Of a DNA stretch of 64,000 bases, positions 1-64,000 are shown one piece after another. The stretch spans positions 1,408 to 65,407 of the forward strand of contig DQIQ01000003.1 in NCBI GenBank assembly GCA_003942085.1, given 5' to 3'. The notes under the pieces were generated by a model, which made no database searches, was not told the DNA's origin, and was given only the letters and a program-made list of their open reading frames with translations. This stretch comes from Thermoplasmata archaeon. GTDB lineage: Archaea > Thermoplasmatota > E2 > DHVEG-1. Within the stretch, counting starts at the first letter, position 1; the number at the start of each line of letters is the position of its first letter. The translations under genes were made by a program, and so were the position numbers.

Positions 1-381
1 CGGATTTATCCAGTGTGAGAGCGTATCTGCGTCTCCAATCGCTAGTCCCGCGTCAGTAAGGACCATTCCTGCTTTGACGATGTTCGGAAGCGTGTCTCCT
101 TGTGTCGCGACGCCGAAAAACGTATGGTTAACGAGGAAATCCCAGGGTTTTCCGGACCACGGATGATGATACGTATACAGCGTACCTTTAGGGACGCGGC
201 AGAGGACCTGCAAACCAGGTCTGCTCGGGTCTCGAACCTTCAATAAAAGACTATAGTCACCCGCGGTTGCTGAAGAGCTGATTACGATATCTTTGCAGCT
301 TTTCCCCAAAGGAATAATAATGACCGATACAAAAAGGATAGCGATGAATAAACAAGGGAGTATTTTCTTCTTATGTATCAT
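1..381 (-). CDS. Partial (N-terminal 127 aa) secreted Cys-nucleophile Ntn-hydrolase-like protein (peptidase C69/C45-like); remainder lies outside the window
   Basis: Reverse-strand ORF truncated by the window edge, so absent from the supplied track. My translation is MIHKKKILPCLFIAILFVSVIIIPLGKSCKDIVISSSATAGDYSLLLKVRDPSRPGLQVL... It has a hydrophobic signal-like N-terminus, then a Cys followed by an A-T-x-G-D-x-S-x4-K-x-R-D pattern reminiscent of C69-type dipeptidases (C-T-T-x...A-S-x-D-G-S-x4-R-N-E-D). ATG at 379-381. Confidence 0.4.
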   Translation of the reverse strand, partial: MIHKKKILPCLFIAILFVSVIIIPLGKSCKDIVISSSATAGDYSLLLKVRDPSRPGLQVLCRVPKGTLYTYHHPWSGKPWDFLVNHTFFGVATQGDTLPNIVKAGMVLTDAGLAIGDADTLSHWINP

Positions 382-440
382 CAGGGAATAAAATATAGAA
401 TTAAAATATATAAAAGTATGCTCGGAGAGGAGAAGAATGG

Positions 441-1331
441 TTATTCAGGAGTCTCTTCTTTCTTTTTTTTCGTCGGTTTCTTCGCAGCGGTTTTCTTCTT
501 GGTAGTTGTCTTTGCCTTTGTTTTCTTCTTTGGTTTTTCTACTTCCTGTGGTTCTTCAGAGGCAAGCTCTTCTTCGACTGGTGCTTCTTTTTCTTCTTTA
601 GCTTCTTCTTCGTCAGGTTTCTTTTCCGGGAGCTCTTCTTCAGAGGGCACTTCTGACTCTTCCTTGCTTGGCTCTGTGGGTTTTTCAGGCTCTTCTTCTT
701 TTTTCTCTGCTGGTTTTTCGTCTTCGATGATGATCGTCGGTAATCGAATGATTTCTGTCTTGTTTATCTCGATACGTTTCACCGGGTAGTAGATCTTGCA
801 GTGTTTGTAAATCTCGCTGCCGATCCTTCCTTCGAGGCAGTCTTTGATAAAGGAGTTAAGTGTTTTGGCTTTGCCTTCTTTGCTGATGACTTCTTTCATG
901 ACGTTTCTAATGAGTTTCTTCTGCGAGCTTTGGATCCGTTTCTCAGCGATTGCAAAGGGTTTTACTCTCAGAAGCGCGCCATCTCTTGTCTCAACATCGA
1001 ACACGCCGTCGACACGGGATTTTTTTCGTCTGATCATCCGTCGCAGGTAATCTGAGGTGAGCAGATGACCCTTCAGTTGGGTATGTGCCGTGTTTTGTTC
1101 CACTTTATCAATAGCAAAAAGAAGTTTTATATGGGATTTCCGAAAATCGTTGGTAAGGTCTTGCAAGGAAACTTCCGTTACTCTGCCGATGAGGCTGTCT
1201 GGTGTCTCTGAGAGCGTCTCAGCTACAGGAACATTGTTGAATAACGATGGAGCGAGTATCTGATACCAATTTTTTGCTTTCCATCGGTCTTTGACTTTTC
1301 GAGACGTCGTCCGTGCACGTGCTTTGGCCAT
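441..1331 (-). CDS. rps3ae: 30S ribosomal protein S3Ae (eS1) with an unusual ~97-aa acidic-then-basic C-terminal extension
   Basis: The N-terminus MAKARARTTSRKVKDRWKAKNWYQILAP... is the canonical S3Ae start. The ATG at 1329-1331 is preferred over the GTG at 1338-1340 used by the ORF track. The conserved domain ends around aa 200, followed by an E/P/K-rich tail. Confidence 0.9.
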   Translation of the reverse strand: MAKARARTTSRKVKDRWKAKNWYQILAPSLFNNVPVAETLSETPDSLIGRVTEVSLQDLTNDFRKSHIKLLFAIDKVEQNTAHTQLKGHLLTSDYLRRMIRRKKSRVDGVFDVETRDGALLRVKPFAIAEKRIQSSQKKLIRNVMKEVISKEGKAKTLNSFIKDCLEGRIGSEIYKHCKIYYPVKRIEINKTEIIRLPTIIIEDEKPAEKKEEEPEKPTEPSKEESEVPSEEELPEKKPDEEEAKEEKEAPVEEELASEEPQEVEKPKKKTKAKTTTKKKTAAKKPTKKKKEETPE

Positions 1332-1454
1332 ACATATCACTTATGTTGTAATCAATTTTTTATTAAGGGATTTTTGCTGTAATGGAGTACTTATACTTAA
1401 ATGCTACTGGTAAGCGCCCCTTGGAATAAACCCGATATTTCTCTAATAAATCAT

Positions 1455-2252
1455 TTAAAAGGCATCAATAATCGTCAGATTTCGTTCTTTTCCTCTTTGG
1501 TGTATTTCCTTTCTTATACTCTGATAATAGTCTGTGTCCTCCCAGACGTTTCTTGAAAAAACCTGATACATCTCCGGATGGTGGCTCAATCTCATCGAAA
1601 TGTTCTCCCAGATTCCTGGTTTGCTGTTCAGCCGATCAATCCATATCTCTGACGCACCAGACTCTTTGAAACGCTCAATGATGGAAGGGATGTCACCAAG
1701 CGTGATCGTCGGATAGACCGGGCCAAAGAAGATCGCTGTTTTCACCCCTGCATCAGATAGCTTCCTTAATGCAGCAAGCCGATCTGGAATGGGGGATGTG
1801 AACGGCTCAAGCAGTCTGCGTTCTTGGTCATTCATTGTTCCAATGCTCATCATCACCTGGGCGTCTGAAAACCGAGAGATGATATCGATGTCCCGGGTTA
1901 CGAGTGCTGATTTTGTCTGAATATGAGCAGGAAAATCATGACTCACGAGTTGCTCAAGACAAAAGCGCGTCAGAGAATAGTTCTTCTCAAGTGGTTGATA
2001 GGGGTCAGTGACCGTTGATATGCCAACCACACCAGGCTTTTTTGTTTTCAGCTCCTTGGCTAAGATAGCAGGGATGTTCGTTTTTACTCCGATGCATTCG
2101 CCCCAATATTCTCGTGGTATCCGAAGGACGTTTGGTGCATAGCAATACGCACAAGCATGCATGCATCCCCGGTAAGGATTCAAGGAATATTTCAGCCCAG
2201 GTAGTGTAGAAACAGATAACGCGGTTTTACAGACCATCTCTTGTATCTCCAT
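1455..2252 (-). CDS. Radical SAM protein, SplB/COG1533-like (DNA-repair photolyase-like family)
   Basis: CxxxCxxC cluster motif in LNPYRGCMHACAYCYAP. Size (265 aa) and overall pattern match the spore-photoproduct-lyase-like radical SAM family. Its start lies 1 nt from the nreA stop. Confidence 0.7.
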   Translation of the reverse strand: MEIQEMVCKTALSVSTLPGLKYSLNPYRGCMHACAYCYAPNVLRIPREYWGECIGVKTNIPAILAKELKTKKPGVVGISTVTDPYQPLEKNYSLTRFCLEQLVSHDFPAHIQTKSALVTRDIDIISRFSDAQVMMSIGTMNDQERRLLEPFTSPIPDRLAALRKLSDAGVKTAIFFGPVYPTITLGDIPSIIERFKESGASEIWIDRLNSKPGIWENISMRLSHHPEMYQVFSRNVWEDTDYYQSIRKEIHQRGKERNLTIIDAF

Positions 2253-2253
2253 G

Positions 2254-3546
2254 TTATCTCACCAGGAAATCCTCAAGTCGCCGCTGGTACAGCTGATTCT
2301 TCAGCACCGCGCTGTTCCGTATCCAACGCTGCACCGGGATGTCCATGATCTCAGAGACATAAACGAGTGATTCGGCTACGGTATTGAATTTTCTAAATGG
2401 TTGGATCAGGGCGCTGCGCACGCTTTCGCGCACGTTCCAGACACCGATCGGCATGATATACCCTGGGTGTGCCTCACGCAGGATCACCACACCAGCCTGT
2501 CTTCGTTCCTTGTTAAGCAACTCGTTGACCGCAAGACGTGCAGCGTAGTAACAGCCGCCGATCTCTGCATACGTCGTCCGACCATCGTAAAACTCGTAAC
2601 TATTGAAAATCGAAATACCGGTGCCATACTGGTTCCAGGTCGTATTCGGATACCACGCCTCGATAAGCTCATACTGCCATTCCGAAGGCGTCAATAAGAC
2701 AATCCAGCGGTTATCAAACTGATTCAGGTAATACGCACGCACCTCATTGATGAGCGGGTATGTCTTTGTTTTTTTCATGAGCTCTGAGCCAAGTGTGGAA
2801 TCAACCGCGGTGATGCTCCATCTTGTCGGAACAAAACGTCGGTTTTTTTTAACACCGAACGCTCCTACGCTGAACGCACGCTGGATCTTTGAGATCAATA
2901 CCCCGTTTTTGTAGATATCAAGAATAGCGTCCTTTGCTTTCAGATCAGTGTCATAGAATGCTTTTTCGATGTGCTGCTCGTATTTTGGGTTCGTGATATC
3001 CAATGTTTTCAGGGGAGCTGAAGGCCCATGTGGTTGTATTTCATCATAGAATGCTATCTTCCCGTACGGTTTTTTTTCGAACACGGCATCGGCATATACC
3101 GCGTTTTTTGACAACGCTAGCTCTCTGGTGAACTCCACTACGCGGGATCTGCTTTCGACATCCATGATGTCGACGGTGTATTTTCCCCGGACGAGCTGAC
3201 TGCGGAAATCCACGATGTCATCGAGTGTTTTACCGAGCCATCGCTCTGGGGTATCGATTTCAGAGGTGTCCCCCATCACTGGTGGGATCATCGGACCGAT
3301 CGCGACTTTCGGGTACCCTATCCTTCCGATAAACACACTTGGGGGTGATGAACCCTCCAGACGTACACTATCGAGAAATGGTTTATGCTTCACCTTAGAA
3401 TGATAACGGACGATGACCGGGCATCGGGCTTTACCACAGAGAAATTTCGTTCCACGACACAGAGCGCATACACTCGTCGATCCTTTTTTCTCAACAGGTA
3501 AAAGCTTTTTTTGATTCTTTAAAATATCCTGCACCATATCCCCCAT
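2254..3546 (-). CDS. nreA: Archaeal Nre-family DNA repair protein
   Basis: N-terminal Cys-rich segment CALCRGTKFLCGKARCPV plus a 430-aa length and conserved C-terminal region (GGCYYAARL...REAHPGY) typical of NreA (COG1602). Confidence 0.75.
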   Translation of the reverse strand: MGDMVQDILKNQKKLLPVEKKGSTSVCALCRGTKFLCGKARCPVIVRYHSKVKHKPFLDSVRLEGSSPPSVFIGRIGYPKVAIGPMIPPVMGDTSEIDTPERWLGKTLDDIVDFRSQLVRGKYTVDIMDVESRSRVVEFTRELALSKNAVYADAVFEKKPYGKIAFYDEIQPHGPSAPLKTLDITNPKYEQHIEKAFYDTDLKAKDAILDIYKNGVLISKIQRAFSVGAFGVKKNRRFVPTRWSITAVDSTLGSELMKKTKTYPLINEVRAYYLNQFDNRWIVLLTPSEWQYELIEAWYPNTTWNQYGTGISIFNSYEFYDGRTTYAEIGGCYYAARLAVNELLNKERRQAGVVILREAHPGYIMPIGVWNVRESVRSALIQPFRKFNTVAESLVYVSEIMDIPVQRWIRNSAVLKNQLYQRRLEDFLVR

Positions 3547-3597
3547 GGTCCAAATCTTCTTTTATACTTATATCAGAGAGCAGTGAAAGTATATAAT

Positions 3598-3990
3598 TCA
3601 TTCGCCTTGCACTTTTTTTCGTAAGGTCTGCAACCATGTCGGCATTCCTTCGACGGTTCGACAGGGGCAACGTTTCGCGAACACCTCACGATACTTCACA
3701 ATACATCCGACGCGATTCTCCAGATGCTTTTTGATTGATAAACACAGCCTGCCGCCACGCCAGTCCCAGTCAGTGAGAAGGATGATCCGCTGATGTGATG
3801 AGGCAACCATGTCGCAGAAATCCGACACGGACTGTCCTTTGTTAAACCTGATTACTTCACCAGGCATCTCAAGGATTCGCAATGCTGCGGCATCTTTAGC
3901 CCCTTCAACAATAATCGGTACAGTGGTATTCTCCTGGCGTAGCTCTGCCAGTGTTTCTTCAAGTTCATCTAAAGCTTCTTGGTCATTCAT
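3598..3990 (-). CDS. Small Toprim-domain protein (UPF0292 / RNase M5-like)
   Basis: IIVEGAKDAAAL...(acidic) ILLTDWDWRGGRL pattern of a stand-alone Toprim domain; 130 aa. Confidence 0.65.
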   Translation of the reverse strand: MNDQEALDELEETLAELRQENTTVPIIVEGAKDAAALRILEMPGEVIRFNKGQSVSDFCDMVASSHQRIILLTDWDWRGGRLCLSIKKHLENRVGCIVKYREVFAKRCPCRTVEGMPTWLQTLRKKVQGE

Positions 3991-4300
3991 GCAAGACTTC
4001 CCCTAACTTCTTGCACACCGACTCAACCGAAATAGTCTTCAACGAGAGGGTTTTTTCCCTGCTTTTTTGTCCGCTTATTAAAGTAACATCATGGTCAGCG
4101 ATATGGAAAAAACTCGCAATTTCTCTAAGCACCTCAGCATTTGCCTGGTTTTCTTTTGCACAGGCACCTACCTTTATTTCGATGCACTTTCGCCATTGGT
4201 TATACCCTGCAGGGAATTCAGGGTGCGATGATCCAGGTACCACATGGACCCGAATCAGGATTCCATCCTTTGAACATTTCACGGCATCGGTAAAAACCAT
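3983..4300 (-). CDS. DUF167 / YggU-family protein
   Basis: ILIRVHVVPGSS...IEIKVGACAKENQANAEVLREIASFF...VTLISGQKSREKTL matches the DUF167 pattern (V.P.a....ApP.dGkAN..l..fla......v.i..G..sr.K). It overlaps the downstream Toprim gene by 8 nt. Confidence 0.65.
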   Translation of the reverse strand: MVFTDAVKCSKDGILIRVHVVPGSSHPEFPAGYNQWRKCIEIKVGACAKENQANAEVLREIASFFHIADHDVTLISGQKSREKTLSLKTISVESVCKKLGEVLHE

Positions 4301-4325
4301 AGTTCCCCGATAAAAAACCCTAGTT

Positions 4326-4676
4326 TTATTTTTCAGACAGTTTGAGGATTGCTTCCGCGATATCGCCGTTGGTTTGTGTTAGGGCAGCGCGCGCCTCAGC
4401 TTCAGATTTCCCTGTCTGCTCCATGACCAGTTTAATATCCTCATTCATGGTATCTTCTTTCTCTCCACCCCTGTTTTTAATGGATGGCTCACCGATGATC
4501 TGAAACGTTTTCTGCCCTTGGGCCTCCATCAAAGTAACCTCAGCAGAATCAAACACATACTCCTTGGTATCGGTCTGGATGATTACCTTTTCTACGTTAT
4601 CGATGTTCTTGACGTTGATCCCGAAACGTTTCATCATCTGAGCAAGCTGCCTACCATTCATCTTTCCTGGCATCAT
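4326..4676 (-). CDS. nac: Nascent polypeptide-associated complex protein (NAC domain + C-terminal UBA)
   Basis: MMPGKMNGRQLAQMMKRFGINVKNIDNVEKVIIQ... NAC domain followed by a UBA-like end (DIKLVMEQTGKSEAEARAALTQTNGDIAEAILKL). The ATG at 4674-4676 is preferred over the upstream TTG. Confidence 0.85.
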   Translation of the reverse strand: MMPGKMNGRQLAQMMKRFGINVKNIDNVEKVIIQTDTKEYVFDSAEVTLMEAQGQKTFQIIGEPSIKNRGGEKEDTMNEDIKLVMEQTGKSEAEARAALTQTNGDIAEAILKLSEK

Positions 4677-4740
4677 AGGTAACAAACCCTCGTATGGTTC
4701 CGAAGCATATATAGAGTTCTATTCGTTTAACATTTTTGGT

Positions 4741-6192
4741 ATGATTCTAGAAGCAGAAATGAAGGTCTTGGATAGGAATTCAGAGTATTTTGGTGTGCCG
4801 ACATTACAGCTCATGGAAAATGCAGGAAAAGGTGTGGCTGAGTTTGTGAGAAACACAGTAAAAGACACCAAGAAAAACATACTCATCTTTTGCGGTACCG
4901 GTAACAATGGTGGAGATGGGTTTGTCGCTGCCCGGTACCTTACGCAATACTATAAAGTTACTGTTTTTCTTGCAGGAACCGAGATTAAAACAGAGATCGC
5001 GTCGAAAAATTTTCAGAAGCTTCAGACCTACGAAGTTAAGATCTACAGCTCACCTCGTGATGTCGATGGTCTCCTGGCAGAAAACGATGTTCTCATCGAT
5101 GCGCTCCTGGGGACTGGTCTGACTGGTGAGCTCAAAGAGCCGTATGCGACCATCGTAAAAAAAATCAACGATGCAAAGAAAAAAATGATTGTTTCTGTCG
5201 ATGTCCCCACTGGTCTTGGCTTCACTATAACCATTACTCCTGATTACACCGTCACCTTTCATGACATAAAAGAAGGGATGAACAAGGAGAACAGTGGAAA
5301 GATCACTGTTGTCGACATCGAGATCCCTCAAGAAGCGATCACCTACGTCGGACCTGGAGAGCTTTCTGTGTATTATCCACGTCCAGCAAAAAAATCGCAT
5401 AAAGGGGATAACGGCATCGTCCTCATAATAGGAGGTGGACCGTACATCGGGGCACCAGCTCTCAGCGGTCTTGCTGCACTGCGGACCGGCGTTGACCTTG
5501 TGTACATCGCGACGCCAAAACGCTCCTGGGAATCCGTTGCTGCTTTTTCACCAAACTTCATTGTTAAGGACCTACACGGTGATATGCTTACAAAGAACGA
5601 TATCCCAAGTATCGAAGAGCTTCTCGCCAAATGCACCGCGGTCGTTCTGGGTCCGGGGCTTGGAACTGCAAAAGAAACCGAAGAGGCGATCATCCCGTTG
5701 GTACAACACATCATTGCAGAAAAGAAACCGTTGGTCCTTGATGCTGATGCCATCAAACCAGTTGGGGAAAACCTCTCACTCATCAGGGATTCAAACACGG
5801 TGGTGACCCCGCATGTCGGAGAATTCAAAAAACTGACGGGGATAACCCTTTCACAGGATCTTGATGCAAGAATAAACGCGGTGAAAGAATGGGCTGAAAA
5901 GCTCGGGGTGACGATTTTCCTGAAAGGATATATCGACATCCTGTGCGACGGAACAGCAGTCAAACAAAATAAGGTACATAACGAAGCAATGACGGTCGGC
6001 GGGACCGGGGACGTCCTTGCAGGCATCATCGGAGCGTTGCTCTCAAAAGGAGTAAAGCCATTTGACGCGGTCCGGATCGCTGCATTCCTCAACGGGGAAG
6101 CAGGCAACGTAGCTTTCCAGAAAAAATCCTATGGGCTGCTCGCCACCGATATCATCGATGAAATCCCCACAGTCCTAAAAAAATACCTCTAA
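4741..6192 (+). CDS. nnr: Bifunctional NAD(P)H-hydrate repair enzyme (epimerase YjeF_N + ADP-dependent dehydratase)
   Basis: YjeF_N motif CGTGNNGGDGFVAARYL and the carbohydrate-kinase C-terminal motif GGTGDVLAGIIGALL; 483 aa. Confidence 0.9.
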   Translation: MILEAEMKVLDRNSEYFGVPTLQLMENAGKGVAEFVRNTVKDTKKNILIFCGTGNNGGDGFVAARYLTQYYKVTVFLAGTEIKTEIASKNFQKLQTYEVKIYSSPRDVDGLLAENDVLIDALLGTGLTGELKEPYATIVKKINDAKKKMIVSVDVPTGLGFTITITPDYTVTFHDIKEGMNKENSGKITVVDIEIPQEAITYVGPGELSVYYPRPAKKSHKGDNGIVLIIGGGPYIGAPALSGLAALRTGVDLVYIATPKRSWESVAAFSPNFIVKDLHGDMLTKNDIPSIEELLAKCTAVVLGPGLGTAKETEEAIIPLVQHIIAEKKPLVLDADAIKPVGENLSLIRDSNTVVTPHVGEFKKLTGITLSQDLDARINAVKEWAEKLGVTIFLKGYIDILCDGTAVKQNKVHNEAMTVGGTGDVLAGIIGALLSKGVKPFDAVRIAAFLNGEAGNVAFQKKSYGLLATDIIDEIPTVLKKYL

Positions 6193-6232
6193 ATTTTTGT
6201 ATAACCGGTGAGGTCAAAGAATCCTTCAGTGT

Positions 6233-6523
6233 TTATTCCCAGATCGCTTTGACTTCCTGATGCTCCACAAGATCCCCTGCGAATTGATACAGCACCCAGG
6301 CCAGAAAAGCAGGCTCTTGTTGTATTTCCACTGAGAGCGCTGCAGAAACCTTTTTTTTCATTTCCACTTCAAGTTTATCAGGGTTTGCCGGCCATTCTGC
6401 GTACTGGTATTTCTTCATCCATTCCGCGGTCTGTTCGATCGACTCGGTTTTCCTATCAGCGAGTTTCCGCACCGCTTTTTCGGTTTTTTTCACAAACACT
6501 CCAGATGATTTCTTCTCCCACAT
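6233..6523 (-). CDS. Hypothetical protein (96 aa)
   Basis: ORF with an ATG start in an otherwise unassigned gap. No motif recognised. Confidence 0.4.
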   Translation of the reverse strand: MWEKKSSGVFVKKTEKAVRKLADRKTESIEQTAEWMKKYQYAEWPANPDKLEVEMKKKVSAALSVEIQQEPAFLAWVLYQFAGDLVEHQEVKAIWE

Positions 6524-6619
6524 TATTCTATCCTCACCCGTGATATCTTTTCAGGTCATAAAAGGCTTTACTTCAAGGTTGATAAACTTTTTATAACGGC
6601 TTAATCATCAGCAATTCAA

Positions 6620-8194
6620 ATGAAAAAAACAATCCTGCTGCTTGGATCCTTCATCGTCTTTTTACTTATTGCTCCCTCAACAACCGCAATCTTTCCATCT
6701 TCACATCAACTTGTCGGAACACTTGCTTCAGATTCGAACGCGTTTTTTATTGGGAAAACCAAAATCTCTGGGACCTTCACAGGGTACCCGATTGAACAAC
6801 TGATCAACTCATCCATAGTTCATGACATGAAAGCGTTTCCGCTGGTTGGAGCAAGTCGGATATCGAATCTTGATTCGGTCATCGTCGCAGAAGACATCAA
6901 TATCTCCTCCGTCTCCTCCTTTGGAGAATTATACCTTAAGTATTATGATCACATCACCCGATACTTTGATGTTGACATCACCACGGACAACGGTATCGTC
7001 ATCCTTGGAATGAACCAAGGAGGCATGACTGTTTCCTCAGACCTCAGCTACGCACTCACCGCGTTTCTCCCCATGGAAATCATCCCTGGTGCGGCGACAA
7101 GGTTTTTCTTTACGGCAGCTTCTGTTCCGCTCACGATGCAATGTTCTGGGGACTTATCGGTGCTCACCCAGTTTTCCAATACAAGTACCATCAGAGTGAT
7201 AAATAAACAGGGGATGACGCTCTGGAGTGGAGCGTCACAAAATAACTACCTGGTGATTGGGAATAATCGATTTTCTGTCACTCAACAACCACCTGTGTTT
7301 CTCTTTCCGCTTGACGATGCTACCTCAAACGCATCGCTACAGTTGTCCATCTCACCGGCTGACCCCAAAGATATCAAAATTGAACAGCTCATTGAAGATA
7401 TCTCTGATACTGTAAAAAAAATTGGGGGATACAACACCACAGAGCTCATGAACAACACTGATATGTTTGACACCATTGTAAAAACAACCACCTTTAGTAC
7501 AAACGGAGCGATGATCCTCCTTCGCACCAATGATACAGTGACCATTGATGAGTCGACACAACGTTTTACTTCTATGGGGTTTGCTCGCTTCAGCACCCTT
7601 GACTATACTAGTCTTACCTCTTCATCAGGATCAACCATCCAAGCGGACTGTACCCTCATCTACCTTGGGGATCATTTCTACAATCCACAGGCAAAACAAA
7701 ACGCTGATGGGACCGCATTTCCCTACGAGGTGCTTGTCATCTGGATCTTTGCCCTCTGCGTCTTGGTGTATATCATCTTTTTTTTACGACCAAAGGTCAG
7801 CGAAACAAGAAACCGTATGATCAGCAGATATGCTCTTGTTCTTCATGTTGTGTTACTGATCATTGCAGTTCTTTTGCTTGATGGTGAAATCAACGACCTG
7901 TTTGGTATAAGTGCTTTTACGGCGCTTGCCTCCCAAGGGTTCTCAATGATCACCGGAGTGCTCATCTTTGTTGAAGTGATCCTCTGGGTCCTTGGGTACT
8001 TCATTTTGGCCATCCCTATGAGAATCCTGGTTAACTCTGGCCTGCGGCTCCTGAGCATCGGAAAAGGGGGAAAAGGGATCGGTAAAGCAATCGGTGATCT
8101 TTCCATCTGGGTTTTTTGCAGGTTTTATCTGCTCTTGTTTTTGAACATCATCTTTTCTGTTATCCACTTCAATGGCCTTTTTCCCGGAGGATAA
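6620..8194 (+). CDS. Hypothetical surface/membrane protein: signal peptide, ~360-aa ectodomain, C-terminal ~4-TM module
   Basis: N-terminal MKKTILLLGSFIVFLLIAPSTTA signal-like segment. Several hydrophobic helices follow after aa ~370 (VLVIWIFALCVLVYIIFFL, ALVLHVVLLIIAVLLL, ITGVLIFVEVILWVLGYFILAIP, IWVFCRFYLLLFLNIIFSVI). Confidence 0.6.
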   Translation: MKKTILLLGSFIVFLLIAPSTTAIFPSSHQLVGTLASDSNAFFIGKTKISGTFTGYPIEQLINSSIVHDMKAFPLVGASRISNLDSVIVAEDINISSVSSFGELYLKYYDHITRYFDVDITTDNGIVILGMNQGGMTVSSDLSYALTAFLPMEIIPGAATRFFFTAASVPLTMQCSGDLSVLTQFSNTSTIRVINKQGMTLWSGASQNNYLVIGNNRFSVTQQPPVFLFPLDDATSNASLQLSISPADPKDIKIEQLIEDISDTVKKIGGYNTTELMNNTDMFDTIVKTTTFSTNGAMILLRTNDTVTIDESTQRFTSMGFARFSTLDYTSLTSSSGSTIQADCTLIYLGDHFYNPQAKQNADGTAFPYEVLVIWIFALCVLVYIIFFLRPKVSETRNRMISRYALVLHVVLLIIAVLLLDGEINDLFGISAFTALASQGFSMITGVLIFVEVILWVLGYFILAIPMRILVNSGLRLLSIGKGGKGIGKAIGDLSIWVFCRFYLLLFLNIIFSVIHFNGLFPGG

Positions 8195-8197
8195 CCG

Positions 8198-8947
8198 ATG
8201 CGCCCTCTGCTTCAACCAATCATAGATGAACCAGCACTTCTGCTAAAGGAAAAAAAACTGCTTATTATTGCTGATCTCCATATCGGTATTGAGTCTGAGC
8301 TTTTTGAAAACGGGCTGCAGGTGCCATCCCAGACCAACGTAATGGAACAACGATTGATTTCGATTCTAACGACACATAAGATAAACGATATTATTTTCCT
8401 TGGTGACATTAAACATAATATCCCATCCTCGACCATTCAAGAACGGACCGATGTCAAAGCATTTCTAAGCATCATTCAAGCCTATGGAGCCCTTCACGTC
8501 TTGCCAGGGAACCATGATGGGAACATCGATCGATTTCTTCCGCCAGCAATTAAACTGTACCCCTCTGATGGTTTTGTGTTTGAGGGCATAGGGTTTACGC
8601 ATGGCCATAGACGACCCTCCAAAGAAGTTATGCAATGCGAACAGGTTGTTATCGGTCACACACACCCGACGGTCATGCTGACCGACCGTCTGGGATATCG
8701 GACATTCGAACAATGTTGGTTGCGGAGCATCCCTCTTGCTGAGAAACTGACAGAAAAATACCCGACCTCAACGACATCCGAGATTCTGATCATGCCTGCG
8801 TTCAATCCGCTCTGTGGAGGCATCGCGGTGAATCGCGATTCTCTTCTGGGGCCGTTTCATTCCCTCATCGATGTGGACAACGCTGACCTTTACCTCCTGG
8901 ATGGTTCGTCACTAGGCAAAGTTAAAGACCTCAAAGAATCAAGTTAA
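8198..8947 (+). CDS. Metallophosphoesterase (calcineurin-like, COG1407-type)
   Basis: Motifs LIIADLHIG, FLGDIKH, LPGNHD, GFTHGH, IGHTHP. It starts 3 nt after the upstream membrane-protein gene. Confidence 0.75.
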   Translation: MRPLLQPIIDEPALLLKEKKLLIIADLHIGIESELFENGLQVPSQTNVMEQRLISILTTHKINDIIFLGDIKHNIPSSTIQERTDVKAFLSIIQAYGALHVLPGNHDGNIDRFLPPAIKLYPSDGFVFEGIGFTHGHRRPSKEVMQCEQVVIGHTHPTVMLTDRLGYRTFEQCWLRSIPLAEKLTEKYPTSTTSEILIMPAFNPLCGGIAVNRDSLLGPFHSLIDVDNADLYLLDGSSLGKVKDLKESS

Positions 8948-9003
8948 ACTTAAATACATCATGTAATATACGAAACCGACTCAAAACTATATCTTGATGG
9001 CCT

Positions 9004-9180
9004 ATGGAACTTAATATATCGGAAAAAGTCGGAAGCCTGTTGCAGGCGTTATTTCTCCTTATTCTACCTTGGGTTGTCCTGCTGATCGGGCTTGCGGTGA
9101 CATTTGACAATGTCTGGTTTTACCTGCTCGATATCACTTGGTTCGGTTGCGGGTTAGTCTTTTTTGGAACATTGAATTAG
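9004..9180 (+). CDS. Candidate small membrane protein (58 aa, two hydrophobic helices), below the ORF-track size cut-off
   Basis: My translation is MELNISEKVGSLLQALFLLILPWVVLLIGLAVTFDNVWFYLLDITWFGCGLVFFGTLN*. It fills an otherwise empty ~300-bp gap. Confidence 0.3.
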   Translation: MELNISEKVGSLLQALFLLILPWVVLLIGLAVTFDNVWFYLLDITWFGCGLVFFGTLN

Positions 9181-9261
9181 CATGGCAGCGTGTGACTCGT
9201 TTTTCTTTAAAACCAAAATCATTTAAATCACCTACCTTATTCTGTTTTCCTGTTGATCGGG

Positions 9262-10887
9262 ATGGTTAATTATATCATAGTGACAGGTGGCGTTATTTCT
9301 GGATTGGGAAAAGGAATTACGACCGCATCAATAGGAAAGATACTTCAGAACCACGGCTACAAGGTAACCGCCATAAAAATCGATCCTTACATCAATTTTG
9401 ATGCTGGGACCTTGCGGCCAACCGAACATGGTGAGGTCTGGGTGACTGAGGATGGCGGGGAAATCGACCAGGACCTCGGTCATTATGAACGTTTTTTGGA
9501 CATCAATATTCCGAAGTGCAACAATATTACGACCGGTCAGGTCTATAGTGCGGTCATCGAAAAAGAACGGAACGGTAAATACCTGGGTAAGACCGTCCAG
9601 CCTATCCCTCATGTGACCGATGAAATCAAACGACGGATTCGAACCCCTGCGGAGGAAACAAAATTTGATTTCGTGCTTGTGGAAATCGGCGGGACTGTTG
9701 GGGATTATGAGAACGTACTGTTCTTGGAAGCGGTCCGTCAGATGAAATATGAGGGCGAAAAAGTAATCTACGTCCATGTCACCTATGTTCCGGTGATGAA
9801 ATCGCTTGGTGAGGCAAAAACCAAACCAACCCAGCATTCCGTAAAACTGCTCCGCGAGATCGGTATTCAACCTGATTTCATCATTACTCGATCTGAAAAA
9901 CCACTTGACGATGTACGAAAGGAAAAAATCGCGTTGTTCTGTAATGTATCTGGTGAGGATGTCATCTCTGATTCCAATATCGATAACGTCTACGGGGTTC
10001 CTTTGTTGTTCGAGGATCAGGAACTCTGCAAGAAGATCTTAAAGAAACTTGGGCTGCGCAAAGAAGAAATTGATTTCAACGTTTGGAAGAACTACATCGC
10101 GAAGATCAAAAAGTTCGATAAAAGGGTAAAAATTGGGATCGTCGGGAAATATTTTGATATTGGTGCGTTTAAGCTTTCTGATTCATATATTTCTGTCATT
10201 GAGGCGGTGAAACATGCTGCGTGGAATAACAACGTTCGACCTGAGATTGAATGGATTGATTCAAAAATCTTTGAAAAACAACCACGGAAGATTGTGAATC
10301 TGAAAAAAGTCGATGGAATCATCGTCCCTGGTGGATTCGGACTGTCTGGTATCGAAGGGAAGATTGCGACCATAAAATATGCTCGTGAGAACAAGATCCC
10401 CTATCTTGGATTGTGTCTGGGGATGCAGCTAGCGGTGGTTGAATACGCGCGGAACATCTGTGGGTTAAAAGGTGCTAACACAACAGAGGTTGAGAAAAAC
10501 ACTCCTTACCCTGTGATTGATTTCATCCCTGATCAGATAAAGATCGTCACGGAATCTCGCTATGGTGCGACCATGCGTCTTGGTGCCTATCCAGCAATTC
10601 TTTCTGAAGGCTCCCTAATACGACGTCTGTATGATGATCAGAACAAGGTCTATGAGCGTCATCGACATCGTTATGAGGTCAATCCGCAATATATTGAGCT
10701 CCTTGAGAAGAAAGGCTTTGTGTTCTCTGGGCGTTCACCTGATGGGGTGCTCATGGAGTTTATGGAGCTGCCTGATCATCCGTATTTTACCGGGACCCAA
10801 GCACACCCTGAGTTTAAATCTCGGCCGATGAAACCAGCGCCTCTGTTCGACGGACTGCTGAAAGCGGCGAAGAAAAAAAAGGAATAG
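9262..10887 (+). CDS. pyrG: CTP synthase
   Basis: MVNYIIVTGGVISGLGKGITTASIG N-terminus and a glutaminase domain with GLCLGMQ and HRHRYEVN. The ATG at 9262 is preferred over the TTG at 9253. Confidence 0.95.
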   Translation: MVNYIIVTGGVISGLGKGITTASIGKILQNHGYKVTAIKIDPYINFDAGTLRPTEHGEVWVTEDGGEIDQDLGHYERFLDINIPKCNNITTGQVYSAVIEKERNGKYLGKTVQPIPHVTDEIKRRIRTPAEETKFDFVLVEIGGTVGDYENVLFLEAVRQMKYEGEKVIYVHVTYVPVMKSLGEAKTKPTQHSVKLLREIGIQPDFIITRSEKPLDDVRKEKIALFCNVSGEDVISDSNIDNVYGVPLLFEDQELCKKILKKLGLRKEEIDFNVWKNYIAKIKKFDKRVKIGIVGKYFDIGAFKLSDSYISVIEAVKHAAWNNNVRPEIEWIDSKIFEKQPRKIVNLKKVDGIIVPGGFGLSGIEGKIATIKYARENKIPYLGLCLGMQLAVVEYARNICGLKGANTTEVEKNTPYPVIDFIPDQIKIVTESRYGATMRLGAYPAILSEGSLIRRLYDDQNKVYERHRHRYEVNPQYIELLEKKGFVFSGRSPDGVLMEFMELPDHPYFTGTQAHPEFKSRPMKPAPLFDGLLKAAKKKKE

Positions 10888-10892
10888 ATCGG

Positions 10893-11915
10893 TTACATCG
10901 TTTTTGGTTCAAAGATCGTTTTATGCAGCAGCAGGTTGCTGCCGAAGAACCAGAGCGGTGGGATCAACGCAACAAGCATGATGTAGCTGTTCAATGAGCT
11001 TAACATGACCGGTGTTGTCGCGTACATGAAAATCACGATGATTCCGATGGATTTCCTGATGCGTGTTCGGTCGAAGGTTTTAATGGAATACAATTTGTAA
11101 ATCGAAAAAAATGTTACAACCGCAAGAAGCACAAGCAATGATATCTGCCAGATGCTCGGATGCAGACCCAGACAAACAAACGGAATAAAAATCAGCGTCA
11201 TCCGCGCTATCTCGATCAGGTATCCAGTTGTTTTAAAAGAGAGTGGTAAAGCGATGATGCCGGCATGGATATGTGCCCCTAAACGGATTGCGATGGTATT
11301 TGCGCTCCCTTCTTTATCGTGATCGATATCTTTTATCGCCCCGTTAATCATATTCATAAAGAGGACTTGTAAACCTCCGATGAGCGCCACGATATAAGCT
11401 AAAGTCGTTGGGGTCCCGATCGTCGATGCTCCAAACAAAATGAGGAAAAAAACAGCACCAGCCACAAAAATATCCATACCCGGGTATTTCTTACTTGCAA
11501 CATCATAGACGGTCGCAAAGAAATAGGCGGTCAGAAGGATGAAGAAAAGAAAGACATAATTGAGAAGCTCTGAAAAAAATACCAGCGAAAGAAGAAACGA
11601 ACCGACCATACAAGAGATGGCAAAGAACGCAGCACGCCTCCGGGAGATACTTCCTCTTACCAATGGTCGTGCTTTGAGGTCATTGGAGAGTTTATCGACT
11701 TTGATATCGATGATATCATTCAGTATGAATCCATAGGCATGGGCAAGACTTCCGATGATAAATAAGATAAGTAATTTCCAGAGCGAAAATGTGTGAAGGT
11801 TCCACATGGACAGCGCACCCAGTACAGGAGCTATCGCGGTAAGTCCCATGTTGAAGAGGCGAGTAATCTCGATATAATCACGAAGCATTAACAAAAAAGT
11901 AAACCGGAGGCCCAT
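10893..11915 (-). CDS. UbiA-family aromatic/isoprenoid prenyltransferase (polytopic membrane protein)
   Basis: First Asp-rich motif NDIIDIKVD and second motif KDIDHDKEG; about 9 hydrophobic helices. Confidence 0.8.
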   Translation of the reverse strand: MGLRFTFLLMLRDYIEITRLFNMGLTAIAPVLGALSMWNLHTFSLWKLLILFIIGSLAHAYGFILNDIIDIKVDKLSNDLKARPLVRGSISRRRAAFFAISCMVGSFLLSLVFFSELLNYVFLFFILLTAYFFATVYDVASKKYPGMDIFVAGAVFFLILFGASTIGTPTTLAYIVALIGGLQVLFMNMINGAIKDIDHDKEGSANTIAIRLGAHIHAGIIALPLSFKTTGYLIEIARMTLIFIPFVCLGLHPSIWQISLLVLLAVVTFFSIYKLYSIKTFDRTRIRKSIGIIVIFMYATTPVMLSSLNSYIMLVALIPPLWFFGSNLLLHKTIFEPKTM

Positions 11916-11973
11916 AAAAAACCATCGGTTTGTAACCTATAGCTTTTTATACCACTCTCTATTTTTTTGACGC

Positions 11974-12990
11974 ATGCTAGAAAAGCTGCGTTCGTTCGCT
12001 GATATCGGCAGAACACAAGGTATCACCACGACTGCATCTATTGCTTTAGTCGGTGCATTGACCTCGACGGTTACAGTCCAATGGTACCATATCGTCTATC
12101 TTTCGATTCTTTCCATCATCTCTCATATGGCACTGAACACCTACATCGCGTTAGGAGACATCGAACTTGATGCGCATACCTACGTCCCCTCAAGAAACCC
12201 AGTCTCGATGGGTATTATGTCAAAAAAGGAGGCGATGTGCTTTGTCTATGGAGGAACCCTTGCCTGTATTGTTCTAATCGCTCTTCTCCTCATTTCTCTT
12301 GATGGACTCTCCGTTCTCATGTGTTTTCTGTGCTTCCTTCCGGCCTATGGCTCGCTGCTTTGGTATGGCTGGAAAGGAAAGAGAGTCCTGGTCTCCTATG
12401 ATTTTTCGTTTTCGATTTCCTATTCCTTTTTTGTGCTTTTTGGGGTGTTTGCCATCGGTGGATTTCCAACGATGTACACCTGGTTTTTCATTGGAGTTGT
12501 GGTGTTTGCAGCAACCGCGTTTGCCCAATGGGAAAATGGTTTGAAAGACGTTGATGCTGACCGCAGCGTTGGTGTAAAAAGTTTGGCAGTCATAACCCAT
12601 GTGAAAAACAATGAAAAACTACATGGAACGCACCCCTATTTCCTCTACGGATGCGCATTAAAAGCGGGTTTTCTCCTTTTTGTTTTTCTAGCTTTTTGGT
12701 ACACGAAGAGCATCTCCTATCTTTTTTTCATTATATTGTATGGGGTCCCATCCCAGCTTTACATCATGTATCGGTTTTTAGTAAAACAAAAACCACTCGA
12801 GCACCGAAGAACGATTCTCCTGGACGTTACCTTTGCTGCAATCCTTGGTTACTCAACGATCTTTGCTTACACCGGTATCGTCCCTATTTTATTACTCATC
12901 GTCTATCTGATCGGTGGATACTTGATAGGATCTTTGATTCAAAAGAACAGTGAATTTAAATTTGGAAGGTTCTCGTCTTCAACAAAATAG
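11974..12990 (+). CDS. UbiA-family prenyltransferase paralogue (divergent)
   Basis: Asp-rich motifs LGDIELD and LKDVDADRSVG; polytopic. Divergently oriented to the neighbouring UbiA gene. Confidence 0.7.
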   Translation: MLEKLRSFADIGRTQGITTTASIALVGALTSTVTVQWYHIVYLSILSIISHMALNTYIALGDIELDAHTYVPSRNPVSMGIMSKKEAMCFVYGGTLACIVLIALLLISLDGLSVLMCFLCFLPAYGSLLWYGWKGKRVLVSYDFSFSISYSFFVLFGVFAIGGFPTMYTWFFIGVVVFAATAFAQWENGLKDVDADRSVGVKSLAVITHVKNNEKLHGTHPYFLYGCALKAGFLLFVFLAFWYTKSISYLFFIILYGVPSQLYIMYRFLVKQKPLEHRRTILLDVTFAAILGYSTIFAYTGIVPILLLIVYLIGGYLIGSLIQKNSEFKFGRFSSSTK

Positions 12991-12998
12991 AGAGTATC

Positions 12999-14384
12999 CT
13001 ATTTGTTGTTTTTCAAATAATCATCAATCGCTCTGGCTGCTCTTTTTCCAGCACCCATGGCAAGAATAACGGTTGCAGCCCCCGTCGCAATATCACCGCC
13101 AGCAAAGATACCTGGTAACGATGTTCGCCCGTCATCATCAGCGATGATATTCCCATGTTTCCCAACTTTTAGGTCTTTCATGGTTTGTGGTATCAAAGGA
13201 TTTGGGCTCTGTCCAATTGCGACAAGCGCTGTATCAATAGCTAACTTTTCTTCAGAGCCGATTATGGGGACGGGTCGTCTTCTACCAGAGTCATCAGGTT
13301 CCCCTAATTGCATTTTCAGATATTCAACTGCTTTGAGGATTCCTTTCTCATCTCCGATGAATCGAATCGGGGCGGTCAGTAGTTTGAAAACTACTCCCTC
13401 TTGTTTTGCATGTTCGATTTCCTCAGCACGTGCCGGCATCTCTGCTTCTGTTCTGCGATACAGGATATATGATTTTTCTGCACCTAAACGCAGCGCAGTC
13501 CGCGCGCAGTCCATCGCAACATTGCCTGCGCCGAACGTCACAACGACTTTACCAATTTTGACTGGTGTGTCGTATTCAGGGAACCGATAAGCCTTCATCA
13601 TATTCACTCTTGTAAGGAATTCGTTTGCTGAATAGACGCCATCAAGGTTCTCGCCAGGGATGTTCAACCAATTCGGAAGACCAGCACCAGTGCCGATGAA
13701 CACCGCATCAAACTCGTCCCTTAACTCCTGGACCGTGATGGATTTTCCAACCACGACGTCATAGTTGATATCGACTCCGAGACTTTTGATATACTCAACT
13801 TCAGATTTCACGATTGCTTTCGGGAGACGAAACTCAGGGATCCCATACATCAACACCCCGCCGGGGTCATGTAACGCCTCAAAGACCGTGACGATATGCC
13901 CCATCCGTGCAAGATCACCTGCGCAGGTCAGCCCTGCTGGACCTGAACCGACCACGGCGACGCTCTTTCCAGTTGACTTTGGCTTCTGTGGAGGTTTTTT
14001 CCCTTTTTCTCGTTCGAAATCAGCAATGAATCGCTCCAATCTGCCGATACCGACTGGTTCACCGATCTTTTTAAGGGTGCATTCTCCTTCGCATTGGCTC
14101 TCATAGGGGCAGACACGCCCAGAGATAGCTGGGAGGTTGTTTTTCGCTTTGATGACCTCTGCTGCCTTCTCAAAATCACCTTGGGCAATACAACCAATAA
14201 AACCAGGGATGTCGATTTCTACAGGGCAGCCTTTCATACACGGTTTGTTTTTACACTGAAGGCAGCGCTTTGCTTCCTCAATTGCTATCTCCTTGCTATA
14301 ACCGTACGGTACTTCTTTGAAATTTTTTATCCGCTCTTGTGGAGGTTGTTCTGGCATGTCGTGTTTGGTTTTTCGAACGCTCAT
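12999..14384 (-). CDS. NfnB / SudA / GltD-like NADPH-dependent oxidoreductase large subunit (glutamate synthase small-chain family)
   Basis: N-terminal 2x[4Fe-4S]-type Cys clusters (CLQCKNKPCMKGCP, CPYESQCEGEC), FAD/NAD Rossmann motifs VAVVGSGPAGL and VVTFGAGNVAMD, and a C-terminal GDIATGAATV. Confidence 0.85.
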   Translation of the reverse strand: MSVRKTKHDMPEQPPQERIKNFKEVPYGYSKEIAIEEAKRCLQCKNKPCMKGCPVEIDIPGFIGCIAQGDFEKAAEVIKAKNNLPAISGRVCPYESQCEGECTLKKIGEPVGIGRLERFIADFEREKGKKPPQKPKSTGKSVAVVGSGPAGLTCAGDLARMGHIVTVFEALHDPGGVLMYGIPEFRLPKAIVKSEVEYIKSLGVDINYDVVVGKSITVQELRDEFDAVFIGTGAGLPNWLNIPGENLDGVYSANEFLTRVNMMKAYRFPEYDTPVKIGKVVVTFGAGNVAMDCARTALRLGAEKSYILYRRTEAEMPARAEEIEHAKQEGVVFKLLTAPIRFIGDEKGILKAVEYLKMQLGEPDDSGRRRPVPIIGSEEKLAIDTALVAIGQSPNPLIPQTMKDLKVGKHGNIIADDDGRTSLPGIFAGGDIATGAATVILAMGAGKRAARAIDDYLKNNK

Positions 14385-15202
14385 TGGTCACCTGCCAGTT
14401 TGCATGATTCTCCTTCCGCATGGACAAAACGGCGGTTCCGAAGCATTAAATTGTCATAATCCACTTTATGACCGTCAAACTCAGGACCGTCAACACACGC
14501 AAATTTCGTCTTGCCATCAATCGAGACGCGGCATCCTCCGCACATCCCGGTCCCATCAACCATAATGGGGTTCAAACTCACCAGGGTTTTAATATTGTAT
14601 TTTTTTGTAAGATTGGACACGACCTTCATCATGATGATCGGGCCGATCGCCATGACCATTTCGACCTTGTGTTTATCGATGACCTGCTGTAGTACATCAC
14701 TAACAAATCCCTTATGACCTTTTGAGCCGTCATCGGTCGCGATATAAAATTCATCGCTAAACGCGCGAATTTCTGGTTCTAAAAGCAGGAGATCTTTAGA
14801 TTTTGCACCAAGGATTGAAATCACAAAATTTCCTTCTTTTTTCAATGCCTTAACAATCGGATATAACGGAGCGATGCCAACTCCTCCACCGACACACACA
14901 ACGGTTCCGTATTTTTTTACCTCGGATGGCATCCCCAGTGGTCCTGCAAAATTTTCTAGCGAATCACCAACATGCAGTAATCCAAGTTGTTTCGTGGTTT
15001 TTCCAACCTCGAGAAAAATAATAGTTACCGTTCCTTCTTTTGGATCTGAGTCTGCAATCGTCAAAGGGATACGTTCCCCTTTTTCATCTATTCTTAAAAT
15101 GATGAATTGACCAGGTAATGCTTTCTTAGCAACCAACGGGGCTTTTATTTTTAAAAGCTTTACATTTTCGGATAATATCTTTTTATCAACAATCGGATAC
15201 AT
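14381..15202 (-). CDS. NfnA / SudB-like ferredoxin-NADP reductase-type small subunit (FAD/NAD-binding, C-terminal 2Fe-2S)
   Basis: PGQFIILRI, VCVGGGVGIAPL and the C-terminal Cys cluster MVDGTGMCGGCRV...CVDGPEF. It shows ATGA overlap with the downstream large subunit. The ATG at 15200-15202 is preferred over the TTG at 15223. Confidence 0.8.
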   Translation of the reverse strand: MYPIVDKKILSENVKLLKIKAPLVAKKALPGQFIILRIDEKGERIPLTIADSDPKEGTVTIIFLEVGKTTKQLGLLHVGDSLENFAGPLGMPSEVKKYGTVVCVGGGVGIAPLYPIVKALKKEGNFVISILGAKSKDLLLLEPEIRAFSDEFYIATDDGSKGHKGFVSDVLQQVIDKHKVEMVMAIGPIIMMKVVSNLTKKYNIKTLVSLNPIMVDGTGMCGGCRVSIDGKTKFACVDGPEFDGHKVDYDNLMLRNRRFVHAEGESCKLAGDQ

Positions 15203-15342
15203 AGAACCCCTCTGGAAATACAATCCTTTGTAGTAACCGTAATTAGGAGGAATTTTAATAGTTTATGATATCCTTATAAAGAGCCAAAATTTATTAAGAA
15301 TCAACAGATGGCACGCGTAACGATTTATAATGTGGTGGAACG

Positions 15343-16197
15343 TTGAAAGGCATCTTTGTATCTGATATTCATGGAAACATCCCGCGATTCCAACGTCTCT
15401 TTCAAATCATTAGACACGAGACACCGGAAGCTGTTTTTTTTGGAGGAGATCTTCTTCCCATTCATCCAATAAAACACAATTCCATGGAAGAATTTATTGA
15501 AACTACTATTTTTTCAGAAATAAAAGATATACTAAACGACTTTGATAATAAAATCCGATTTTTCATTATCCTTGGTAACGACGATCCGCGAATGTATGAA
15601 CAACTTTTTATTGATGCAGACAAGTCAGGTTTCTTAAATTACATTCATCAAAAAACCATTTCCTATAAAAAAATATATGTGACAGGATATTCGTTTATTC
15701 CTCCGACACCGTTTCAACTAAAGGATTGGGAGCGTTACGACGTGTCCCAGTATGTCGATGTTGGAGCAGTATCGCCAGAACTAGGGATTCGGACAATTGA
15801 CGTTCCGCTCGATGAAATAAAATATTCAACGATTGCCGAAGATGTAGAAAAAATTTCAAAACAGAGTCCTTCAGAAAAAACCATCTATCTGTTTCATTCA
15901 CCACCGTATCATTCATGTCTTGACCGAGCAGACCTCGCTGGGAAAAAAGTTGACCATGCGCCTATGGATGTCCATGTGGGAAGTATTGCAATCCAGCGTT
16001 TCATCACCACACATCAACCTTTGTTGACATTACATGGTCATGTCCATGAATCCGCACGCATCACAGGAGTATGGAAAGAAAAAATCGGGTCTACGTATTC
16101 GTTTACCGCAGCCCATGATGGACCTGAGCTTGCAATCGTACGATTTGATACCGATTATTTGGAGAATGCAATCCGGGAACTAATCTCTGTTTCTTAG
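15343..16197 (+). CDS. Metallophosphoesterase family protein
   Basis: IFVSDIHGN, FFGGDLLP, LGNDDP and HGHVHE motifs; TTG start inferred. Its 3' end overlaps the convergent giant gene by 4 nt. Confidence 0.7.
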   Translation: MKGIFVSDIHGNIPRFQRLFQIIRHETPEAVFFGGDLLPIHPIKHNSMEEFIETTIFSEIKDILNDFDNKIRFFIILGNDDPRMYEQLFIDADKSGFLNYIHQKTISYKKIYVTGYSFIPPTPFQLKDWERYDVSQYVDVGAVSPELGIRTIDVPLDEIKYSTIAEDVEKISKQSPSEKTIYLFHSPPYHSCLDRADLAGKKVDHAPMDVHVGSIAIQRFITTHQPLLTLHGHVHESARITGVWKEKIGSTYSFTAAHDGPELAIVRFDTDYLENAIRELISVS

Positions 16198-19100
16198 TTA
16201 TCTTTTTTCAGGGAGATCTTCCGTACGGTCTGATATGGGGACGTGATGTGAGAAGCCCAGGAGCTTTTCTTTTTAATATCCTCATCGGTGATAATATGGA
16301 CATCGAGGAGACCTTCGGTATCAAAACCAGTACGTTCTTTATTCTCCTTAGCGAGTTTTTTCCCCCATTCATCGAACCATACCATTAATTTGTCCTTCTG
16401 CTCATCAGTCCCTTTGAAATGCACGAGCAGATCGATATCACTCGTCGGACCGGGACTTCCGTCTTTCGTACTCCCGATAAGATACATCTCTTGAATGCCA
16501 TATAATTGAGGATCAAGAGCCTGTGCAATCTCTTCAATCTTCTGCGTCCGCCAGGTGAGATGATCAGCTGGTTTCAGATAAGCAAGTGCTTCGTTTGCCT
16601 CGCCATCCATGACGACGGAGAGGGTCCCGCCTGGGATGATATCGGAGATTTTTACGAGACGTACCACATCCTCGAAGTTCTTATACGCCGGAAGCACATT
16701 CGTCAAACTGTTTTCCGATTCAAAGAGCATTTTCTCATTGAAAAGATCTTCTCCTTGATCAGGATATAAGGGGAGATACCGGATGTTTGATTCCACCAAA
16801 TCTTGGAAGAAATGCGTTCCGAAGGAAAGCTCAGGGATATATCCACCTTTTTCTTTTGCTATTTCTAACATCATAGCAGTGTTGTTTATATCCCCATACC
16901 TTACCGGAACGCCTAATTTTATATCTCCTTTACTACCCCATCGCCCAGGACCCATCAGAATAAACTTTCTTTTCGGAAGCTTTACGTTTAATTCACTGAC
17001 GATTTTCGCAACCTTCTGCATTTGTTCTCTCTTGGTAAGGTTCGTATATTCCTCGGGGATGACGTAGACGATATATTCTATGTTTTCAATCTGAGCGGTA
17101 GTTACGTATTTTTTCGTAGAAAAGAGTTTCCGGTCATCAGGAATGTCTTTTGGTACCGGTTTTCGTTCAATGCCCAGGGATTGACTTTGCGGGCGGCACT
17201 GCAGTATAAAAAGGTTTTTCCCATCACAGGCGAATTCCACATCAACCGGGGTGCTTATTTTTTCTTCTAATAAAGCCAATATGCGTTTTATTTTTTCGAG
17301 AAAATCGCTTTTTTCGAAAAGATTGGAGAAGGTGACAACGATATCTGCATTCTCTGGGTTGAAAAGAACACTTGGGGGGCTGAGTCGCCCGCTTTCATGG
17401 ATTGAGACGATATCACTGAGTTTCGGAAATTCTTCTGCATGTTCTCTGAAGAATTTCACCGCGTCAACAGTTTCGATAATGCCGGTTTCTAAATTAATCA
17501 TATCCATGTACCGAGGTGAGTATTTGATCCTTTCTTCAACTAGGGGGTTGACATGAAGATTTGGTCTTTTCGGTGAAATCAATATCGGGTAATCATTCCC
17601 CATTCTATCGACAGCCCGTGTACCAAGACCCGGGACAATGCGAATCATCCCGTCCTCTCTACTGATGCGGGGAGACCAACGGAACTCGTTTCTACTGAAG
17701 GCAACTCCTGCATACGTTGGTAGAAAATACGGTCCGACCCTGGTTCCAACAACCTCTTGAATCAAAATCCCCATTTCCTCGTTGAAATCAAGGAGTCCTC
17801 GCTCACGTCGGTATTCAATAGGGTCAGGGCTGAATGTGGATGCGTATACCTCTGCGATAGCATCCATAAGCGCATGGAGTCGTTCCTCTTCAGTGCCTAA
17901 ATTCGGGACAAATAAGCTTTTATATTTCCCTGAAAAAGCGTACCCGAAGCTATCCTCAAGGAGACTTGAGGAACGGACAATGATGGGGCTGTCTTTGAAA
18001 TCTCGGATAATCCGACGTAATCCTTCGACGATTTCATACGGGAACGATGAATGTTTAAAAATCTGCTCTAAAAATGGTTGTTCCTGGCGGATCTCAATCG
18101 GATCCAAATATTTTACATGAGACACTTCATCTAAATCGTTATAGTGAATAAATGATAAGATGGAATCGGAGGTAAGATACCAATTTTTTGGGAATGTGAT
18201 ATCTTTTAGGACATCATCTTTTTTCATCTCTTCTTTGATGATTTTCTCCGCAAGGAGCACACCTGATGATTTTCCTCCTAATTTTCCTGTACCTTGCGCT
18301 GGACCAACAACATGTTCTAATAGGTTATCAAAGTCAGCGACATCAAAAAACATTTTTGCAACATTGACATACTCTAGACGTTCTGTGAAAAACCGTCGAA
18401 TTAATGCAGTTTTAATACTCATTTGATCTTCCGGGGAAATCGATAGTTCTGCGTCCGGTTGGTCAAAGAACCTATTTAACTCAGCAGCAATCTCAACTAA
18501 AGGAATCCCTGCTTTTTGAGATTGAAGAAGTAATGGTCGGGCTTTATCCTGTTTCATCCAATTCGCGAATAAGTTTGAGATATCTTCTGCAGGGATGCAT
18601 TCTTTTGCAATTTCAAAAACCTCTCTTTGTATTGTCACCAAATCATTGAGATTTTGTCGTTGATTTGGCATATGAATACCGCGAAAGTCAATCGCACTTG
18701 AATCACTATCAACGGAAGGTGCAATTCGATTTAATAGTGCGCTGACCTTCTCATTTTCAATTCGATACAGATAATAGGTCATCTTTCTAGTTATTCGGAG
18801 TAATGTACGAGGATCGGTTTTTACGAGTAGATCAAGGATGACTTCCCAATTATGTTTTTTCTCAGGGGTTTTTGATTTCGCAGCAGTCTCCTTTTCTTCT
18901 GCCTTCATTATTTTTTGAACGTAATCTAATCGTTTTCTTTGCTGCTCAAGTTCTTCTTTGATGCGTCGTTCTTCAATAAATTTTCCCAGAAGACTGGCAA
19001 TTGCATCGATTAACCGTCGTTCCTCTAGTAGGAACGGACCCTCTGCAGCATGAGGTTTTTCTTCAAGATAAGTAACCTCTAGTCGACCTATTTTTTTTTC

Positions 19101-19397
19101 ATCAACGATAATCTCGCTTTCCTGTGTCCATTTTGTTTTTTTGTAGTTCTCGGTCTTGAATTCTTTCCGTCCTACAAGATTAATTCGTACGCAGGTAATC
19201 TCAGGAAATTGCCAGGCGGGTGACATTAGATTGGTTATTTTCTGCAACGCTTCATCGATAGAGAGTTTACTATCATTGACAATCTTTGTTATCTGGTAAA
19301 AGCAGTTGAGCTCTTTTACCCGTTCTTTGAGCTCCCGCATCATGTTTCCGTTAGTGGATTCATTAATTTTATCGTCCATGGTAATCTCCTGTGCCAT
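16194..19397 (-). CDS. 1067-aa multidomain protein: sensor-like N-terminal module + coiled coil + PEP/pyruvate-binding ATP-grasp (PPDK_N-type) + unassigned GPGRWGS domain + C-terminal Pol-beta-type nucleotidyltransferase
   Basis: PPDK_N motifs: GKLGGKSSGVLLA, IIVRSSSLLEDS, MGILIQEVVG, GLGTRAVD, VDVEFACDGKNLFILQCRP. NTase motif: IGSTKDGSPGPTSDIDLLVHF (G-S-x9-12-D-x-D). I saw no GGxTSHAAI-type swivel histidine motif. Confidence 0.8.
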   Translation of the reverse strand: MAQEITMDDKINESTNGNMMRELKERVKELNCFYQITKIVNDSKLSIDEALQKITNLMSPAWQFPEITCVRINLVGRKEFKTENYKKTKWTQESEIIVDEKKIGRLEVTYLEEKPHAAEGPFLLEERRLIDAIASLLGKFIEERRIKEELEQQRKRLDYVQKIMKAEEKETAAKSKTPEKKHNWEVILDLLVKTDPRTLLRITRKMTYYLYRIENEKVSALLNRIAPSVDSDSSAIDFRGIHMPNQRQNLNDLVTIQREVFEIAKECIPAEDISNLFANWMKQDKARPLLLQSQKAGIPLVEIAAELNRFFDQPDAELSISPEDQMSIKTALIRRFFTERLEYVNVAKMFFDVADFDNLLEHVVGPAQGTGKLGGKSSGVLLAEKIIKEEMKKDDVLKDITFPKNWYLTSDSILSFIHYNDLDEVSHVKYLDPIEIRQEQPFLEQIFKHSSFPYEIVEGLRRIIRDFKDSPIIVRSSSLLEDSFGYAFSGKYKSLFVPNLGTEEERLHALMDAIAEVYASTFSPDPIEYRRERGLLDFNEEMGILIQEVVGTRVGPYFLPTYAGVAFSRNEFRWSPRISREDGMIRIVPGLGTRAVDRMGNDYPILISPKRPNLHVNPLVEERIKYSPRYMDMINLETGIIETVDAVKFFREHAEEFPKLSDIVSIHESGRLSPPSVLFNPENADIVVTFSNLFEKSDFLEKIKRILALLEEKISTPVDVEFACDGKNLFILQCRPQSQSLGIERKPVPKDIPDDRKLFSTKKYVTTAQIENIEYIVYVIPEEYTNLTKREQMQKVAKIVSELNVKLPKRKFILMGPGRWGSKGDIKLGVPVRYGDINNTAMMLEIAKEKGGYIPELSFGTHFFQDLVESNIRYLPLYPDQGEDLFNEKMLFESENSLTNVLPAYKNFEDVVRLVKISDIIPGGTLSVVMDGEANEALAYLKPADHLTWRTQKIEEIAQALDPQLYGIQEMYLIGSTKDGSPGPTSDIDLLVHFKGTDEQKDKLMVWFDEWGKKLAKENKERTGFDTEGLLDVHIITDEDIKKKSSWASHITSPYQTVRKISLKKDN

Positions 19398-19441
19398 TCT
19401 GATTGTCTCCCATTCCGCTCATATTATCAAATGTAGTACCA

Positions 19442-22400
19442 TCATCCATTATTTTTCTTTTTCTGTATAACTGCTTTTCCTTGTTTTCCGTCTATCTTAA
19501 CCTCAAGTCCATAAGGTGCTCTTACATGTCTCACGTCGGCCATATCTTCGACTACAGGCAGGGAATCAAGCCAATGTACATCAATATTTCCATTCCCCTC
19601 CTTTGTAATCAGATATCCGACCTGCGAGGAAATAAGATCATGGAAGAAATGTGATCCCTGCGATGGGTCAATCGCCCGTTCCTTAAAAGGTGCCTCGATA
19701 ATAACTTTCACACCGGCAATATCGCTCCAGATCACCGGGATTCCTAACCAGTGATCTGCAGAACCCCATCGTCCTGGTCCTATGAGCATATATGGTTTTT
19801 TTTCTTCCATTATTTTTGAATTCAAAGCCCGTAGCTGGCTTACCACCTGAGCTGAGTTTGACATATTAAAGGATGATTTTACGTAAACGATGTCCTGGAT
19901 TGTATCAAGAATTCCGTTTCCTAATGCGTTTTCGCTATAACAGATATCGGTTTTAGCATTGAAATCACCTATGACGATATCACTTGTTTTGCCTGGTGGA
20001 ACCATGCTACGGATCTGCAAGATAACTAATTCTGCTCTTTCGGATTCAGTTTGACCAATATTTACTGCAAATTCTATCTCAACAGGATAACCTAAGGTAA
20101 TTTCACTTATACGTAACAATAATTTCAAAGCTTTTGCCAATGGTATCGCGTCGTATTGGGTAATTGGACCAAAATCAATAACAAGCGATCCTTCATCGTA
20201 TACTCCTGGGTAGAGGCTATCGTCTTGACGAACATACGTTGATGCTATTTTGTCTAACATTCCATGTCTACGCGCATCCTCCACCTCAAGAATACTATAG
20301 GATGTTTCTTCATTTCGCTCAACGATACGATACGTAGATTTCAGGTTTAATGCATAAAATTTGCGTTGTGAATATCTCATAAAATCCTTTGGAGTTCCAT
20401 ATAAGGGGACTGCGGGTCTCTCTGGACAAAACCCAAACGTACTACCTCCATCGACAATGGCTTTGCCCAAACCAAGTGCGAGATAGACAATTCCATCTTC
20501 TTGTTTACAACCGCCTGATGGATAATAGTTATAGGATTTTGCTACTCCTGAAATCGCTGGGTAAAAAAAGGTTTCATGTTTACGTCCGACGACTTCTTGA
20601 ACAATCACCGCCATTTTTTCATCACCAATATTTTTCGGCGTTGATTTAATATATGTTCGTGCTTTTTCAAAGAATGTTGAAGCATATACGTATTTAACTG
20701 CATTGCAGACATCCTGGAACCGGAAATCAGTTTCCCAGGATTCATTTGGCAATAAAATGGAATCATAAATACCTGCAAAGGACTGTAACAACGAATCTTC
20801 GAGTACCCCTGAGGAACGTACTACTAATGGTTTTCGGGTATTGTGAATAAATGCTCGGAGATCACCCAGTACTGTCGCAGGGAGATTAGCGGACATGAAT
20901 TTTAATGCGATCCGCTCATCGGGGAGATCAAAGAGTTCTTGGTTTGGTAATGAATTTTGTGCTAAAAATGATTCAAAGATGTCGGTGGAGATTACAAGTG
21001 TGCGAGGTATTGTTATCCGAAGGGTTGGGAACATGTCATCTGAAATATATTTTGAAGCAAGTTTTGCAAGAAATGACAGCCCTCGTGCTTTTCCCCCAAG
21101 TGCCCCTTTTCCAATGCGACTAATTTCAAGAGAGGAAGCAAGATTTGCTCGTTCAAAAGGAGTCACTAATGACTGGGTTTGAGCATATTTATATTCTTCT
21201 AATAAATCGATAAGTCGCTTCCGTAACTCGGTGCTCTTTCCAATCTCTTTTTCAATTATCTGGATTTTTCCTGCAAGGTCGATTTCACCCCGAACGCGAA
21301 CCCAGGTGGAAAACAGATGCTGGTGTGTCGCATGGGTAAGGACAGCCTCATCGATTGACAGCACAGCATCCTCGAAATCCTTTATGTTTTTAATCCGGTA
21401 GAGTTCTTTTTGATTTGCATCTTTAAGGATTATTTCTCGGGGACCAAGACATTCATTGATAAAATCTTTAATAATTAACGCTAGAGTTGCGTCAATTTTT
21501 GATACAAACCGAAGATGAGGTCCCAGAGAAATATCACCACTGTATGGTTCAGATGATTGGATGAGGATTGGAATATTTGGTGTTTCTTTATGTATTATTT
21601 GGGCAAGTTTTTCGCCAGCCTTTGTAGTTTTTTTTAAACCACAGTCAAGTTGATTGTCGGTGATTACACCGATGATGATATTCTTATTCGTCTGATAGAG
21701 TTTTTCTCCAGTTTCAAAATCCTGTGCATGCAACAGGAATGGCCTATTATTGAGACGAAGGATTCGTTGCTCTTCGCTTAAGGAATCGGAGAGGATACTC
21801 TCAAGAAAGTCATGGATTTCATCATGGAGTAAAAGAAGATATGTGGAATAGTATTGAATCGAGTCTTCGATTAATACCATACATCGACCATGAGCGGCAA
21901 GTGCTGGGTCTTTTTGTATATTGACAGAATCTTCTATGAGCTGGATAATGGTAAGAATTATTTTTCCATCACCGTTCCATGTCAATATTTTACTAAAAAC
22001 ATTCTCTGTGTTTTTCTCTTCGATTTTTATGAGTTCTGCTATATTGTTCCCAAGGAGCACAATTGGAATGTCGGTTATTGATTTCATTTGTTTCGCTAAG
22101 GAGAAACTATCAATATCATCGAGTTTATCAAAAACGATAACTAGATCAAACTGTTGATTCGTTAGAAAGGAGATACATTCCTCTTTGCTTTCAACATGTG
22201 TTATTTGAGGGGGCGCTTCACGACCGAATGGCACGTAGTGTTCTTGTAATAGAGAACTCAATCTGCCTTCCTCTTCCAACTGGAAAAAATGATAAGAAGA
22301 AGAAAGAAGGAGAATTTGTTTTATATGATATGGCTCAACGTGCTGCTCTTTTTCAAGTTCCGTTTGTTTGACTATGGACGGAGTAATGCCGGTGATTTCT

Positions 22401-22450
22401 TCGATACAACGAATGATTTTTTTTTCTCTGTCGTTGAACCGGATGTTCAT
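19442..22450 (-). CDS. 1002-aa multidomain protein: two receiver-like domains + PEP/pyruvate-binding ATP-grasp (PPDK_N-type) + unassigned GPGRWGS domain
   Basis: Receiver-like segments: ILLLSSSYHFFQLEEEGRL...DLVIVFDKLDD...PIVLLG, and MVLIEDSIQYYS...IIGVITDNQL...PILIQSS. PPDK_N motifs: GKGALGGKARGLSFLA, LVVRSSGVLEDS, MAVIVQEVVG, LGLGKAIVDG, VEIEFAV...LVILQIRS. The C-terminal LIGPGRWGS...QGSHFFHDL is shared with the neighbouring paralogue. Confidence 0.8.
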   Translation of the reverse strand: MNIRFNDREKKIIRCIEEITGITPSIVKQTELEKEQHVEPYHIKQILLLSSSYHFFQLEEEGRLSSLLQEHYVPFGREAPPQITHVESKEECISFLTNQQFDLVIVFDKLDDIDSFSLAKQMKSITDIPIVLLGNNIAELIKIEEKNTENVFSKILTWNGDGKIILTIIQLIEDSVNIQKDPALAAHGRCMVLIEDSIQYYSTYLLLLHDEIHDFLESILSDSLSEEQRILRLNNRPFLLHAQDFETGEKLYQTNKNIIIGVITDNQLDCGLKKTTKAGEKLAQIIHKETPNIPILIQSSEPYSGDISLGPHLRFVSKIDATLALIIKDFINECLGPREIILKDANQKELYRIKNIKDFEDAVLSIDEAVLTHATHQHLFSTWVRVRGEIDLAGKIQIIEKEIGKSTELRKRLIDLLEEYKYAQTQSLVTPFERANLASSLEISRIGKGALGGKARGLSFLAKLASKYISDDMFPTLRITIPRTLVISTDIFESFLAQNSLPNQELFDLPDERIALKFMSANLPATVLGDLRAFIHNTRKPLVVRSSGVLEDSLLQSFAGIYDSILLPNESWETDFRFQDVCNAVKYVYASTFFEKARTYIKSTPKNIGDEKMAVIVQEVVGRKHETFFYPAISGVAKSYNYYPSGGCKQEDGIVYLALGLGKAIVDGGSTFGFCPERPAVPLYGTPKDFMRYSQRKFYALNLKSTYRIVERNEETSYSILEVEDARRHGMLDKIASTYVRQDDSLYPGVYDEGSLVIDFGPITQYDAIPLAKALKLLLRISEITLGYPVEIEFAVNIGQTESERAELVILQIRSMVPPGKTSDIVIGDFNAKTDICYSENALGNGILDTIQDIVYVKSSFNMSNSAQVVSQLRALNSKIMEEKKPYMLIGPGRWGSADHWLGIPVIWSDIAGVKVIIEAPFKERAIDPSQGSHFFHDLISSQVGYLITKEGNGNIDVHWLDSLPVVEDMADVRHVRAPYGLEVKIDGKQGKAVIQKKKNNG

Positions 22451-22459
22451 ATGATCGAA

Positions 22460-23800
22460 TTACACCCAACCACGCATTTTACATGCTTCAGCTACTCGAG
22501 AAATCGCAATCATATATGCAGCATCGCTGACACGTATTTTCTTCCGTTTTGATAGCTCCCATACTTTATAAAACGCGTCAGTCATTTTATTATCAAGCTT
22601 ACCAAGGACTTCCTCTTTTGTCCAATAGTAGTTCTGGTTACTTTGAACTTGCTCGAAATAACTACAGACAACACCGCCAGCGTTTGCAAGGAAATCAGGG
22701 ATTACGACAACACCTTTTTTCTCAAGGACATTTTCTGCCTCCGGTGTGACAGGCCCATTCGCACCACAGATAATGATTTTCACCCGTGGTTTTATTTGCT
22801 GAACATTCTCTTCAGTAATCGAATGTTCAAGAGCAGCAGGTATGAGAATATCTACATCCTGTTTCAACCAATCATCACCCGGTCGAACCTCATACCCAAG
22901 CTTCTCCGCCTGTTTTTTATCAATAGTCCCAAAACGATCTGTGATCTTTATTAGTTCATCAAGTTTAATCCCGGTTTTATTATAATAACTATACGTGCAA
23001 TTTTCTGCTTGATCCCAGCAAGACACAGAGACGACAATGCCTCCATATTGGATAAATAACTCAGCAGAATAGCGGGCGACATTTCCAAACCCTTGGATAG
23101 ATGCGGTAGTTTTTGTAACGTCCATCTTCATTTCTTTTAATAGTTCACGAAGAATATAAATAAGTCCATAACCTGTGGCCTCTGTTCTTCCACGAGATCC
23201 ACCGAGTTCCACTGGTTTTCCAGTGATTAGGCCAGGGTATTGCCCACCCATGATTGTTTGGTACTCATCCATTATCCAGAGCATGTGCTGACCACTCGTC
23301 ATCACATCAGGAGCTGGGACATCGCGGACCGGTCCAATATCTCGGGCAATTTGCCGCACCCATCCTCTACAGAGTTTCTCCTGTTCACGTTCTGAGAGAT
23401 TATGAGGATCGCAAATAATCCCACCTTTTCCTCCACCTAATGGAATATCAGCAACAGAACATTTCCAGGTCATCCACATAGATAATGCACGAACTGTATC
23501 CTCTGTTTCTTGTGGGTGGAAGCGGATTCCTCCTTTGCAGGGTCCTCGTGCATCGTTGTGTTGAACACGAAATCCTCGAAATACCTTCATGGCACCATCG
23601 TCCATTCGAATCGGGATGGAAAAAATGTACTCTCGGAGGGGATTTCTTAACAGATCTCGTGTTGGTTCATCAAGATTAAGTTGATCCGCAATCCTATCAA
23701 ATTGTTGTTGAGCCATTTTAAATGGGTTAAAGCCTTCTTTTTCTTTTTTATAAACTCCACTTGTTCCTTTTTCCTGTTTTAATTCCTGTTTAACTTGCAT
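22460..23800 (-). CDS. gdh: Glutamate dehydrogenase (Glu/Leu/Phe/Val dehydrogenase family; Pyrococcus/Thermococcus-like type)
   Basis: FRGFRVQHNDARGPCKGGIRFHP, PLGGGKGGI and GFGNVA Rossmann motifs. It ends 9 nt upstream of the next gene's start. Confidence 0.9.
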   Translation of the reverse strand: MQVKQELKQEKGTSGVYKKEKEGFNPFKMAQQQFDRIADQLNLDEPTRDLLRNPLREYIFSIPIRMDDGAMKVFRGFRVQHNDARGPCKGGIRFHPQETEDTVRALSMWMTWKCSVADIPLGGGKGGIICDPHNLSEREQEKLCRGWVRQIARDIGPVRDVPAPDVMTSGQHMLWIMDEYQTIMGGQYPGLITGKPVELGGSRGRTEATGYGLIYILRELLKEMKMDVTKTTASIQGFGNVARYSAELFIQYGGIVVSVSCWDQAENCTYSYYNKTGIKLDELIKITDRFGTIDKKQAEKLGYEVRPGDDWLKQDVDILIPAALEHSITEENVQQIKPRVKIIICGANGPVTPEAENVLEKKGVVVIPDFLANAGGVVCSYFEQVQSNQNYYWTKEEVLGKLDNKMTDAFYKVWELSKRKKIRVSDAAYMIAISRVAEACKMRGWV

Positions 23801-24078
23801 AATACATTCGCCTCTTCTTCGCCCACCATGTATTGTAATCCTATATAAATAATTTAGGAATAAGAGATAAAAAGGGAACAGATAACGTTAAACTTTGTTT
23901 GTTTTCTATTTCGTAGGATGTTTTTATATAATCAAAATGAAATACCTAATATGATATAAAGGGATGCAAAGGAAATTAACATATCAATGGAATCGCATTA
24001 AAAATATAGTAATAATAATTTATAGTCCATTTGATATAAAAATCAGTTATTGATTTTTATTGAAAGAGGAACCTTGAC

Positions 24079-24522
24079 ATGAGCGATGAAATCGATGAAA
24101 AGAAAAAAAAAGAGGAAATCAAAGATGACTCCTCGAAATCACAATCTATTCCGTTAGATATACCTTCTGCGCCACAAGGAGAAATGAATGAAAAAATATT
24201 TTATCGCGAAGTCATCAAATCGTGTTGGACTCATGAACCATGGTTATATTTCAAAGTAATCATAAAAAGTAATGAAGAGATGGGTGAATATATAGCACTC
24301 CATGGTCTTGTACCCCAGAATGAACTGCCTGTTCATCTGCGTTATAAAATACCGGAAAACGAGATATGGATACGGGAAAACGTATATGAGGATGTCGGAC
24401 GACGACGATCGATTCTAGCTCACGAATATGCGGAGCTTGATTTAATGATAAGCCAGGCAATGAGTTACAAAGAAGCGCATGAACATGCAGAGTTTATTGA
24501 ACATCTCTATTATCATGATTAG
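24079..24522 (+). CDS. Hypothetical protein (147 aa) with acidic/basic N-terminus and a duplicated AHE[YH]AE motif
   Basis: ATG-initiated ORF in a gap. It contains ILAHEYAELD and EAHEHAEFIE 18 aa apart. No family recognised. Confidence 0.5.
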   Translation: MSDEIDEKKKKEEIKDDSSKSQSIPLDIPSAPQGEMNEKIFYREVIKSCWTHEPWLYFKVIIKSNEEMGEYIALHGLVPQNELPVHLRYKIPENEIWIRENVYEDVGRRRSILAHEYAELDLMISQAMSYKEAHEHAEFIEHLYYHD

Positions 24523-24607
24523 AATTACGTTTTTTCACCTTCTGTTCGGATAATGTACGGAAAAATAAAGAAAACGGTTTATTTATAGAAACACAGCGAA
24601 TCCTTTT

Positions 24608-25132
24608 TTATTTTTTTCTTGGTTTTTTCTTTTTGTAAGATTTCTTTTTTTGAATAAGCCACATCCCTTCTGGAGTAAACCCACAGGATTTATAGAAATG
24701 AAACGCTGGGTTTTTAAATGCGACCCCAACCCCAACAAATTCGACGCCTTCTGCGTACAACTGATCCAGAATTGCTTCAAGTAAATCATTTCCAATGCCA
24801 CTGGTCCGATAATCAGGGTGCACGCAAACCTCATCGATGAATCCAATCCGCTCTATCCTATAGACACGTGATTCATCACGTTCACCTACATGTCCTGTGA
24901 TTATCCCAATAACCTTCTTTTTATCTTCTGCAACAAAAAAAAACTGATCCGGATCAGTTATTAACTCTCGTTGGCGATTGATGATATATTCTTGACATTT
25001 CTCCTTAGGTTTCAGGCTATCAAGGATACCACTATAATGAGTATGTTCCAAGGATGATATCCAGTACAATTCGAAGAACGCTTCTAGATCTTCTTCGGTT
25101 CCCTTTCGTATCACTATCGATTTTTTCTTCAT
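24608..25132 (-). CDS. GNAT-family N-acetyltransferase
   Basis: Motif A region VCVHPDYRTSGIGNDLLEAI, size 174 aa, Lys-rich C-terminal tail. Confidence 0.8.
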   Translation of the reverse strand: MKKKSIVIRKGTEEDLEAFFELYWISSLEHTHYSGILDSLKPKEKCQEYIINRQRELITDPDQFFFVAEDKKKVIGIITGHVGERDESRVYRIERIGFIDEVCVHPDYRTSGIGNDLLEAILDQLYAEGVEFVGVGVAFKNPAFHFYKSCGFTPEGMWLIQKKKSYKKKKPRKK

Positions 25133-25210
25133 TCCTTATCATTCGTCCATTTATCCCTAATTACTCATTAAATGAATTAGCGGTGAATTTTTTTTCGAAA
25201 TTTTGAGGAA

Positions 25211-25243
25211 ATGAAAAAAAAAAAAGAAAAAAAGGAGTCCTTT
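25211..25243 (-). terminator. Oligo-T terminator downstream of gdhA
   Basis: On the minus strand, immediately after the gdhA stop: AAAAAGGACTCCTTTTTTTCTTTTTTTTTTTTCAT. This is a short AAAGG/CCTTT hairpin followed by T7 and T12 runs. Oligo-T tracts are the known archaeal termination signal. Confidence 0.45.
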
Positions 25244-26614
<1,371 letters not shown>

Positions 26615-26715
26615 TCATTATTTCCTTTTAATACTTTGCCTGCATTCCTTCAATGAAAAATTAAAAAAATTACTTCATGACAGAAGAATTTTTAATAAAA
26701 ATAGATTTGGGTCTT

Positions 26716-27816
26716 TTATCCAAATATTTTTTTTGTTTTAAGTCCGTGTCCTGTAAGTGGTACGACTACAAGATCATTTTTTCTTGTAAATGACTTTTTA
26801 AAACCTGCGATGGCAGCCGCTGACGTTGGTTCGACATAGAATCCTTTTCGTCGTGTGTAATCTAGTGCATCGAGGATCTCTTTTTCTGTAACGCTGATAA
26901 TGTCACCGTTTGTTTCTTTTACCGCATGTAGAATTTCTTTTGCCCGGGTTGGGTTTGCAATAGCGATGCCTTCAGCGATAGTTTCTTTCATCGCTTGAAA
27001 GAGAGGAATTTTCCTTTGTTTTTTCCATGCATTTTCTAATGGTGCGCAGTTCTCTGCTTGTACCCCGATGATCCTGGGAAGTCTGTCAATGATGTTTTCT
27101 TGTTGCAATTCCTTCAAACCGATGTACGATCCAATAAGTAGTGTTCCGTTGCCAACCGGGATAAATAGGATATCTGGTATGTTCCATCCGAGTTGCTCTA
27201 CCACTTCGAAGATATATGTTTTTGTCCCGTGAAAGAAATAAGGATTCCAGTAGTGACTTGCATAATATGTTGTTTGTGCTTCCTGCAATGCTATATTTGC
27301 AGTCTCCTCTCGAGAACCCGGAATCTTATACAGGTGTGCTCCGTACTGTTTGATCTGCATGAGTTTTTCTGGTGTAGTTTTTTCAGGTACGTAGATATGA
27401 CAGTGGATGTTTGCTTTTGCACAGTAGGCTGCAATTGCAGCACCAGCATTTCCTGATGAATCTTCGACGACTTTTTTGATTCCTAGCTCATGTATCTTGC
27501 TTACCAGGACTGAAGCTCCGCGGTCTTTATATGATCCACTTGGGAAAAGATGGTCTTGTTTCAATAATACTTTTTTTCCCCAAAATATATCTTCGACAAG
27601 AGGAGTAAAACCTTCATCAAAAGAGATAATATGTTGGTCGTGAGTAATGGGGAGCGCCTCGCGATATCTCCACAGCGTGGGTTTTCTCTTTTTTATTTTA
27701 TCTAACGGAAAACGAGCCTGAAAATCAAGTGTTAATAGTCCACCACAGATACATCTCCAAACCGGTTCTGATGATTTGTATTCTTCGCCACATGATTGAC
27801 AAATGAGTTTCATCAT
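26716..27816 (-). CDS. Threonine-synthase-family PLP enzyme with N-terminal Zn-ribbon
   Basis: N-terminal CQSCGEEY...WRCICGG, PLP-lysine region FPSGSYKDRGASV, and SSGNAGAAIA. At 366 aa it is short for ThrC, so substrate assignment is uncertain. Confidence 0.7.
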   Translation of the reverse strand: MMKLICQSCGEEYKSSEPVWRCICGGLLTLDFQARFPLDKIKKRKPTLWRYREALPITHDQHIISFDEGFTPLVEDIFWGKKVLLKQDHLFPSGSYKDRGASVLVSKIHELGIKKVVEDSSGNAGAAIAAYCAKANIHCHIYVPEKTTPEKLMQIKQYGAHLYKIPGSREETANIALQEAQTTYYASHYWNPYFFHGTKTYIFEVVEQLGWNIPDILFIPVGNGTLLIGSYIGLKELQQENIIDRLPRIIGVQAENCAPLENAWKKQRKIPLFQAMKETIAEGIAIANPTRAKEILHAVKETNGDIISVTEKEILDALDYTRRKGFYVEPTSAAAIAGFKKSFTRKNDLVVVPLTGHGLKTKKIFG

Positions 27817-27920
27817 CGTACATAGAATGATTTATTGCGGTATATGTAAATGTTTTGCTTTGTATGATATTATATGAATGTACTCTTGAATATGAAAGCG
27901 TTTGAAATAATCTGAGGTGT

Positions 27921-30656
27921 TTACGTTTTAATGTAAAACAGAAGTATCGTTCCATTTTGTGATGTGCTTGTGGTGCTATAGGGGTGTGATGCCGTAACCG
28001 TTATGATGGTCTTTCCAAATCCAAGGATGAGATCAGAGTTAATGGTCCGTTGGCCACCAGCGGGGATGCTTAAGAGAGTCCCACCTGTTTTTTGCCCGAT
28101 GAATGCACCACCGGTTAGGGTGATGTTCCATTGAACATGCATAATATCGATAGCACCTGTGTTTTTGATCACGGTTTTGATCTTGAACAGCCCGCCCGAG
28201 AGAAGACCGATCTCTAGTTTAGGTGCTATGATGGTGATGGCAAAAGGATTTGACCAATCGCTTTCAATCCCAAGGGTATTTTTGGCTTTTGCAGTAATTG
28301 AAAAGTTCCCTTTATCAGACCAGACATGCGAAATAGTTGCAATAGATCCTGAGGCACAGGGGCCAAACCATTCTTCATGGTTGCCATCGCCCCACTCTAC
28401 CCAGTAGAAGACGTTCGAATTCCCTGGGTCTGTGGTGACGAAAGAAAAATCCATCTGCCTTCCGATATCTCCTTCTGCTGATCCATTTATCTGCGGTGGA
28501 AATGGTGCTGAAAGAACAGGGCTGACCACTAAGGCATAGTCCGCGTCAAGCTCTGGTGTTTCCACATGGGAATCCTGGATGATTTCATCAGCAGACACCT
28601 CGACAGTCCAGGTTCCCGCCTCAGGGTTTTGAATGAAGGCGCATTCGACCGTGTCCTTTGTGTCTGGGCTGCCATCCGGTTGGGACCATACACCATTCCG
28701 AAGACCGTTGTTTCCCCAGTAAATAACCTTTGACGGGGAAATGACCTTCAAGGATAAATCGTTAATCCGATGTTGTGATTGAACCGCAGGATTTCCAGCC
28801 GGATCAGCATACGTCATGGTGACCTTTAAATACGGTGAATCCGCCTCGACAGATACTATATGTGTTGATACCTCAAAGGGTTGAAGCACGTCTGATTCGT
28901 CGATAATGTAGAAATTATCTCGTAAATCGTACAGGTTTTTCACCGACGGCATTCCCCATCCCAGATGCATACGTGTTTTATCCTCGGTTGTTCCATTGAA
29001 TGGGTATTGATCGGCAGTGTTGATCATCATAGCTTTTGCCGTCGTCATATGAGGACGGTTTTCAAAGACGGTGCCCTGTGGGTCGATTTTGTTTCCGAAT
29101 ATCCCATCAGACCACATCTGATAAAATAGACCGAAATGACCGGCAATGATCGGTGTTGCTCCGCTCGTACCACCAAAATTGTCGGTGTAAGCTGTTGGAC
29201 TTCCTGATGTTGTGGTGAATATCCAATCATAGAATGAACAGAGGTCTGGTTTTATCCTTCCATCGGTAGCAGGTCCGATACTGCCACCGTAGTTCCATTG
29301 GTCATCGGCTTTTGTCAGGGTATCATAATGGTAGATGCCACCGCCAGAGACGATGTTCTTTGCCCAAGCCTGCGGTCGTGACATTTGATCACCTGCATTG
29401 CTTTGAGATTGACAATGAAGTACGTCAAAATCAAAGAGCGCGGTATCAGTATCCGCGGATATCGTGGTGTACTCGGTTGTTCGATCGTTTCCAACACTAG
29501 ATGTCTCAAACACCCCGTAGTAAGGACCTTGTAATAACTCTCCAGTATGGTTATACCGATTCATCCCCTCTAACCCAATATAATTTAAGTCACCGACAAT
29601 TCCTTGACCTGCAGGGAGCAACCCTCTACCTTTTGGGTTACCGGTCCCATCTCCGAAGACAATCCCTGAGGTTGAGGCACCATGAGAGTCACTCCCGACA
29701 TTCCCATGTAGGATCAACGGACGGGATTGAAAATCAATATGAGCAATGTTAAACCCAATGTCGAAGACTTCCCCTCGGACACCGCTCCCATTGTAGCCTG
29801 CGACTGATTCAATGTAATTTGCCCCACCAATTTCACGTGCAATATCCATATCTACTTCGTAGGGGCTCCATCGGTCTACAAATAATATTTCATCCCAGCG
29901 AACGACCGAGAAAAGCTGATTTGGTGATAAGGTGGCTTCAATGAGGAATTTTCCTGCATCTGCCTTATTTACTATCCCACCAATTTCTTTGATACGTTCT
30001 GCGACGATGGTCTTTTGTTCAGCTGAAAGCACCTGGATGTTATACCGTTGAAGAGGGTACCTCTGGTCGGCGTTTTCCAAATTATCAATCATGAATTCTT
30101 CAAGCCTATAGGCGGGATGATAGGACCCAACCCAACGGACATAGGGGAAGGATTCAACCTGTGCTCTTGCATATTCTCCCATCTCGACAAGATAAGCATA
30201 TTGAGCGATATAATGCCGTACCACACCGCCACATGCTGTTATCGCATCGTTGAACTCTTTGAGAGGCTGGGTGAAAAACTGAACGATAAATAAATGGGTG
30301 TCGCTATTTGCCGTTAAAAGAGGCTCAATCGATGGTTCCCCTTTAGCAGGGTCGAAATGAGCATATCTCAATCCAATTTCGTAACAAGGCTGAACCGTTC
30401 TTACAAAAGTTTTTCCTCCATCTAAACTTATCGAATAAAACGGTACAATCTCGTTTGTATTAAGTGTGCCATCCCAGAGTTTCAACAAGATTGATGAATC
30501 AGGTATACTGATAAATCGTTCATTGGTGTTTTCAGTGTTTTTTTGAAAAAACGCCAAGGTGTCATTGAGGATATCTCCGTTGACACTGACTGCGGTTGGA
30601 ACACATAAGATACAAATAATTAGGCCTATGACTAATTTATTTATTTTTTTATCCAT
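27921..30656 (-). CDS. Secreted subtilisin-like serine peptidase (S8) with C-terminal PKD-like and beta-sandwich domains
   Basis: Signal-like N-terminus MDKKINKLVIGLIICILCVPTAVS. Triad contexts are VFDIGF (Asp), DSHGASTSG (His) and GGTSGATPIIAGH (Ser). The PKD-like segment is FYWVEWGDGNHEEW...ISHVWSDKGNFSITAKAKN. Confidence 0.85.
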   Translation of the reverse strand: MDKKINKLVIGLIICILCVPTAVSVNGDILNDTLAFFQKNTENTNERFISIPDSSILLKLWDGTLNTNEIVPFYSISLDGGKTFVRTVQPCYEIGLRYAHFDPAKGEPSIEPLLTANSDTHLFIVQFFTQPLKEFNDAITACGGVVRHYIAQYAYLVEMGEYARAQVESFPYVRWVGSYHPAYRLEEFMIDNLENADQRYPLQRYNIQVLSAEQKTIVAERIKEIGGIVNKADAGKFLIEATLSPNQLFSVVRWDEILFVDRWSPYEVDMDIAREIGGANYIESVAGYNGSGVRGEVFDIGFNIAHIDFQSRPLILHGNVGSDSHGASTSGIVFGDGTGNPKGRGLLPAGQGIVGDLNYIGLEGMNRYNHTGELLQGPYYGVFETSSVGNDRTTEYTTISADTDTALFDFDVLHCQSQSNAGDQMSRPQAWAKNIVSGGGIYHYDTLTKADDQWNYGGSIGPATDGRIKPDLCSFYDWIFTTTSGSPTAYTDNFGGTSGATPIIAGHFGLFYQMWSDGIFGNKIDPQGTVFENRPHMTTAKAMMINTADQYPFNGTTEDKTRMHLGWGMPSVKNLYDLRDNFYIIDESDVLQPFEVSTHIVSVEADSPYLKVTMTYADPAGNPAVQSQHRINDLSLKVISPSKVIYWGNNGLRNGVWSQPDGSPDTKDTVECAFIQNPEAGTWTVEVSADEIIQDSHVETPELDADYALVVSPVLSAPFPPQINGSAEGDIGRQMDFSFVTTDPGNSNVFYWVEWGDGNHEEWFGPCASGSIATISHVWSDKGNFSITAKAKNTLGIESDWSNPFAITIIAPKLEIGLLSGGLFKIKTVIKNTGAIDIMHVQWNITLTGGAFIGQKTGGTLLSIPAGGQRTINSDLILGFGKTIITVTASHPYSTTSTSQNGTILLFYIKT

Positions 30657-30744
30657 TTTTAATCCCCTTTTTAAATTTATTTTTTTTACAATATTATACT
30701 ATAATTTAATGAGTATTGTATAATTAAATCTTCCTACGTTATTT

Positions 30745-30764
30745 TTTTGATGAATTCATCAAAA
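30745..30764. promoter_or_regulatory. Perfect 20-nt palindrome TTTTGATGAATTCATCAAAA in the subtilase/glnA divergent intergenic region (candidate operator)
   Basis: Read directly from the sequence. It is self-complementary over all 20 nt. It lies ~90 nt upstream of the subtilase start (30656) and ~260-280 nt upstream of glnA. Confidence 0.3.
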
Positions 30765-31026
30765 TTGAAGTTTTTTCCCATTTATGACTCAATCATTTTA
30801 GCAGGACCTGTGAGGGCAGAATTGTTCAGATTGTTGTGTAGTTTTTCATTGATTTTTAAAAAAAATCTCAGAGATTTGTGACTGAATGACATAAGGGGTG
30901 TGCTCAAAGAAATACACCGTTTTAAATTTTTATGCGTGTGAAATCAACAATCTATTTATATACAATCATCATACAGACTGTGCGACAAAAATAATTTATT
31001 TTTGTCAAAACGGAAACATTAGAAGG

Positions 31027-32385
31027 GTGAGGAAATTGATAGTAAAAAATACTGCCAAATCATTGAATAAGGAATCAGTTTTAACAATGGTACGGGATGC
31101 GAAAGTCCTCTTTGTTCGATTGCAATTCATTGATATTTTGGGAGCGCCCAAGAACATCGTTATACCGGTTAGTGGGCTAGAGTCCGTATTGGATGAGGGT
31201 ATCCCCTTTGATGCCTCCTCAATTGCTGGATATGCAACCATTGAAGAGTCTGATAAAATCGCAAAACCAGATCCAGGGAGTTTTGTGATTCTTCCCGATA
31301 GTGTTGAACAACGGAAAACAGCGAAACTCAACTGTGATATTTTCGAACCAAATGGGAAACGATTCGAAGGTGATGTGAAATACATTTTAGAAAAAATGGT
31401 GGAAAAAGCATCAAAGCTCGGTTTCATCTACAACACTGGTCCTGAATGTGAGTTCTTTTTATTTAAAAAAAATGGTGATGACTCTACGATCATACCGAAT
31501 GATACGGCAGGGTACTTTGATTTGTCACATCGGGACCTTGCAGAAGGTGTTAGGGCAGACATCGCTCTCGCACTTGAAGAGGTTGGAATCCAGCCGTATA
31601 CTGCGCATCATGAATGCGCAGACGGTCAACAGGAAATTAATTTTAATTACGCGGATGCGATCACCACCGCTGATCGTGTGATCACGTTGAAGTACATCAC
31701 CAAGGTCATCGCCACGAAACATAACTTACATGCGTCCTTCATGCCAAAACCGCTCTATGGACAATGTGGCTCTGGGATGCATACGCATCAATCATTGTTC
31801 ACCCTTGATGGTACAAATGCGTTCTATGACCCTTCAGATAAAAACCAGTTAAGCCCAGTTGCGTATCATTTCATCGCAGGTCTGTTGAAATATATTAAAG
31901 AATTGTCCGGTGTTCTAAATCAAACTGTGAACTCCTACAAACGACTCGTCCCAGGTTATGAGGCTCCGACCTATATCTCATGGGCAAACCAGAACCGCAG
32001 CGCGCTCATTCGTATTCCATCAAAACGAGGAAAAAGCACACGATGTGAACTTCGGAATCCTGATGTCTCCTGTAATCCTTATCTTGCGTTTTCAGTGATG
32101 CTTGCTGCAGGACTGAAAGGAATTGAAGACAAGCTTGAAGCACCAGAGTCTGTTGAAAAAAATATTTATGCGTTGTCAGAAGAGGAACGTCATAAATACG
32201 GTATTGAACAACTCCCAGAGAGCCTTGGTCATGCATTAGCGGTGATGAGCAAAAGTGAACTAGTAAGAGAAACCCTCGGTGACCATGTGTTCGAAAACCT
32301 CCTGCATGTGAAGCGAAAAGAATGGGATGCATACCGCCTACAAGTGACGAAATGGGAGATGGACAGTTACCTCCAAATCCTCTAA
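31027..32385 (+). CDS. glnA: Glutamine synthetase type I
   Basis: VLFVRLQFIDILG beta-grasp start, GPECEFFLF, HHECADGQQEINF, GSGMHTHQSLF, NSYKRLVPGYEAP and RCELRNPD. The start is uncertain: GTG 31027, TTG 31036 (preceded by GGGTGAGG) or ATG 31087. The ORF-track start at 30898 extends into AT-rich promoter-like sequence and is unlikely. Confidence 0.9.
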   Translation: MRKLIVKNTAKSLNKESVLTMVRDAKVLFVRLQFIDILGAPKNIVIPVSGLESVLDEGIPFDASSIAGYATIEESDKIAKPDPGSFVILPDSVEQRKTAKLNCDIFEPNGKRFEGDVKYILEKMVEKASKLGFIYNTGPECEFFLFKKNGDDSTIIPNDTAGYFDLSHRDLAEGVRADIALALEEVGIQPYTAHHECADGQQEINFNYADAITTADRVITLKYITKVIATKHNLHASFMPKPLYGQCGSGMHTHQSLFTLDGTNAFYDPSDKNQLSPVAYHFIAGLLKYIKELSGVLNQTVNSYKRLVPGYEAPTYISWANQNRSALIRIPSKRGKSTRCELRNPDVSCNPYLAFSVMLAAGLKGIEDKLEAPESVEKNIYALSEEERHKYGIEQLPESLGHALAVMSKSELVRETLGDHVFENLLHVKRKEWDAYRLQVTKWEMDSYLQIL

Positions 32386-32484
32386 AGTAAAGCTTGCTTC
32401 ACTACTCTATTATTTTTTTTCCTTGTCCTTATTAAAGAAACGTTATTAATCGGAGAAGGTATTCATGTTAACAAGGTTGATTCA

Positions 32485-32922
32485 ATGACATTTGAAATGC
32501 AAATCGTCAGCAATACGCCTCTGACTGGCGAAGAGGATTTTGATACCGCTGCAAAGATGTTCTTTGAGCAAATTGGGTATCTTTCTAAGGGATCTGATCC
32601 TCTGATTCCCTATAAGATATTTGCAGATTTTTTCCTCAAACACCCAACGAAAGCATGGTTTGTTGACGACATCGCAGCGACATTGAAAACATCACGGCCG
32701 ACCGTCTATCGACATTTGAACAAATTGAAAGGATTCGATATCCTTGAAGAAGTATCGGTGTTTGATGAGGTGTCCAAACAACAGAAAAAGGCGTATCGAT
32801 TGCGATACGGAAATTTTGAAAAAGCATGGAATTTTGTAGAAGCGCACATTAAAGTAGCAGTTGAGAATTACGGCAAGACTGTTGAGCATCTTCAAAGCCT
32901 AATCGAAACAAAAAGGAAGTGA
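32485..32922 (+). CDS. Putative winged-helix transcriptional regulator
   Basis: HTH-like segment VDDIAATLKTSRPTVYRHLNKLKGFDILEE (ArsR/TrmB-like recognition helix pattern); 145 aa. Confidence 0.5.
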   Translation: MTFEMQIVSNTPLTGEEDFDTAAKMFFEQIGYLSKGSDPLIPYKIFADFFLKHPTKAWFVDDIAATLKTSRPTVYRHLNKLKGFDILEEVSVFDEVSKQQKKAYRLRYGNFEKAWNFVEAHIKVAVENYGKTVEHLQSLIETKRK

Positions 32923-32926
32923 ACTG

Positions 32927-33214
32927 ATGGATAAAAAGGAAGACTGGAAACTAACTGAAGGATCCCGCTATAAGATCATCTCCATAGGTGGACGAGATAG
33001 TTCTTTGGAAACCGAAGGAATTTTCAAAGGATATGCAACAATCGGTATAGAAGAAGCAGGGCTAGTTATTGAACTCTGTACAGAGCATGAGAAAAGTGAA
33101 GATAAACTCCGTATTGTTCCCTTACATGCGATCCTTGCCATTGATGTCCTGGATGCAAAAGAGCATGAAGGAACAGATGAAGACAAAGAACCAAGCGGTC
33201 ACTATTACGGATAA
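32927..33214 (+). CDS. Hypothetical small protein (95 aa) with acidic C-terminal tail
   Basis: Starts 4 nt after the wHTH gene. No family recognised. Confidence 0.45.
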   Translation: MDKKEDWKLTEGSRYKIISIGGRDSSLETEGIFKGYATIGIEEAGLVIELCTEHEKSEDKLRIVPLHAILAIDVLDAKEHEGTDEDKEPSGHYYG

Positions 33215-33334
33215 GGCACAAAGCCGCCACAAGTAAAGCCAAAAAAATAACAAAACGTTTATTAAAGAGGAATTTCTTTTATTTTGTCATATCACAAAGA
33301 AACAAACCATCCTTCGGGGGGAGCATGATTTGGT

Positions 33335-33652
33335 ATGACTAAGGAAGAGAAAAAGAAAATGGATTCCGACAACAACATCATCTATGTCGGGAACAAACCA
33401 CCGATGAATTATGTGTCTGCGATTATGGCGGTTTTGAGTTCAGGGAGCTATTCTGAGGTGGTGCTAAAAGCGAGAGGAAACGCGATTAGCAGGGCGGTTG
33501 ACGCAGCAGAGATAACCCACAATCGGTTTTTGACAGACGCTGAGGTCACCAATATCGATATCGGAACTGAAGTCGTGACCAACGAGGAAGGTAGGAAATC
33601 AAACGTGTCCTCAATTGAAATCTGCTTAACGATGAAAAAAACCGAAAAATAG
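33335..33652 (+). CDS. albA: Alba DNA/RNA-binding chromatin protein
   Basis: NNIIYVGNKPPMNYVSAIMAVL...VVLKARGNAISRAVDAAEI is the canonical Alba pattern; 105 aa. Confidence 0.9.
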   Translation: MTKEEKKKMDSDNNIIYVGNKPPMNYVSAIMAVLSSGSYSEVVLKARGNAISRAVDAAEITHNRFLTDAEVTNIDIGTEVVTNEEGRKSNVSSIEICLTMKKTEK

Positions 33653-33757
33653 ACGTCAACCCTGATTTGCGAGCTCTTCACGTTCCGTTCAGCGATAATT
33701 CATCAATCTTTCTTAAGGAAAAAATTCTATAAAGAGGATGATAATGCACCCGTGTCC

Positions 33758-36610
33758 ATGAACTCAGTTTTTGACCTCCTTGACCGTCGTATCCGAGAGC
33801 TGCTCTCTGCAAACAAAATAGAACAACCGACAGAGCCGCAGCGAATCGCAATCCCCTCGATTCTGAAGGGGCAGCATGTGCTTCTGATTGCACCGACCGG
33901 ATTGGGGAAAACAGAGTCAGCGTTGCTTCCTATCTTTCATAATTATTTGATTCAGAAAGAGTCTTGTTCTTTGGAGAAGGACGCAAAAGGTATCTCGATT
34001 CTTTATATCACCCCCCTGCGTGCGTTAAATAGGGATATGCTCCGTCGGACGTTCGACTGGGGCAAACACTTGGGAATTTCTGTGTCGGTTCGCCATGGAG
34101 ATACCTCAGTGAGTGAGCGCGCTAAACAAGCAAGATCCCCCCCCGATATGTTGATTACCACTCCTGAGACCCTGCAGATCCTTTTCACAGGCAAACGCAT
34201 ACGCAAACACCTCGGGAGTGTTCGTTGGGTCGTCGTCGATGAGGTCCATGAGCTGGCTGGTGATGAACGAGGCGCGCAGCTTGTGGTGGGATTGGAACGA
34301 TTATTGGAGATTACCAAGGAGGCAGGACATGAGTTTCAACGGATCGGTCTATCTGCAACAGTCGGTCTGCCTAGCGAGATAGCACGATATCTCGGTGGCA
34401 AAGAAAAAACTCTGTTTCGTGAAGTAGATGTTCTCGAAGTCGACGTCACCAGACATATTGATATACGTGTGGAGATGCCTTCGGTTAAAAAAGATGATTA
34501 TCCGCTGGCGAATCGTTTATCAATTGAACCGATCTCATTTGCATTGCTCCGAAGATGTAAAGAACTGATTGATGAACATACCTCCACACTTTTATTTATC
34601 AACACCAGAGATGGTGCAGAAATCCTTGCGTCTCGTTTCCATGTCTGGCAGGATGATCAGAAGATCGGTGTTCATCATGGGTCACTGTCGAAACACGCGC
34701 GCATTGAAGCAGAAAACGACTTTAAAAATGGGACATTAAAAGCATTGGTATGCACCTCTTCTCTTGAGCTTGGCATCGATGTTGGTGACACTGATTTTGT
34801 GATTCAATACAACTCACCACGGGAAGTTACCCGCATTGTCCAAAGGATTGGTCGGTCAGGGCACCGGGTTGGCCGGACGTCTAAAGGAACGATCCTTGCG
34901 ACAAATCCTGAGGATCTCTCAGAAAGCCTGGTTATTGCCCGTCGAGCACTTGCAGGAACGTTAGAGCAGTTTTCCGTGCGACGAAACCCTCTGTCGGTTC
35001 TCTCGAATCAAATGATTTCAATTGCATTGGAGTACGGTCGCATCCAAGCAAGGGTCGCTTATGAAATAATCACACGATCATACCCGTTTACTACTCTTCC
35101 ATGGACTGTCTTTGAATCGGTCATGTATCAATTAAAAGACCAGCGATCAATATGGTTGGAACAAGCAAATAACGAAATATTCCTGATGAAACGGACAAAT
35201 TCACGATACTATTTCCTTGATAATATCTCCATGATCCCTGATGAAAAAACATATCCGGTCATCGATATTAGTACAAGAAAATCCATTGGTACCCTGGATG
35301 AGCGCTTTGTGCTAAGTTGTGGATTTGAGGGAGAAAAATTTATCCTCCGGGGGAGGCCATGGATGATTGTCAAACGAGAGGATACTGAACTACTGGTCTC
35401 TCCGATTAAGGAAATCGGGACGATTCCCTCATGGGCCGGTGAAGATATCCCGGTACCGTTTGAGGTAGCTCAAGAAGTAGGAATGCTTAGGCGACTGGTG
35501 GCAGAAAACAAGGATATCTACCATTACCCCTGTGCCGCGGAAACCATGAAGAAATTTGTTGAGTATGTCGGTGCTCAAAAACAACAAGGATTTATCGTAC
35601 CTGACGATACGACGATTACCTTTGATGTTGAGGAAAAAACCTTGGTGCTCAACACCTGTTTTGGCACAAAAGTCAATGAGACTGTCGGACGATTGATTTC
35701 AGCGATTCTTGCACAATCCATCGGTGAAAGCATCGGGATCAATAGTGATGCCTATCGCATCAATCTTGAGCTGCCTGGTCGTATCCCTCCTGAGCGTATC
35801 AAAGAAATCCTTTTCACTGTAAAACCAGAGACATTGGAATACCTCATGAAAACGATTCTGCGAAATTCGACGTACCTCCGGTGGCAGCTTATTCATGTTG
35901 CACGAAAATTCGGTGCACTACGCAAGGACTTTGATTACAAAACCGTCGGGATGAAACGGTTATTCAACCTTTTTGAACAATCATTGATCCTTGAAGAGGC
36001 ATTGGATAAATTGATGTGGGAGCGCATGGACATTGAACGAACTGTTCAGGTATTACTGAGAATACAGAACGGTGAAATCCCGATTCATATCCAAGGGTTA
36101 TCGCCGATAGCGCTCACGGGATTTGAAACTATGCGTGGTCTTATGGTCCCGCAGCGTGCGGATCGATCGATTCTCATGGCGTTGAAGAAACGATTGGAGG
36201 ACACAGATGTCACGATGGTGTGTACGAACTGTCATCGTTCATGGAATACTTTTGCAGGGCGAGCATCGATGCAACCAACCTGTTCGAGGTGTGGTGCGAT
36301 TAAAATCGCGGTGGTCCGAAGGTATAGTAAAAAGTCTCTTCCGCTGCTATCCAAGAAACACCGTACAGCTGAGGAAAACAAGGACGTAAAGCGTTTACAT
36401 AAGAACGCAAGTCTTGTCTTAAGCTATGGAAAATTCGCGATACTTGCGCTTGTCGGGCGCGGCATCGGTCCTGATACGGCTGCACGGATTCTTGGTCGCT
36501 ATAATAAACTTGAGCTGACGAAATCTGAGGAGTTGGAAATAAAATTTTTACGTGACATCCTGCAAGCTGAGCTCCTGTATGTTAAAACACGTGGTTTTTG
36601 GGATGTGTAA
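33758..36610 (+). CDS. lhr: Lhr-type ATP-dependent DEAD/DEAH-box helicase with C-terminal Zn-ribbon
   Basis: Motif I LLIAPTGLGKT, motif II VVVDEVHE, motif VI VQRIGRSGHR. Length ~950 aa. C-terminal CTNCHRSW...CSRCGA. The ATG at 33758 is preferred over the GTG at 33752. Confidence 0.85.
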   Translation: MNSVFDLLDRRIRELLSANKIEQPTEPQRIAIPSILKGQHVLLIAPTGLGKTESALLPIFHNYLIQKESCSLEKDAKGISILYITPLRALNRDMLRRTFDWGKHLGISVSVRHGDTSVSERAKQARSPPDMLITTPETLQILFTGKRIRKHLGSVRWVVVDEVHELAGDERGAQLVVGLERLLEITKEAGHEFQRIGLSATVGLPSEIARYLGGKEKTLFREVDVLEVDVTRHIDIRVEMPSVKKDDYPLANRLSIEPISFALLRRCKELIDEHTSTLLFINTRDGAEILASRFHVWQDDQKIGVHHGSLSKHARIEAENDFKNGTLKALVCTSSLELGIDVGDTDFVIQYNSPREVTRIVQRIGRSGHRVGRTSKGTILATNPEDLSESLVIARRALAGTLEQFSVRRNPLSVLSNQMISIALEYGRIQARVAYEIITRSYPFTTLPWTVFESVMYQLKDQRSIWLEQANNEIFLMKRTNSRYYFLDNISMIPDEKTYPVIDISTRKSIGTLDERFVLSCGFEGEKFILRGRPWMIVKREDTELLVSPIKEIGTIPSWAGEDIPVPFEVAQEVGMLRRLVAENKDIYHYPCAAETMKKFVEYVGAQKQQGFIVPDDTTITFDVEEKTLVLNTCFGTKVNETVGRLISAILAQSIGESIGINSDAYRINLELPGRIPPERIKEILFTVKPETLEYLMKTILRNSTYLRWQLIHVARKFGALRKDFDYKTVGMKRLFNLFEQSLILEEALDKLMWERMDIERTVQVLLRIQNGEIPIHIQGLSPIALTGFETMRGLMVPQRADRSILMALKKRLEDTDVTMVCTNCHRSWNTFAGRASMQPTCSRCGAIKIAVVRRYSKKSLPLLSKKHRTAEENKDVKRLHKNASLVLSYGKFAILALVGRGIGPDTAARILGRYNKLELTKSEELEIKFLRDILQAELLYVKTRGFWDV

Positions 36611-36666
36611 CCTGCAGGGAAATATTTATATGAACATTGTTTATATTATACAAATGGTGATTAGGT

Positions 36667-37482
36667 ATGAAGGGAAGGATAATTGTTGGTAGTTTAGTAG
36701 CAATTTTTTTGATACTACTTGCTCCGGTAACAAACGCGGTTCAGATCAAAACCGTTGAAAAGGACTTGTCAACGTCGTTCATTTCGTATGATGCCTTAAA
36801 AAACATGGATGCTGATGAACTCATTGTTTTTATCCGTACTCTTGCGCAAAACTATCCGCAGCTCTATGAAGAATTTCAGCATGATGTAGACGAAATGAAA
36901 AACACACCGGTTTCATCAATAGTCACCAAACACGTCAGTGATATACAGCTCAATAAAAATCAGGGGCCACAACAAAAAAGTGACAATCAAACATTGCTTG
37001 AAAAAATCTTTTGGAAGGTGTTTAACTATCGTCTGTTCCGATTATATATCAGTACCTGTTTGTTTATCTATTTCCAGTCGAAATTTACTCTTATGCGAAC
37101 GATGACATGGGGTATTCGGCTTCTTCGGTGGGTTAAGATAGGTATTCTCTTAGGGTTTATTGATCCATCCCAACAACCACAAACACCGAATATAGCCTGT
37201 ACAACGGATTCTACGACAAATAGAATAACAGTGGCGACTGCAGATGCTAATATCAAATGGAATGATATCATAATTACGAATGATACCGGCTCTTCAAATT
37301 GTCATTGGGCAATCTATGATGGTGGCGGGGTAACAAATCAGACAACAAATGTTATGCCCACATCAAATGTTACCGCTGGTGACTATATTTTCATCTGGTA
37401 TCCATCAGGTGGCAACGTTAAAATTACCTTGAGATACGTACCGACAAACTCATTACTCGGTAGTTGGACCGTAAACGTCTAG
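36667..37482 (+). CDS. Hypothetical secreted/membrane protein; C-terminal ~90 aa resemble the globular part of archaeal pilin-like (DUF1628-type) proteins
   Basis: Signal-like MKGRIIVGSLVAIFLILLAPVTNA and an internal hydrophobic stretch. This is followed by PQTPNIACTTDSTTNRITVATADANIKWNDIIITNDTG, a pattern I associate with the post-helix region of archaeal type IV pilin-like proteins. The resemblance is weak. Confidence 0.45.
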   Translation: MKGRIIVGSLVAIFLILLAPVTNAVQIKTVEKDLSTSFISYDALKNMDADELIVFIRTLAQNYPQLYEEFQHDVDEMKNTPVSSIVTKHVSDIQLNKNQGPQQKSDNQTLLEKIFWKVFNYRLFRLYISTCLFIYFQSKFTLMRTMTWGIRLLRWVKIGILLGFIDPSQQPQTPNIACTTDSTTNRITVATADANIKWNDIIITNDTGSSNCHWAIYDGGGVTNQTTNVMPTSNVTAGDYIFIWYPSGGNVKITLRYVPTNSLLGSWTVNV

Positions 37483-37689
37483 GCAGTTGTAGTCCATCGT
37501 CAGAAGCTATCGTGACGGTCGATGATACACTGGCCAATTGTACAGAAGTTATCGTACTATTGTATATTTCCACAGAAGAAATTTTTGATAATTTTGATTT
37601 TGATTAAACAAAGTATATAGTGGAGGAAAAACCCTTTTTAGATTATAATTACAAAGACTTTTTACCTCGGGGTAGTATACCGCCAGCCT

Positions 37690-39276
37690 ATGCCATTTCA
37701 TCAGGAAATCATTGATTTGATTCTTTCCAAAGAAATTCAGACCAAAGACGAGCTTCATAAAGCAAAAGTGAAATTGTGTAAAAAATACAAGCTTAAAACA
37801 ATACCACGAGATAGTGAAATTCTTGCGCATCTTCCCACGGATCAAATAGAGAACGGTAGAGCACGTTCGCTGCTGAGAAAGAAATCAATGCGAACCCTTT
37901 CCGGCGTTTCCATTGTCGCTACCATGACCTCACCAGCAGCTTGTCCACACGGTCGATGCGTGCCTTGTCCTGGTGGTCCGGACCGCAATACACCTCAGAG
38001 CTACACCGGTTATGAACCAGCGGCGATGCGTGCCAGCTGTAACAATTTCGACCCGTATCTCCAGATACAAAGCAGGGTGGAACAGCTTCATGCGATTGGA
38101 CATCTGACCGATAAAGTTGACCTCGTTATTATGGGCGGGACTTTTACTGCACGTCTCCCTGATTATCAGCAATGGTTTGTCAAACAATGTTACGATGCAC
38201 TGAACAATAAACGATCAAAAACATTGGAGCAGGCGAAAAAGAGCAACGAAACAGCATCATCACGATGTATAGGACTTACCGTTGAGACACGACCTGACTG
38301 GTTTCGTTTACAACAGGCCGATCACGCGTTAGATCTTGGGGCGACACGAGTGGAGTTGGGGGTACAAACAATTGACGATAGTATCCTTTTTCAAATCGAA
38401 CGAGGGCACACGGTTTCTGACTCTATCGCTGCCACGCGTATCGCAAAAGATGCTGGCTTCAAAGTCTGTTATCATATGATGCCTGGGCTCCCTGGCAGCA
38501 CTGAAAAAAAAGATCTCAACGCCTTTCAAACGATCTTTGCTGATGAACGCTTCAAACCAGATATGATAAAGATTTATCCGACGCTGATTATTAAAGGTAC
38601 AAAACTGTATGACCTATGGAAAGAAGGAAAATACGAACCACTCAGCACGGAGCAAGCATCATGTCTCATTGCCCGGATAAAAAAGGATGTCCCGGAATGG
38701 GTCCGGATCCAACGAATTCAGCGCGACATCCCTGCTCATGAAATCTGCGCGGGTATAAAAAAAAGCAATCTTCGGCAATTAGTCGAAATAAAAATGCAGA
38801 AGGATACGACATCATGTCGGTGTATTCGCTGTCGAGAAATTGGTCATGTGTCGGTCGAAAAAACAAAGAAGCTAGCGAGTCTATCTCTCACCAGCGTTCA
38901 TCGTCGATATAAGGCAAGTACCGGTGATGAGATATTCGTATCTCTCGAGGACGTAACACAGGATATTCTGGTTGGATATATTCGACTACGGAACGTCGGT
39001 ACCCCGCATCGTTTCGAGCTTCAAAAAGAACCCTGTATGATTGTCCGTGAACTAAAGGTGCTCGGACGCGAAGCATCGCTTGGTGAACGGACATCCGAAG
39101 CGTTCCAGCATCGTGGGTACGGTAAAACACTGCTCAGTGAAGCAGAACGGATCTGTTGGGAAGAATTTGACAAGAAACATTTGTTTGTGCTGAGCGGCGT
39201 TGGTGCGAAACAGTACTATCGGAAATTAGGGTTCTCTGATAATGGTGCGTACTTATCTAAAAGAGTACAGCTTTAG
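37690..39276 (+). CDS. elp3: Elp3-type tRNA wobble-uridine modification enzyme (radical SAM + GNAT)
   Basis: Radical SAM region TSPAACPHGRCVPCPGG, the TIM-barrel body, and C-terminal GNAT QHRGYGKTLLSEAERI; 528 aa. Confidence 0.9.
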   Translation: MPFHQEIIDLILSKEIQTKDELHKAKVKLCKKYKLKTIPRDSEILAHLPTDQIENGRARSLLRKKSMRTLSGVSIVATMTSPAACPHGRCVPCPGGPDRNTPQSYTGYEPAAMRASCNNFDPYLQIQSRVEQLHAIGHLTDKVDLVIMGGTFTARLPDYQQWFVKQCYDALNNKRSKTLEQAKKSNETASSRCIGLTVETRPDWFRLQQADHALDLGATRVELGVQTIDDSILFQIERGHTVSDSIAATRIAKDAGFKVCYHMMPGLPGSTEKKDLNAFQTIFADERFKPDMIKIYPTLIIKGTKLYDLWKEGKYEPLSTEQASCLIARIKKDVPEWVRIQRIQRDIPAHEICAGIKKSNLRQLVEIKMQKDTTSCRCIRCREIGHVSVEKTKKLASLSLTSVHRRYKASTGDEIFVSLEDVTQDILVGYIRLRNVGTPHRFELQKEPCMIVRELKVLGREASLGERTSEAFQHRGYGKTLLSEAERICWEEFDKKHLFVLSGVGAKQYYRKLGFSDNGAYLSKRVQL

Positions 39277-39361
39277 AATCTTGACCTTTTTTTTTAAAAA
39301 AATATATAAATAGGTGCTGTTTTCTCCGTTTACAACCAATCTGGTTGGGGGAGAGTATTTC

Positions 39362-39499
39362 ATGTCCGAATTTATTTGGCAATGGACGAAAGGAAACAAA
39401 AGAGTTTATACAACACAAGTCGAACTAGCTGAACAAGCGATGAAGGATGGATTATTTGTCATGGGTGCTCGTGTGCGTCCTAATCCGTTGGAGTCGTAG
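39362..39499 (+). CDS. Hypothetical small protein (45 aa)
   Basis: ATG-initiated version (MSEFIWQWTKGNKRVYTTQVELAEQAMKDGLFVMGARVRPNPLES) of track ORF 39314..39499. No family recognised. Confidence 0.3.
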   Translation: MSEFIWQWTKGNKRVYTTQVELAEQAMKDGLFVMGARVRPNPLES

Positions 39500-39583
39500 A
39501 AAATATTTTTTCATTATCTTTTCTTTCTTTTTTTTATTTACGGAAGATTTTTATTCGTCTTAGGTATTTAACCTTCTTAGGTC

Positions 39584-40204
39584 ATGGCTGAACTAAATTA
39601 CAATAATCTATTAAAAAGAGTGCATAGCGCAACAGCAAAGGAACGCATCGATGATGATCGCTTTAAAGTCCCAAAAGTCGATGTTTTCTATGAAGGAAAT
39701 ACCACGGTTTTGAAAAATTTTGATAAAATTATCGATGTCTTGAATCGTGATGCAGATCATTTTTTAAAATTTTTACTGGGAAGCGTTGGAACTGCTGGTG
39801 ACATCTCGAATGGTCGGGTGATCTTCCAGGGAAAGATCCCGATGAGGACCATTCAAGAGCGGCTCGATGAGTACGTCAATACGTATGTGATTTGCTCGGA
39901 ATGCAACCGTCCTGATACCCATTTGGTAAAAAAAGACCGGACACTGTTAATTCGCTGTGATGCATGTGGGGCGTTTCGATCGATTGGCTCTATGAAAAAA
40001 AGAAAAACGATAGTCCCCAGCGAGGTGTTCAAAGAAGGGGAGATTTACGAACTGACGATTAAGGATATCGGAAAACGTGGGGATGGTGTGGCGTTTTTTG
40101 ATAAATACGTTGTCTATGTCCCGGGGGCGATAAAAGGCGCTACCGTTAAAGTGAAAATAGAAAAGATTTCTGGTACTGTCGCCTTTGGTCGTATATCGCA
40201 GTAA
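39584..40204 (+). CDS. eif2b: Translation initiation factor aIF2 beta subunit fused to a C-terminal TRAM domain
   Basis: aIF2-beta core with Zn-ribbon YVICSECNRPDTHL...IRCDACGA. This is followed by EGEIYELTIKDIGKRGDGVAFFDKYVVYVPGAIKGATVKVKIEKISGTVAFGRI, the classic TRAM pattern. Confidence 0.85.
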   Translation: MAELNYNNLLKRVHSATAKERIDDDRFKVPKVDVFYEGNTTVLKNFDKIIDVLNRDADHFLKFLLGSVGTAGDISNGRVIFQGKIPMRTIQERLDEYVNTYVICSECNRPDTHLVKKDRTLLIRCDACGAFRSIGSMKKRKTIVPSEVFKEGEIYELTIKDIGKRGDGVAFFDKYVVYVPGAIKGATVKVKIEKISGTVAFGRISQ

Positions 40205-40422
40205 ATGCTATCATCTTTTATGAAAAATGAAATATCACCGGTTTAGTACACGCGTCAGTACGTGCATTACTACCTGCGTATTTTTGTAAATCACGTCGAT
40301 GTTTTTTTCAAATTTCCAGATAGAAAAATTTTATTTTATTGCATCGAACAACCTGTAGCATGGTTTATTGAACGGGACTAGAAAAATAGAAAATTATATA
40401 AAGATAAGGACGTATTCGCTCT

Positions 40423-40499
40423 ACGTTTGTCAGACAAATGATGTCGTTTGGCATTTGTCCGACGTACATATCACGTACGTTTGACGCAAAAATGATGTC
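40423..40499. promoter_or_regulatory. Pair of 23-nt direct repeats (19/23 identical) with embedded inverted repeat, upstream of the RHH-ftsZ pair
   Basis: DR1 is 40423-40445 ACGTTTGTCAGACAAATGATGTC. DR2 is 40477-40499 ACGTTTGACGCAAAAATGATGTC, giving a 54-nt register. An inverted repeat runs TGTCAGACAAATG (40428-40440) / CATTTGTCCGAC (40452-40463). TGTCAGA (40428) also pairs with TCTGACA (40502). Confidence 0.3.
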
Positions 40500-40532
40500 T
40501 TTCTGACAGACACAAAAAATGTGAGGAGAACT

Positions 40533-40760
40533 ATGGAAAACGACCGCATCACAATCCGATTGCCTCAAATCGATCTCAGACAAATCGACCTTTTAATTCG
40601 ACTTGGCGAATTTTCAACTCGATCTGAGGTAGTACGGCATGCGGTAAAAGACTATATAGAGAATCACACAACCCGTATTCTTGCAAAAGCCGACAAATTC
40701 AAAAAAATTCAAGAATTGGAAGCTGCGGCCGCTGCTATAGAACCTTACATGAAAAAATAA
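40533..40760 (+). CDS. Ribbon-helix-helix (CopG/MetJ-like) DNA-binding protein
   Basis: N-terminal beta-strand RITIRLPQIDLRQIDLLI followed by GEFSTRSEVVRHAVKDYI, the typical RHH pattern. The ATG at 40533 is preceded by GAGGAG. The track start at 40521 is a GTG. Confidence 0.7.
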   Translation: MENDRITIRLPQIDLRQIDLLIRLGEFSTRSEVVRHAVKDYIENHTTRILAKADKFKKIQELEAAAAAIEPYMKK

Positions 40761-40800
40761 TATCAAGGTAAAAGCAGGGGATGGGATGCACCCCTTTAGT

Positions 40801-40827
40801 GAAGGCCGCCCTTTTCGGGCGGCCTTC
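40801..40827 (+). promoter_or_regulatory. Perfect 11-bp GC-rich hairpin between RHH gene and ftsZ
   Basis: GAAGGCCGCCC-TTTTC-GGGCGGCCTTC read directly from the sequence. It is preceded by a second hairpin AGGGG-N10-CCCCT (40776-40795). No T-run follows. The ftsZ SD-like GGAGG lies at ~40843. Confidence 0.45.
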
Positions 40828-40856
40828 CCAACTACCAGAATAGGAGGAACAAGAAA

Positions 40857-41981
40857 ATGGCCGAAAATAAGATGCAGTCCTTTGTTGAGACTGCAATAGA
40901 AAACAAAGTAAGTGAGGAAAGCAAGCAGAAGATTGATGACGGACTCTTTGGTAATGCTCGGATTGTAATTGTTGGATGTGGTGGAGCGGGAGGGAACACG
41001 ATTACCAGGCTCCACAAATTAGGTGTAAAAGGAGCAGAAACCATCGCAATCAACACCGATAAAATTGCACTTGATCTCGTCGATGCTGATAAAAAACTTC
41101 TTATTGGAAAAAGCTTGACAAGAGGACTAGGTGCAGGAGGGTTCCCCGAGATGGGTGAACGTGCTGCAAGAGAATCAAGCAGGGAACTTGAAGAAATGTT
41201 ACAAGGTGCAGACCTTGTCTTTGTCTGCGCTGGAATGGGCGGTGGAACAGGAACCGGATCTGCTCCAGTGGTTGCAGAAATCGCAAAGAAACTTGGCTCT
41301 ATCGTCACATGTATGGTTTCCACACCGTTCAACGTAGAGCGCGCACGGTTAGTAAAAGCAGATGAAGGCCTTGATAAACTGCGTGTCACCGCAGACAGCA
41401 CCGTTGTGCTCGACAACAACCGACTCCTTGAATTTGTACCTAACCTCCCAATCAACCAAGCATTCTCCGTGATGGACCAACTCGTTGCAGAAACCGTGAA
41501 GGGAATTTCTGAGACCATCTCAGTGCCCTCATTGATCAACCTTGACTTTGCTGATATGAAGGCAGTCATGGATTCTGGCGGTCTGTCTGTTATGCTCTGG
41601 GGCGAAGCTGATGAGGATGCAGGGGTCGACACTATTGTAAAAGAGGCATTAAATCACCCACTGCTCAATGTAGATTATCATGGTGCGCACAGTGCACTCG
41701 TTCATATCACTGGTGGCCCAAACATGAGCTTAAAATACGTTCAGGATGTCGCTAAGGCACTCACCGAGGATATGGATTGTTACTCCAACGTTATCCTTGG
41801 AGCCCGAGTGGACCCTGCCTTTGAAGGTAAATGCAGAGTGATGGCAATCATGACCGGCGTACAATCACCAAATCTGCTCAGCTCGCGACCTGAGCGGCGC
41901 ACAAATCCGACCGCTCCCAATATCCCTGCAAGAAAAATCATGACAAACCCCAAAGTCGGAAATATCGACTTTGTCCGGTAA
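40857..41981 (+). CDS. ftsZ: Cell division GTPase FtsZ
   Basis: [17 protein letters not shown], tubulin signature [19 protein letters not shown], and [11 protein letters not shown]. Confidence 0.95.
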
Positions 41982-42029
41982 AAAAAAGCTGAAAGCTACA
42001 CTCGTAGCTTCTCTTTTCATTTTTTTTTA
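41981..42029. terminator. Bidirectional terminator between convergent ftsZ and response-regulator genes
   Basis: An A8 run, then a 7-bp hairpin (AAGCTAC-ACTC-GTAGCTT, 41993-42010), then T-rich CTCTTTTCATTTTTTTTT. The hairpin is followed by oligo-T when read from either strand. Confidence 0.5.
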
Positions 42030-42392
42030 GTTTATTTTTTTAATGTTTTCTACAAGCTCTCTGATATCAAAGGGTTTTGTAATGTAATCATGGATGTAGG
42101 GTTCAAGTCCTTTCATCTTGTGATGGTGGAACGTCCCAATCCCAGTGATTACGACGATGTTGATGTTTTTTTCAAACCCTCTTTTCACGATTTCTTTGAT
42201 GGTTGCCCACCCATCCATCTGTGGCATCATAAGATCAATAAGAAGAATACCGGTGAATCCTCTATTAAGGAACTCAAGACATTCGGCTCCGTTTTCCGCA
42301 TTTATGACTTCGTATCCTTCATGTTCGAAAATGTTTTTGAGCGATAAACGGACATCGGCATCATCGTCGACGATCAGTATGTTTTTCCTCAT
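42027..42392 (-). CDS. Stand-alone CheY-like response regulator receiver protein
   Basis: ILIVDDDADVR, phospho-acceptor context ILLIDLMMPQMDG, IVVITG, and a conserved Lys region YITKPF; 121 aa. Confidence 0.8.
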   Translation of the reverse strand: MRKNILIVDDDADVRLSLKNIFEHEGYEVINAENGAECLEFLNRGFTGILLIDLMMPQMDGWATIKEIVKRGFEKNINIVVITGIGTFHHHKMKGLEPYIHDYITKPFDIRELVENIKKIN

Positions 42393-42532
42393 AGATTGCC
42401 ACCTTTGATCTTCAGCAGTGTTATTCGTTAACGTACTATATTTTTACAGAAGCGATATATAAAGATGCTGTGACAAAATGCCAGATAGAACAACTGAAAA
42501 AAACAAACAAATGTAACAACACCAATCTAAGT

Positions 42533-42540
42533 TTTATACT
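42533..42540 (+). promoter_or_regulatory. TATA-box-like element for the tRNA-Arg gene
   Basis: TTTTATAC lies ~27-34 nt upstream of the tRNA 5' end, the expected archaeal TATA distance. Confidence 0.4.
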
Positions 42541-42566
42541 ACATGTACAATTCCATTCTGCATTAT

Positions 42567-42640
42567 GGGCCTATGAGGTAGTCTGGATATCCTTCCGGCC
42601 TTCGGAGCCGGATACTGGGGTTCAAATCCCCATAGGTCCG
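42567..42640 (+). tRNA. tRNA-Arg (anticodon UCG), 74 nt, no intron, CCA not encoded
   Basis: Manual cloverleaf. Acceptor GGGCCTA/TAGGTCC (one G-U). Anticodon stem CCGGC/GCCGG with loop CTTCGGA, giving anticodon TCG. T-arm TGGGG-TTCAAAT-CCCCA. Discriminator G. Confidence 0.9.
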
Positions 42641-42802
42641 CTTAATCTTCTGACTATGATTTCTTGTCTTGGGGAGTCCCCCGTCAGAAGAGTGAATAAT
42701 AACGGGAGAATTCTTTCTTTTACACCTTATAAATTCAATTTCTTTGATAAAGTCAATACTCCTACGTTCAGAAGTTGAAATACAAAACCATCAACCAAAA
42801 AA

Positions 42803-42939
42803 GGTAAGGAAGGCGCAGAACCAAAGCACGCAGCAACCCGCCAAACCGGCAAAACACAGCCGCGCAACACCAGCGTCACCTGAAGACAAGAGCGCAGATC
42901 GGGAAGACAAGATCCCACCGAACGTCGCCCTTCCTCACC
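42803..42939. other. GC-rich, strongly strand-asymmetric (T-depleted on + strand) island closed by a 12-bp long-range inverted repeat; candidate structured ncRNA or integration scar
   Basis: GGTAAGGAAGGCG (42803-42815) pairs with CGCCCTTCCTCACC (42926-42939): 12 Watson-Crick pairs, one bulged C and one A.C mismatch (which becomes G.U if transcribed from the minus strand). The enclosed sequence is A/C-rich with very few T. Confidence 0.25.
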
Positions 42940-43064
42940 ACTAGTCTATTTGTCAACGACACTATTTAAAAGCATCGCGGTAAAATCTCAAAATGAAAAA
43001 ATGAAACAACCTTGACCAATTCTTTTTTAAATCAGATTCATATTGAGAACAATTCATGTGAGCT

Positions 43065-44210
43065 ATGATGGCAGTCAAAATTGGTTTTCTTGTCAACCCC
43101 ATTGCAGGGATGGGTGGTCGGGTTGGGCTAAAGGGAACCGATGGTGTTGTTGACAAAGCAGTCAGGTTAGGAGCAAAACCTGCCGCTCGTCAAAAGGCAG
43201 AAGAAACACTCCGGGAGTTTTGTGCACTATCATCAAATCACCAGGATCTTCAGTGGGTCACCTGTGGCGGGGATATGGGGAATAACGAGTTAGAATATGT
43301 AGGAATACAAAACAGACAGATCGTCTACTCGCCTTCTGGAAATGCGACGTCTGCTGATGATACGAAGAACGCCTGTGAAAAACTCCTTGAGAATCATATT
43401 GATTTGATTGTCTTCTGCGGCGGGGATGGAACCGCACGAGATATCTATGGTATCGTCGAAAATAAAATTCCGCTCCTGGGCATCCCTGCAGGAGTAAAAA
43501 TGCATTCCGGTGTCTTTGGCATCAGCACAAAAGCCACCGCAAAAATGCTGGAGGAATTCATCAATAAACACCTTACGGTTGGCGATGTTGAAATCATGGA
43601 TCTTGATGAAGAACTATATCGAAGAGGGGAATGGAAGGTCAGATTGTTCGGGGTTGCAAAAGGGATCATCGAACCGACCTATGTACAGGTGGGCAAAGCT
43701 TGTTTTGAATCAGTGTCTGATGATGAAGTAAAAGACGAGCTTGCTGACCATATCAACGATGAGCTGGAAAAACATATGGACTGGTTGTTTTTATTTTGTT
43801 CAGGAGGAACCATTGAGTACATCGCAAAAAAACTGAACATCGAGCACACCCTGCTAGGTATCGATGCGGTGTACCAAAAACACCTTGTGGGAAAGGATGT
43901 CAACGAAGAACAGATCCTGGCGCTTATGAAAAAATATCCAAAAGCGAAAATCCTCCTCAGCCCAATCGGTGCACAGGGATTTATCCTCGGTCGTGGAAAT
44001 CTACAGCTCAGCCCTGCGGTTATCAACAAAATTGGAATCGAAAACATCATCGTTGTTGCAACCCCATCAAAGCTTATGTATACTCCCATTCTGCGCGTAG
44101 ATACTGGAGATAAGAAACTCGACCGTCTTTTCACCGCGCAGGAGTATCTTATGGTGGTTATTGGATATCGTCTTAGCAGAGTAGTGAAGCTACAGACCAA
44201 CAGCTTTTAA
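43065..44210 (+). CDS. ATP-NAD kinase-like protein (COG3199 family, predicted polyphosphate/ATP-dependent NAD kinase)
   Basis: KIGFLVNPIAGMGGRVGLKGTDG N-terminus, IVFCGGDGTARD and LGIPAGVKMHSGVF are characteristic of the COG3199 diacylglycerol/NAD-kinase-like group. Confidence 0.65.
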   Translation: MMAVKIGFLVNPIAGMGGRVGLKGTDGVVDKAVRLGAKPAARQKAEETLREFCALSSNHQDLQWVTCGGDMGNNELEYVGIQNRQIVYSPSGNATSADDTKNACEKLLENHIDLIVFCGGDGTARDIYGIVENKIPLLGIPAGVKMHSGVFGISTKATAKMLEEFINKHLTVGDVEIMDLDEELYRRGEWKVRLFGVAKGIIEPTYVQVGKACFESVSDDEVKDELADHINDELEKHMDWLFLFCSGGTIEYIAKKLNIEHTLLGIDAVYQKHLVGKDVNEEQILALMKKYPKAKILLSPIGAQGFILGRGNLQLSPAVINKIGIENIIVVATPSKLMYTPILRVDTGDKKLDRLFTAQEYLMVVIGYRLSRVVKLQTNSF

Positions 44211-44269
44211 TATGCGAATCTTATTCACTGACCCTCATTAGGGGACATATCACTATTGGAGGCAACATT

Positions 44270-45466
44270 ATGACACAAATTATAAAACGAAATGCAAACA
44301 AATTTTTAAAAGACGAATACGATGAACTAGTAAAGAACCATCTTGAGTGGAATATCCGTATTCTTGAGAGCGGATCAAAACCTCATTCGATTGTCGATGG
44401 AAAAGAAGTTATTATGCTCTGTTCAAATAACTACCTGAACTTGAGCAATCACCCTCGATTGGTGAAAGGTGCGATAGAGGCTGCAAAGAAATATGGTGCA
44501 GGATCTGGGTCTGTTAGAGCGATTGCGGGTACTTTACAAATTCATAAAGAAGTAGAAAAACGCCTCGCACGATTCAAACGAACAGAATCTGCATTGATTT
44601 ATCAAACCGGTTTTGCCGCAAATGCTGGCCTGATTCCTCAACTTGTCGGCGATGGAGACATCGTCGTGAGCGATAAGTTGAATCATGGCAGTATTATTGA
44701 TGGCGTCCGACTTACAAAAGCTGAACGAGCGGTCTATGAACATCGTGATATGGGTGATCTTGAAAAGGTATTGAAAGAAGCTGATAAGAAATATCGGCGC
44801 ATCCTCATCATTACCGATGGGGTCTTTAGTATGGATGGAGACATCGCTCCGATGGACAAGATCGTGAAGCTTGCAAATGAATATGGTGCGATGACCTATG
44901 TTGATGATGCTCATGGTGAAGGAGTCATCGGCCCTGATGGACGGGGAATTGGCGCGCATTTCCATATCGAAGGGAAAATTGATGTGGAGATGGGGACCTT
45001 CAGTAAAGCGTTTGGTGTCGTCGGCGGTTTAATCGCCGGTAGCCAAGACTTGGTGAACTTCGCCTACAACAAATCACGAACCTGGCTGCTTTCTGGTTCA
45101 CACCCACCAGCGGTCTCGGGTGCTCAGCTTGCTGCAATCGATGTGCTAGAGACAGAACCTGAACATGTGAAACGACTGTGGGATAATACAAAATATTTCA
45201 AAAATGAATTGAATTCGTTAGGGTTCAATACCGGTGAAAGTGAAACACCGATCACTCCAGTCATTGTTGGTGACTCCGGAAAAGCAAAAGAATTAAGCAA
45301 CCAGTTGTATGATGAAGGCGTATTTGCACTTCCGATTGTGTTCCCTATGGTCGCTCGAGATAAGGCTCGTATTCGAACCATGGTAAATGCAGGTCTTACA
45401 AAGAAGGATCTTGATTTTGCCTTAGATAAATTCGAAAAACTAGGGAAACAATTATCTATCATCTAA
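44270..45466 (+). CDS. kbl: Glycine C-acetyltransferase (2-amino-3-ketobutyrate CoA ligase) / 8-amino-7-oxononanoate synthase family PLP enzyme
   Basis: NNYLNLSNHP, NHGSIIDGVRL, TDGVFSMDGDIAP, VDDAHGEG, PLP-lysine GTFSKAFG, and C-terminal ARIRTMVNAGLTKKDLD. Kbl versus BioF cannot be separated by eye. Confidence 0.7.
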   Translation: MTQIIKRNANKFLKDEYDELVKNHLEWNIRILESGSKPHSIVDGKEVIMLCSNNYLNLSNHPRLVKGAIEAAKKYGAGSGSVRAIAGTLQIHKEVEKRLARFKRTESALIYQTGFAANAGLIPQLVGDGDIVVSDKLNHGSIIDGVRLTKAERAVYEHRDMGDLEKVLKEADKKYRRILIITDGVFSMDGDIAPMDKIVKLANEYGAMTYVDDAHGEGVIGPDGRGIGAHFHIEGKIDVEMGTFSKAFGVVGGLIAGSQDLVNFAYNKSRTWLLSGSHPPAVSGAQLAAIDVLETEPEHVKRLWDNTKYFKNELNSLGFNTGESETPITPVIVGDSGKAKELSNQLYDEGVFALPIVFPMVARDKARIRTMVNAGLTKKDLDFALDKFEKLGKQLSII

Positions 45467-45476
45467 ATGCATTGGA

Positions 45477-45500
45477 GGAGAAAGCATCGTGCTTTTCTCC
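45477..45500 (+). terminator. Hairpin just downstream of kbl-like gene (possible terminator/RNA end)
   Basis: GGAGAAAGCA-TCG-TGCTTTTCTCC (10 bp with one bulged T), starting 11 nt after the stop codon. The following T-run is weak. Confidence 0.3.
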
Positions 45501-45584
45501 TTATCACACCTTTACACAAAGTATATATAAAAGATATGAGATTCGTTACCCAGTATTTTTCTGGTGTTTACTGGAGAGTAATTT

Positions 45585-46217
45585 ATGACAGAAGAGTTAA
45601 AGAAAACTGGTACCACAATTCTTGGTATGGTATGTAAAGACGGCGTTGTTATAGCAACAGAACGAAGAGCAACGATGGGTACGCTCATTGCTCATAAAGC
45701 GACAAAAAAACTCTATCAAATCGATAATCATCTTGCTCTTGCTACCGCAGGACTTGTTGGTGACCTTCAGGTTCTTTCACGGTATCTAAGTGCAGAAACG
45801 AAATTATATAGCTTAAAAAGGGACGTGGAAATGTCAGTGCAGAGCGCTGCAACACTCATGTCCAATATCCTGAATTCCAGAAAATTCTATCCCTATTATG
45901 TCCAGTTGATTCTCGGCGGGTGGGACTCCAGTGGAGGACATGTGTACTCATTAGATGCAGCTGGTGGTTCTATACCTGATAAATATACTGCTGGCGGTTC
46001 CGGATCACCCTATGCCTTCGGTGTGCTAGAGGACTCGTTCCGAGATGATATGACGGTAAATGATGGTATCGATCTTGCTCTAAGAGCGGTCACCGCTGCG
46101 ATGGGCCGTGATTCAGCTTCAGGAAATGGGGCTGATGTGGCAGTGATTACCGAAAAAGAGTTTAAGATGATACCTGAAGATGAAATAAAAAAACGTTTGC
46201 AGAAAATGGGGAAGTAG
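45585..46217 (+). CDS. psmB: Proteasome beta subunit
   Basis: Short propeptide then the catalytic Thr context KKTG-TTILGMVCKDGVVIATE; GSGSPYAFGVLE; 210 aa. Confidence 0.9.
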   Translation: MTEELKKTGTTILGMVCKDGVVIATERRATMGTLIAHKATKKLYQIDNHLALATAGLVGDLQVLSRYLSAETKLYSLKRDVEMSVQSAATLMSNILNSRKFYPYYVQLILGGWDSSGGHVYSLDAAGGSIPDKYTAGGSGSPYAFGVLEDSFRDDMTVNDGIDLALRAVTAAMGRDSASGNGADVAVITEKEFKMIPEDEIKKRLQKMGK

Positions 46218-46297
46218 ATAATCCGTATTCTCAGAGGAAATTTATCAATTAGATAAGCGTGCAAAGTTCGTTTTACAAGCTTTAAAAAAGGTAGAAA

Positions 46298-48208
46298 ATG
46301 ACCGTTGATGATGTTTTAGCAGAAATTCGAGGCAAGATTCGAGGTTCAATACCAGCAAGTGTTGATATTTCCGAAGTAGAATTTGAAGGGGCGCTTCTTG
46401 TAATTTACACCAAGACGCCTGATAAATTTGCCAATAATAAGGATCTTGTAAAGAATATGGCAAAGAGTCTTCAGAAGCGTATCGTGGTTCGTCCTGACCC
46501 AACAGTTCTTACTGACATTGATATCGCCGAAAAGAAAATACGGCAGATTATCCCTAAAGATGCAGAAATAACCAATATCTATTTTCAACCTGATGTCGGT
46601 GAAGTCACCATTGAGGCTCTGAAGCCTGGTGCTGCGATTGGACGAGAAGGCCAGCTATTAAACGAGATACGTAAGAAGATCAACTGGGCTCCAAGTATAG
46701 TTCGCGCGCCACCGATTCAATCAAAAACCGTTCAGGAGATACGTGGGTACCTTCGCTCGATGAGTGATGAACGGAAAGATATTCTGCGAAAAATCGGTCG
46801 GAAGATTCATCGTGGTTCTTCAACTGGGGAGAAATACATCCGTATGATCGCCTTGGGTGGATTCCGAGAGGTAGGTCGATCCTGTTCGATGTTACACACC
46901 CAGGATAGCAAAGTGTTAATTGATTGTGGTATTGATGTTTCTTCGGAGAATAACGGATCACCCTACATTCATCTCCCCGAGGTGCTTCCTTTAGAGAAAA
47001 TCGATGCGGTTGTCATCACGCATGCTCACCTTGATCATTGCGGGTTAGTCCCTATTTTATACAAATACGGATATGATGGTCCTATCTATTGTACGCCACC
47101 TACACGAGACCTTATGACGTTGCTGCAGATGGATTACATCAAGGTTGCCGCTGCAGACGCTAAAAAGATTCCCTACTCATCAGAGAATATACGTAATGTG
47201 ATTAAACATTGCATCGTGATGGGTTATGGAGATACGACCGATATCACCCCTGATATTCGGCTCACGTTCCATAACGCTGGGCATATTCTCGGCTCATCGA
47301 TTTGTCATTTCCATATCGGAGATGGTCTCTACAACATTGCATTCTCCGGTGACATTAAATTTGAGCGCACGTGGTTATTTAACCCGGCGATAAATCATTT
47401 CCCTCGCGCAGAGGCTCTTGTCATTGAATCGACCTATGGTGGTCATGATGATTTTCAGCCAAGCCGGAAAGAAGCCACAGATCGACTAAAGGATATCATT
47501 CGCACTTCGATGAAGAAAAAAGGAAAAGTCCTTGTTCCTGTGTTTGCCGTTGGAAGAAGCCAGGAGGTTATGATCGTCCTGGAGAGCCTGGTGAAAATGA
47601 AAGAGATACCTGAAGTCCCGGTCTATCTTGATGGGATGATCTGGGAGGCTACCGCTATTCACACGGCTTACCCGGAGTATCTGAACAACAGGCTGAGGAC
47701 GCAAATCTTCCAACAGGGGGATAACCCCTTGCTTTCTGAGATTTTCAAACGAGTCGACAGCGGTGAGATGCGAGAGAAAATACTTGCTGAAAAAGACCCC
47801 TGTGTCGTGCTTGCCACCAGTGGTATGATGAACGGTGGTCCGGTCATGGAGTATTTTAAGCACTGGTCAGGGGAAGCAAAGAACACCTTGGTGTTCGTCG
47901 GATATCAGGCGGAAGGTACCATTGGTCGCCGGATCCAACGGGGCGCAAAGGAGATACCTATGAATATCGGAGGTAATCTCGTAAGCCTGCCTGTTGAGAT
48001 GAACGTGGAAACATGCGATGGGTTCTCCGGGCATAGCGACCGCAGACAGCTCGTTGGATACATTAACAACATGTCTCCGCGTCCCGAACGCGTCGTGTTT
48101 GGTCATGGTGAGGAATCAAAATGTGTTGATCTGTCATCGACGATTCATAAACGACTGAACATAAACACGGCAGCTCCCTTCAATCTCGAGAGCATCAGGT
48201 TCGTTTAA
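46298..48208 (+). CDS. fttA: aCPSF1 beta-CASP ribonuclease (KH domains + metallo-beta-lactamase + beta-CASP), transcription termination factor FttA orthologue
   Basis: N-terminal KH-like repeats, MBL motif ITHAHLDHCG, the beta-CASP region, and C-terminal GFSGHSDRRQL...VFGHGE. A length of 636 aa is typical of aCPSF1. Confidence 0.9.
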   Translation: MTVDDVLAEIRGKIRGSIPASVDISEVEFEGALLVIYTKTPDKFANNKDLVKNMAKSLQKRIVVRPDPTVLTDIDIAEKKIRQIIPKDAEITNIYFQPDVGEVTIEALKPGAAIGREGQLLNEIRKKINWAPSIVRAPPIQSKTVQEIRGYLRSMSDERKDILRKIGRKIHRGSSTGEKYIRMIALGGFREVGRSCSMLHTQDSKVLIDCGIDVSSENNGSPYIHLPEVLPLEKIDAVVITHAHLDHCGLVPILYKYGYDGPIYCTPPTRDLMTLLQMDYIKVAAADAKKIPYSSENIRNVIKHCIVMGYGDTTDITPDIRLTFHNAGHILGSSICHFHIGDGLYNIAFSGDIKFERTWLFNPAINHFPRAEALVIESTYGGHDDFQPSRKEATDRLKDIIRTSMKKKGKVLVPVFAVGRSQEVMIVLESLVKMKEIPEVPVYLDGMIWEATAIHTAYPEYLNNRLRTQIFQQGDNPLLSEIFKRVDSGEMREKILAEKDPCVVLATSGMMNGGPVMEYFKHWSGEAKNTLVFVGYQAEGTIGRRIQRGAKEIPMNIGGNLVSLPVEMNVETCDGFSGHSDRRQLVGYINNMSPRPERVVFGHGEESKCVDLSSTIHKRLNINTAAPFNLESIRFV

Positions 48209-48221
48209 AAACCATTTTTTT

Positions 48222-49301
48222 TTATAATGATTGGACACGCTGGCAGACGTAAAGATTCACTTTTGTGTGAAGCACGCACATCTCTTGTATAACGTTTGGG
48301 TCGCTTGGAGCAAAGCTTTTACCAAGTTCAATCGTGTACGCAAGCACGCCATAGGTCCCATACATCCAATCTGACGCATCCCCGATGGTTGGATATAAAT
48401 TAACTGATTGATCATAATGGTAGTCATTGATGTTGGAGATATTTTCACCAATGGAAACAAAAACTGGTTTGTCTTTTGCAGGAAGTATGGTATAGCCCCA
48501 GGGGAACAGAATTAATTCTCCATAGGTATGATAGGATATTGAAATAGTAATTTTGTGTGTGTCCATGAACTGTCGGATGGCTTGTGTTTCGTTTTCACTG
48601 AATGGTCGTTGCCCTCGGTAAGCGTCATTGTTATCAAAGACACTGGTCGAACCAATATATAATGGAGCTAAAAGGAAAAAACGTAGCCAGCGATAACCAT
48701 AGTTTCTATTCAGGTCTACGCCAACAGAGGTTATTTCTGTTTTATATCCAAATGAACCACGGTTTGGTTCAAGGTTTTTTCGTGTTCCAGCTTCGACGCC
48801 ATCTGGGTTTACCATAGGGATGACATAGATCTGTGTGCTGTTGATGGTGGACCGTATCTCGGGGAGGCTGTTGTTTTCGTACTGTTCAACCATGTATTGG
48901 ATAAAAAATAGACACACCTCGTAACTTGGTTTTTCATTGCCATGATGCGCTCCCATGAACAGAACGCCCGGTTCAACCTCCTCCTGGTTCACGTTATCGG
49001 AGAGCTTCACCATCCACAGGTCCCTTCCTTCGTAGGTCTTCCCAATCGAGCTTAAAGACATGATGTCAGAGTGGTTCATCGCGAGATTCTGGAGGATTAC
49101 GGTCAATTCGTCATAGGTATGATAGAGACCTGCAGGGGTTTTCAATGGTAGGGGGTCATGTATGTCCTTCAGACGTTGTTCACGGACCGACCTAAGCAGC
49201 AAATCGCTCTCTTGTGTCCTCCAAGAAGATGTTGCCTGTATAGGTGGTACAATAAGTAATCCAATGAACATGATGGTTAGAGCGAACGTGCTTTTTCTCA
49301 T
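48222..49301 (-). CDS. Secreted M14-family zinc carboxypeptidase
   Basis: Signal-like MRKSTFALTIMFIGLLIVPPIQA, zinc motif GAHHGNEKPSYE (HxxE), VDLNRNYG, and a second His context ISYHTYGE. Confidence 0.8.
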   Translation of the reverse strand: MRKSTFALTIMFIGLLIVPPIQATSSWRTQESDLLLRSVREQRLKDIHDPLPLKTPAGLYHTYDELTVILQNLAMNHSDIMSLSSIGKTYEGRDLWMVKLSDNVNQEEVEPGVLFMGAHHGNEKPSYEVCLFFIQYMVEQYENNSLPEIRSTINSTQIYVIPMVNPDGVEAGTRKNLEPNRGSFGYKTEITSVGVDLNRNYGYRWLRFFLLAPLYIGSTSVFDNNDAYRGQRPFSENETQAIRQFMDTHKITISISYHTYGELILFPWGYTILPAKDKPVFVSIGENISNINDYHYDQSVNLYPTIGDASDWMYGTYGVLAYTIELGKSFAPSDPNVIQEMCVLHTKVNLYVCQRVQSL

Positions 49302-49386
49302 AAATCAGCCTCTTAATAACAGACCTACCTCTTTATTATTCTTTCTCCTTTATAAAGATAACTGTTTTCCATGAAAAAAAGACGGA

Positions 49387-50577
49387 CTACACAAGGGTTG
49401 CTTCTTTTCGTCCGATCAGAAGGACCGCAAGATACGTGGGGACCTCCTGTTTACCTTCACCTAAGTGGTAATTCTGGTTGTTCATATCCATGTTTACCTC
49501 TCGATGAACATTGATTTGGACAGGATCCTCAGGTAACACGACCGCGTCTCTGAGCGGATCAAAGTCTTTCAAATCGTCAACATCGATTTTCACAACCTTT
49601 AGCCCGGTCTTCCCATGCAACGATGACGGCAACCGAATCAGGCGTTTCACATCACACGTCACTGGCTCATCGGTCTCCCCTGCACTCAGCGATACCGCAG
49701 TTTTCCGCAGAGCACTATTCAAGAAGAACTTACGAATGGTCTTTGATTGATCAAGCATCCCGTCTTTTATCCGTTGCACACGCTCCTCTGAGAGGTCCTG
49801 CACGAGTCGTTCTGCATCACGAGCATTCACCCCATATTCCTCTAATTTTTTCTCGGGATTGTCGCTTTTTTTAATTTCATTAACCAGTTCGATAATTCCT
49901 CGGCTAATCCTGCCTTTCCATCCATCCTGATCAGGTGTCGGCATCTTCAGACTTTTTCCGCTCGCAAATGAATGGCCCCCGTAGCTCTTTCTCCCGGTCG
50001 CCTGCTCATGGAAGATGATGGAATCCTGTAGGTCACGACCCGTAATATAATCCACGATCTCTCGTCGTTCATTGCTATCCAAATCAAGAATCGCAGTATC
50101 CTTCACATGACAATGATAGCCCCTGCCCCCGCTGAAATAAAGTTCCATATGTTTTTCTTTAAACCCAAAATCACCAAGTAAAAACTCGTCAATCAATTTG
50201 ATGAATTCTTTTTTCACTTCGATGAGGGATTCGACATATCCCATTTTTTCTGCATTGGGGAGATGATCGGAATCTAAATCAAAGATAAGTTCAGCACCCA
50301 TCCATATTTTATCAGTCATTTTCGCTGCATCTGGATGCTGGTAATATGCAGAGGAATAGTACGCGTGCTGAGGAGCCCGCTCGGTAAAGAAATTCCAGAT
50401 CATTTCTCGTTTCTCAAAGCCCAGGTGTCGCACCATACCCTTTCCGCCAAAGAGGATAAAAGCAAACTCTCTGCGCCCAAAACGGTCTGGGAGTACTACT
50501 TTATTGGATGCGTAATACGTTTGAAACGAGTTTTTTAAAAACTCAATTGATCTTTGAATCGAATTTTCGTCTCCCAT
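49387..50577 (-). CDS. priS: DNA primase catalytic (small) subunit PriS
   Basis: FGRREFAFILF...MVRHLGF and the catalytic acidic motif ELIFDLDSDH, then GGRGYHCHV and SLHGKTG. The ATG at 50575-50577 is preferred over the TTG at 50586. Confidence 0.85.
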   Translation of the reverse strand: MGDENSIQRSIEFLKNSFQTYYASNKVVLPDRFGRREFAFILFGGKGMVRHLGFEKREMIWNFFTERAPQHAYYSSAYYQHPDAAKMTDKIWMGAELIFDLDSDHLPNAEKMGYVESLIEVKKEFIKLIDEFLLGDFGFKEKHMELYFSGGRGYHCHVKDTAILDLDSNERREIVDYITGRDLQDSIIFHEQATGRKSYGGHSFASGKSLKMPTPDQDGWKGRISRGIIELVNEIKKSDNPEKKLEEYGVNARDAERLVQDLSEERVQRIKDGMLDQSKTIRKFFLNSALRKTAVSLSAGETDEPVTCDVKRLIRLPSSLHGKTGLKVVKIDVDDLKDFDPLRDAVVLPEDPVQINVHREVNMDMNNQNYHLGEGKQEVPTYLAVLLIGRKEATLV

Positions 50578-50665
50578 GGCAAACAATCAAAATACCATAC
50601 CGGTGTATAATCTTTATCCACCCTGGAAGATAAAGTTATATTAACAGTAGGCATTACCCTGTCTC

Positions 50666-51844
50666 ATGGGTAATATTATTGAAGATGAACTGTTTTCATC
50701 GTCCGTAATCAAAGATATTCATGCGCTTGATTTTGATTATGTTCCAAGCGAGCTACCTCATAGAGCCGAGCAGCTCAAAAAACTTGCTCAGATGTTTAAA
50801 CCTCTCTTTGCAAACATGGCGCAAAATGCATTCATTAGAGGACCGGTTGGAACCGGTAAAACCGCGATGGTAAAGTATTTCTGCCAGTCTCTTGTTCAGA
50901 TTGCGCGGAAACAAGGAAAAATAGTCGAATACGTCCATATCAACTGCCGGAAACGGTCCTCGTATGCGATGGTTCTTCTTGGTGTTTTGAACCATTTTGA
51001 TTCACGGTTCCCTGATCGAGGGTTTTCTGTACAGGAAATGTTGGAAATTCTTCGTACGCATCTCCAACGAAAAGAAGCGCAACTCATTCTTGTGCTTGAT
51101 GAGGTGGATGCGTTGATGAAAAAAGGCGGATCAACTCTGATTTACGATCTCACCAGGTTCAACGATGAAACCCTGAAGACAGGGAATCCCGTGTCTGTTA
51201 TCATGATTTCTCAGAAGGATATATTCGCTGATTTAGAAGAGGCGGCACTCAGCACGTTTAAACGGAGCAACATAGTTGTTTTAGAGAAATATATACGCGA
51301 TGAGCTGTATGATATCGTACGGCAGCGTGTCAGCCTTGCGTTCCATACAAACACGGTCCTGGGTGAGAGCATTGATCTCATCGCCGATATCGCCAGTGAG
51401 TTTGGCGATGCACGGTTCTCTATAGAGCTGCTATGGAAAGCAGGGATGTATGCAGATGAGAAACATGCAAAACAGGTGGTGCCAGAGCATGTGCGTGCGG
51501 CAAAAGCAGAAACATACTCGGTCGTCACGGAAACGAAGTTGAAGAATCTTGGAAGGCATCAATTGCTTGCATTGCTCTCGATTGCCAAACGACTGCAAAA
51601 GGAAGGAGCTGCGTACGCGAATACTGGTGAAGTGGAGAAGACATATGCGATCACCTGCGAGGAGTATCACGAGGATGCCAGGGCGCATACGATGTTTTGG
51701 AACTATCTGAAGGAAATCGAACAAGCTGGGTTTATCAGAGTGAAACCTTCTGGGAAAGGTCAGGTTGGTGCCTCACAGTTCATCTCTCTTCCTGATATCC
51801 CTGCTGAGGTCTTGCGCGGTAAATTAGAGGAGCTTCTCGCATAA
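50666..51844 (+). CDS. cdc6: Orc1/Cdc6 replication initiator
   Basis: LPHRAEQLKKLA, Walker A IRGPVGTGKT, Walker B LILVLDEVD, and a C-terminal winged-helix region; 392 aa. Confidence 0.9.
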   Translation: MGNIIEDELFSSSVIKDIHALDFDYVPSELPHRAEQLKKLAQMFKPLFANMAQNAFIRGPVGTGKTAMVKYFCQSLVQIARKQGKIVEYVHINCRKRSSYAMVLLGVLNHFDSRFPDRGFSVQEMLEILRTHLQRKEAQLILVLDEVDALMKKGGSTLIYDLTRFNDETLKTGNPVSVIMISQKDIFADLEEAALSTFKRSNIVVLEKYIRDELYDIVRQRVSLAFHTNTVLGESIDLIADIASEFGDARFSIELLWKAGMYADEKHAKQVVPEHVRAAKAETYSVVTETKLKNLGRHQLLALLSIAKRLQKEGAAYANTGEVEKTYAITCEEYHEDARAHTMFWNYLKEIEQAGFIRVKPSGKGQVGASQFISLPDIPAEVLRGKLEELLA

Positions 51845-52528
51845 ATTGGTAAGGCCGCACCTATTGCAGCTTGGGTTTTTTTTCCAGCAGTACCTTTTTG
51901 CGAGTTCCACGAGCAGGGCATGGAATTCTTGGTAGGTCGACACCAGTTCTTTTTTTGGGACTATGCACTGAAGTTCGTGGTCAAAAAAATGTTGGATATC
52001 GTCATAGGAATCGTTTATTACTTCAAAAGGGAGTCGCTGACAGATACGTTTCGTATAAGAATCTACGACAAAAACAGGGTGGTTTCCTGCGTATAAAAGA
52101 ATCGAATCCGCTGTTTCAGGACCAATCCCCTTCAGGGAGCGTAACTCAGTACGGATCTCTGCTGTATTTCGTGAAAAAAACTTCTGCAGGTCATCCTGAT
52201 ATTCCTTATGGATGTAGGCTGAAAAGAGCTTGAGACGCCCTGCTTTTTGATTGAAGAACCCTGAGGGCTGTATCATGATTTTCAGGCTTTCTTCCTCTGT
52301 ATGCATTATGGCATGAATCGTGAGTGCCTTTTGTTTCTTCAGATTGTGTAATGCTTTTTCCACATTCGTCCAGGCAGTATTCTGGGTGAGAATGGCGCCG
52401 ATCATGATTTCAAAACGAGGGTCGCTTTTTTGATCTTGATGGTACTGCTTATCGATAGGCCACCAGTGCTGAGGCCCAAAATCATCCAATAATATATCAT
52501 AGAGATGCTTTGGTGAAATCGTCGTCAT
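51824..52528 (-). CDS. Endonuclease III-related HhH-GPD protein with C-terminal Fe-S Cys cluster
   Basis: HhH motif LRSLKGIGPETADSILLYA and a C-terminal CWKKNPSCNRCGLTNLC. Its 3' end overlaps the cdc6 3' end by 21 nt (convergent). Confidence 0.75.
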   Translation of the reverse strand: MTTISPKHLYDILLDDFGPQHWWPIDKQYHQDQKSDPRFEIMIGAILTQNTAWTNVEKALHNLKKQKALTIHAIMHTEEESLKIMIQPSGFFNQKAGRLKLFSAYIHKEYQDDLQKFFSRNTAEIRTELRSLKGIGPETADSILLYAGNHPVFVVDSYTKRICQRLPFEVINDSYDDIQHFFDHELQCIVPKKELVSTYQEFHALLVELAKRYCWKKNPSCNRCGLTNLCEKLL

Positions 52529-52545
52529 AGCTCTTCCTGAAGATA

Positions 52546-53175
52546 TTATAGGTTTTTTTCGACGATACCAAGGACTTCTGCTGATTTTTGCATCGCATTT
52601 TGCAGGAGATCATGCAGCTCATTAGAAACCTGTTGGACGTAATCGGTATCTTTGATTGAACTGAGGTTGATGCGGACGTTTAGCATCGCAGCCTGCACTC
52701 CTGTCTGTGCCATTAACGCTGAGACCGCTGCATCGCTGATAGAACTCTTATTTCCTTTTTCAGCAGCAATTCTGGCGATATCAAGGAGTTGAGTACATTT
52801 TCGTGCTGTCTCTAATGGAACTTCTGCTGCTTGTTTAAACGCGGTTTGCAGTGCCTGTCGTCTGAGTTCTTTTTGGCTTTCAGTCTCTTTTGGCATTTGT
52901 AATGTTTTTATAACTTCATTGAATGCATCAGTATCCTTATCAATAAGCTCAGTGAGATCTTTCCTGAGTCTTTCACTTTTTTCTAATATTTCCTTTATCT
53001 CAGCCTGTACATTTTCATAGCCTTGTTTTCCCCTGGTGAGGTTGCAGACCATTGAGGAGAGCGCAGCGCCTAACGCGCCTGACAAAGCTGCGACACTCCC
53101 GCCACCTGGAGCAGGGCTATTTGATGCGAGTTCGTCAAGGAACATTTTTATATTCTGCTTCACGAGTTTGGTCAT
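52546..53175 (-). CDS. Formiminotetrahydrofolate cyclodeaminase (cyclodeaminase/cyclohydrolase family)
   Basis: The signature SNSPAPGGGSVAALSGALGAALSSMV. The ATG at 53173-53175 is preferred over the GTG at 53184. Confidence 0.85.
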   Translation of the reverse strand: MTKLVKQNIKMFLDELASNSPAPGGGSVAALSGALGAALSSMVCNLTRGKQGYENVQAEIKEILEKSERLRKDLTELIDKDTDAFNEVIKTLQMPKETESQKELRRQALQTAFKQAAEVPLETARKCTQLLDIARIAAEKGNKSSISDAAVSALMAQTGVQAAMLNVRINLSSIKDTDYVQQVSNELHDLLQNAMQKSAEVLGIVEKNL

Positions 53176-53180
53176 AGGGA

Positions 53181-54089
53181 TCACTTTTTTATTTCTAAGA
53201 GCCTTTTTTCTAAAACCTGATCGACCGTGAACTTCTCAAGTCTGAGATAATGGTTTGTATTATCAACCAATGCTTCCAGGGGAATTAGTCCGACGATTTC
53301 ACTCCCGATTACTGGAACCCCGTACCGTTCTGCCTCGTTTTTTATGGTTTCAAACACGCGAAAGATCGATGTTTTTTGATAGTTCGTCAGATTCATCGAC
53401 ACTTGGACGATGCCTCGCTCTTTGATCTCAAATCCTTTTGCTTTCACATAGCGGTAGCCGCCACTGCTGTGGCGCACAACTTTTGCTATTTCATCTGCTA
53501 TCTTTATGTTCGTTGTTCCAAGGTTGACGTTGAAGGCGATGAGGAAAAATCGTGCTCCGACAGCGGTTGCTCCTGCGGTCTGGTGTATCTTGTTTGGGCC
53601 ATAGTCTGGAACTTTATTGGGGTTTTTTCCTATTTCTGCTTTGAGTCCTTCGTATTCACCTCGTCGTACATCAGCGAGGTTTCGCCGGTCTTCTCTTTTA
53701 GCTGCTTCCTCGTAGAGGTAGCAGGGGACGTTGGTTTTTTCAGAGAATTCCTTAGCAAAGTCATTGGCGAGCTGGACGCATTCACTCATACCGACTTCGG
53801 TGATCGGGATGAACGGGACGACGTCGATGGCTCCCATGCGAGGGTGTTCCCCTTTGTGTTTGTTCATATCGATAAGCTCAACACATTTGAGTGCGATTTC
53901 TAAAGCGACTGCTTTGACTGCTTCTGGAGCACCAATCAGGGTGACATCGGTGCGGTTATGATCTGCATCAGCAGTAAAATCAAGTAAGGTAACGTCCGTA
54001 TGGTTCTTTATCAAGGCATGGATTGTTTCGATCGTATGTTTATTTTTTCCTTCGCTGAAATTTGGTACGCATTCTATGAGTCGTGCCAT
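53181..54089 (-). CDS. ftcD: Glutamate formimidoyltransferase
   Basis: Canonical N-terminus MARLIECVPNFSEGKN. The ATG at 54087-54089 is preferred over the TTG at 54116. Confidence 0.9.
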   Translation of the reverse strand: MARLIECVPNFSEGKNKHTIETIHALIKNHTDVTLLDFTADADHNRTDVTLIGAPEAVKAVALEIALKCVELIDMNKHKGEHPRMGAIDVVPFIPITEVGMSECVQLANDFAKEFSEKTNVPCYLYEEAAKREDRRNLADVRRGEYEGLKAEIGKNPNKVPDYGPNKIHQTAGATAVGARFFLIAFNVNLGTTNIKIADEIAKVVRHSSGGYRYVKAKGFEIKERGIVQVSMNLTNYQKTSIFRVFETIKNEAERYGVPVIGSEIVGLIPLEALVDNTNHYLRLEKFTVDQVLEKRLLEIKK

Positions 54090-54147
54090 AGGCAAATCAC
54101 CGTAAACCTTAATCAAGTGTCATTCATTTAACTATTTGGGAACACGT

Positions 54148-55365
54148 ATGGAATCGGTCGACCTGCTCATTACTCATGCAAATGAATTGCTGACGTTGAA
54201 AGGGCCAAAAAAACCCCGGATACTGGAACAGATGAAGAAACTTAGCATCATTATAGATGGATCGGTTGCCGTACGAAATGGCCTGATCGTTGATGTCGGG
54301 CGGAATCTCCGGTACGATGCTGAGACAATCATCGATGCCACCGGTAAGCTTGTCATGCCGGGGTTTGTGGATCCTCATACACATGTGGTGTTCGCAGGGT
54401 CTCGTGAGTTTGAGCTGGGTTTGAAGCTTGCTGGGGTCCCCTACATGGAGATTCTAAAACGCGGTGGCGGTATATTTCATACCGTAGAGGCAACACGAAA
54501 AGCATCACCGGCACAGCTGTTGCAACAGAGTAAAAGACGTCTTGATACGATGCTTTCATATGGTACGACTTCTTGTGAGGCGAAAACTGGGTATGGGCTG
54601 GATGTTGGAACTGAGCTAAAGCTGTTGAAGGTTCAGAAGAAGCTTCAGAAGACCCATCCTATGGATTTGGTTTCGACTTTCCTGGGCGCGCATGCAGTCC
54701 CAAAGCATCAACAGGCAGCCGAGTATATCCGAACAGTGATTGCGGAGATGCTTCCGAAAACCAAGGGTCTGGCGCGGTTCTGTGACGTGTTTTGTGAGAA
54801 AGGGGTGTTTACGGTTCCACAAGCAAGAAAAATCCTTGAGGCGGCAAAACAGTACGGTCTTGTCCCGAAGATTCATGCTGATGAGATCGTTCATACTGGA
54901 GGAGCGTCTCTTGCAGCAGAGGTTGGTGCGATTAGTGCAGATCATCTGTTGCAATCATCAGAGGCTGGTTTGCAGGCAATGGCACAGAAAAATGTAATCG
55001 GGGTGCTTCTTCCTGGGACTCCATTTTGTTTGATGATGCAGCAGTATGCACCAGCGCGAAAGATCATTGACTGTGGTGTTCCTGTTGCACTGGCGACTGA
55101 TTTGAACCCGAATTGTTGGACCGAAAATATGCAGCTGATGATTCAGCTTGCGTGTTTGAAGATGCAGATGACTCCAGCTGAAGCGATCACTGCAGCGACG
55201 GTTAACGCCGCGTGTGCTATTGGGATGCAAAATACGGTCGGAAGTCTGGAGATAGGCAAACAGGCTGATGTTCTTATCCTTGATTGTCCGAACCATCAGT
55301 TCCTCCCCTATCATTTTGGGGTGAATCTGGTGGAAACCGTGATTAAAAAAGGTCATGTCCTCTGA
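54148..55365 (+). CDS. hutI: Imidazolonepropionase
   Basis: LVMPGFVDPHTHVVFAGSRE, KIHADE, SADHL and ATDLNPN amidohydrolase motifs. The ATG at 54148 is preferred over the TTG at 54136. Confidence 0.9.
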   Translation: MESVDLLITHANELLTLKGPKKPRILEQMKKLSIIIDGSVAVRNGLIVDVGRNLRYDAETIIDATGKLVMPGFVDPHTHVVFAGSREFELGLKLAGVPYMEILKRGGGIFHTVEATRKASPAQLLQQSKRRLDTMLSYGTTSCEAKTGYGLDVGTELKLLKVQKKLQKTHPMDLVSTFLGAHAVPKHQQAAEYIRTVIAEMLPKTKGLARFCDVFCEKGVFTVPQARKILEAAKQYGLVPKIHADEIVHTGGASLAAEVGAISADHLLQSSEAGLQAMAQKNVIGVLLPGTPFCLMMQQYAPARKIIDCGVPVALATDLNPNCWTENMQLMIQLACLKMQMTPAEAITAATVNAACAIGMQNTVGSLEIGKQADVLILDCPNHQFLPYHFGVNLVETVIKKGHVL

Positions 55366-55461
55366 TTTTTCCCTTTTTTTTGCTGTAAAAAGGATAATAT
55401 AATACAAACCAATAATTATTTGCAGAGGAATATATTAAAAATTGGGGGTTTGCTGACTTTC

Positions 55462-58400
55462 ATGATGGCAAAGACATTACGAGTTTCATTATTGATCGGA
55501 TTATTCCTGGTCTCCTTGTTTAACCTCCCGGTATCCGCTGCGCAGGATCATTGGTGGGATGACACCTGGTCGTTCCGTCAGGAAATCATCCTTGGTTTTA
55601 AAACAAACACAGCCTTAGCACAATACCAGCCTGTCGATATCACCATACGATTTGATTCTCCTTGTTGGACGTTAAACGAAACTCAACACTCTGTGCGAGT
55701 CATCTGTCAATTAAAAAACGATGAGTTCGAACTTGAATCCCAACTTTATGACCTTGTGCACACCGATGATGCCCATATCAGTTCGTGCAATCTTGTGTTT
55801 CTCATTCCTCCACAGGCCGATGGAACAGAACAGTATTATGTCTATTACGATGATTCACCAACCGCTCCTCCTGACTATCCGGACCATGTGTCTATCGAGG
55901 ATTCGTCCTATTTCTATGAGCCAATTCCTGGATACCCTCTGGAATCCCATTTTTATAAAATTTCCCAAAATGACTCCATTCGCTATGTCGTAGCCCAGGA
56001 GGGTGAGTTCTTATGGTATTCGACCTCGCAGTGTGTGACAAAACTCAAGGAAGGCTCAACAGAGGTGATGCCAAAAAACGGGGAAGCTATCGCCTCTTTT
56101 GAATTTGTTTATTATTACGGATATGATATGTGGGAGTATAATTCTACAAGCCAGGTACTTACCGCAAAGGATATCCTCTGCGATGGAAATCTAATGGTAT
56201 CATGTCAGATTATCAGCAGGTCAACAGGAGGCGATCTGCAGACTACTGCGGTCTACAAATATTTCTATTGTCCAACGCCCTCTGAACGGATCCAAGTCCA
56301 TGTGATCCATAAGGCGTTGAAGGATTGCCCGGTTTATGCCCAAGCAAATACTGATGGGGTTTATGCCTCGCTGCAGTGCGGTGGGATGCGAAGCGCATCG
56401 ATTGCGGACCTGAATTTCGGGAAGATCTATCCTTATTATCATTTCTATTCTGAACAGGATGTCGTCGAGGAGTACCAAGTAGACCTCAACCCAGACTATA
56501 ATCAAGAAAACCCCGTGGTTCAGCTTGTTCAGACATCAGATGATGTCGACATTGGGAAGAACGCCTGGGTCTCGTTTGATGAAGGGACCACGGGGACCGT
56601 CCATGCATTGGTCTTTGGCTCTTCTTCTGTTGTAAAGACTGGAACTGATGAGCGCGATGGGATGCAACTAAAAGCATACGAGTCTGATTATCCGCATCTC
56701 CCTGGCCTTGATTATACAATCGCGGCGTTGCAATGCTCTCGGAATGCCTATGAAAAAAACGCCTCTGGAGTCGATACAATGATTCCTCAGGGCTTTATCG
56801 CTGAATTTGATGCGGAGTTCTTCTCTTCACCCAACGGTGGGTATCCAATGGTTGAAGAAGAGGCAAGTATCTTTCAGGCACTTGTGCCGATGAAGCCATC
56901 GGTTCGGAATGATGGTTCTCCGAACGAGAACAAGACGGCAGAGCGTTTTTCACTCATGGTATATGTTCATGAAGCGCCATCGTTTCCATTTGGGTCAGCT
57001 TTGTCAGCAATCACGGGTCGTAATTTTCCATATGTCAATGTTGAAGTCTATCATGATAATGGGCTGATCTACTCTGGAACAGCTGGTCGGTTGCCTTTGA
57101 AATCTTCTGTATCTTTGGGAGGATCTTCCATCAAGGATATTTTCTCCGCTGCGGTTCGTATGGTTGACATTCGTAACCTTTCGTTGTTCAAAAGATTTTA
57201 TTTTCAGCAACTTGAAGCAGGTCGCTATGTCATCAAAATTTTTAAGGAGAACCCACGAATAGGAAACGAACGGCATTTTATCGGATATATGGTTGTTGAT
57301 CTAACGAAGGATTCCAAGATCCATGTGTTTTGTAAACCAGAAGGGTCATGTTCAGTCTCACTTGTCGATCAACAAGGGACTGGTGTCAGTGACGCTCAAG
57401 TGATGTTGATGTCGGATGGTGCGGTGATAGCCGAAAATAGTACGGATACCAACGGGTTTGCGCGTCTTGCTGCGCCCTGTAGTCGAAAGGAACCATATCA
57501 GTTAAAAATCTTATATCATGGTTTTGAGGTGATGAATGAATCCATCAAATTGCTATATGGACGCATATTGTTTCCACTGAAAAAATCATTAGAACTTGAT
57601 CGGTATGATTGGACGTTAACGCTGGTGGACCTGTGGGGGCTACCACCTGAAATCGATATTATCCCCCGACTGGCAAGTAATGGGATGCAGACTCAGACAG
57701 TGATTCGTTCTGAACAAAGCAGTCCTGGCATCTTCCATTTCACTGATCTGCTTCCTTCGACATATCAACTGCAGATTCAGTATAAGTCATTTGTTGTTGA
57801 AAAAGAAATTAAAATTCCATCAAACGATGAATCATTGGTATTTCCCGCGGAGTTCTCGGTTGAGTTCCGCATATTTGATTCTCGAGGCATGGCATTAAGT
57901 GGGGTGACGCTCCAGATGAGTCGTGGGGGGAAGACCCAGGAAACAGTCAGTAATGGCTCTGTTAGCATTTTATCACTCCCTCCCGGACTTTATCTGATAA
58001 AAACATTCTTTCAGGGAACGGTCATCGGTCAGCGATCATTAACCGTGATGGGTGAACGCAGTGTTGATATGATTACGAATCAGGAGCCGATATTTCCACT
58101 GATTTTCATTGTTGTTTCAGGTATTATGGTTCTTATTGGTTTAGTATTAAGTGTTAGGAAGAAAGATCCCCTGTACTTTCTTTTGGTCCTTGCGGTAAGT
58201 ATCCTGATCGTTGCGTTAATATTCCCCTGGTGGTCGTTGCAAGGGTCCTCCTCAGATATTGAGACCTCTTCAACACTGTTCCTTTTTCCCCTTGATCTAA
58301 TTTCAAGGACGACAACATCACAGGTCATCGCAGGGGAACTTACATTTTTCCCTCAGATATTTACCACGGTTATGACCCTGATTCCAGCATTTACGGTCAT

Positions 58401-58725
58401 CATCGGTCTGCTTGCCATACCAACTGTTTTGTTGAACCGCTTAAATAAAAAACAATGGCAAAGCTTCTTGTTGATAGCTATGCTGATTCTTCTGTTCTGC
58501 TCCCTTGTGTTATTTGTTTACGCAATGTCTGCGTTTACCGAGGTGGGTGTCGGTAGTTTTATTGGGCAAGGGACAATCGATGTTTCGGTGCAGGGTGAAG
58601 ATGCTGGAGTTCCAGTGTTATGTCAGTGGGGACCTGGGTTTGGGTTCTGGTTGTATGTGATATCCGGTCTGGTTCTTATCACGACTGTTAGCTTATATTT
58701 GTATCAGAATAAAAAAAAGAGGTAA
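55462..58725 (+). CDS. Large surface/membrane protein: signal peptide, DUF2341-like N-terminal domain, carboxypeptidase-regulatory-like Ig-fold repeats, C-terminal ~5-TM module
   Basis: MMAKTLRVSLLIGLFLVSLFNLPVSAAQ signal. HWWDDTWSFRQEIIL resembles the WW..W.yR start of DUF2341. VSLVDQQGTGVSDAQVMLMSDGAVIAENSTDTNGFARL and FRIFDSRGMALSGVTLQM...GSVSILSLPPGLYLIKT resemble CarboxypepD_reg-type repeats. Five hydrophobic helices follow after aa ~890. Confidence 0.65.
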   Translation: MMAKTLRVSLLIGLFLVSLFNLPVSAAQDHWWDDTWSFRQEIILGFKTNTALAQYQPVDITIRFDSPCWTLNETQHSVRVICQLKNDEFELESQLYDLVHTDDAHISSCNLVFLIPPQADGTEQYYVYYDDSPTAPPDYPDHVSIEDSSYFYEPIPGYPLESHFYKISQNDSIRYVVAQEGEFLWYSTSQCVTKLKEGSTEVMPKNGEAIASFEFVYYYGYDMWEYNSTSQVLTAKDILCDGNLMVSCQIISRSTGGDLQTTAVYKYFYCPTPSERIQVHVIHKALKDCPVYAQANTDGVYASLQCGGMRSASIADLNFGKIYPYYHFYSEQDVVEEYQVDLNPDYNQENPVVQLVQTSDDVDIGKNAWVSFDEGTTGTVHALVFGSSSVVKTGTDERDGMQLKAYESDYPHLPGLDYTIAALQCSRNAYEKNASGVDTMIPQGFIAEFDAEFFSSPNGGYPMVEEEASIFQALVPMKPSVRNDGSPNENKTAERFSLMVYVHEAPSFPFGSALSAITGRNFPYVNVEVYHDNGLIYSGTAGRLPLKSSVSLGGSSIKDIFSAAVRMVDIRNLSLFKRFYFQQLEAGRYVIKIFKENPRIGNERHFIGYMVVDLTKDSKIHVFCKPEGSCSVSLVDQQGTGVSDAQVMLMSDGAVIAENSTDTNGFARLAAPCSRKEPYQLKILYHGFEVMNESIKLLYGRILFPLKKSLELDRYDWTLTLVDLWGLPPEIDIIPRLASNGMQTQTVIRSEQSSPGIFHFTDLLPSTYQLQIQYKSFVVEKEIKIPSNDESLVFPAEFSVEFRIFDSRGMALSGVTLQMSRGGKTQETVSNGSVSILSLPPGLYLIKTFFQGTVIGQRSLTVMGERSVDMITNQEPIFPLIFIVVSGIMVLIGLVLSVRKKDPLYFLLVLAVSILIVALIFPWWSLQGSSSDIETSSTLFLFPLDLISRTTTSQVIAGELTFFPQIFTTVMTLIPAFTVIIGLLAIPTVLLNRLNKKQWQSFLLIAMLILLFCSLVLFVYAMSAFTEVGVGSFIGQGTIDVSVQGEDAGVPVLCQWGPGFGFWLYVISGLVLITTVSLYLYQNKKKR

Positions 58726-58729
58726 ATTG

Positions 58730-60133
58730 TTATTTTAGTTTGCGGAGTTGTTTTTCCTGTTCGCTTCTTATCTTGGCAAGTGCTTTTTCTTTATCGGTGT
58801 CTAGGATTGGGACGACAGATTTTACGGTCTCTTCTTTTGGTTTTACTGCTGGTTTTTTCAGCAGGATCGGCAGTTTTTTCTTTGGTTTTTCCTTCTTAGT
58901 TGGTTTTTTTTCTGGTCTTTTAAATAGAACAAACAGTTTCTTGCTGAATATATTGAATATTTTTTTCAGAATTGATTTTTCTTCATCTGGTTTTTGCTGT
59001 AATGATTGTCGGTAATGTTGATACCACAACATTGAGGATTTGTAATCGTCTTCCATCATTTTTCGTTCTTTTTCGTATGCTTCTTTATCATCTTGTTTTA
59101 AATCCTGTAAATATGCTTTTTCCTCTGGGATGTTCCAGGGTTTTTCTGGTTTACCAAGAATTTCCATGTCTCTACGTTTTTTTATAAAAAACCAAAATAG
59201 GAAAAAAAGTACGATTATGAGAATTATTGGAACAAGGACAATCCCGATGAGTGGGGAGAGATACATCCCTTTTGTGACAACGACAATAGTCCCCATGAGT
59301 TGTGGTTTGGGATCTGAATTTGAAGTTGCATAAATAGTTATTTTATTTGGGGTTCCGATATCAAAGAATTTTTCTTCTGTTAAAATAGCAATTCTTACAT
59401 TTTGTGATTCTTCGGGGCTTAGAACAATTATTTGTTGGGACGTTGCAATGGTTAATCCGTTTTCTTTAACGAATTCCAGCTTAAACATATCTCTATAATA
59501 ACCAAGATTGGTCAGTGAGATATCAAAATTTACAAACGAATGGGGTGCAACTTCTTTTGTCGTGATGTCTGAAGTCATTTCAAGATTATTAAGTGATGAT
59601 GCTTTTACTGGAACGTTAATATATGACATGCCATAGTCTTTACCAGACGGCTCTACTCTGATAACTTTAACACCAACAACAACTGCGTAATCAACTGCGA
59701 TATCATCAGTTTTTACTTCCAATACCAGCTTATAAGTTCTTCCTTGGTCTGCATTCGCTATGGTGTTTGGTGTTATTTTTGTATACCATCCCCGTGGATT
59801 ACCGCTAATAATTTCTGGTTCAAACCGCAGAGAGCTGTAACCTAAAAAAGCTTTCCAACTCGGATGTATAATTGGCCAGAGGTATTTTGTTTGGAATGGA
59901 AATATTTGTTGTAAGCGAGTCCAGTTAAGACCGTATCCATCCAAGACCGTAAGATTAATAGTTGTCCATTCCGAGGTTTTAATCGATGGGATTTTATGAT
60001 CTGCGGGAGTATCTATAGTGCCGACAACTTCGGCCGATTCGGTAAGTGTTTCTTGTGCGTGTACTGATATTGCGCTAAATAATATATAGCAAACTAGTGA
60101 AAGAGAGATAATTTGTTTTCCGCATCGATTCAA
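58730..60133 (-). CDS. Type-I membrane surface protein: signal peptide, two-domain beta-rich ectodomain (CARDB/NEW3-like), one TM, ~160-aa Lys/Glu-rich cytoplasmic tail
   Basis: Signal-like IISLSLVCYILFSAISVHAQ (TTG start inferred). The CARDB-like segment is HSFVNFDISLTNLGYYRDMFKLEF...VLSPEESQNVRIAIL. The TM is LSPLIGIVLVPIILIIVLFFLFWFFI. The tail is rich in K/E/P. Confidence 0.55.
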   Translation of the reverse strand: MNRCGKQIISLSLVCYILFSAISVHAQETLTESAEVVGTIDTPADHKIPSIKTSEWTTINLTVLDGYGLNWTRLQQIFPFQTKYLWPIIHPSWKAFLGYSSLRFEPEIISGNPRGWYTKITPNTIANADQGRTYKLVLEVKTDDIAVDYAVVVGVKVIRVEPSGKDYGMSYINVPVKASSLNNLEMTSDITTKEVAPHSFVNFDISLTNLGYYRDMFKLEFVKENGLTIATSQQIIVLSPEESQNVRIAILTEEKFFDIGTPNKITIYATSNSDPKPQLMGTIVVVTKGMYLSPLIGIVLVPIILIIVLFFLFWFFIKKRRDMEILGKPEKPWNIPEEKAYLQDLKQDDKEAYEKERKMMEDDYKSSMLWYQHYRQSLQQKPDEEKSILKKIFNIFSKKLFVLFKRPEKKPTKKEKPKKKLPILLKKPAVKPKEETVKSVVPILDTDKEKALAKIRSEQEKQLRKLK

Positions 60134-60167
60134 GATTTATCACTACCTTTTCTGGATGTTTGTGCAA

Positions 60168-61151
60168 TTAATTTCTATGACGTCTTTTTTGTAAAAATAC
60201 TAATATGATTGCGAAAGCTATGATCAGGAGGGGGAATTCGAATCCCGGGAGAGAAAATCCATTATTATTTACAATGAGATAGATACTTTCGCTACTGCTT
60301 GCTGATCCTGATGTGGAGATGGGGTACACTTCGGAAAGAAAATTTATTTCGAAACGCCCATATTCACTATGCCACCCAAAATCGTACGGGGTTATCAGTG
60401 AAAAAACAAATTCACCTTCTTGATTTGGGTAAATTCTTAAGTTCGGAGGATTTATTGTAGTAGTCCATTTTTCATCTGCTCCAATTATTTTTGGTGTAAC
60501 TTGGGTAATTTTATTTCCCATGTTCTGTACAACAATCCTAAAAGAAATAGATTGATGTGGACCAGATGTTCGAATTGGATTGTCTGTTTGAATGGATATT
60601 GTTGGGATGAACGATGGTGTAAATGGAATGTCTTTTTGGAAAGAGAAGCCGTTTATTCTTTTTATTGATTCACATGATACTTTGATACTAATTCTTTGGG
60701 GTTCAGCCGGTGCCTCCATTTTAGGTGAGATGATGAGAGTTGTGTTTTTTGTAAAAACTCCATCTGATTTAAATGGAATATCTGTTATAATGTCCGGTGA
60801 ACTAAAATAAATATTCGCCCATTCAGGTGTTTGAAGTAATTCTAAATGAATTTTTTGCATCGGACCGATAGGATTGCCAAACAGAATTAAATTATTGAGT
60901 GGATAGGGAATTTTACTAAATATATCTGGTATATCGGTCCAATAGCTTACGGTTATAGGGATGGACATAGCCACATCGATTTCGAGGGGTTTGTTTAATA
61001 TTGACGGATCATAATTTAAATCCATGTATGAGTGAAAACTAATCAATGCTGCTGACGCTGTTGAATCATGAGTAACAAGGAACGGAATAAGTGAAATTAA
61101 TAGTATCCCAATTATAATACTAGCTTTTATTGTTTTCAGATGTTTTATCAT
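60168..61151 (-). CDS. Surface protein with N-terminal signal/anchor, beta-rich ectodomain (CARDB/NEW3-like) and PGF-CTERM-like C-terminal sorting signal
   Basis: MIKHLKTIKASIIIGILLISLIPFLV start, with the ATG at 61149-61151 preferred over the GTG at 61187. The CARDB-like segment is HQSISFRIVVQNMGNKITQVTP...NLRIYPNQEGEFVFSLITP. The C-terminus is STSGSASSSES...SLPGFEFPLLIIAFAIILVFLQKRRHRN. Confidence 0.6.
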   Translation of the reverse strand: MIKHLKTIKASIIIGILLISLIPFLVTHDSTASAALISFHSYMDLNYDPSILNKPLEIDVAMSIPITVSYWTDIPDIFSKIPYPLNNLILFGNPIGPMQKIHLELLQTPEWANIYFSSPDIITDIPFKSDGVFTKNTTLIISPKMEAPAEPQRISIKVSCESIKRINGFSFQKDIPFTPSFIPTISIQTDNPIRTSGPHQSISFRIVVQNMGNKITQVTPKIIGADEKWTTTINPPNLRIYPNQEGEFVFSLITPYDFGWHSEYGRFEINFLSEVYPISTSGSASSSESIYLIVNNNGFSLPGFEFPLLIIAFAIILVFLQKRRHRN

Positions 61152-61378
61152 CTTAGTCACCAGTTTTTTTTTATTTCGTTTATACACATATTACTTTCTT
61201 TTCTAAGTATTTAAAGGTTGTTGTACACTTCTTACTCGAAGAAGAAGTAGTATGTGCATGTTAATATATAACCTACTTGATATAAAAATATTTGCATAAG
61301 AAAATGCCTTTTTCTCTAAAAAGGAGAAAAGGAGGTATGTTGATCCTTTTTTCTGAAAATCAGTTAACAATACACTAT

Positions 61379-61726
61379 TTACTCGATCACGTCGATTTTC
61401 TGGTCGCCTTCTTGTGTTTTCTTCGTTTTCTCAGTTCCCTTGTCTTTCTTCGTTGCGACTTTTCCAGGGAAATTGGAGAGAATTATAATATCGCCAACCG
61501 CGTTGACCCAACGGTACGGAACTGCAACATCAACGCTGCCTTCAACCAACGCTGGATTGGTGTTTGTGACCAGCAGGCTTCCGACTCTCTTATCCTCTAA
61601 CTCTAAAAACACGTTTTTGACATGACCAACATAGACTCCTTCACGGGTATAAACAGGTAGTTTCAGGAAAGAGGTGACCTCTTCCGGTTTCCAAGTGTCT
61701 TTTTGCATCATGTAATCAAAATACAT
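61379..61726 (-). CDS. PRC-barrel domain protein (CdpB-like)
   Basis: LKLPVYTREGVYVGHVKNVFLELEDKRVGSLLV...VAVPYRWVNAVGDIIIL matches the PRC-barrel pattern (G..lG.v.dv.id.....v..l.v); Lys-rich C-terminal tail. Confidence 0.7.
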   Translation of the reverse strand: MYFDYMMQKDTWKPEEVTSFLKLPVYTREGVYVGHVKNVFLELEDKRVGSLLVTNTNPALVEGSVDVAVPYRWVNAVGDIIILSNFPGKVATKKDKGTEKTKKTQEGDQKIDVIE

Positions 61727-61797
61727 TTACCTATATTAAAATGTGATGGTTTTAATGAACAGAATCTTTTTTGAGCTGCTATTTCCTATCCCCCGTA

Positions 61798-62955
61798 ATG
61801 ATTTCTCTCGATAGCCAAAAAAGACAAAAAATATTCGACGAACTAGAGCGATTGCATCAGCGTGATTTTTGTTTTTCCAGTGGTCATATCCTTGGTTCCA
61901 TGTGTACAGTACCGCATCCGATAGCACAGAAGGCGTATCTACAATTCTTGGAAACAAACCTTGGCGATCCAGCGCTTTGTCCAGGGACCAAAGAAATTGA
62001 ATCGCGATTCATCGGTTTTATCTCTAAACTCCTCCATGCTCCGAAAACATCGGTCGGACAAATCGTCAGCGGAGGAACCGAGGGAAATATCACTGCAATG
62101 TGGATTGCCAAACAGCTTTCTGGGAAAAAAGAGATAATTCTGCCACAGAGCGCTCATTTCTCGTTTCAAAAAATCGCATCCCTCATGGATATGAAACTCA
62201 TTGAAATACCTCTTAAGAAAGAGTATGTCATGGATGTCGCACAATTGAAAAAGAAAATAAGCAAGAGGACTGCTGCGGTGGTTGGTCTTGCTGGGTCGAC
62301 TGAGCTAGGGACCATTGATCCAATCCCTCAGCTGAGTGAAATCTGCAATGATGAACATGTCTTCTTTCATGTGGATGCTGCATTTGGTGGTTTTGTCATT
62401 CCCTTCCTCAAAGAATTACACTATACGGTGCCTGATTTTGATTTTAAACTCAAAGGAGTTACAACGATTTCAATAGATTCTCACAAAATGGGATATGCAG
62501 CTATTCCTCTGGGGACGTTGATGATTCGGAAGAAACAGTGGCTTGAGAGTATCAGTGTGGAATCGCCCTATATCAGCATTGAGAAGCAAGCAGGGATCCT
62601 AGGGACTCGATCCGGTGCGCCGGTCGCTGCTGCTTACGCAGTCGCACGATATCTGGGATATAAGGGGTACCGAAATATGGTTCAATCCTGCATGGAGGTA
62701 ACACAATATGCAGAACAAAGAATCACGGAGTTGGGACTTGCTCTGGTAATGAAGCCTACGATGAATGTCATTGGTGTGAAACTTAAGAAACCTGAACTTG
62801 TGGTAAAAAAACTCTCTGAACAGGGCTGGCAGCTAAATAAGGTCAAACGACTGTCCTGCATAAGGCTCGTTCTGATGCCGCATATCACAAAACAGATTAT
62901 TGATGAATTCATTCCAGTTCTACAAAAAACGTGTGAAGAGGTTGGAGAGATATGA
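61798..62955 (+). CDS. mfnA: Group II PLP decarboxylase MfnA (L-tyrosine/L-aspartate decarboxylase)
   Basis: GHILGSMCTVPHPIAQKAYLQFLETNLGDP aligns with my memory of the M. jannaschii MfnA N-terminus. PLP-lysine context SIDSHKMGYA. The ATG at 61798 is preferred over the TTG at 61771. Confidence 0.85.
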   Translation: MISLDSQKRQKIFDELERLHQRDFCFSSGHILGSMCTVPHPIAQKAYLQFLETNLGDPALCPGTKEIESRFIGFISKLLHAPKTSVGQIVSGGTEGNITAMWIAKQLSGKKEIILPQSAHFSFQKIASLMDMKLIEIPLKKEYVMDVAQLKKKISKRTAAVVGLAGSTELGTIDPIPQLSEICNDEHVFFHVDAAFGGFVIPFLKELHYTVPDFDFKLKGVTTISIDSHKMGYAAIPLGTLMIRKKQWLESISVESPYISIEKQAGILGTRSGAPVAAAYAVARYLGYKGYRNMVQSCMEVTQYAEQRITELGLALVMKPTMNVIGVKLKKPELVVKKLSEQGWQLNKVKRLSCIRLVLMPHITKQIIDEFIPVLQKTCEEVGEI

Positions 62956-63518
62956 GTCTTGAGCTTTTGAAGAAATCTTTGTATGAAGCCCCGATTGTGA
63001 AAAAAGGCGATTACGATTATGTGATTCATCCGATAACCGATGGAGTACCCTATATCACCCCTGAGCTTCTCAAAGAAGTATCTGATGAAATGAAGAAACA
63101 TATTAACAAATGTGGGAAGTTCGACCGAATTGTGACGATGGAGGCGATGGGAATCCCACTTGCTTCCGCATTGTCACTTGACCTAGGGGTTCCGTTTACG
63201 ATCATCAGGAAACGGCAATACGGGCTGCCTGGTGAGGTTTCTGTGGAACAAGTGACCGGATATTCAAAATCAAAGATGTACATTAATGGATTGAAGAAAG
63301 GGGACACAATTGTGATCGTTGATGATGTTTTAAGTACGGGCGGCACACTGCGAGCAGTTCTCTCTGTTTTTAAAAAAATGAATGTGAACGTAAAATGCGT
63401 GTATATTGCAATCAATAAAGGTTCTCACCTACAAGAGATTAGCAAAGAATTTTCTGTTCCGATAACCTCAATCATTACCATAGATGTCGTGGATGGAAAA
63501 GTCGTTCTGAAGTCATAG
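62952..63518 (+). CDS. hpt: Archaeal hypoxanthine/guanine phosphoribosyltransferase (type I PRTase)
   Basis: LLKKSLYEAPIVKKGDYDYVIHPITDGVP start and the PRPP-binding loop IVIVDDVLSTGGTL. It shows ATGA overlap with mfnA. Confidence 0.85.
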   Translation: MSLELLKKSLYEAPIVKKGDYDYVIHPITDGVPYITPELLKEVSDEMKKHINKCGKFDRIVTMEAMGIPLASALSLDLGVPFTIIRKRQYGLPGEVSVEQVTGYSKSKMYINGLKKGDTIVIVDDVLSTGGTLRAVLSVFKKMNVNVKCVYIAINKGSHLQEISKEFSVPITSIITIDVVDGKVVLKS

Positions 63519-63562
63519 GAACATATTTCATATAGTAGAAAGGTATAGGGGGCGTGATTGAT

Positions 63563-63769
63563 ATGACTGAGAAAATCCCACAACATATGCATTGTCAGAT
63601 TTGCGGAAAAGCAATCACAGCATCAGATACAGAAACGATGTGTTCTGACGAATGTAAAAAACGGTACCAAAACCTGACGAAACGACGAAAAATCTGGGTC
63701 TATATCATGTACGCGTTAATTTTCGTCATGATCGCAGTGTTGTTTATAGCACCGTACCTGAAAATATAA
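63563..63769 (+). CDS. Small Zn-ribbon + C-terminal TM protein (DUF2116-like)
   Basis: HCQICGKAI...CSDECKKRY followed by the hydrophobic WVYIMYALIFVMIAVLFIAPYL. The ATG at 63563 is preferred over the GTG at 63554. Confidence 0.6.
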   Translation: MTEKIPQHMHCQICGKAITASDTETMCSDECKKRYQNLTKRRKIWVYIMYALIFVMIAVLFIAPYLKI

Positions 63770-63811
63770 TCTTTTTTTCTTTTTTGAAGAAAAATAAATA
63801 GAGAATTTCAT

Positions 63812-64000
63812 TTATTCGCTGAGTTCTTCCTGTAGGTCGATGACCATTTCAGTGAGGACATCTTCGAAAATCTGATGGCGATATTCTTTCACTGAACCGT
63901 TTGCAAGATGCGCTCGTGCGACGAAATCTCGCCCATCTTTAAGGATTTCAATGTGACAGACCGTCTCCATGCTTGCCCCGTCCTGTTTTACTCCCGTATT
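63812..64000 (-). CDS. Partial (C-terminal 62 aa) hypothetical protein, 5' part outside window
   Basis: My reverse-strand translation is ...NTGVKQDGASMETVCHIEILKDGRDFVARAHLANGSVKEYRHQIFEDVLTEMVIDLQEELSE*. It is open to the window edge, and no family was recognised. Confidence 0.4.
   Translation of the reverse strand, partial: NTGVKQDGASMETVCHIEILKDGRDFVARAHLANGSVKEYRHQIFEDVLTEMVIDLQEELSE

Follow-up and report, generated by a model that had tools for sequence, protein, structure and literature searches.

To our knowledge, all enzymes built on the PPDK_N-type ATP-grasp domain need a swivel His domain. In the true dikinases, PEP synthase and pyruvate phosphate dikinase (PPDK), the swivel histidine is accompanied by a PEP/pyruvate TIM-barrel, and other PPDK_N enzymes, such as rifampin phosphotransferase, PigC/RedH and phenylphosphate synthase, act on small molecules. 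Fusions of receiver (REC) domains with PPDK were already noticed in response-regulator censuses, one of which (PMC5847659) calls the architecture 'Bacteroides-like' while another (PMC4395418) finds the combination enriched among aspartate-less receivers; neither a function of the family described here nor its link with glutamate dehydrogenase (GDH) was found reported in the literature. The two giant proteins encoded in the window, i.e., the whole 64,000-nt stretch of DNA analysed, belong to this family and lack the swivel His domain, unlike all known PPDK_N enzymes.

In the cluster (Table 1) gdh is followed after 9 nt (22451-22459) by ORF-B, the latter after 44 nt (19398-19441) by ORF-A, and the convergent metallophosphoesterase gene overlaps ORF-A by 4 nt (16194-16197); this layout, with the coordinates given in the preliminary description, agrees with the ORF list. 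The gdh product contains the Pfam domains ELFV_dehydrog_N and ELFV_dehydrog and scores 479 bits against the NCBIfam model GdhA_Arch, with the alignment beginning at residue 25. Because its orthologues in related loci have 428 aa, the gene may in fact start downstream of the called position. The TATA-box-like element listed in Table 1 is a candidate promoter of gdh-B-A, and co-transcription of the three genes is plausible, since the tight spacing recurs in many genomes. Both ORF-A and ORF-B are real genes, as each has hundreds of full-length homologues.

Table 1. Features of the cluster and its surroundings, with positions in the window.
Feature	Position	Strand	Basis or remark
NfnAB/GltD-like oxidoreductase pair (461 aa + 280 aa)	12999-15223	minus	Pfam families of L006 orthologues
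Metallophosphoesterase, calcineurin-type	15343-16197	plus	Pfam Metallophos, E 7.5e-12
ORF-A	16194-19397	minus	1067 aa; third cluster gene
A, Pol-beta-type nucleotidyltransferase, residues ~944-1067	16197-16568	minus	Pfam
A, C-domain as in B, residues 746-893	16719-17162	minus	Alignment A1
A, codon of H862	16812-16814	minus
A, PPDK_N ATP-grasp, residues 372-745	17163-18284	minus	Pfam, E 5.4e-53
A, all-helical conserved region, residues ~180-365	18303-18860	minus	AF2 secondary structure
A, GAF-like sensor domain, residues ~18-150	18948-19346	minus	AF2 and Foldseek; long helix next
ORF-B	19442-22450	minus	1002 aa; second cluster gene
B, new alpha/beta C-domain, residues 816-1002	19445-20005	minus	Alignment A1, AF2
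B, codon of H934	19649-19651	minus
B, PPDK_N-type ATP-grasp, residues 450-815	20006-21103	minus	Pfam, E 4.5e-34
B, receiver domain 2, residues ~188-325	21476-21889	minus	Column statistics, canonical residue set
B, codon of D265	21656-21658	minus
B, receiver-like domain 1, residues ~45-170	21941-22318	minus	Alignment A2 profile
gdh (glutamate dehydrogenase)	22460-23800	minus	446 aa as called; first cluster gene
Archaeal TATA-box-like element, TTTATATA	23842-23849	minus	42-49 nt upstream of gdh ATG; sequence reading
Second glutamate dehydrogenase, 445 aa	25244-26581	minus	Pfam; conserved context
Glutamine synthetase (glnA)	30898-32385	plus	Pfam Gln-synt_C, E 2.7e-125; conserved context
FTCD and amidohydrolase (hut-type) genes	52546-55365

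A Pfam search found neither PEP-utilizers (PF00391) nor PEP-utilizers_C (PF02896) in ORF-A or ORF-B; the absence is not a sensitivity artefact, since that search did detect each of the three dikinase domains in the canonical PPDK of locus L069, which served as the positive control. The canonical swivel motif G[GS]x[TS][SC]H[AGS][AS][IVL] is missing from the window in all six reading frames. The preliminary description had quoted ATP-grasp motifs, all of which lie in both giant proteins where it placed them, and its view that neither protein has a swivel histidine or a TIM-barrel, and that the proteins differ from ordinary PpsA or PPDK enzymes, holds in the Pfam search with its control. Its expectation of PPDK_N alone was wrong: both proteins also have, C-terminal to the ATP-grasp, a new and conserved domain in which one His is invariant, and ORF-A carries a nucleotidyltransferase as well. 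In BLASTP residues 369-875 of ORF-A align with 447-947 of ORF-B at 28% identity, and the second shared domain is recovered by reciprocal phmmer (E ~1e-12). This C-domain, of ~180 aa, follows the ATP-grasp, occupying the place of the swivel and TIM-barrel domains of true dikinases, and has the invariant motifs GPGRWG[ST] and G[ST]HFF. Its AF2 model from ORF-B (pLDDT 85.7, pTM 0.84) has no fold match in the PDB, nor has its sequence, and Pfam and NCBIfam hold no model of it. Aligned with a genuine swivel domain by hhalign it gives a probability of 0.1%, and it is not similar to that domain by sequence, profile or fold. In the model the invariant His stands at the N-terminus of a helix, after Gly-Ser/Thr, and the catalytic His of dikinases has a similar setting. 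As the core residues are conserved, we infer that the core is catalytically competent.

ORF-B is composed, in this order, of a receiver-like domain, a second receiver, a linker, the ATP-grasp and the C-domain. The profile of alignment A2 matches PDB response regulators at positions 50-170 (E 6e-5 to 1e-3); the usual acceptor position of domain 1, D108, is not conserved, being Pro or Leu in most sequences, and on this alignment the domain is therefore an aspartate-less or pseudo-receiver. Receiver domain 2 is undetected by Pfam in the window protein and gives weaker profile matches to receivers at positions 232-341 (3jte, RssB); it was recognized from column statistics of 81 B-type sequences, drawn from Archaea and from numerous bacterial phyla (E195 81/81, D196 72/81, D265 80/81, S299 81/81, K318 81/81). 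In the same set K454, R545, S546, E793, Q812 and R814 of the ATP-grasp are invariant, E791 is kept in 80/81, and the profile of this domain (A3) matches the ATP-grasps of rifampin phosphotransferase and PEP synthase. The C-domain motifs are GPGRWGS (891-897) and GSHFF (932-936); the former is invariant, as is H934 (81/81).

The order in ORF-A is a GAF-like domain, a helical region, the ATP-grasp, the C-domain and the nucleotidyltransferase, which bears out the earlier claim that each giant protein has a different input module; the modules identified here are two receiver-like domains in B and a GAF-like one in A. The AF2 model of the GAF-like domain is of moderate confidence (pLDDT 68); its best Foldseek matches are nearly all GAF domains (4g3k, TMt 0.61; 8jrc, 3p01, 3cit), all at E >= 8.6e-3, and bacterial orthologues of ORF-A give sub-threshold Pfam GAF matches (E 0.005-0.05). 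The helical region has many invariant columns in alignment A4 and no Pfam match. Within the ATP-grasp 12 residues separate E721 from Q733, and the C-domain motifs are GPGRWGS (816-822) and GTHFF (860-864). The nucleotidyltransferase matches NTP_transf_2 (residues 955-1016, E 2e-8 to 4.5e-8) and Polbeta (E 1e-5); its G-S-x10-D-x-D motif is intact (GSTKDGSPGPTSDIDLL, 975-991), with a downstream Asp in LLDVHI (1030-1035).

The ATP-grasp and the C-domain form a constant unit of ~560 aa. Clustered at 50% identity it amounts to no fewer than 2,115 clusters, and species-representative genomes contain it at 600 sites or more, the majority of them in bacteria; the family is mainly bacterial and not an archaeal peculiarity. 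The unit occurs alone (~580 aa) or as REC-core, REC-REC-core, GAF-like-REC-core (the GAF-like part of which consists of repeats) and GAF-like-core-nucleotidyltransferase. Such a constant core with variable sensors suggests the logic of a signalling enzyme, and A and B could well represent an uncharacterised family of such enzymes; no characterised member was known to the preliminary description, and neither a Pfam or NCBIfam family model nor a paper was found. A-type loci contain a second core protein in 10/10 cases, and some natural proteins (P0241-P0243) unite a short core and an A-type protein in one chain. The partnership of the metallophosphoesterase with A-type proteins is conserved: its gene adjoins A-type genes in 9/10 genome loci, as well as in L001-L007.

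The order gdh-B-A followed by the convergent metallophosphoesterase is found in all seven Thermoplasmata places examined, with the gdh linkage kept down to 50% identity; two of these (L002, L004) each have one extra REC-core paralogue, beside an extra gdh. Of 80 loci from species-representative genomes, 34 have gdh no more than 400 bp away from a family gene; the two genes share a strand in 29 of these, gdh being upstream in 16 and downstream in 13, with gaps as small as 0-30 nt or an overlap. The linkage, on which the preliminary description had staked its proposal, extends beyond Thermoplasmata to at least 15 bacterial phylum-level lineages and both gene orders; gdh is by far the commonest neighbour and the one family that is widely shared (32 loci), any other being found at 8 loci at most. 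It is absent from the fetched flanks of 42/80 loci, some of them on short contigs, and in Bacteroidales genes for subunits of a 2-oxoacid:ferredoxin oxidoreductase take its place upstream, from which it follows that GDH is not the sole target. Among the best 149 family representatives there is no GDH-core fusion.

Since its members stand beside gdh in many bacterial phyla, the sensor-fused family probably controls GDH, although the neighbourhood fits a shared pathway equally well. The reading we favour, with a probability somewhat below one half, is that gdh, B, A and the metallophosphoesterase constitute one conserved functional module spread across lineages; we also propose, just as tentatively, that signals control this module and that it carries out an ATP-dependent modification at GDH or at the 2-oxoglutarate node. 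Both the phosphotransfer and the control over glutamate catabolism are inferred here, and the direction of regulation is likewise hypothetical. B would act as a response regulator in which phosphorylation of Asp265 switches the output of the ATP-grasp and C-domain, and A would sense through its GAF-like domain a small ligand, at a guess a nitrogen or carbon signal such as 2-oxoglutarate or glutamine. The cores would transfer a phosphoryl group from ATP to a target at the GDH/2-oxoglutarate node, most likely GDH itself, probably by way of the invariant His at the helix start of the C-domain, whose role as phospho-acceptor is a guess. The nucleotidyltransferase of A may add a second modification, to the partner core or to GDH, and the metallophosphoesterase would undo a modification. 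If true, GDH would be under fast post-translational control by nitrogen, carbon or energy status.

Alternatively, the core might be a sensor-regulated small-molecule kinase, which phosphorylates or activates a metabolite of the 2-oxoglutarate/glutamate node, the C-domain binding the substrate and GDH making or using it. The nearest relatives of the ATP-grasp point in this direction (rifampin phosphotransferase, 5hv6 and 5fbs; PEP synthases; PigC/RedH models), as do neighbours handling 2-oxoglutarate (gdh widely, the oxidoreductase in Bacteroidales) and the canonical PPDK directly downstream of a B-type gene in one bacterium (L069). All those relatives, however, use the swivel His domain which this core lacks, variety of sensors on one core is typical of signalling outputs and not of pathway enzymes, a nucleotidyltransferase with a paired phosphoesterase is hard to fit into a linear pathway, and no known pathway calls for such a step; we regard this explanation as unlikely.

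Somewhat less probable still is a non-canonical two-component phosphorelay, in which the core replaces a histidine kinase and phosphate passes from the ATP-grasp to the His of the C-domain and on to the receiver Asp, within B or from A as sensor to B as regulator, whereupon phosphorylated B binds and regulates GDH. The invariant His and the receiver Asp do occur in the same proteins, A adjoins B in all Thermoplasmata loci, and every A-type protein is accompanied by a partner core protein, some being fused to one. A census counted very few classical histidine kinases in Thermoplasmata (PMC5847659), and none was found among the scanned ORFs of the window. Nevertheless, many members (the ~580-aa core-only and the A-type proteins) have no receiver, an A-type partner is missing for the majority of B-type genes in bacteria, and several of these genes lie beside ordinary histidine kinases, as in L082 (HAMP-PAS-HK, sigma54 response regulator, gdh, B) and L028 (a hybrid PAS-HK). 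Such a relay would also leave the core without an output of its own.

An anti-phage defence or toxin-antitoxin-like module formed by the nucleotidyltransferase and the phosphoesterase, with gdh incidental, is very improbable: the weak PADLOC matches (nucleotidyltransferase to PDC-S09, E 5e-7; phosphoesterase to PDC-S10, E 6e-5) cover generic folds only, with none for B or gdh, a match to NCBIfam MntA is also weak (E 0.007), and the cluster lies in many genomes within conserved core-metabolic synteny (glnA, gdh, nfnAB, CTP synthase), not in a variable island, its gdh linkage extending across many phyla. Ordinary PEP synthase or PPDK paralogues of central metabolism, suggested by PPDK_N and by names that public annotation often gives to homologues (JGI, NCBI), such as 'pyruvate,water dikinase' and 'pyruvate, phosphate dikinase', are ruled out by the domain content described above, and the NCBIfam PEP-synthase scores reach 47-55 bits against cut-offs of 598-883.

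The wider surroundings, which the preliminary description had characterised by two GDHs, NfnAB-like genes, glnA, peptidases and hut genes, were borne out. The NfnAB/GltD-like pair is kept in L001-L007 as a conserved Thermoplasmata context, the second gdh recurs in L001, L002, L004, L005 and L009, and glnA lies upstream of the cluster in the first four of these as well. The peptidases in the window are S8-like and M14 enzymes.

In the window, the gdh gene is followed on the minus strand by two genes encoding very large proteins, ORF-B and ORF-A, both with the ATP-grasp domain of pyruvate phosphate dikinase (PPDK_N), and a metallophosphoesterase gene converges on the second of them (see the table). 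The two intergenic gaps, of 9 nt (gdh/ORF-B) and 44 nt (ORF-B/ORF-A), the 4-nt convergent overlap of ORF-A with the phosphoesterase gene, the gene order and the coordinates are the same in the ORF list as in the preliminary description of this DNA, and every motif quoted there was found in ORF-A or ORF-B. The window belongs to an uncultured archaeon of the Thermoplasmata, and ORF-B is 100% identical to the NCBI entry 'hypothetical protein DSN98_01290'. Co-transcription of gdh, ORF-B and ORF-A is plausible, judging from the short gaps, the equal or tighter spacing in many genomes and the TTTATATA element located 42-49 nt 5' of the gdh ATG. A scan of the cluster for sigma70 promoters and terminators gave matches at or below shuffle expectation, which is uninformative because the host is an archaeon, to which such a scan is unsuited. 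The called gdh product has an N-terminal extension of ~25 residues relative to its 428-aa orthologues, and the NCBIfam alignment begins at residue 25; the true start may thus lie downstream at Met29, and the 5' leader would then be longer.

Features of the window in and around the gdh cluster
Feature	Position	Strand	Remarks
gdh	22460-23800	minus	446 aa; Glu/Leu/Phe/Val dehydrogenase (Pfam)
ORF-B	19442-22450	minus	1002 aa
Linker of ORF-B	21116-21475		residues ~330-445, second receiver to ATP-grasp
ORF-A	16194-19397	minus	1067 aa
Metallophosphoesterase gene	15343-16197	plus	calcineurin-type (Pfam); convergent on ORF-A
GNAT acetyltransferase gene and adjoining ORF	24608-25132 and 24079-24522		ORF of 147 aa, without family, on the opposite strand
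S8-like protein gene	27921-30656		911 aa
M14 carboxypeptidase gene	48222-49301
DNA primase small subunit and Cdc6/Orc1 genes	49387-51844		adjacent
Formiminotransferase-cyclodeaminase and amidohydrolase genes	52546-55365		FTCD_C; FTCD_N + FTCD
Second metallophosphoesterase gene	8198-8947		249 aa; calcineurin-type, weaker match
ORF without family	6620-8194		524 aa; precedes the second metallophosphoesterase gene

Pfam locates PPDK_N (PF01326) at residues 372-745 of ORF-A (E 5.4e-53) and 450-815 of ORF-B (E 4.5e-34). The swivel phosphohistidine domain PF00391 was not matched in either protein, even at E 0.1, nor was the PEP/pyruvate-binding TIM barrel PF02896, and the canonical swivel motif (GGxTSH type) is absent from all six frames of the window. 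This is not a problem of sensitivity, because the canonical PPDK encoded at one of the bacterial loci compared, L069, matches all three dikinase domains (PF00391 at E 3e-24, PF02896 at E 8e-75). The expectation that the two proteins would give PF01326-type matches only was borne out as far as PF00391 and PF02896 are concerned, but it did not extend to ORF-A as a whole, which also matches NTP_transf_2. Among 81 sequences of the ORF-B type, drawn from Archaea and many bacterial phyla, K454, R545, S546, E793, Q812 and R814 (ORF-B numbering) are invariant and E791 is found in all but one; these positions correspond to the nucleotide- and metal-binding residues of PPDK. In the ATP-grasp of ORF-A the Glu-to-Gln spacing is 12 residues, the same as in PPDK. 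By its conserved residues, the catalytic core is apparently a competent PPDK-type ATP-grasp. A separate swivel-His subunit encoded nearby, in the style of phenylphosphate synthase, was also looked for, and the window holds no PF00391-type protein or motif.

ORF-A and ORF-B carry a second common domain after the ATP-grasp, here called the C-domain (~180 aa), which the preliminary description had missed. BLASTP aligns residues 369-875 of ORF-A with 447-947 of ORF-B at 28% identity, ~130 residues beyond the end of PPDK_N, and reciprocal phmmer searches (E ~1e-12) confirm that the two families share this extension by homology. In an alignment of 20 C-domains the invariant positions include GPGRWG, an Asp, LGxP, a Glu and S-x-G-x-H-F-F-x-D. 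None of the 20 members has a Pfam family in this region at E <= 10, and the C-domain profile found no relative among PDB sequences. The AlphaFold2 model of the domain is alpha/beta (pLDDT 85.7, pTM 0.84); Foldseek comparison of the model with the PDB gave nothing at E <= 1e-3, the top TM-scores being ~0.3, and hhalign assigned a probability of 0.1% to a match with the swivel domain of a genuine PPDK. Since there is no likeness in fold or profile, the C-domain is a replacement of the swivel domain and not a diverged copy of it. The motif GPGRWGSxDxxLGIPV was considered as a degenerate form of the swivel motif GGxTSHAAIxARxLGIP, a reading rejected for want of support from the same comparisons. 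The invariant His (His934 of ORF-B, His862 of ORF-A) lies in the AlphaFold2 model at the start of a helix, straight after Gly-Ser/Thr.

With E <= 1e-3 as the limit, the profile of the C-domain matches at least 2,115 clusters (50% identity), of which 603 reach E <= 1e-30, and a scan of one genome per species gave at least 600 sites. The best 80 of these are mostly bacterial and include Bacteroidota (the cultured Gillisia limnaea DSM 15749 and Lutibacter oceani as well as Prevotella and Bacteroides MAGs), Desulfobacterales, Planctomycetota, Acidobacteriota, Chrysiogenia, Elusimicrobia, Fibrobacteraceae, Krumholzibacteriia and others. The ATP-grasp and the C-domain, together the core, co-occur in every case, and the remainder of the protein is variable. 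The core may stand alone (~580 aa) or follow one receiver (REC-core, ~710-780 aa), two receivers (REC-REC-core, ~1000 aa, the commonest form, to which ORF-B belongs and which is called B-type) or a GAF-like domain and a receiver (1145-1557 aa); in the A-type, represented by ORF-A, it lies between a GAF-like domain and a nucleotidyltransferase. Three natural fusions (P0241-P0243, 1523-1654 aa) join a core-only protein to an A-type half with GAF-like domain, ATP-grasp and C-domain, with or without the nucleotidyltransferase, which suggests that core-only and A-type proteins act as a complex. In the set of the 149 best representatives these are the sole fusions, and none between GDH and the core was found there. 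Signalling enzymes are built in this way, with one constant catalytic unit and swappable sensors. The observation made in the preliminary description is thus confirmed, and on firmer ground than it had there; of its interpretation, the architecture and the gdh linkage hold, and the chemistry and the target are hypotheses.

The profile of the N-terminal 445 residues of ORF-B matches PDB receivers at positions 50-170 (E ~1e-4) and, more weakly, at 232-341; Pfam Response_reg stays under its gathering score in ORF-B itself (E 0.003-0.026) and is recorded for some homologues. The second receiver of the B-type has the complete acceptor set of acidic pocket, Asp, Thr/Ser and Lys, as E195 is found in 81/81 sequences, D196 in 72/81, D265 in 80/81, S299 in 81/81 and K318 in 81/81. 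At the acceptor position of the first receiver, D108 of ORF-B, most of the 81 sequences have Pro or Leu. Between this receiver and the ATP-grasp, the linker is conserved (W383 in 79/81, A393 in 72/81, within an FSxWLxARxExxLA-like motif), and it repeatedly gives faint matches (E ~0.03) to DUF5752, at the C-terminal end of that family. In this linker 'this receiver' is the second one. The N-terminus of ORF-A is labelled GAF-like because its model is of moderate quality (pLDDT 68), its top Foldseek matches are nearly all GAF domains (TMt <= 0.61, probability 1.0, E >= 8.6e-3), among them the GAF of a PEP-protein phosphotransferase (3ci6), and Pfam GAF is recorded in bacterial orthologues only, below threshold (E 0.005). 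The C-terminus of ORF-A, likewise passed over in the preliminary description, is a Pol-beta-type nucleotidyltransferase: NTP_transf_2 scores 33.8-34.9 bits against a gathering cut-off of 21. With a G[GS]-x9-13-D-x-[DE] motif and a third carboxylate taken as the criterion, the motif GSTKDGSPGPTSDIDLL at residues 975-991 provides an intact G-S-x10-D-x-D, and the third carboxylate is in LLDVHI (1030-1035).

The gdh gene and the sensor-fused enzymes form a conserved module. Linkage to gdh in relatives, on which the preliminary description had made its proposal depend, is kept both in Thermoplasmata and in bacterial loci. The Thermoplasmata loci, with ORF-B orthologues of 68%, 53%, 51% and 50% identity, all have gdh, the B-type gene, the A-type gene and the convergent metallophosphoesterase gene in this order, with an NfnAB/GltD-like pair downstream and a second gdh and glnA upstream. 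Two of the loci (L002, 17081-21451, and L004, 2960-7438) encode a third family member, a REC-REC-core paralogue of 1008 or 1018 aa, once more directly beside an extra gdh, and gdh and a core gene have thus been duplicated as a unit. Among the 80 best species-representative loci, 38 have gdh somewhere in the fetched flanks and 34 have it at most 400 bp from a family gene. It shares the strand of the family gene in 29 of these 34, lying upstream of it in 16 loci and downstream in 13, with gaps down to 0, 4, 6, 12 or 15 nt or an overlap. The gdh-linked loci span at least 15 phylum-level lineages, and the adjacency cannot be put down to inherited synteny because it is kept despite changing gene order and across domains of life. 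Unsupervised clustering of the genes within three positions found gdh in 32 loci and any other family in at most 8, in a lineage-specific manner. Ten of the 80 loci have an A-type gene; a second core protein is encoded in all ten, and a metallophosphoesterase gene is adjacent in nine. Roughly half of the loci are without gdh. In the Bacteroidales, where gdh is often missing from the flanks, genes for the alpha and beta subunits of a 2-oxoacid:ferredoxin oxidoreductase (POR_N/POR, TPP_enzyme_C) lie upstream of a tandem of family members, a GAF-like-REC-core protein of ~1150-1217 aa and a REC-REC-core protein of ~990 aa, followed by an OsmC-like gene (L021, L029, L032, L035, L038, L040, L059, L061 and L075); this context, a pattern from one order, also points to 2-oxoacid metabolism. 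The single locus in which a canonical three-domain PPDK gene stands directly downstream of gdh and a B-type gene is L069 (4029-11351), from an uncultured bacterium.

Carbon and nitrogen metabolism meet at glutamate dehydrogenase, and to our knowledge little is known of the post-translational control of this enzyme in prokaryotes beyond a few model systems. With gdh as the one outstanding genomic partner of the family, there is a testable hypothesis of a new activity, be it regulatory or catalytic, at the 2-oxoglutarate/glutamate node. The general model, in which sensor-switched, ATP-using cores act at the GDH/2-oxoglutarate node, is proposed tentatively, with a little less than even confidence. 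According to this model the cores would phosphorylate a target at the node at the expense of ATP, possibly via the C-domain His; ORF-B would be switched via phosphorylation of Asp265 and ORF-A by a ligand, and the nucleotidyltransferase of ORF-A and the phosphoesterase would serve as a second writer and an eraser. The target would most probably be GDH itself, although covalent modification of GDH is in its own right doubtful and somewhat unlikely. In the most specific version, which we consider unlikely, the core would be an output domain of a hitherto unrecognised kind that modifies proteins, a phosphotransferase driven by ATP and acting through the His, which has taken the place of the dikinase swivel domain. 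With the A-type nucleotidyltransferase and the phosphoesterase it would make up a set of writers and eraser by which GDH would be covalently switched on and off in Thermoplasmata and many bacterial phyla, gut Bacteroidota included. If true, this would be a new layer of post-translational control at the carbon/nitrogen branch point and could explain old accounts of reversible GDH inactivation in vivo in Bacteroides, reportedly observed in Bacteroides fragilis, which serve here as a lead only.

Two known systems offer functional analogies. Enzyme I-Ntr (PtsP) is a phosphotransfer enzyme of the PEP-utilising superfamily with a GAF sensor, and it reports nitrogen and carbon status. The analogy with ORF-A and ORF-B is functional, the catalytic parts having no homology: PtsP has the swivel-His and PEP-binding domains and no ATP-grasp, whereas the two proteins have the ATP-grasp and neither of the other domains. 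GlnD and GlnE control a nitrogen-assimilation enzyme by a Pol-beta-fold nucleotidyltransferase together with a removing activity, and are comparable to ORF-A and the phosphoesterase; the sequence likeness is that of the generic NTP_transf_2 fold only, and the eraser here would be a calcineurin-type phosphoesterase and not an HD or nucleotidyltransferase domain.

The core might instead be a sensor-regulated small-molecule kinase in the style of rifampin phosphotransferase or PigC. By profile, the ATP-grasp is nearest among solved structures to rifampin phosphotransferase of Listeria and to PEP synthases (E 6e-10 to 7e-6); in the comparison of solved and curated relatives, rifampin phosphotransferase (5hv6 and 5fbs, E ~1e-9) and PigC and RedH (E 1e-13) are closest, and in these enzymes PPDK_N has been recruited to phosphorylation outside central metabolism. 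However, they keep a C-terminal swivel His and a substrate-binding domain and have neither receiver, GAF or nucleotidyltransferase domains nor linkage to gdh, and this alternative is likewise considered unlikely. A non-canonical phosphorelay, in which the ATP-grasp and the His would stand in for a histidine kinase and feed the receiver, appears improbable. Among the scanned ORFs of the window there is no histidine kinase; some bacterial B-type genes do have classical histidine kinase genes nearby. At L082 (499-8543, Syntrophobacteraceae) genes for a HAMP-PAS histidine kinase and a sigma54 (NtrC-type) response regulator, gdh and a B-type gene follow one another in this order, and at L028 (3202-9938) the gene of a hybrid PAS histidine kinase points away from a B-type gene, after which comes gdh; the kinases of both loci are possible phosphodonors for the B-type receiver. 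That the cluster is a defence system is very improbable, as PADLOC gives matches only to generic nucleotidyltransferase and phosphoesterase models (PDC-S09, PDC-S10) and none for ORF-B and gdh.

An ordinary PpsA or PPDK can practically be dismissed. The two proteins share with these enzymes a homologous ATP-grasp with the VRSS..ED, Q-x-V-x-G and E-x-E...Q-x-R motifs, but they have an unrelated 180-aa C-domain in place of the swivel domain and the TIM barrel, and sensor domains at the N-terminus. They are not to be filed as PpsA/PPDK, because two of the three defining domains are missing. The NCBIfam PEP-synthase models give at best 47-55 bits against equivalog cut-offs of 598-883, the bacterial members are likewise under these cut-offs, and NCBIfam has no model for archaeal or bacterial members of the family. 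In public pipelines these are named 'hypothetical', 'PEP/pyruvate-binding domain protein' or, wrongly, 'pyruvate, water dikinase'; the last name is a mis-annotation, corrected here.

ORF-A, ORF-B and their relatives make up a new branch of the PPDK_N ATP-grasp superfamily, marked by a novel partner domain, a signalling layout and a consistent tie to gdh. A large uncharacterised enzyme family is thereby defined in Archaea and many bacterial phyla; cultured Bacteroidota have it, and so do gut Prevotella and Bacteroides. It also adds a novel type to the output domains of response regulators and GAF sensors. The 'REC-pyruvate phosphate dikinase' architecture is already listed in censuses of response regulators (PMC5847659, PMC4395418), and PPDK effectors are enriched among aspartate-less receivers (PMC4395418); it corresponds to ORF-B, with its aspartate-less receiver, canonical receiver and PPDK_N output. 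Both censuses (PMC5847659, PMC4395418) give the domain combination only, with no function, C-domain or GDH link, and do not tie it to the A-type or core-only members. A literature search found, beyond the two, no paper on the REC-PPDK fusion and none connecting it with GDH.

Some further observations concern the surroundings of the cluster. The GNAT acetyltransferase gene lies between two gdh genes, as it does in L001, and its product is conceivably another protein-modifying enzyme of the cluster. The formiminotransferase-cyclodeaminase and amidohydrolase genes fit the hut (histidine-utilisation) genes mentioned in the preliminary description. The window also encodes two peptidase-like proteins and a second calcineurin-type phosphoesterase (see the table). 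Because Cdc6 is encoded near the gdh cluster in L004 and L005 too, the cluster may be close to a replication origin.
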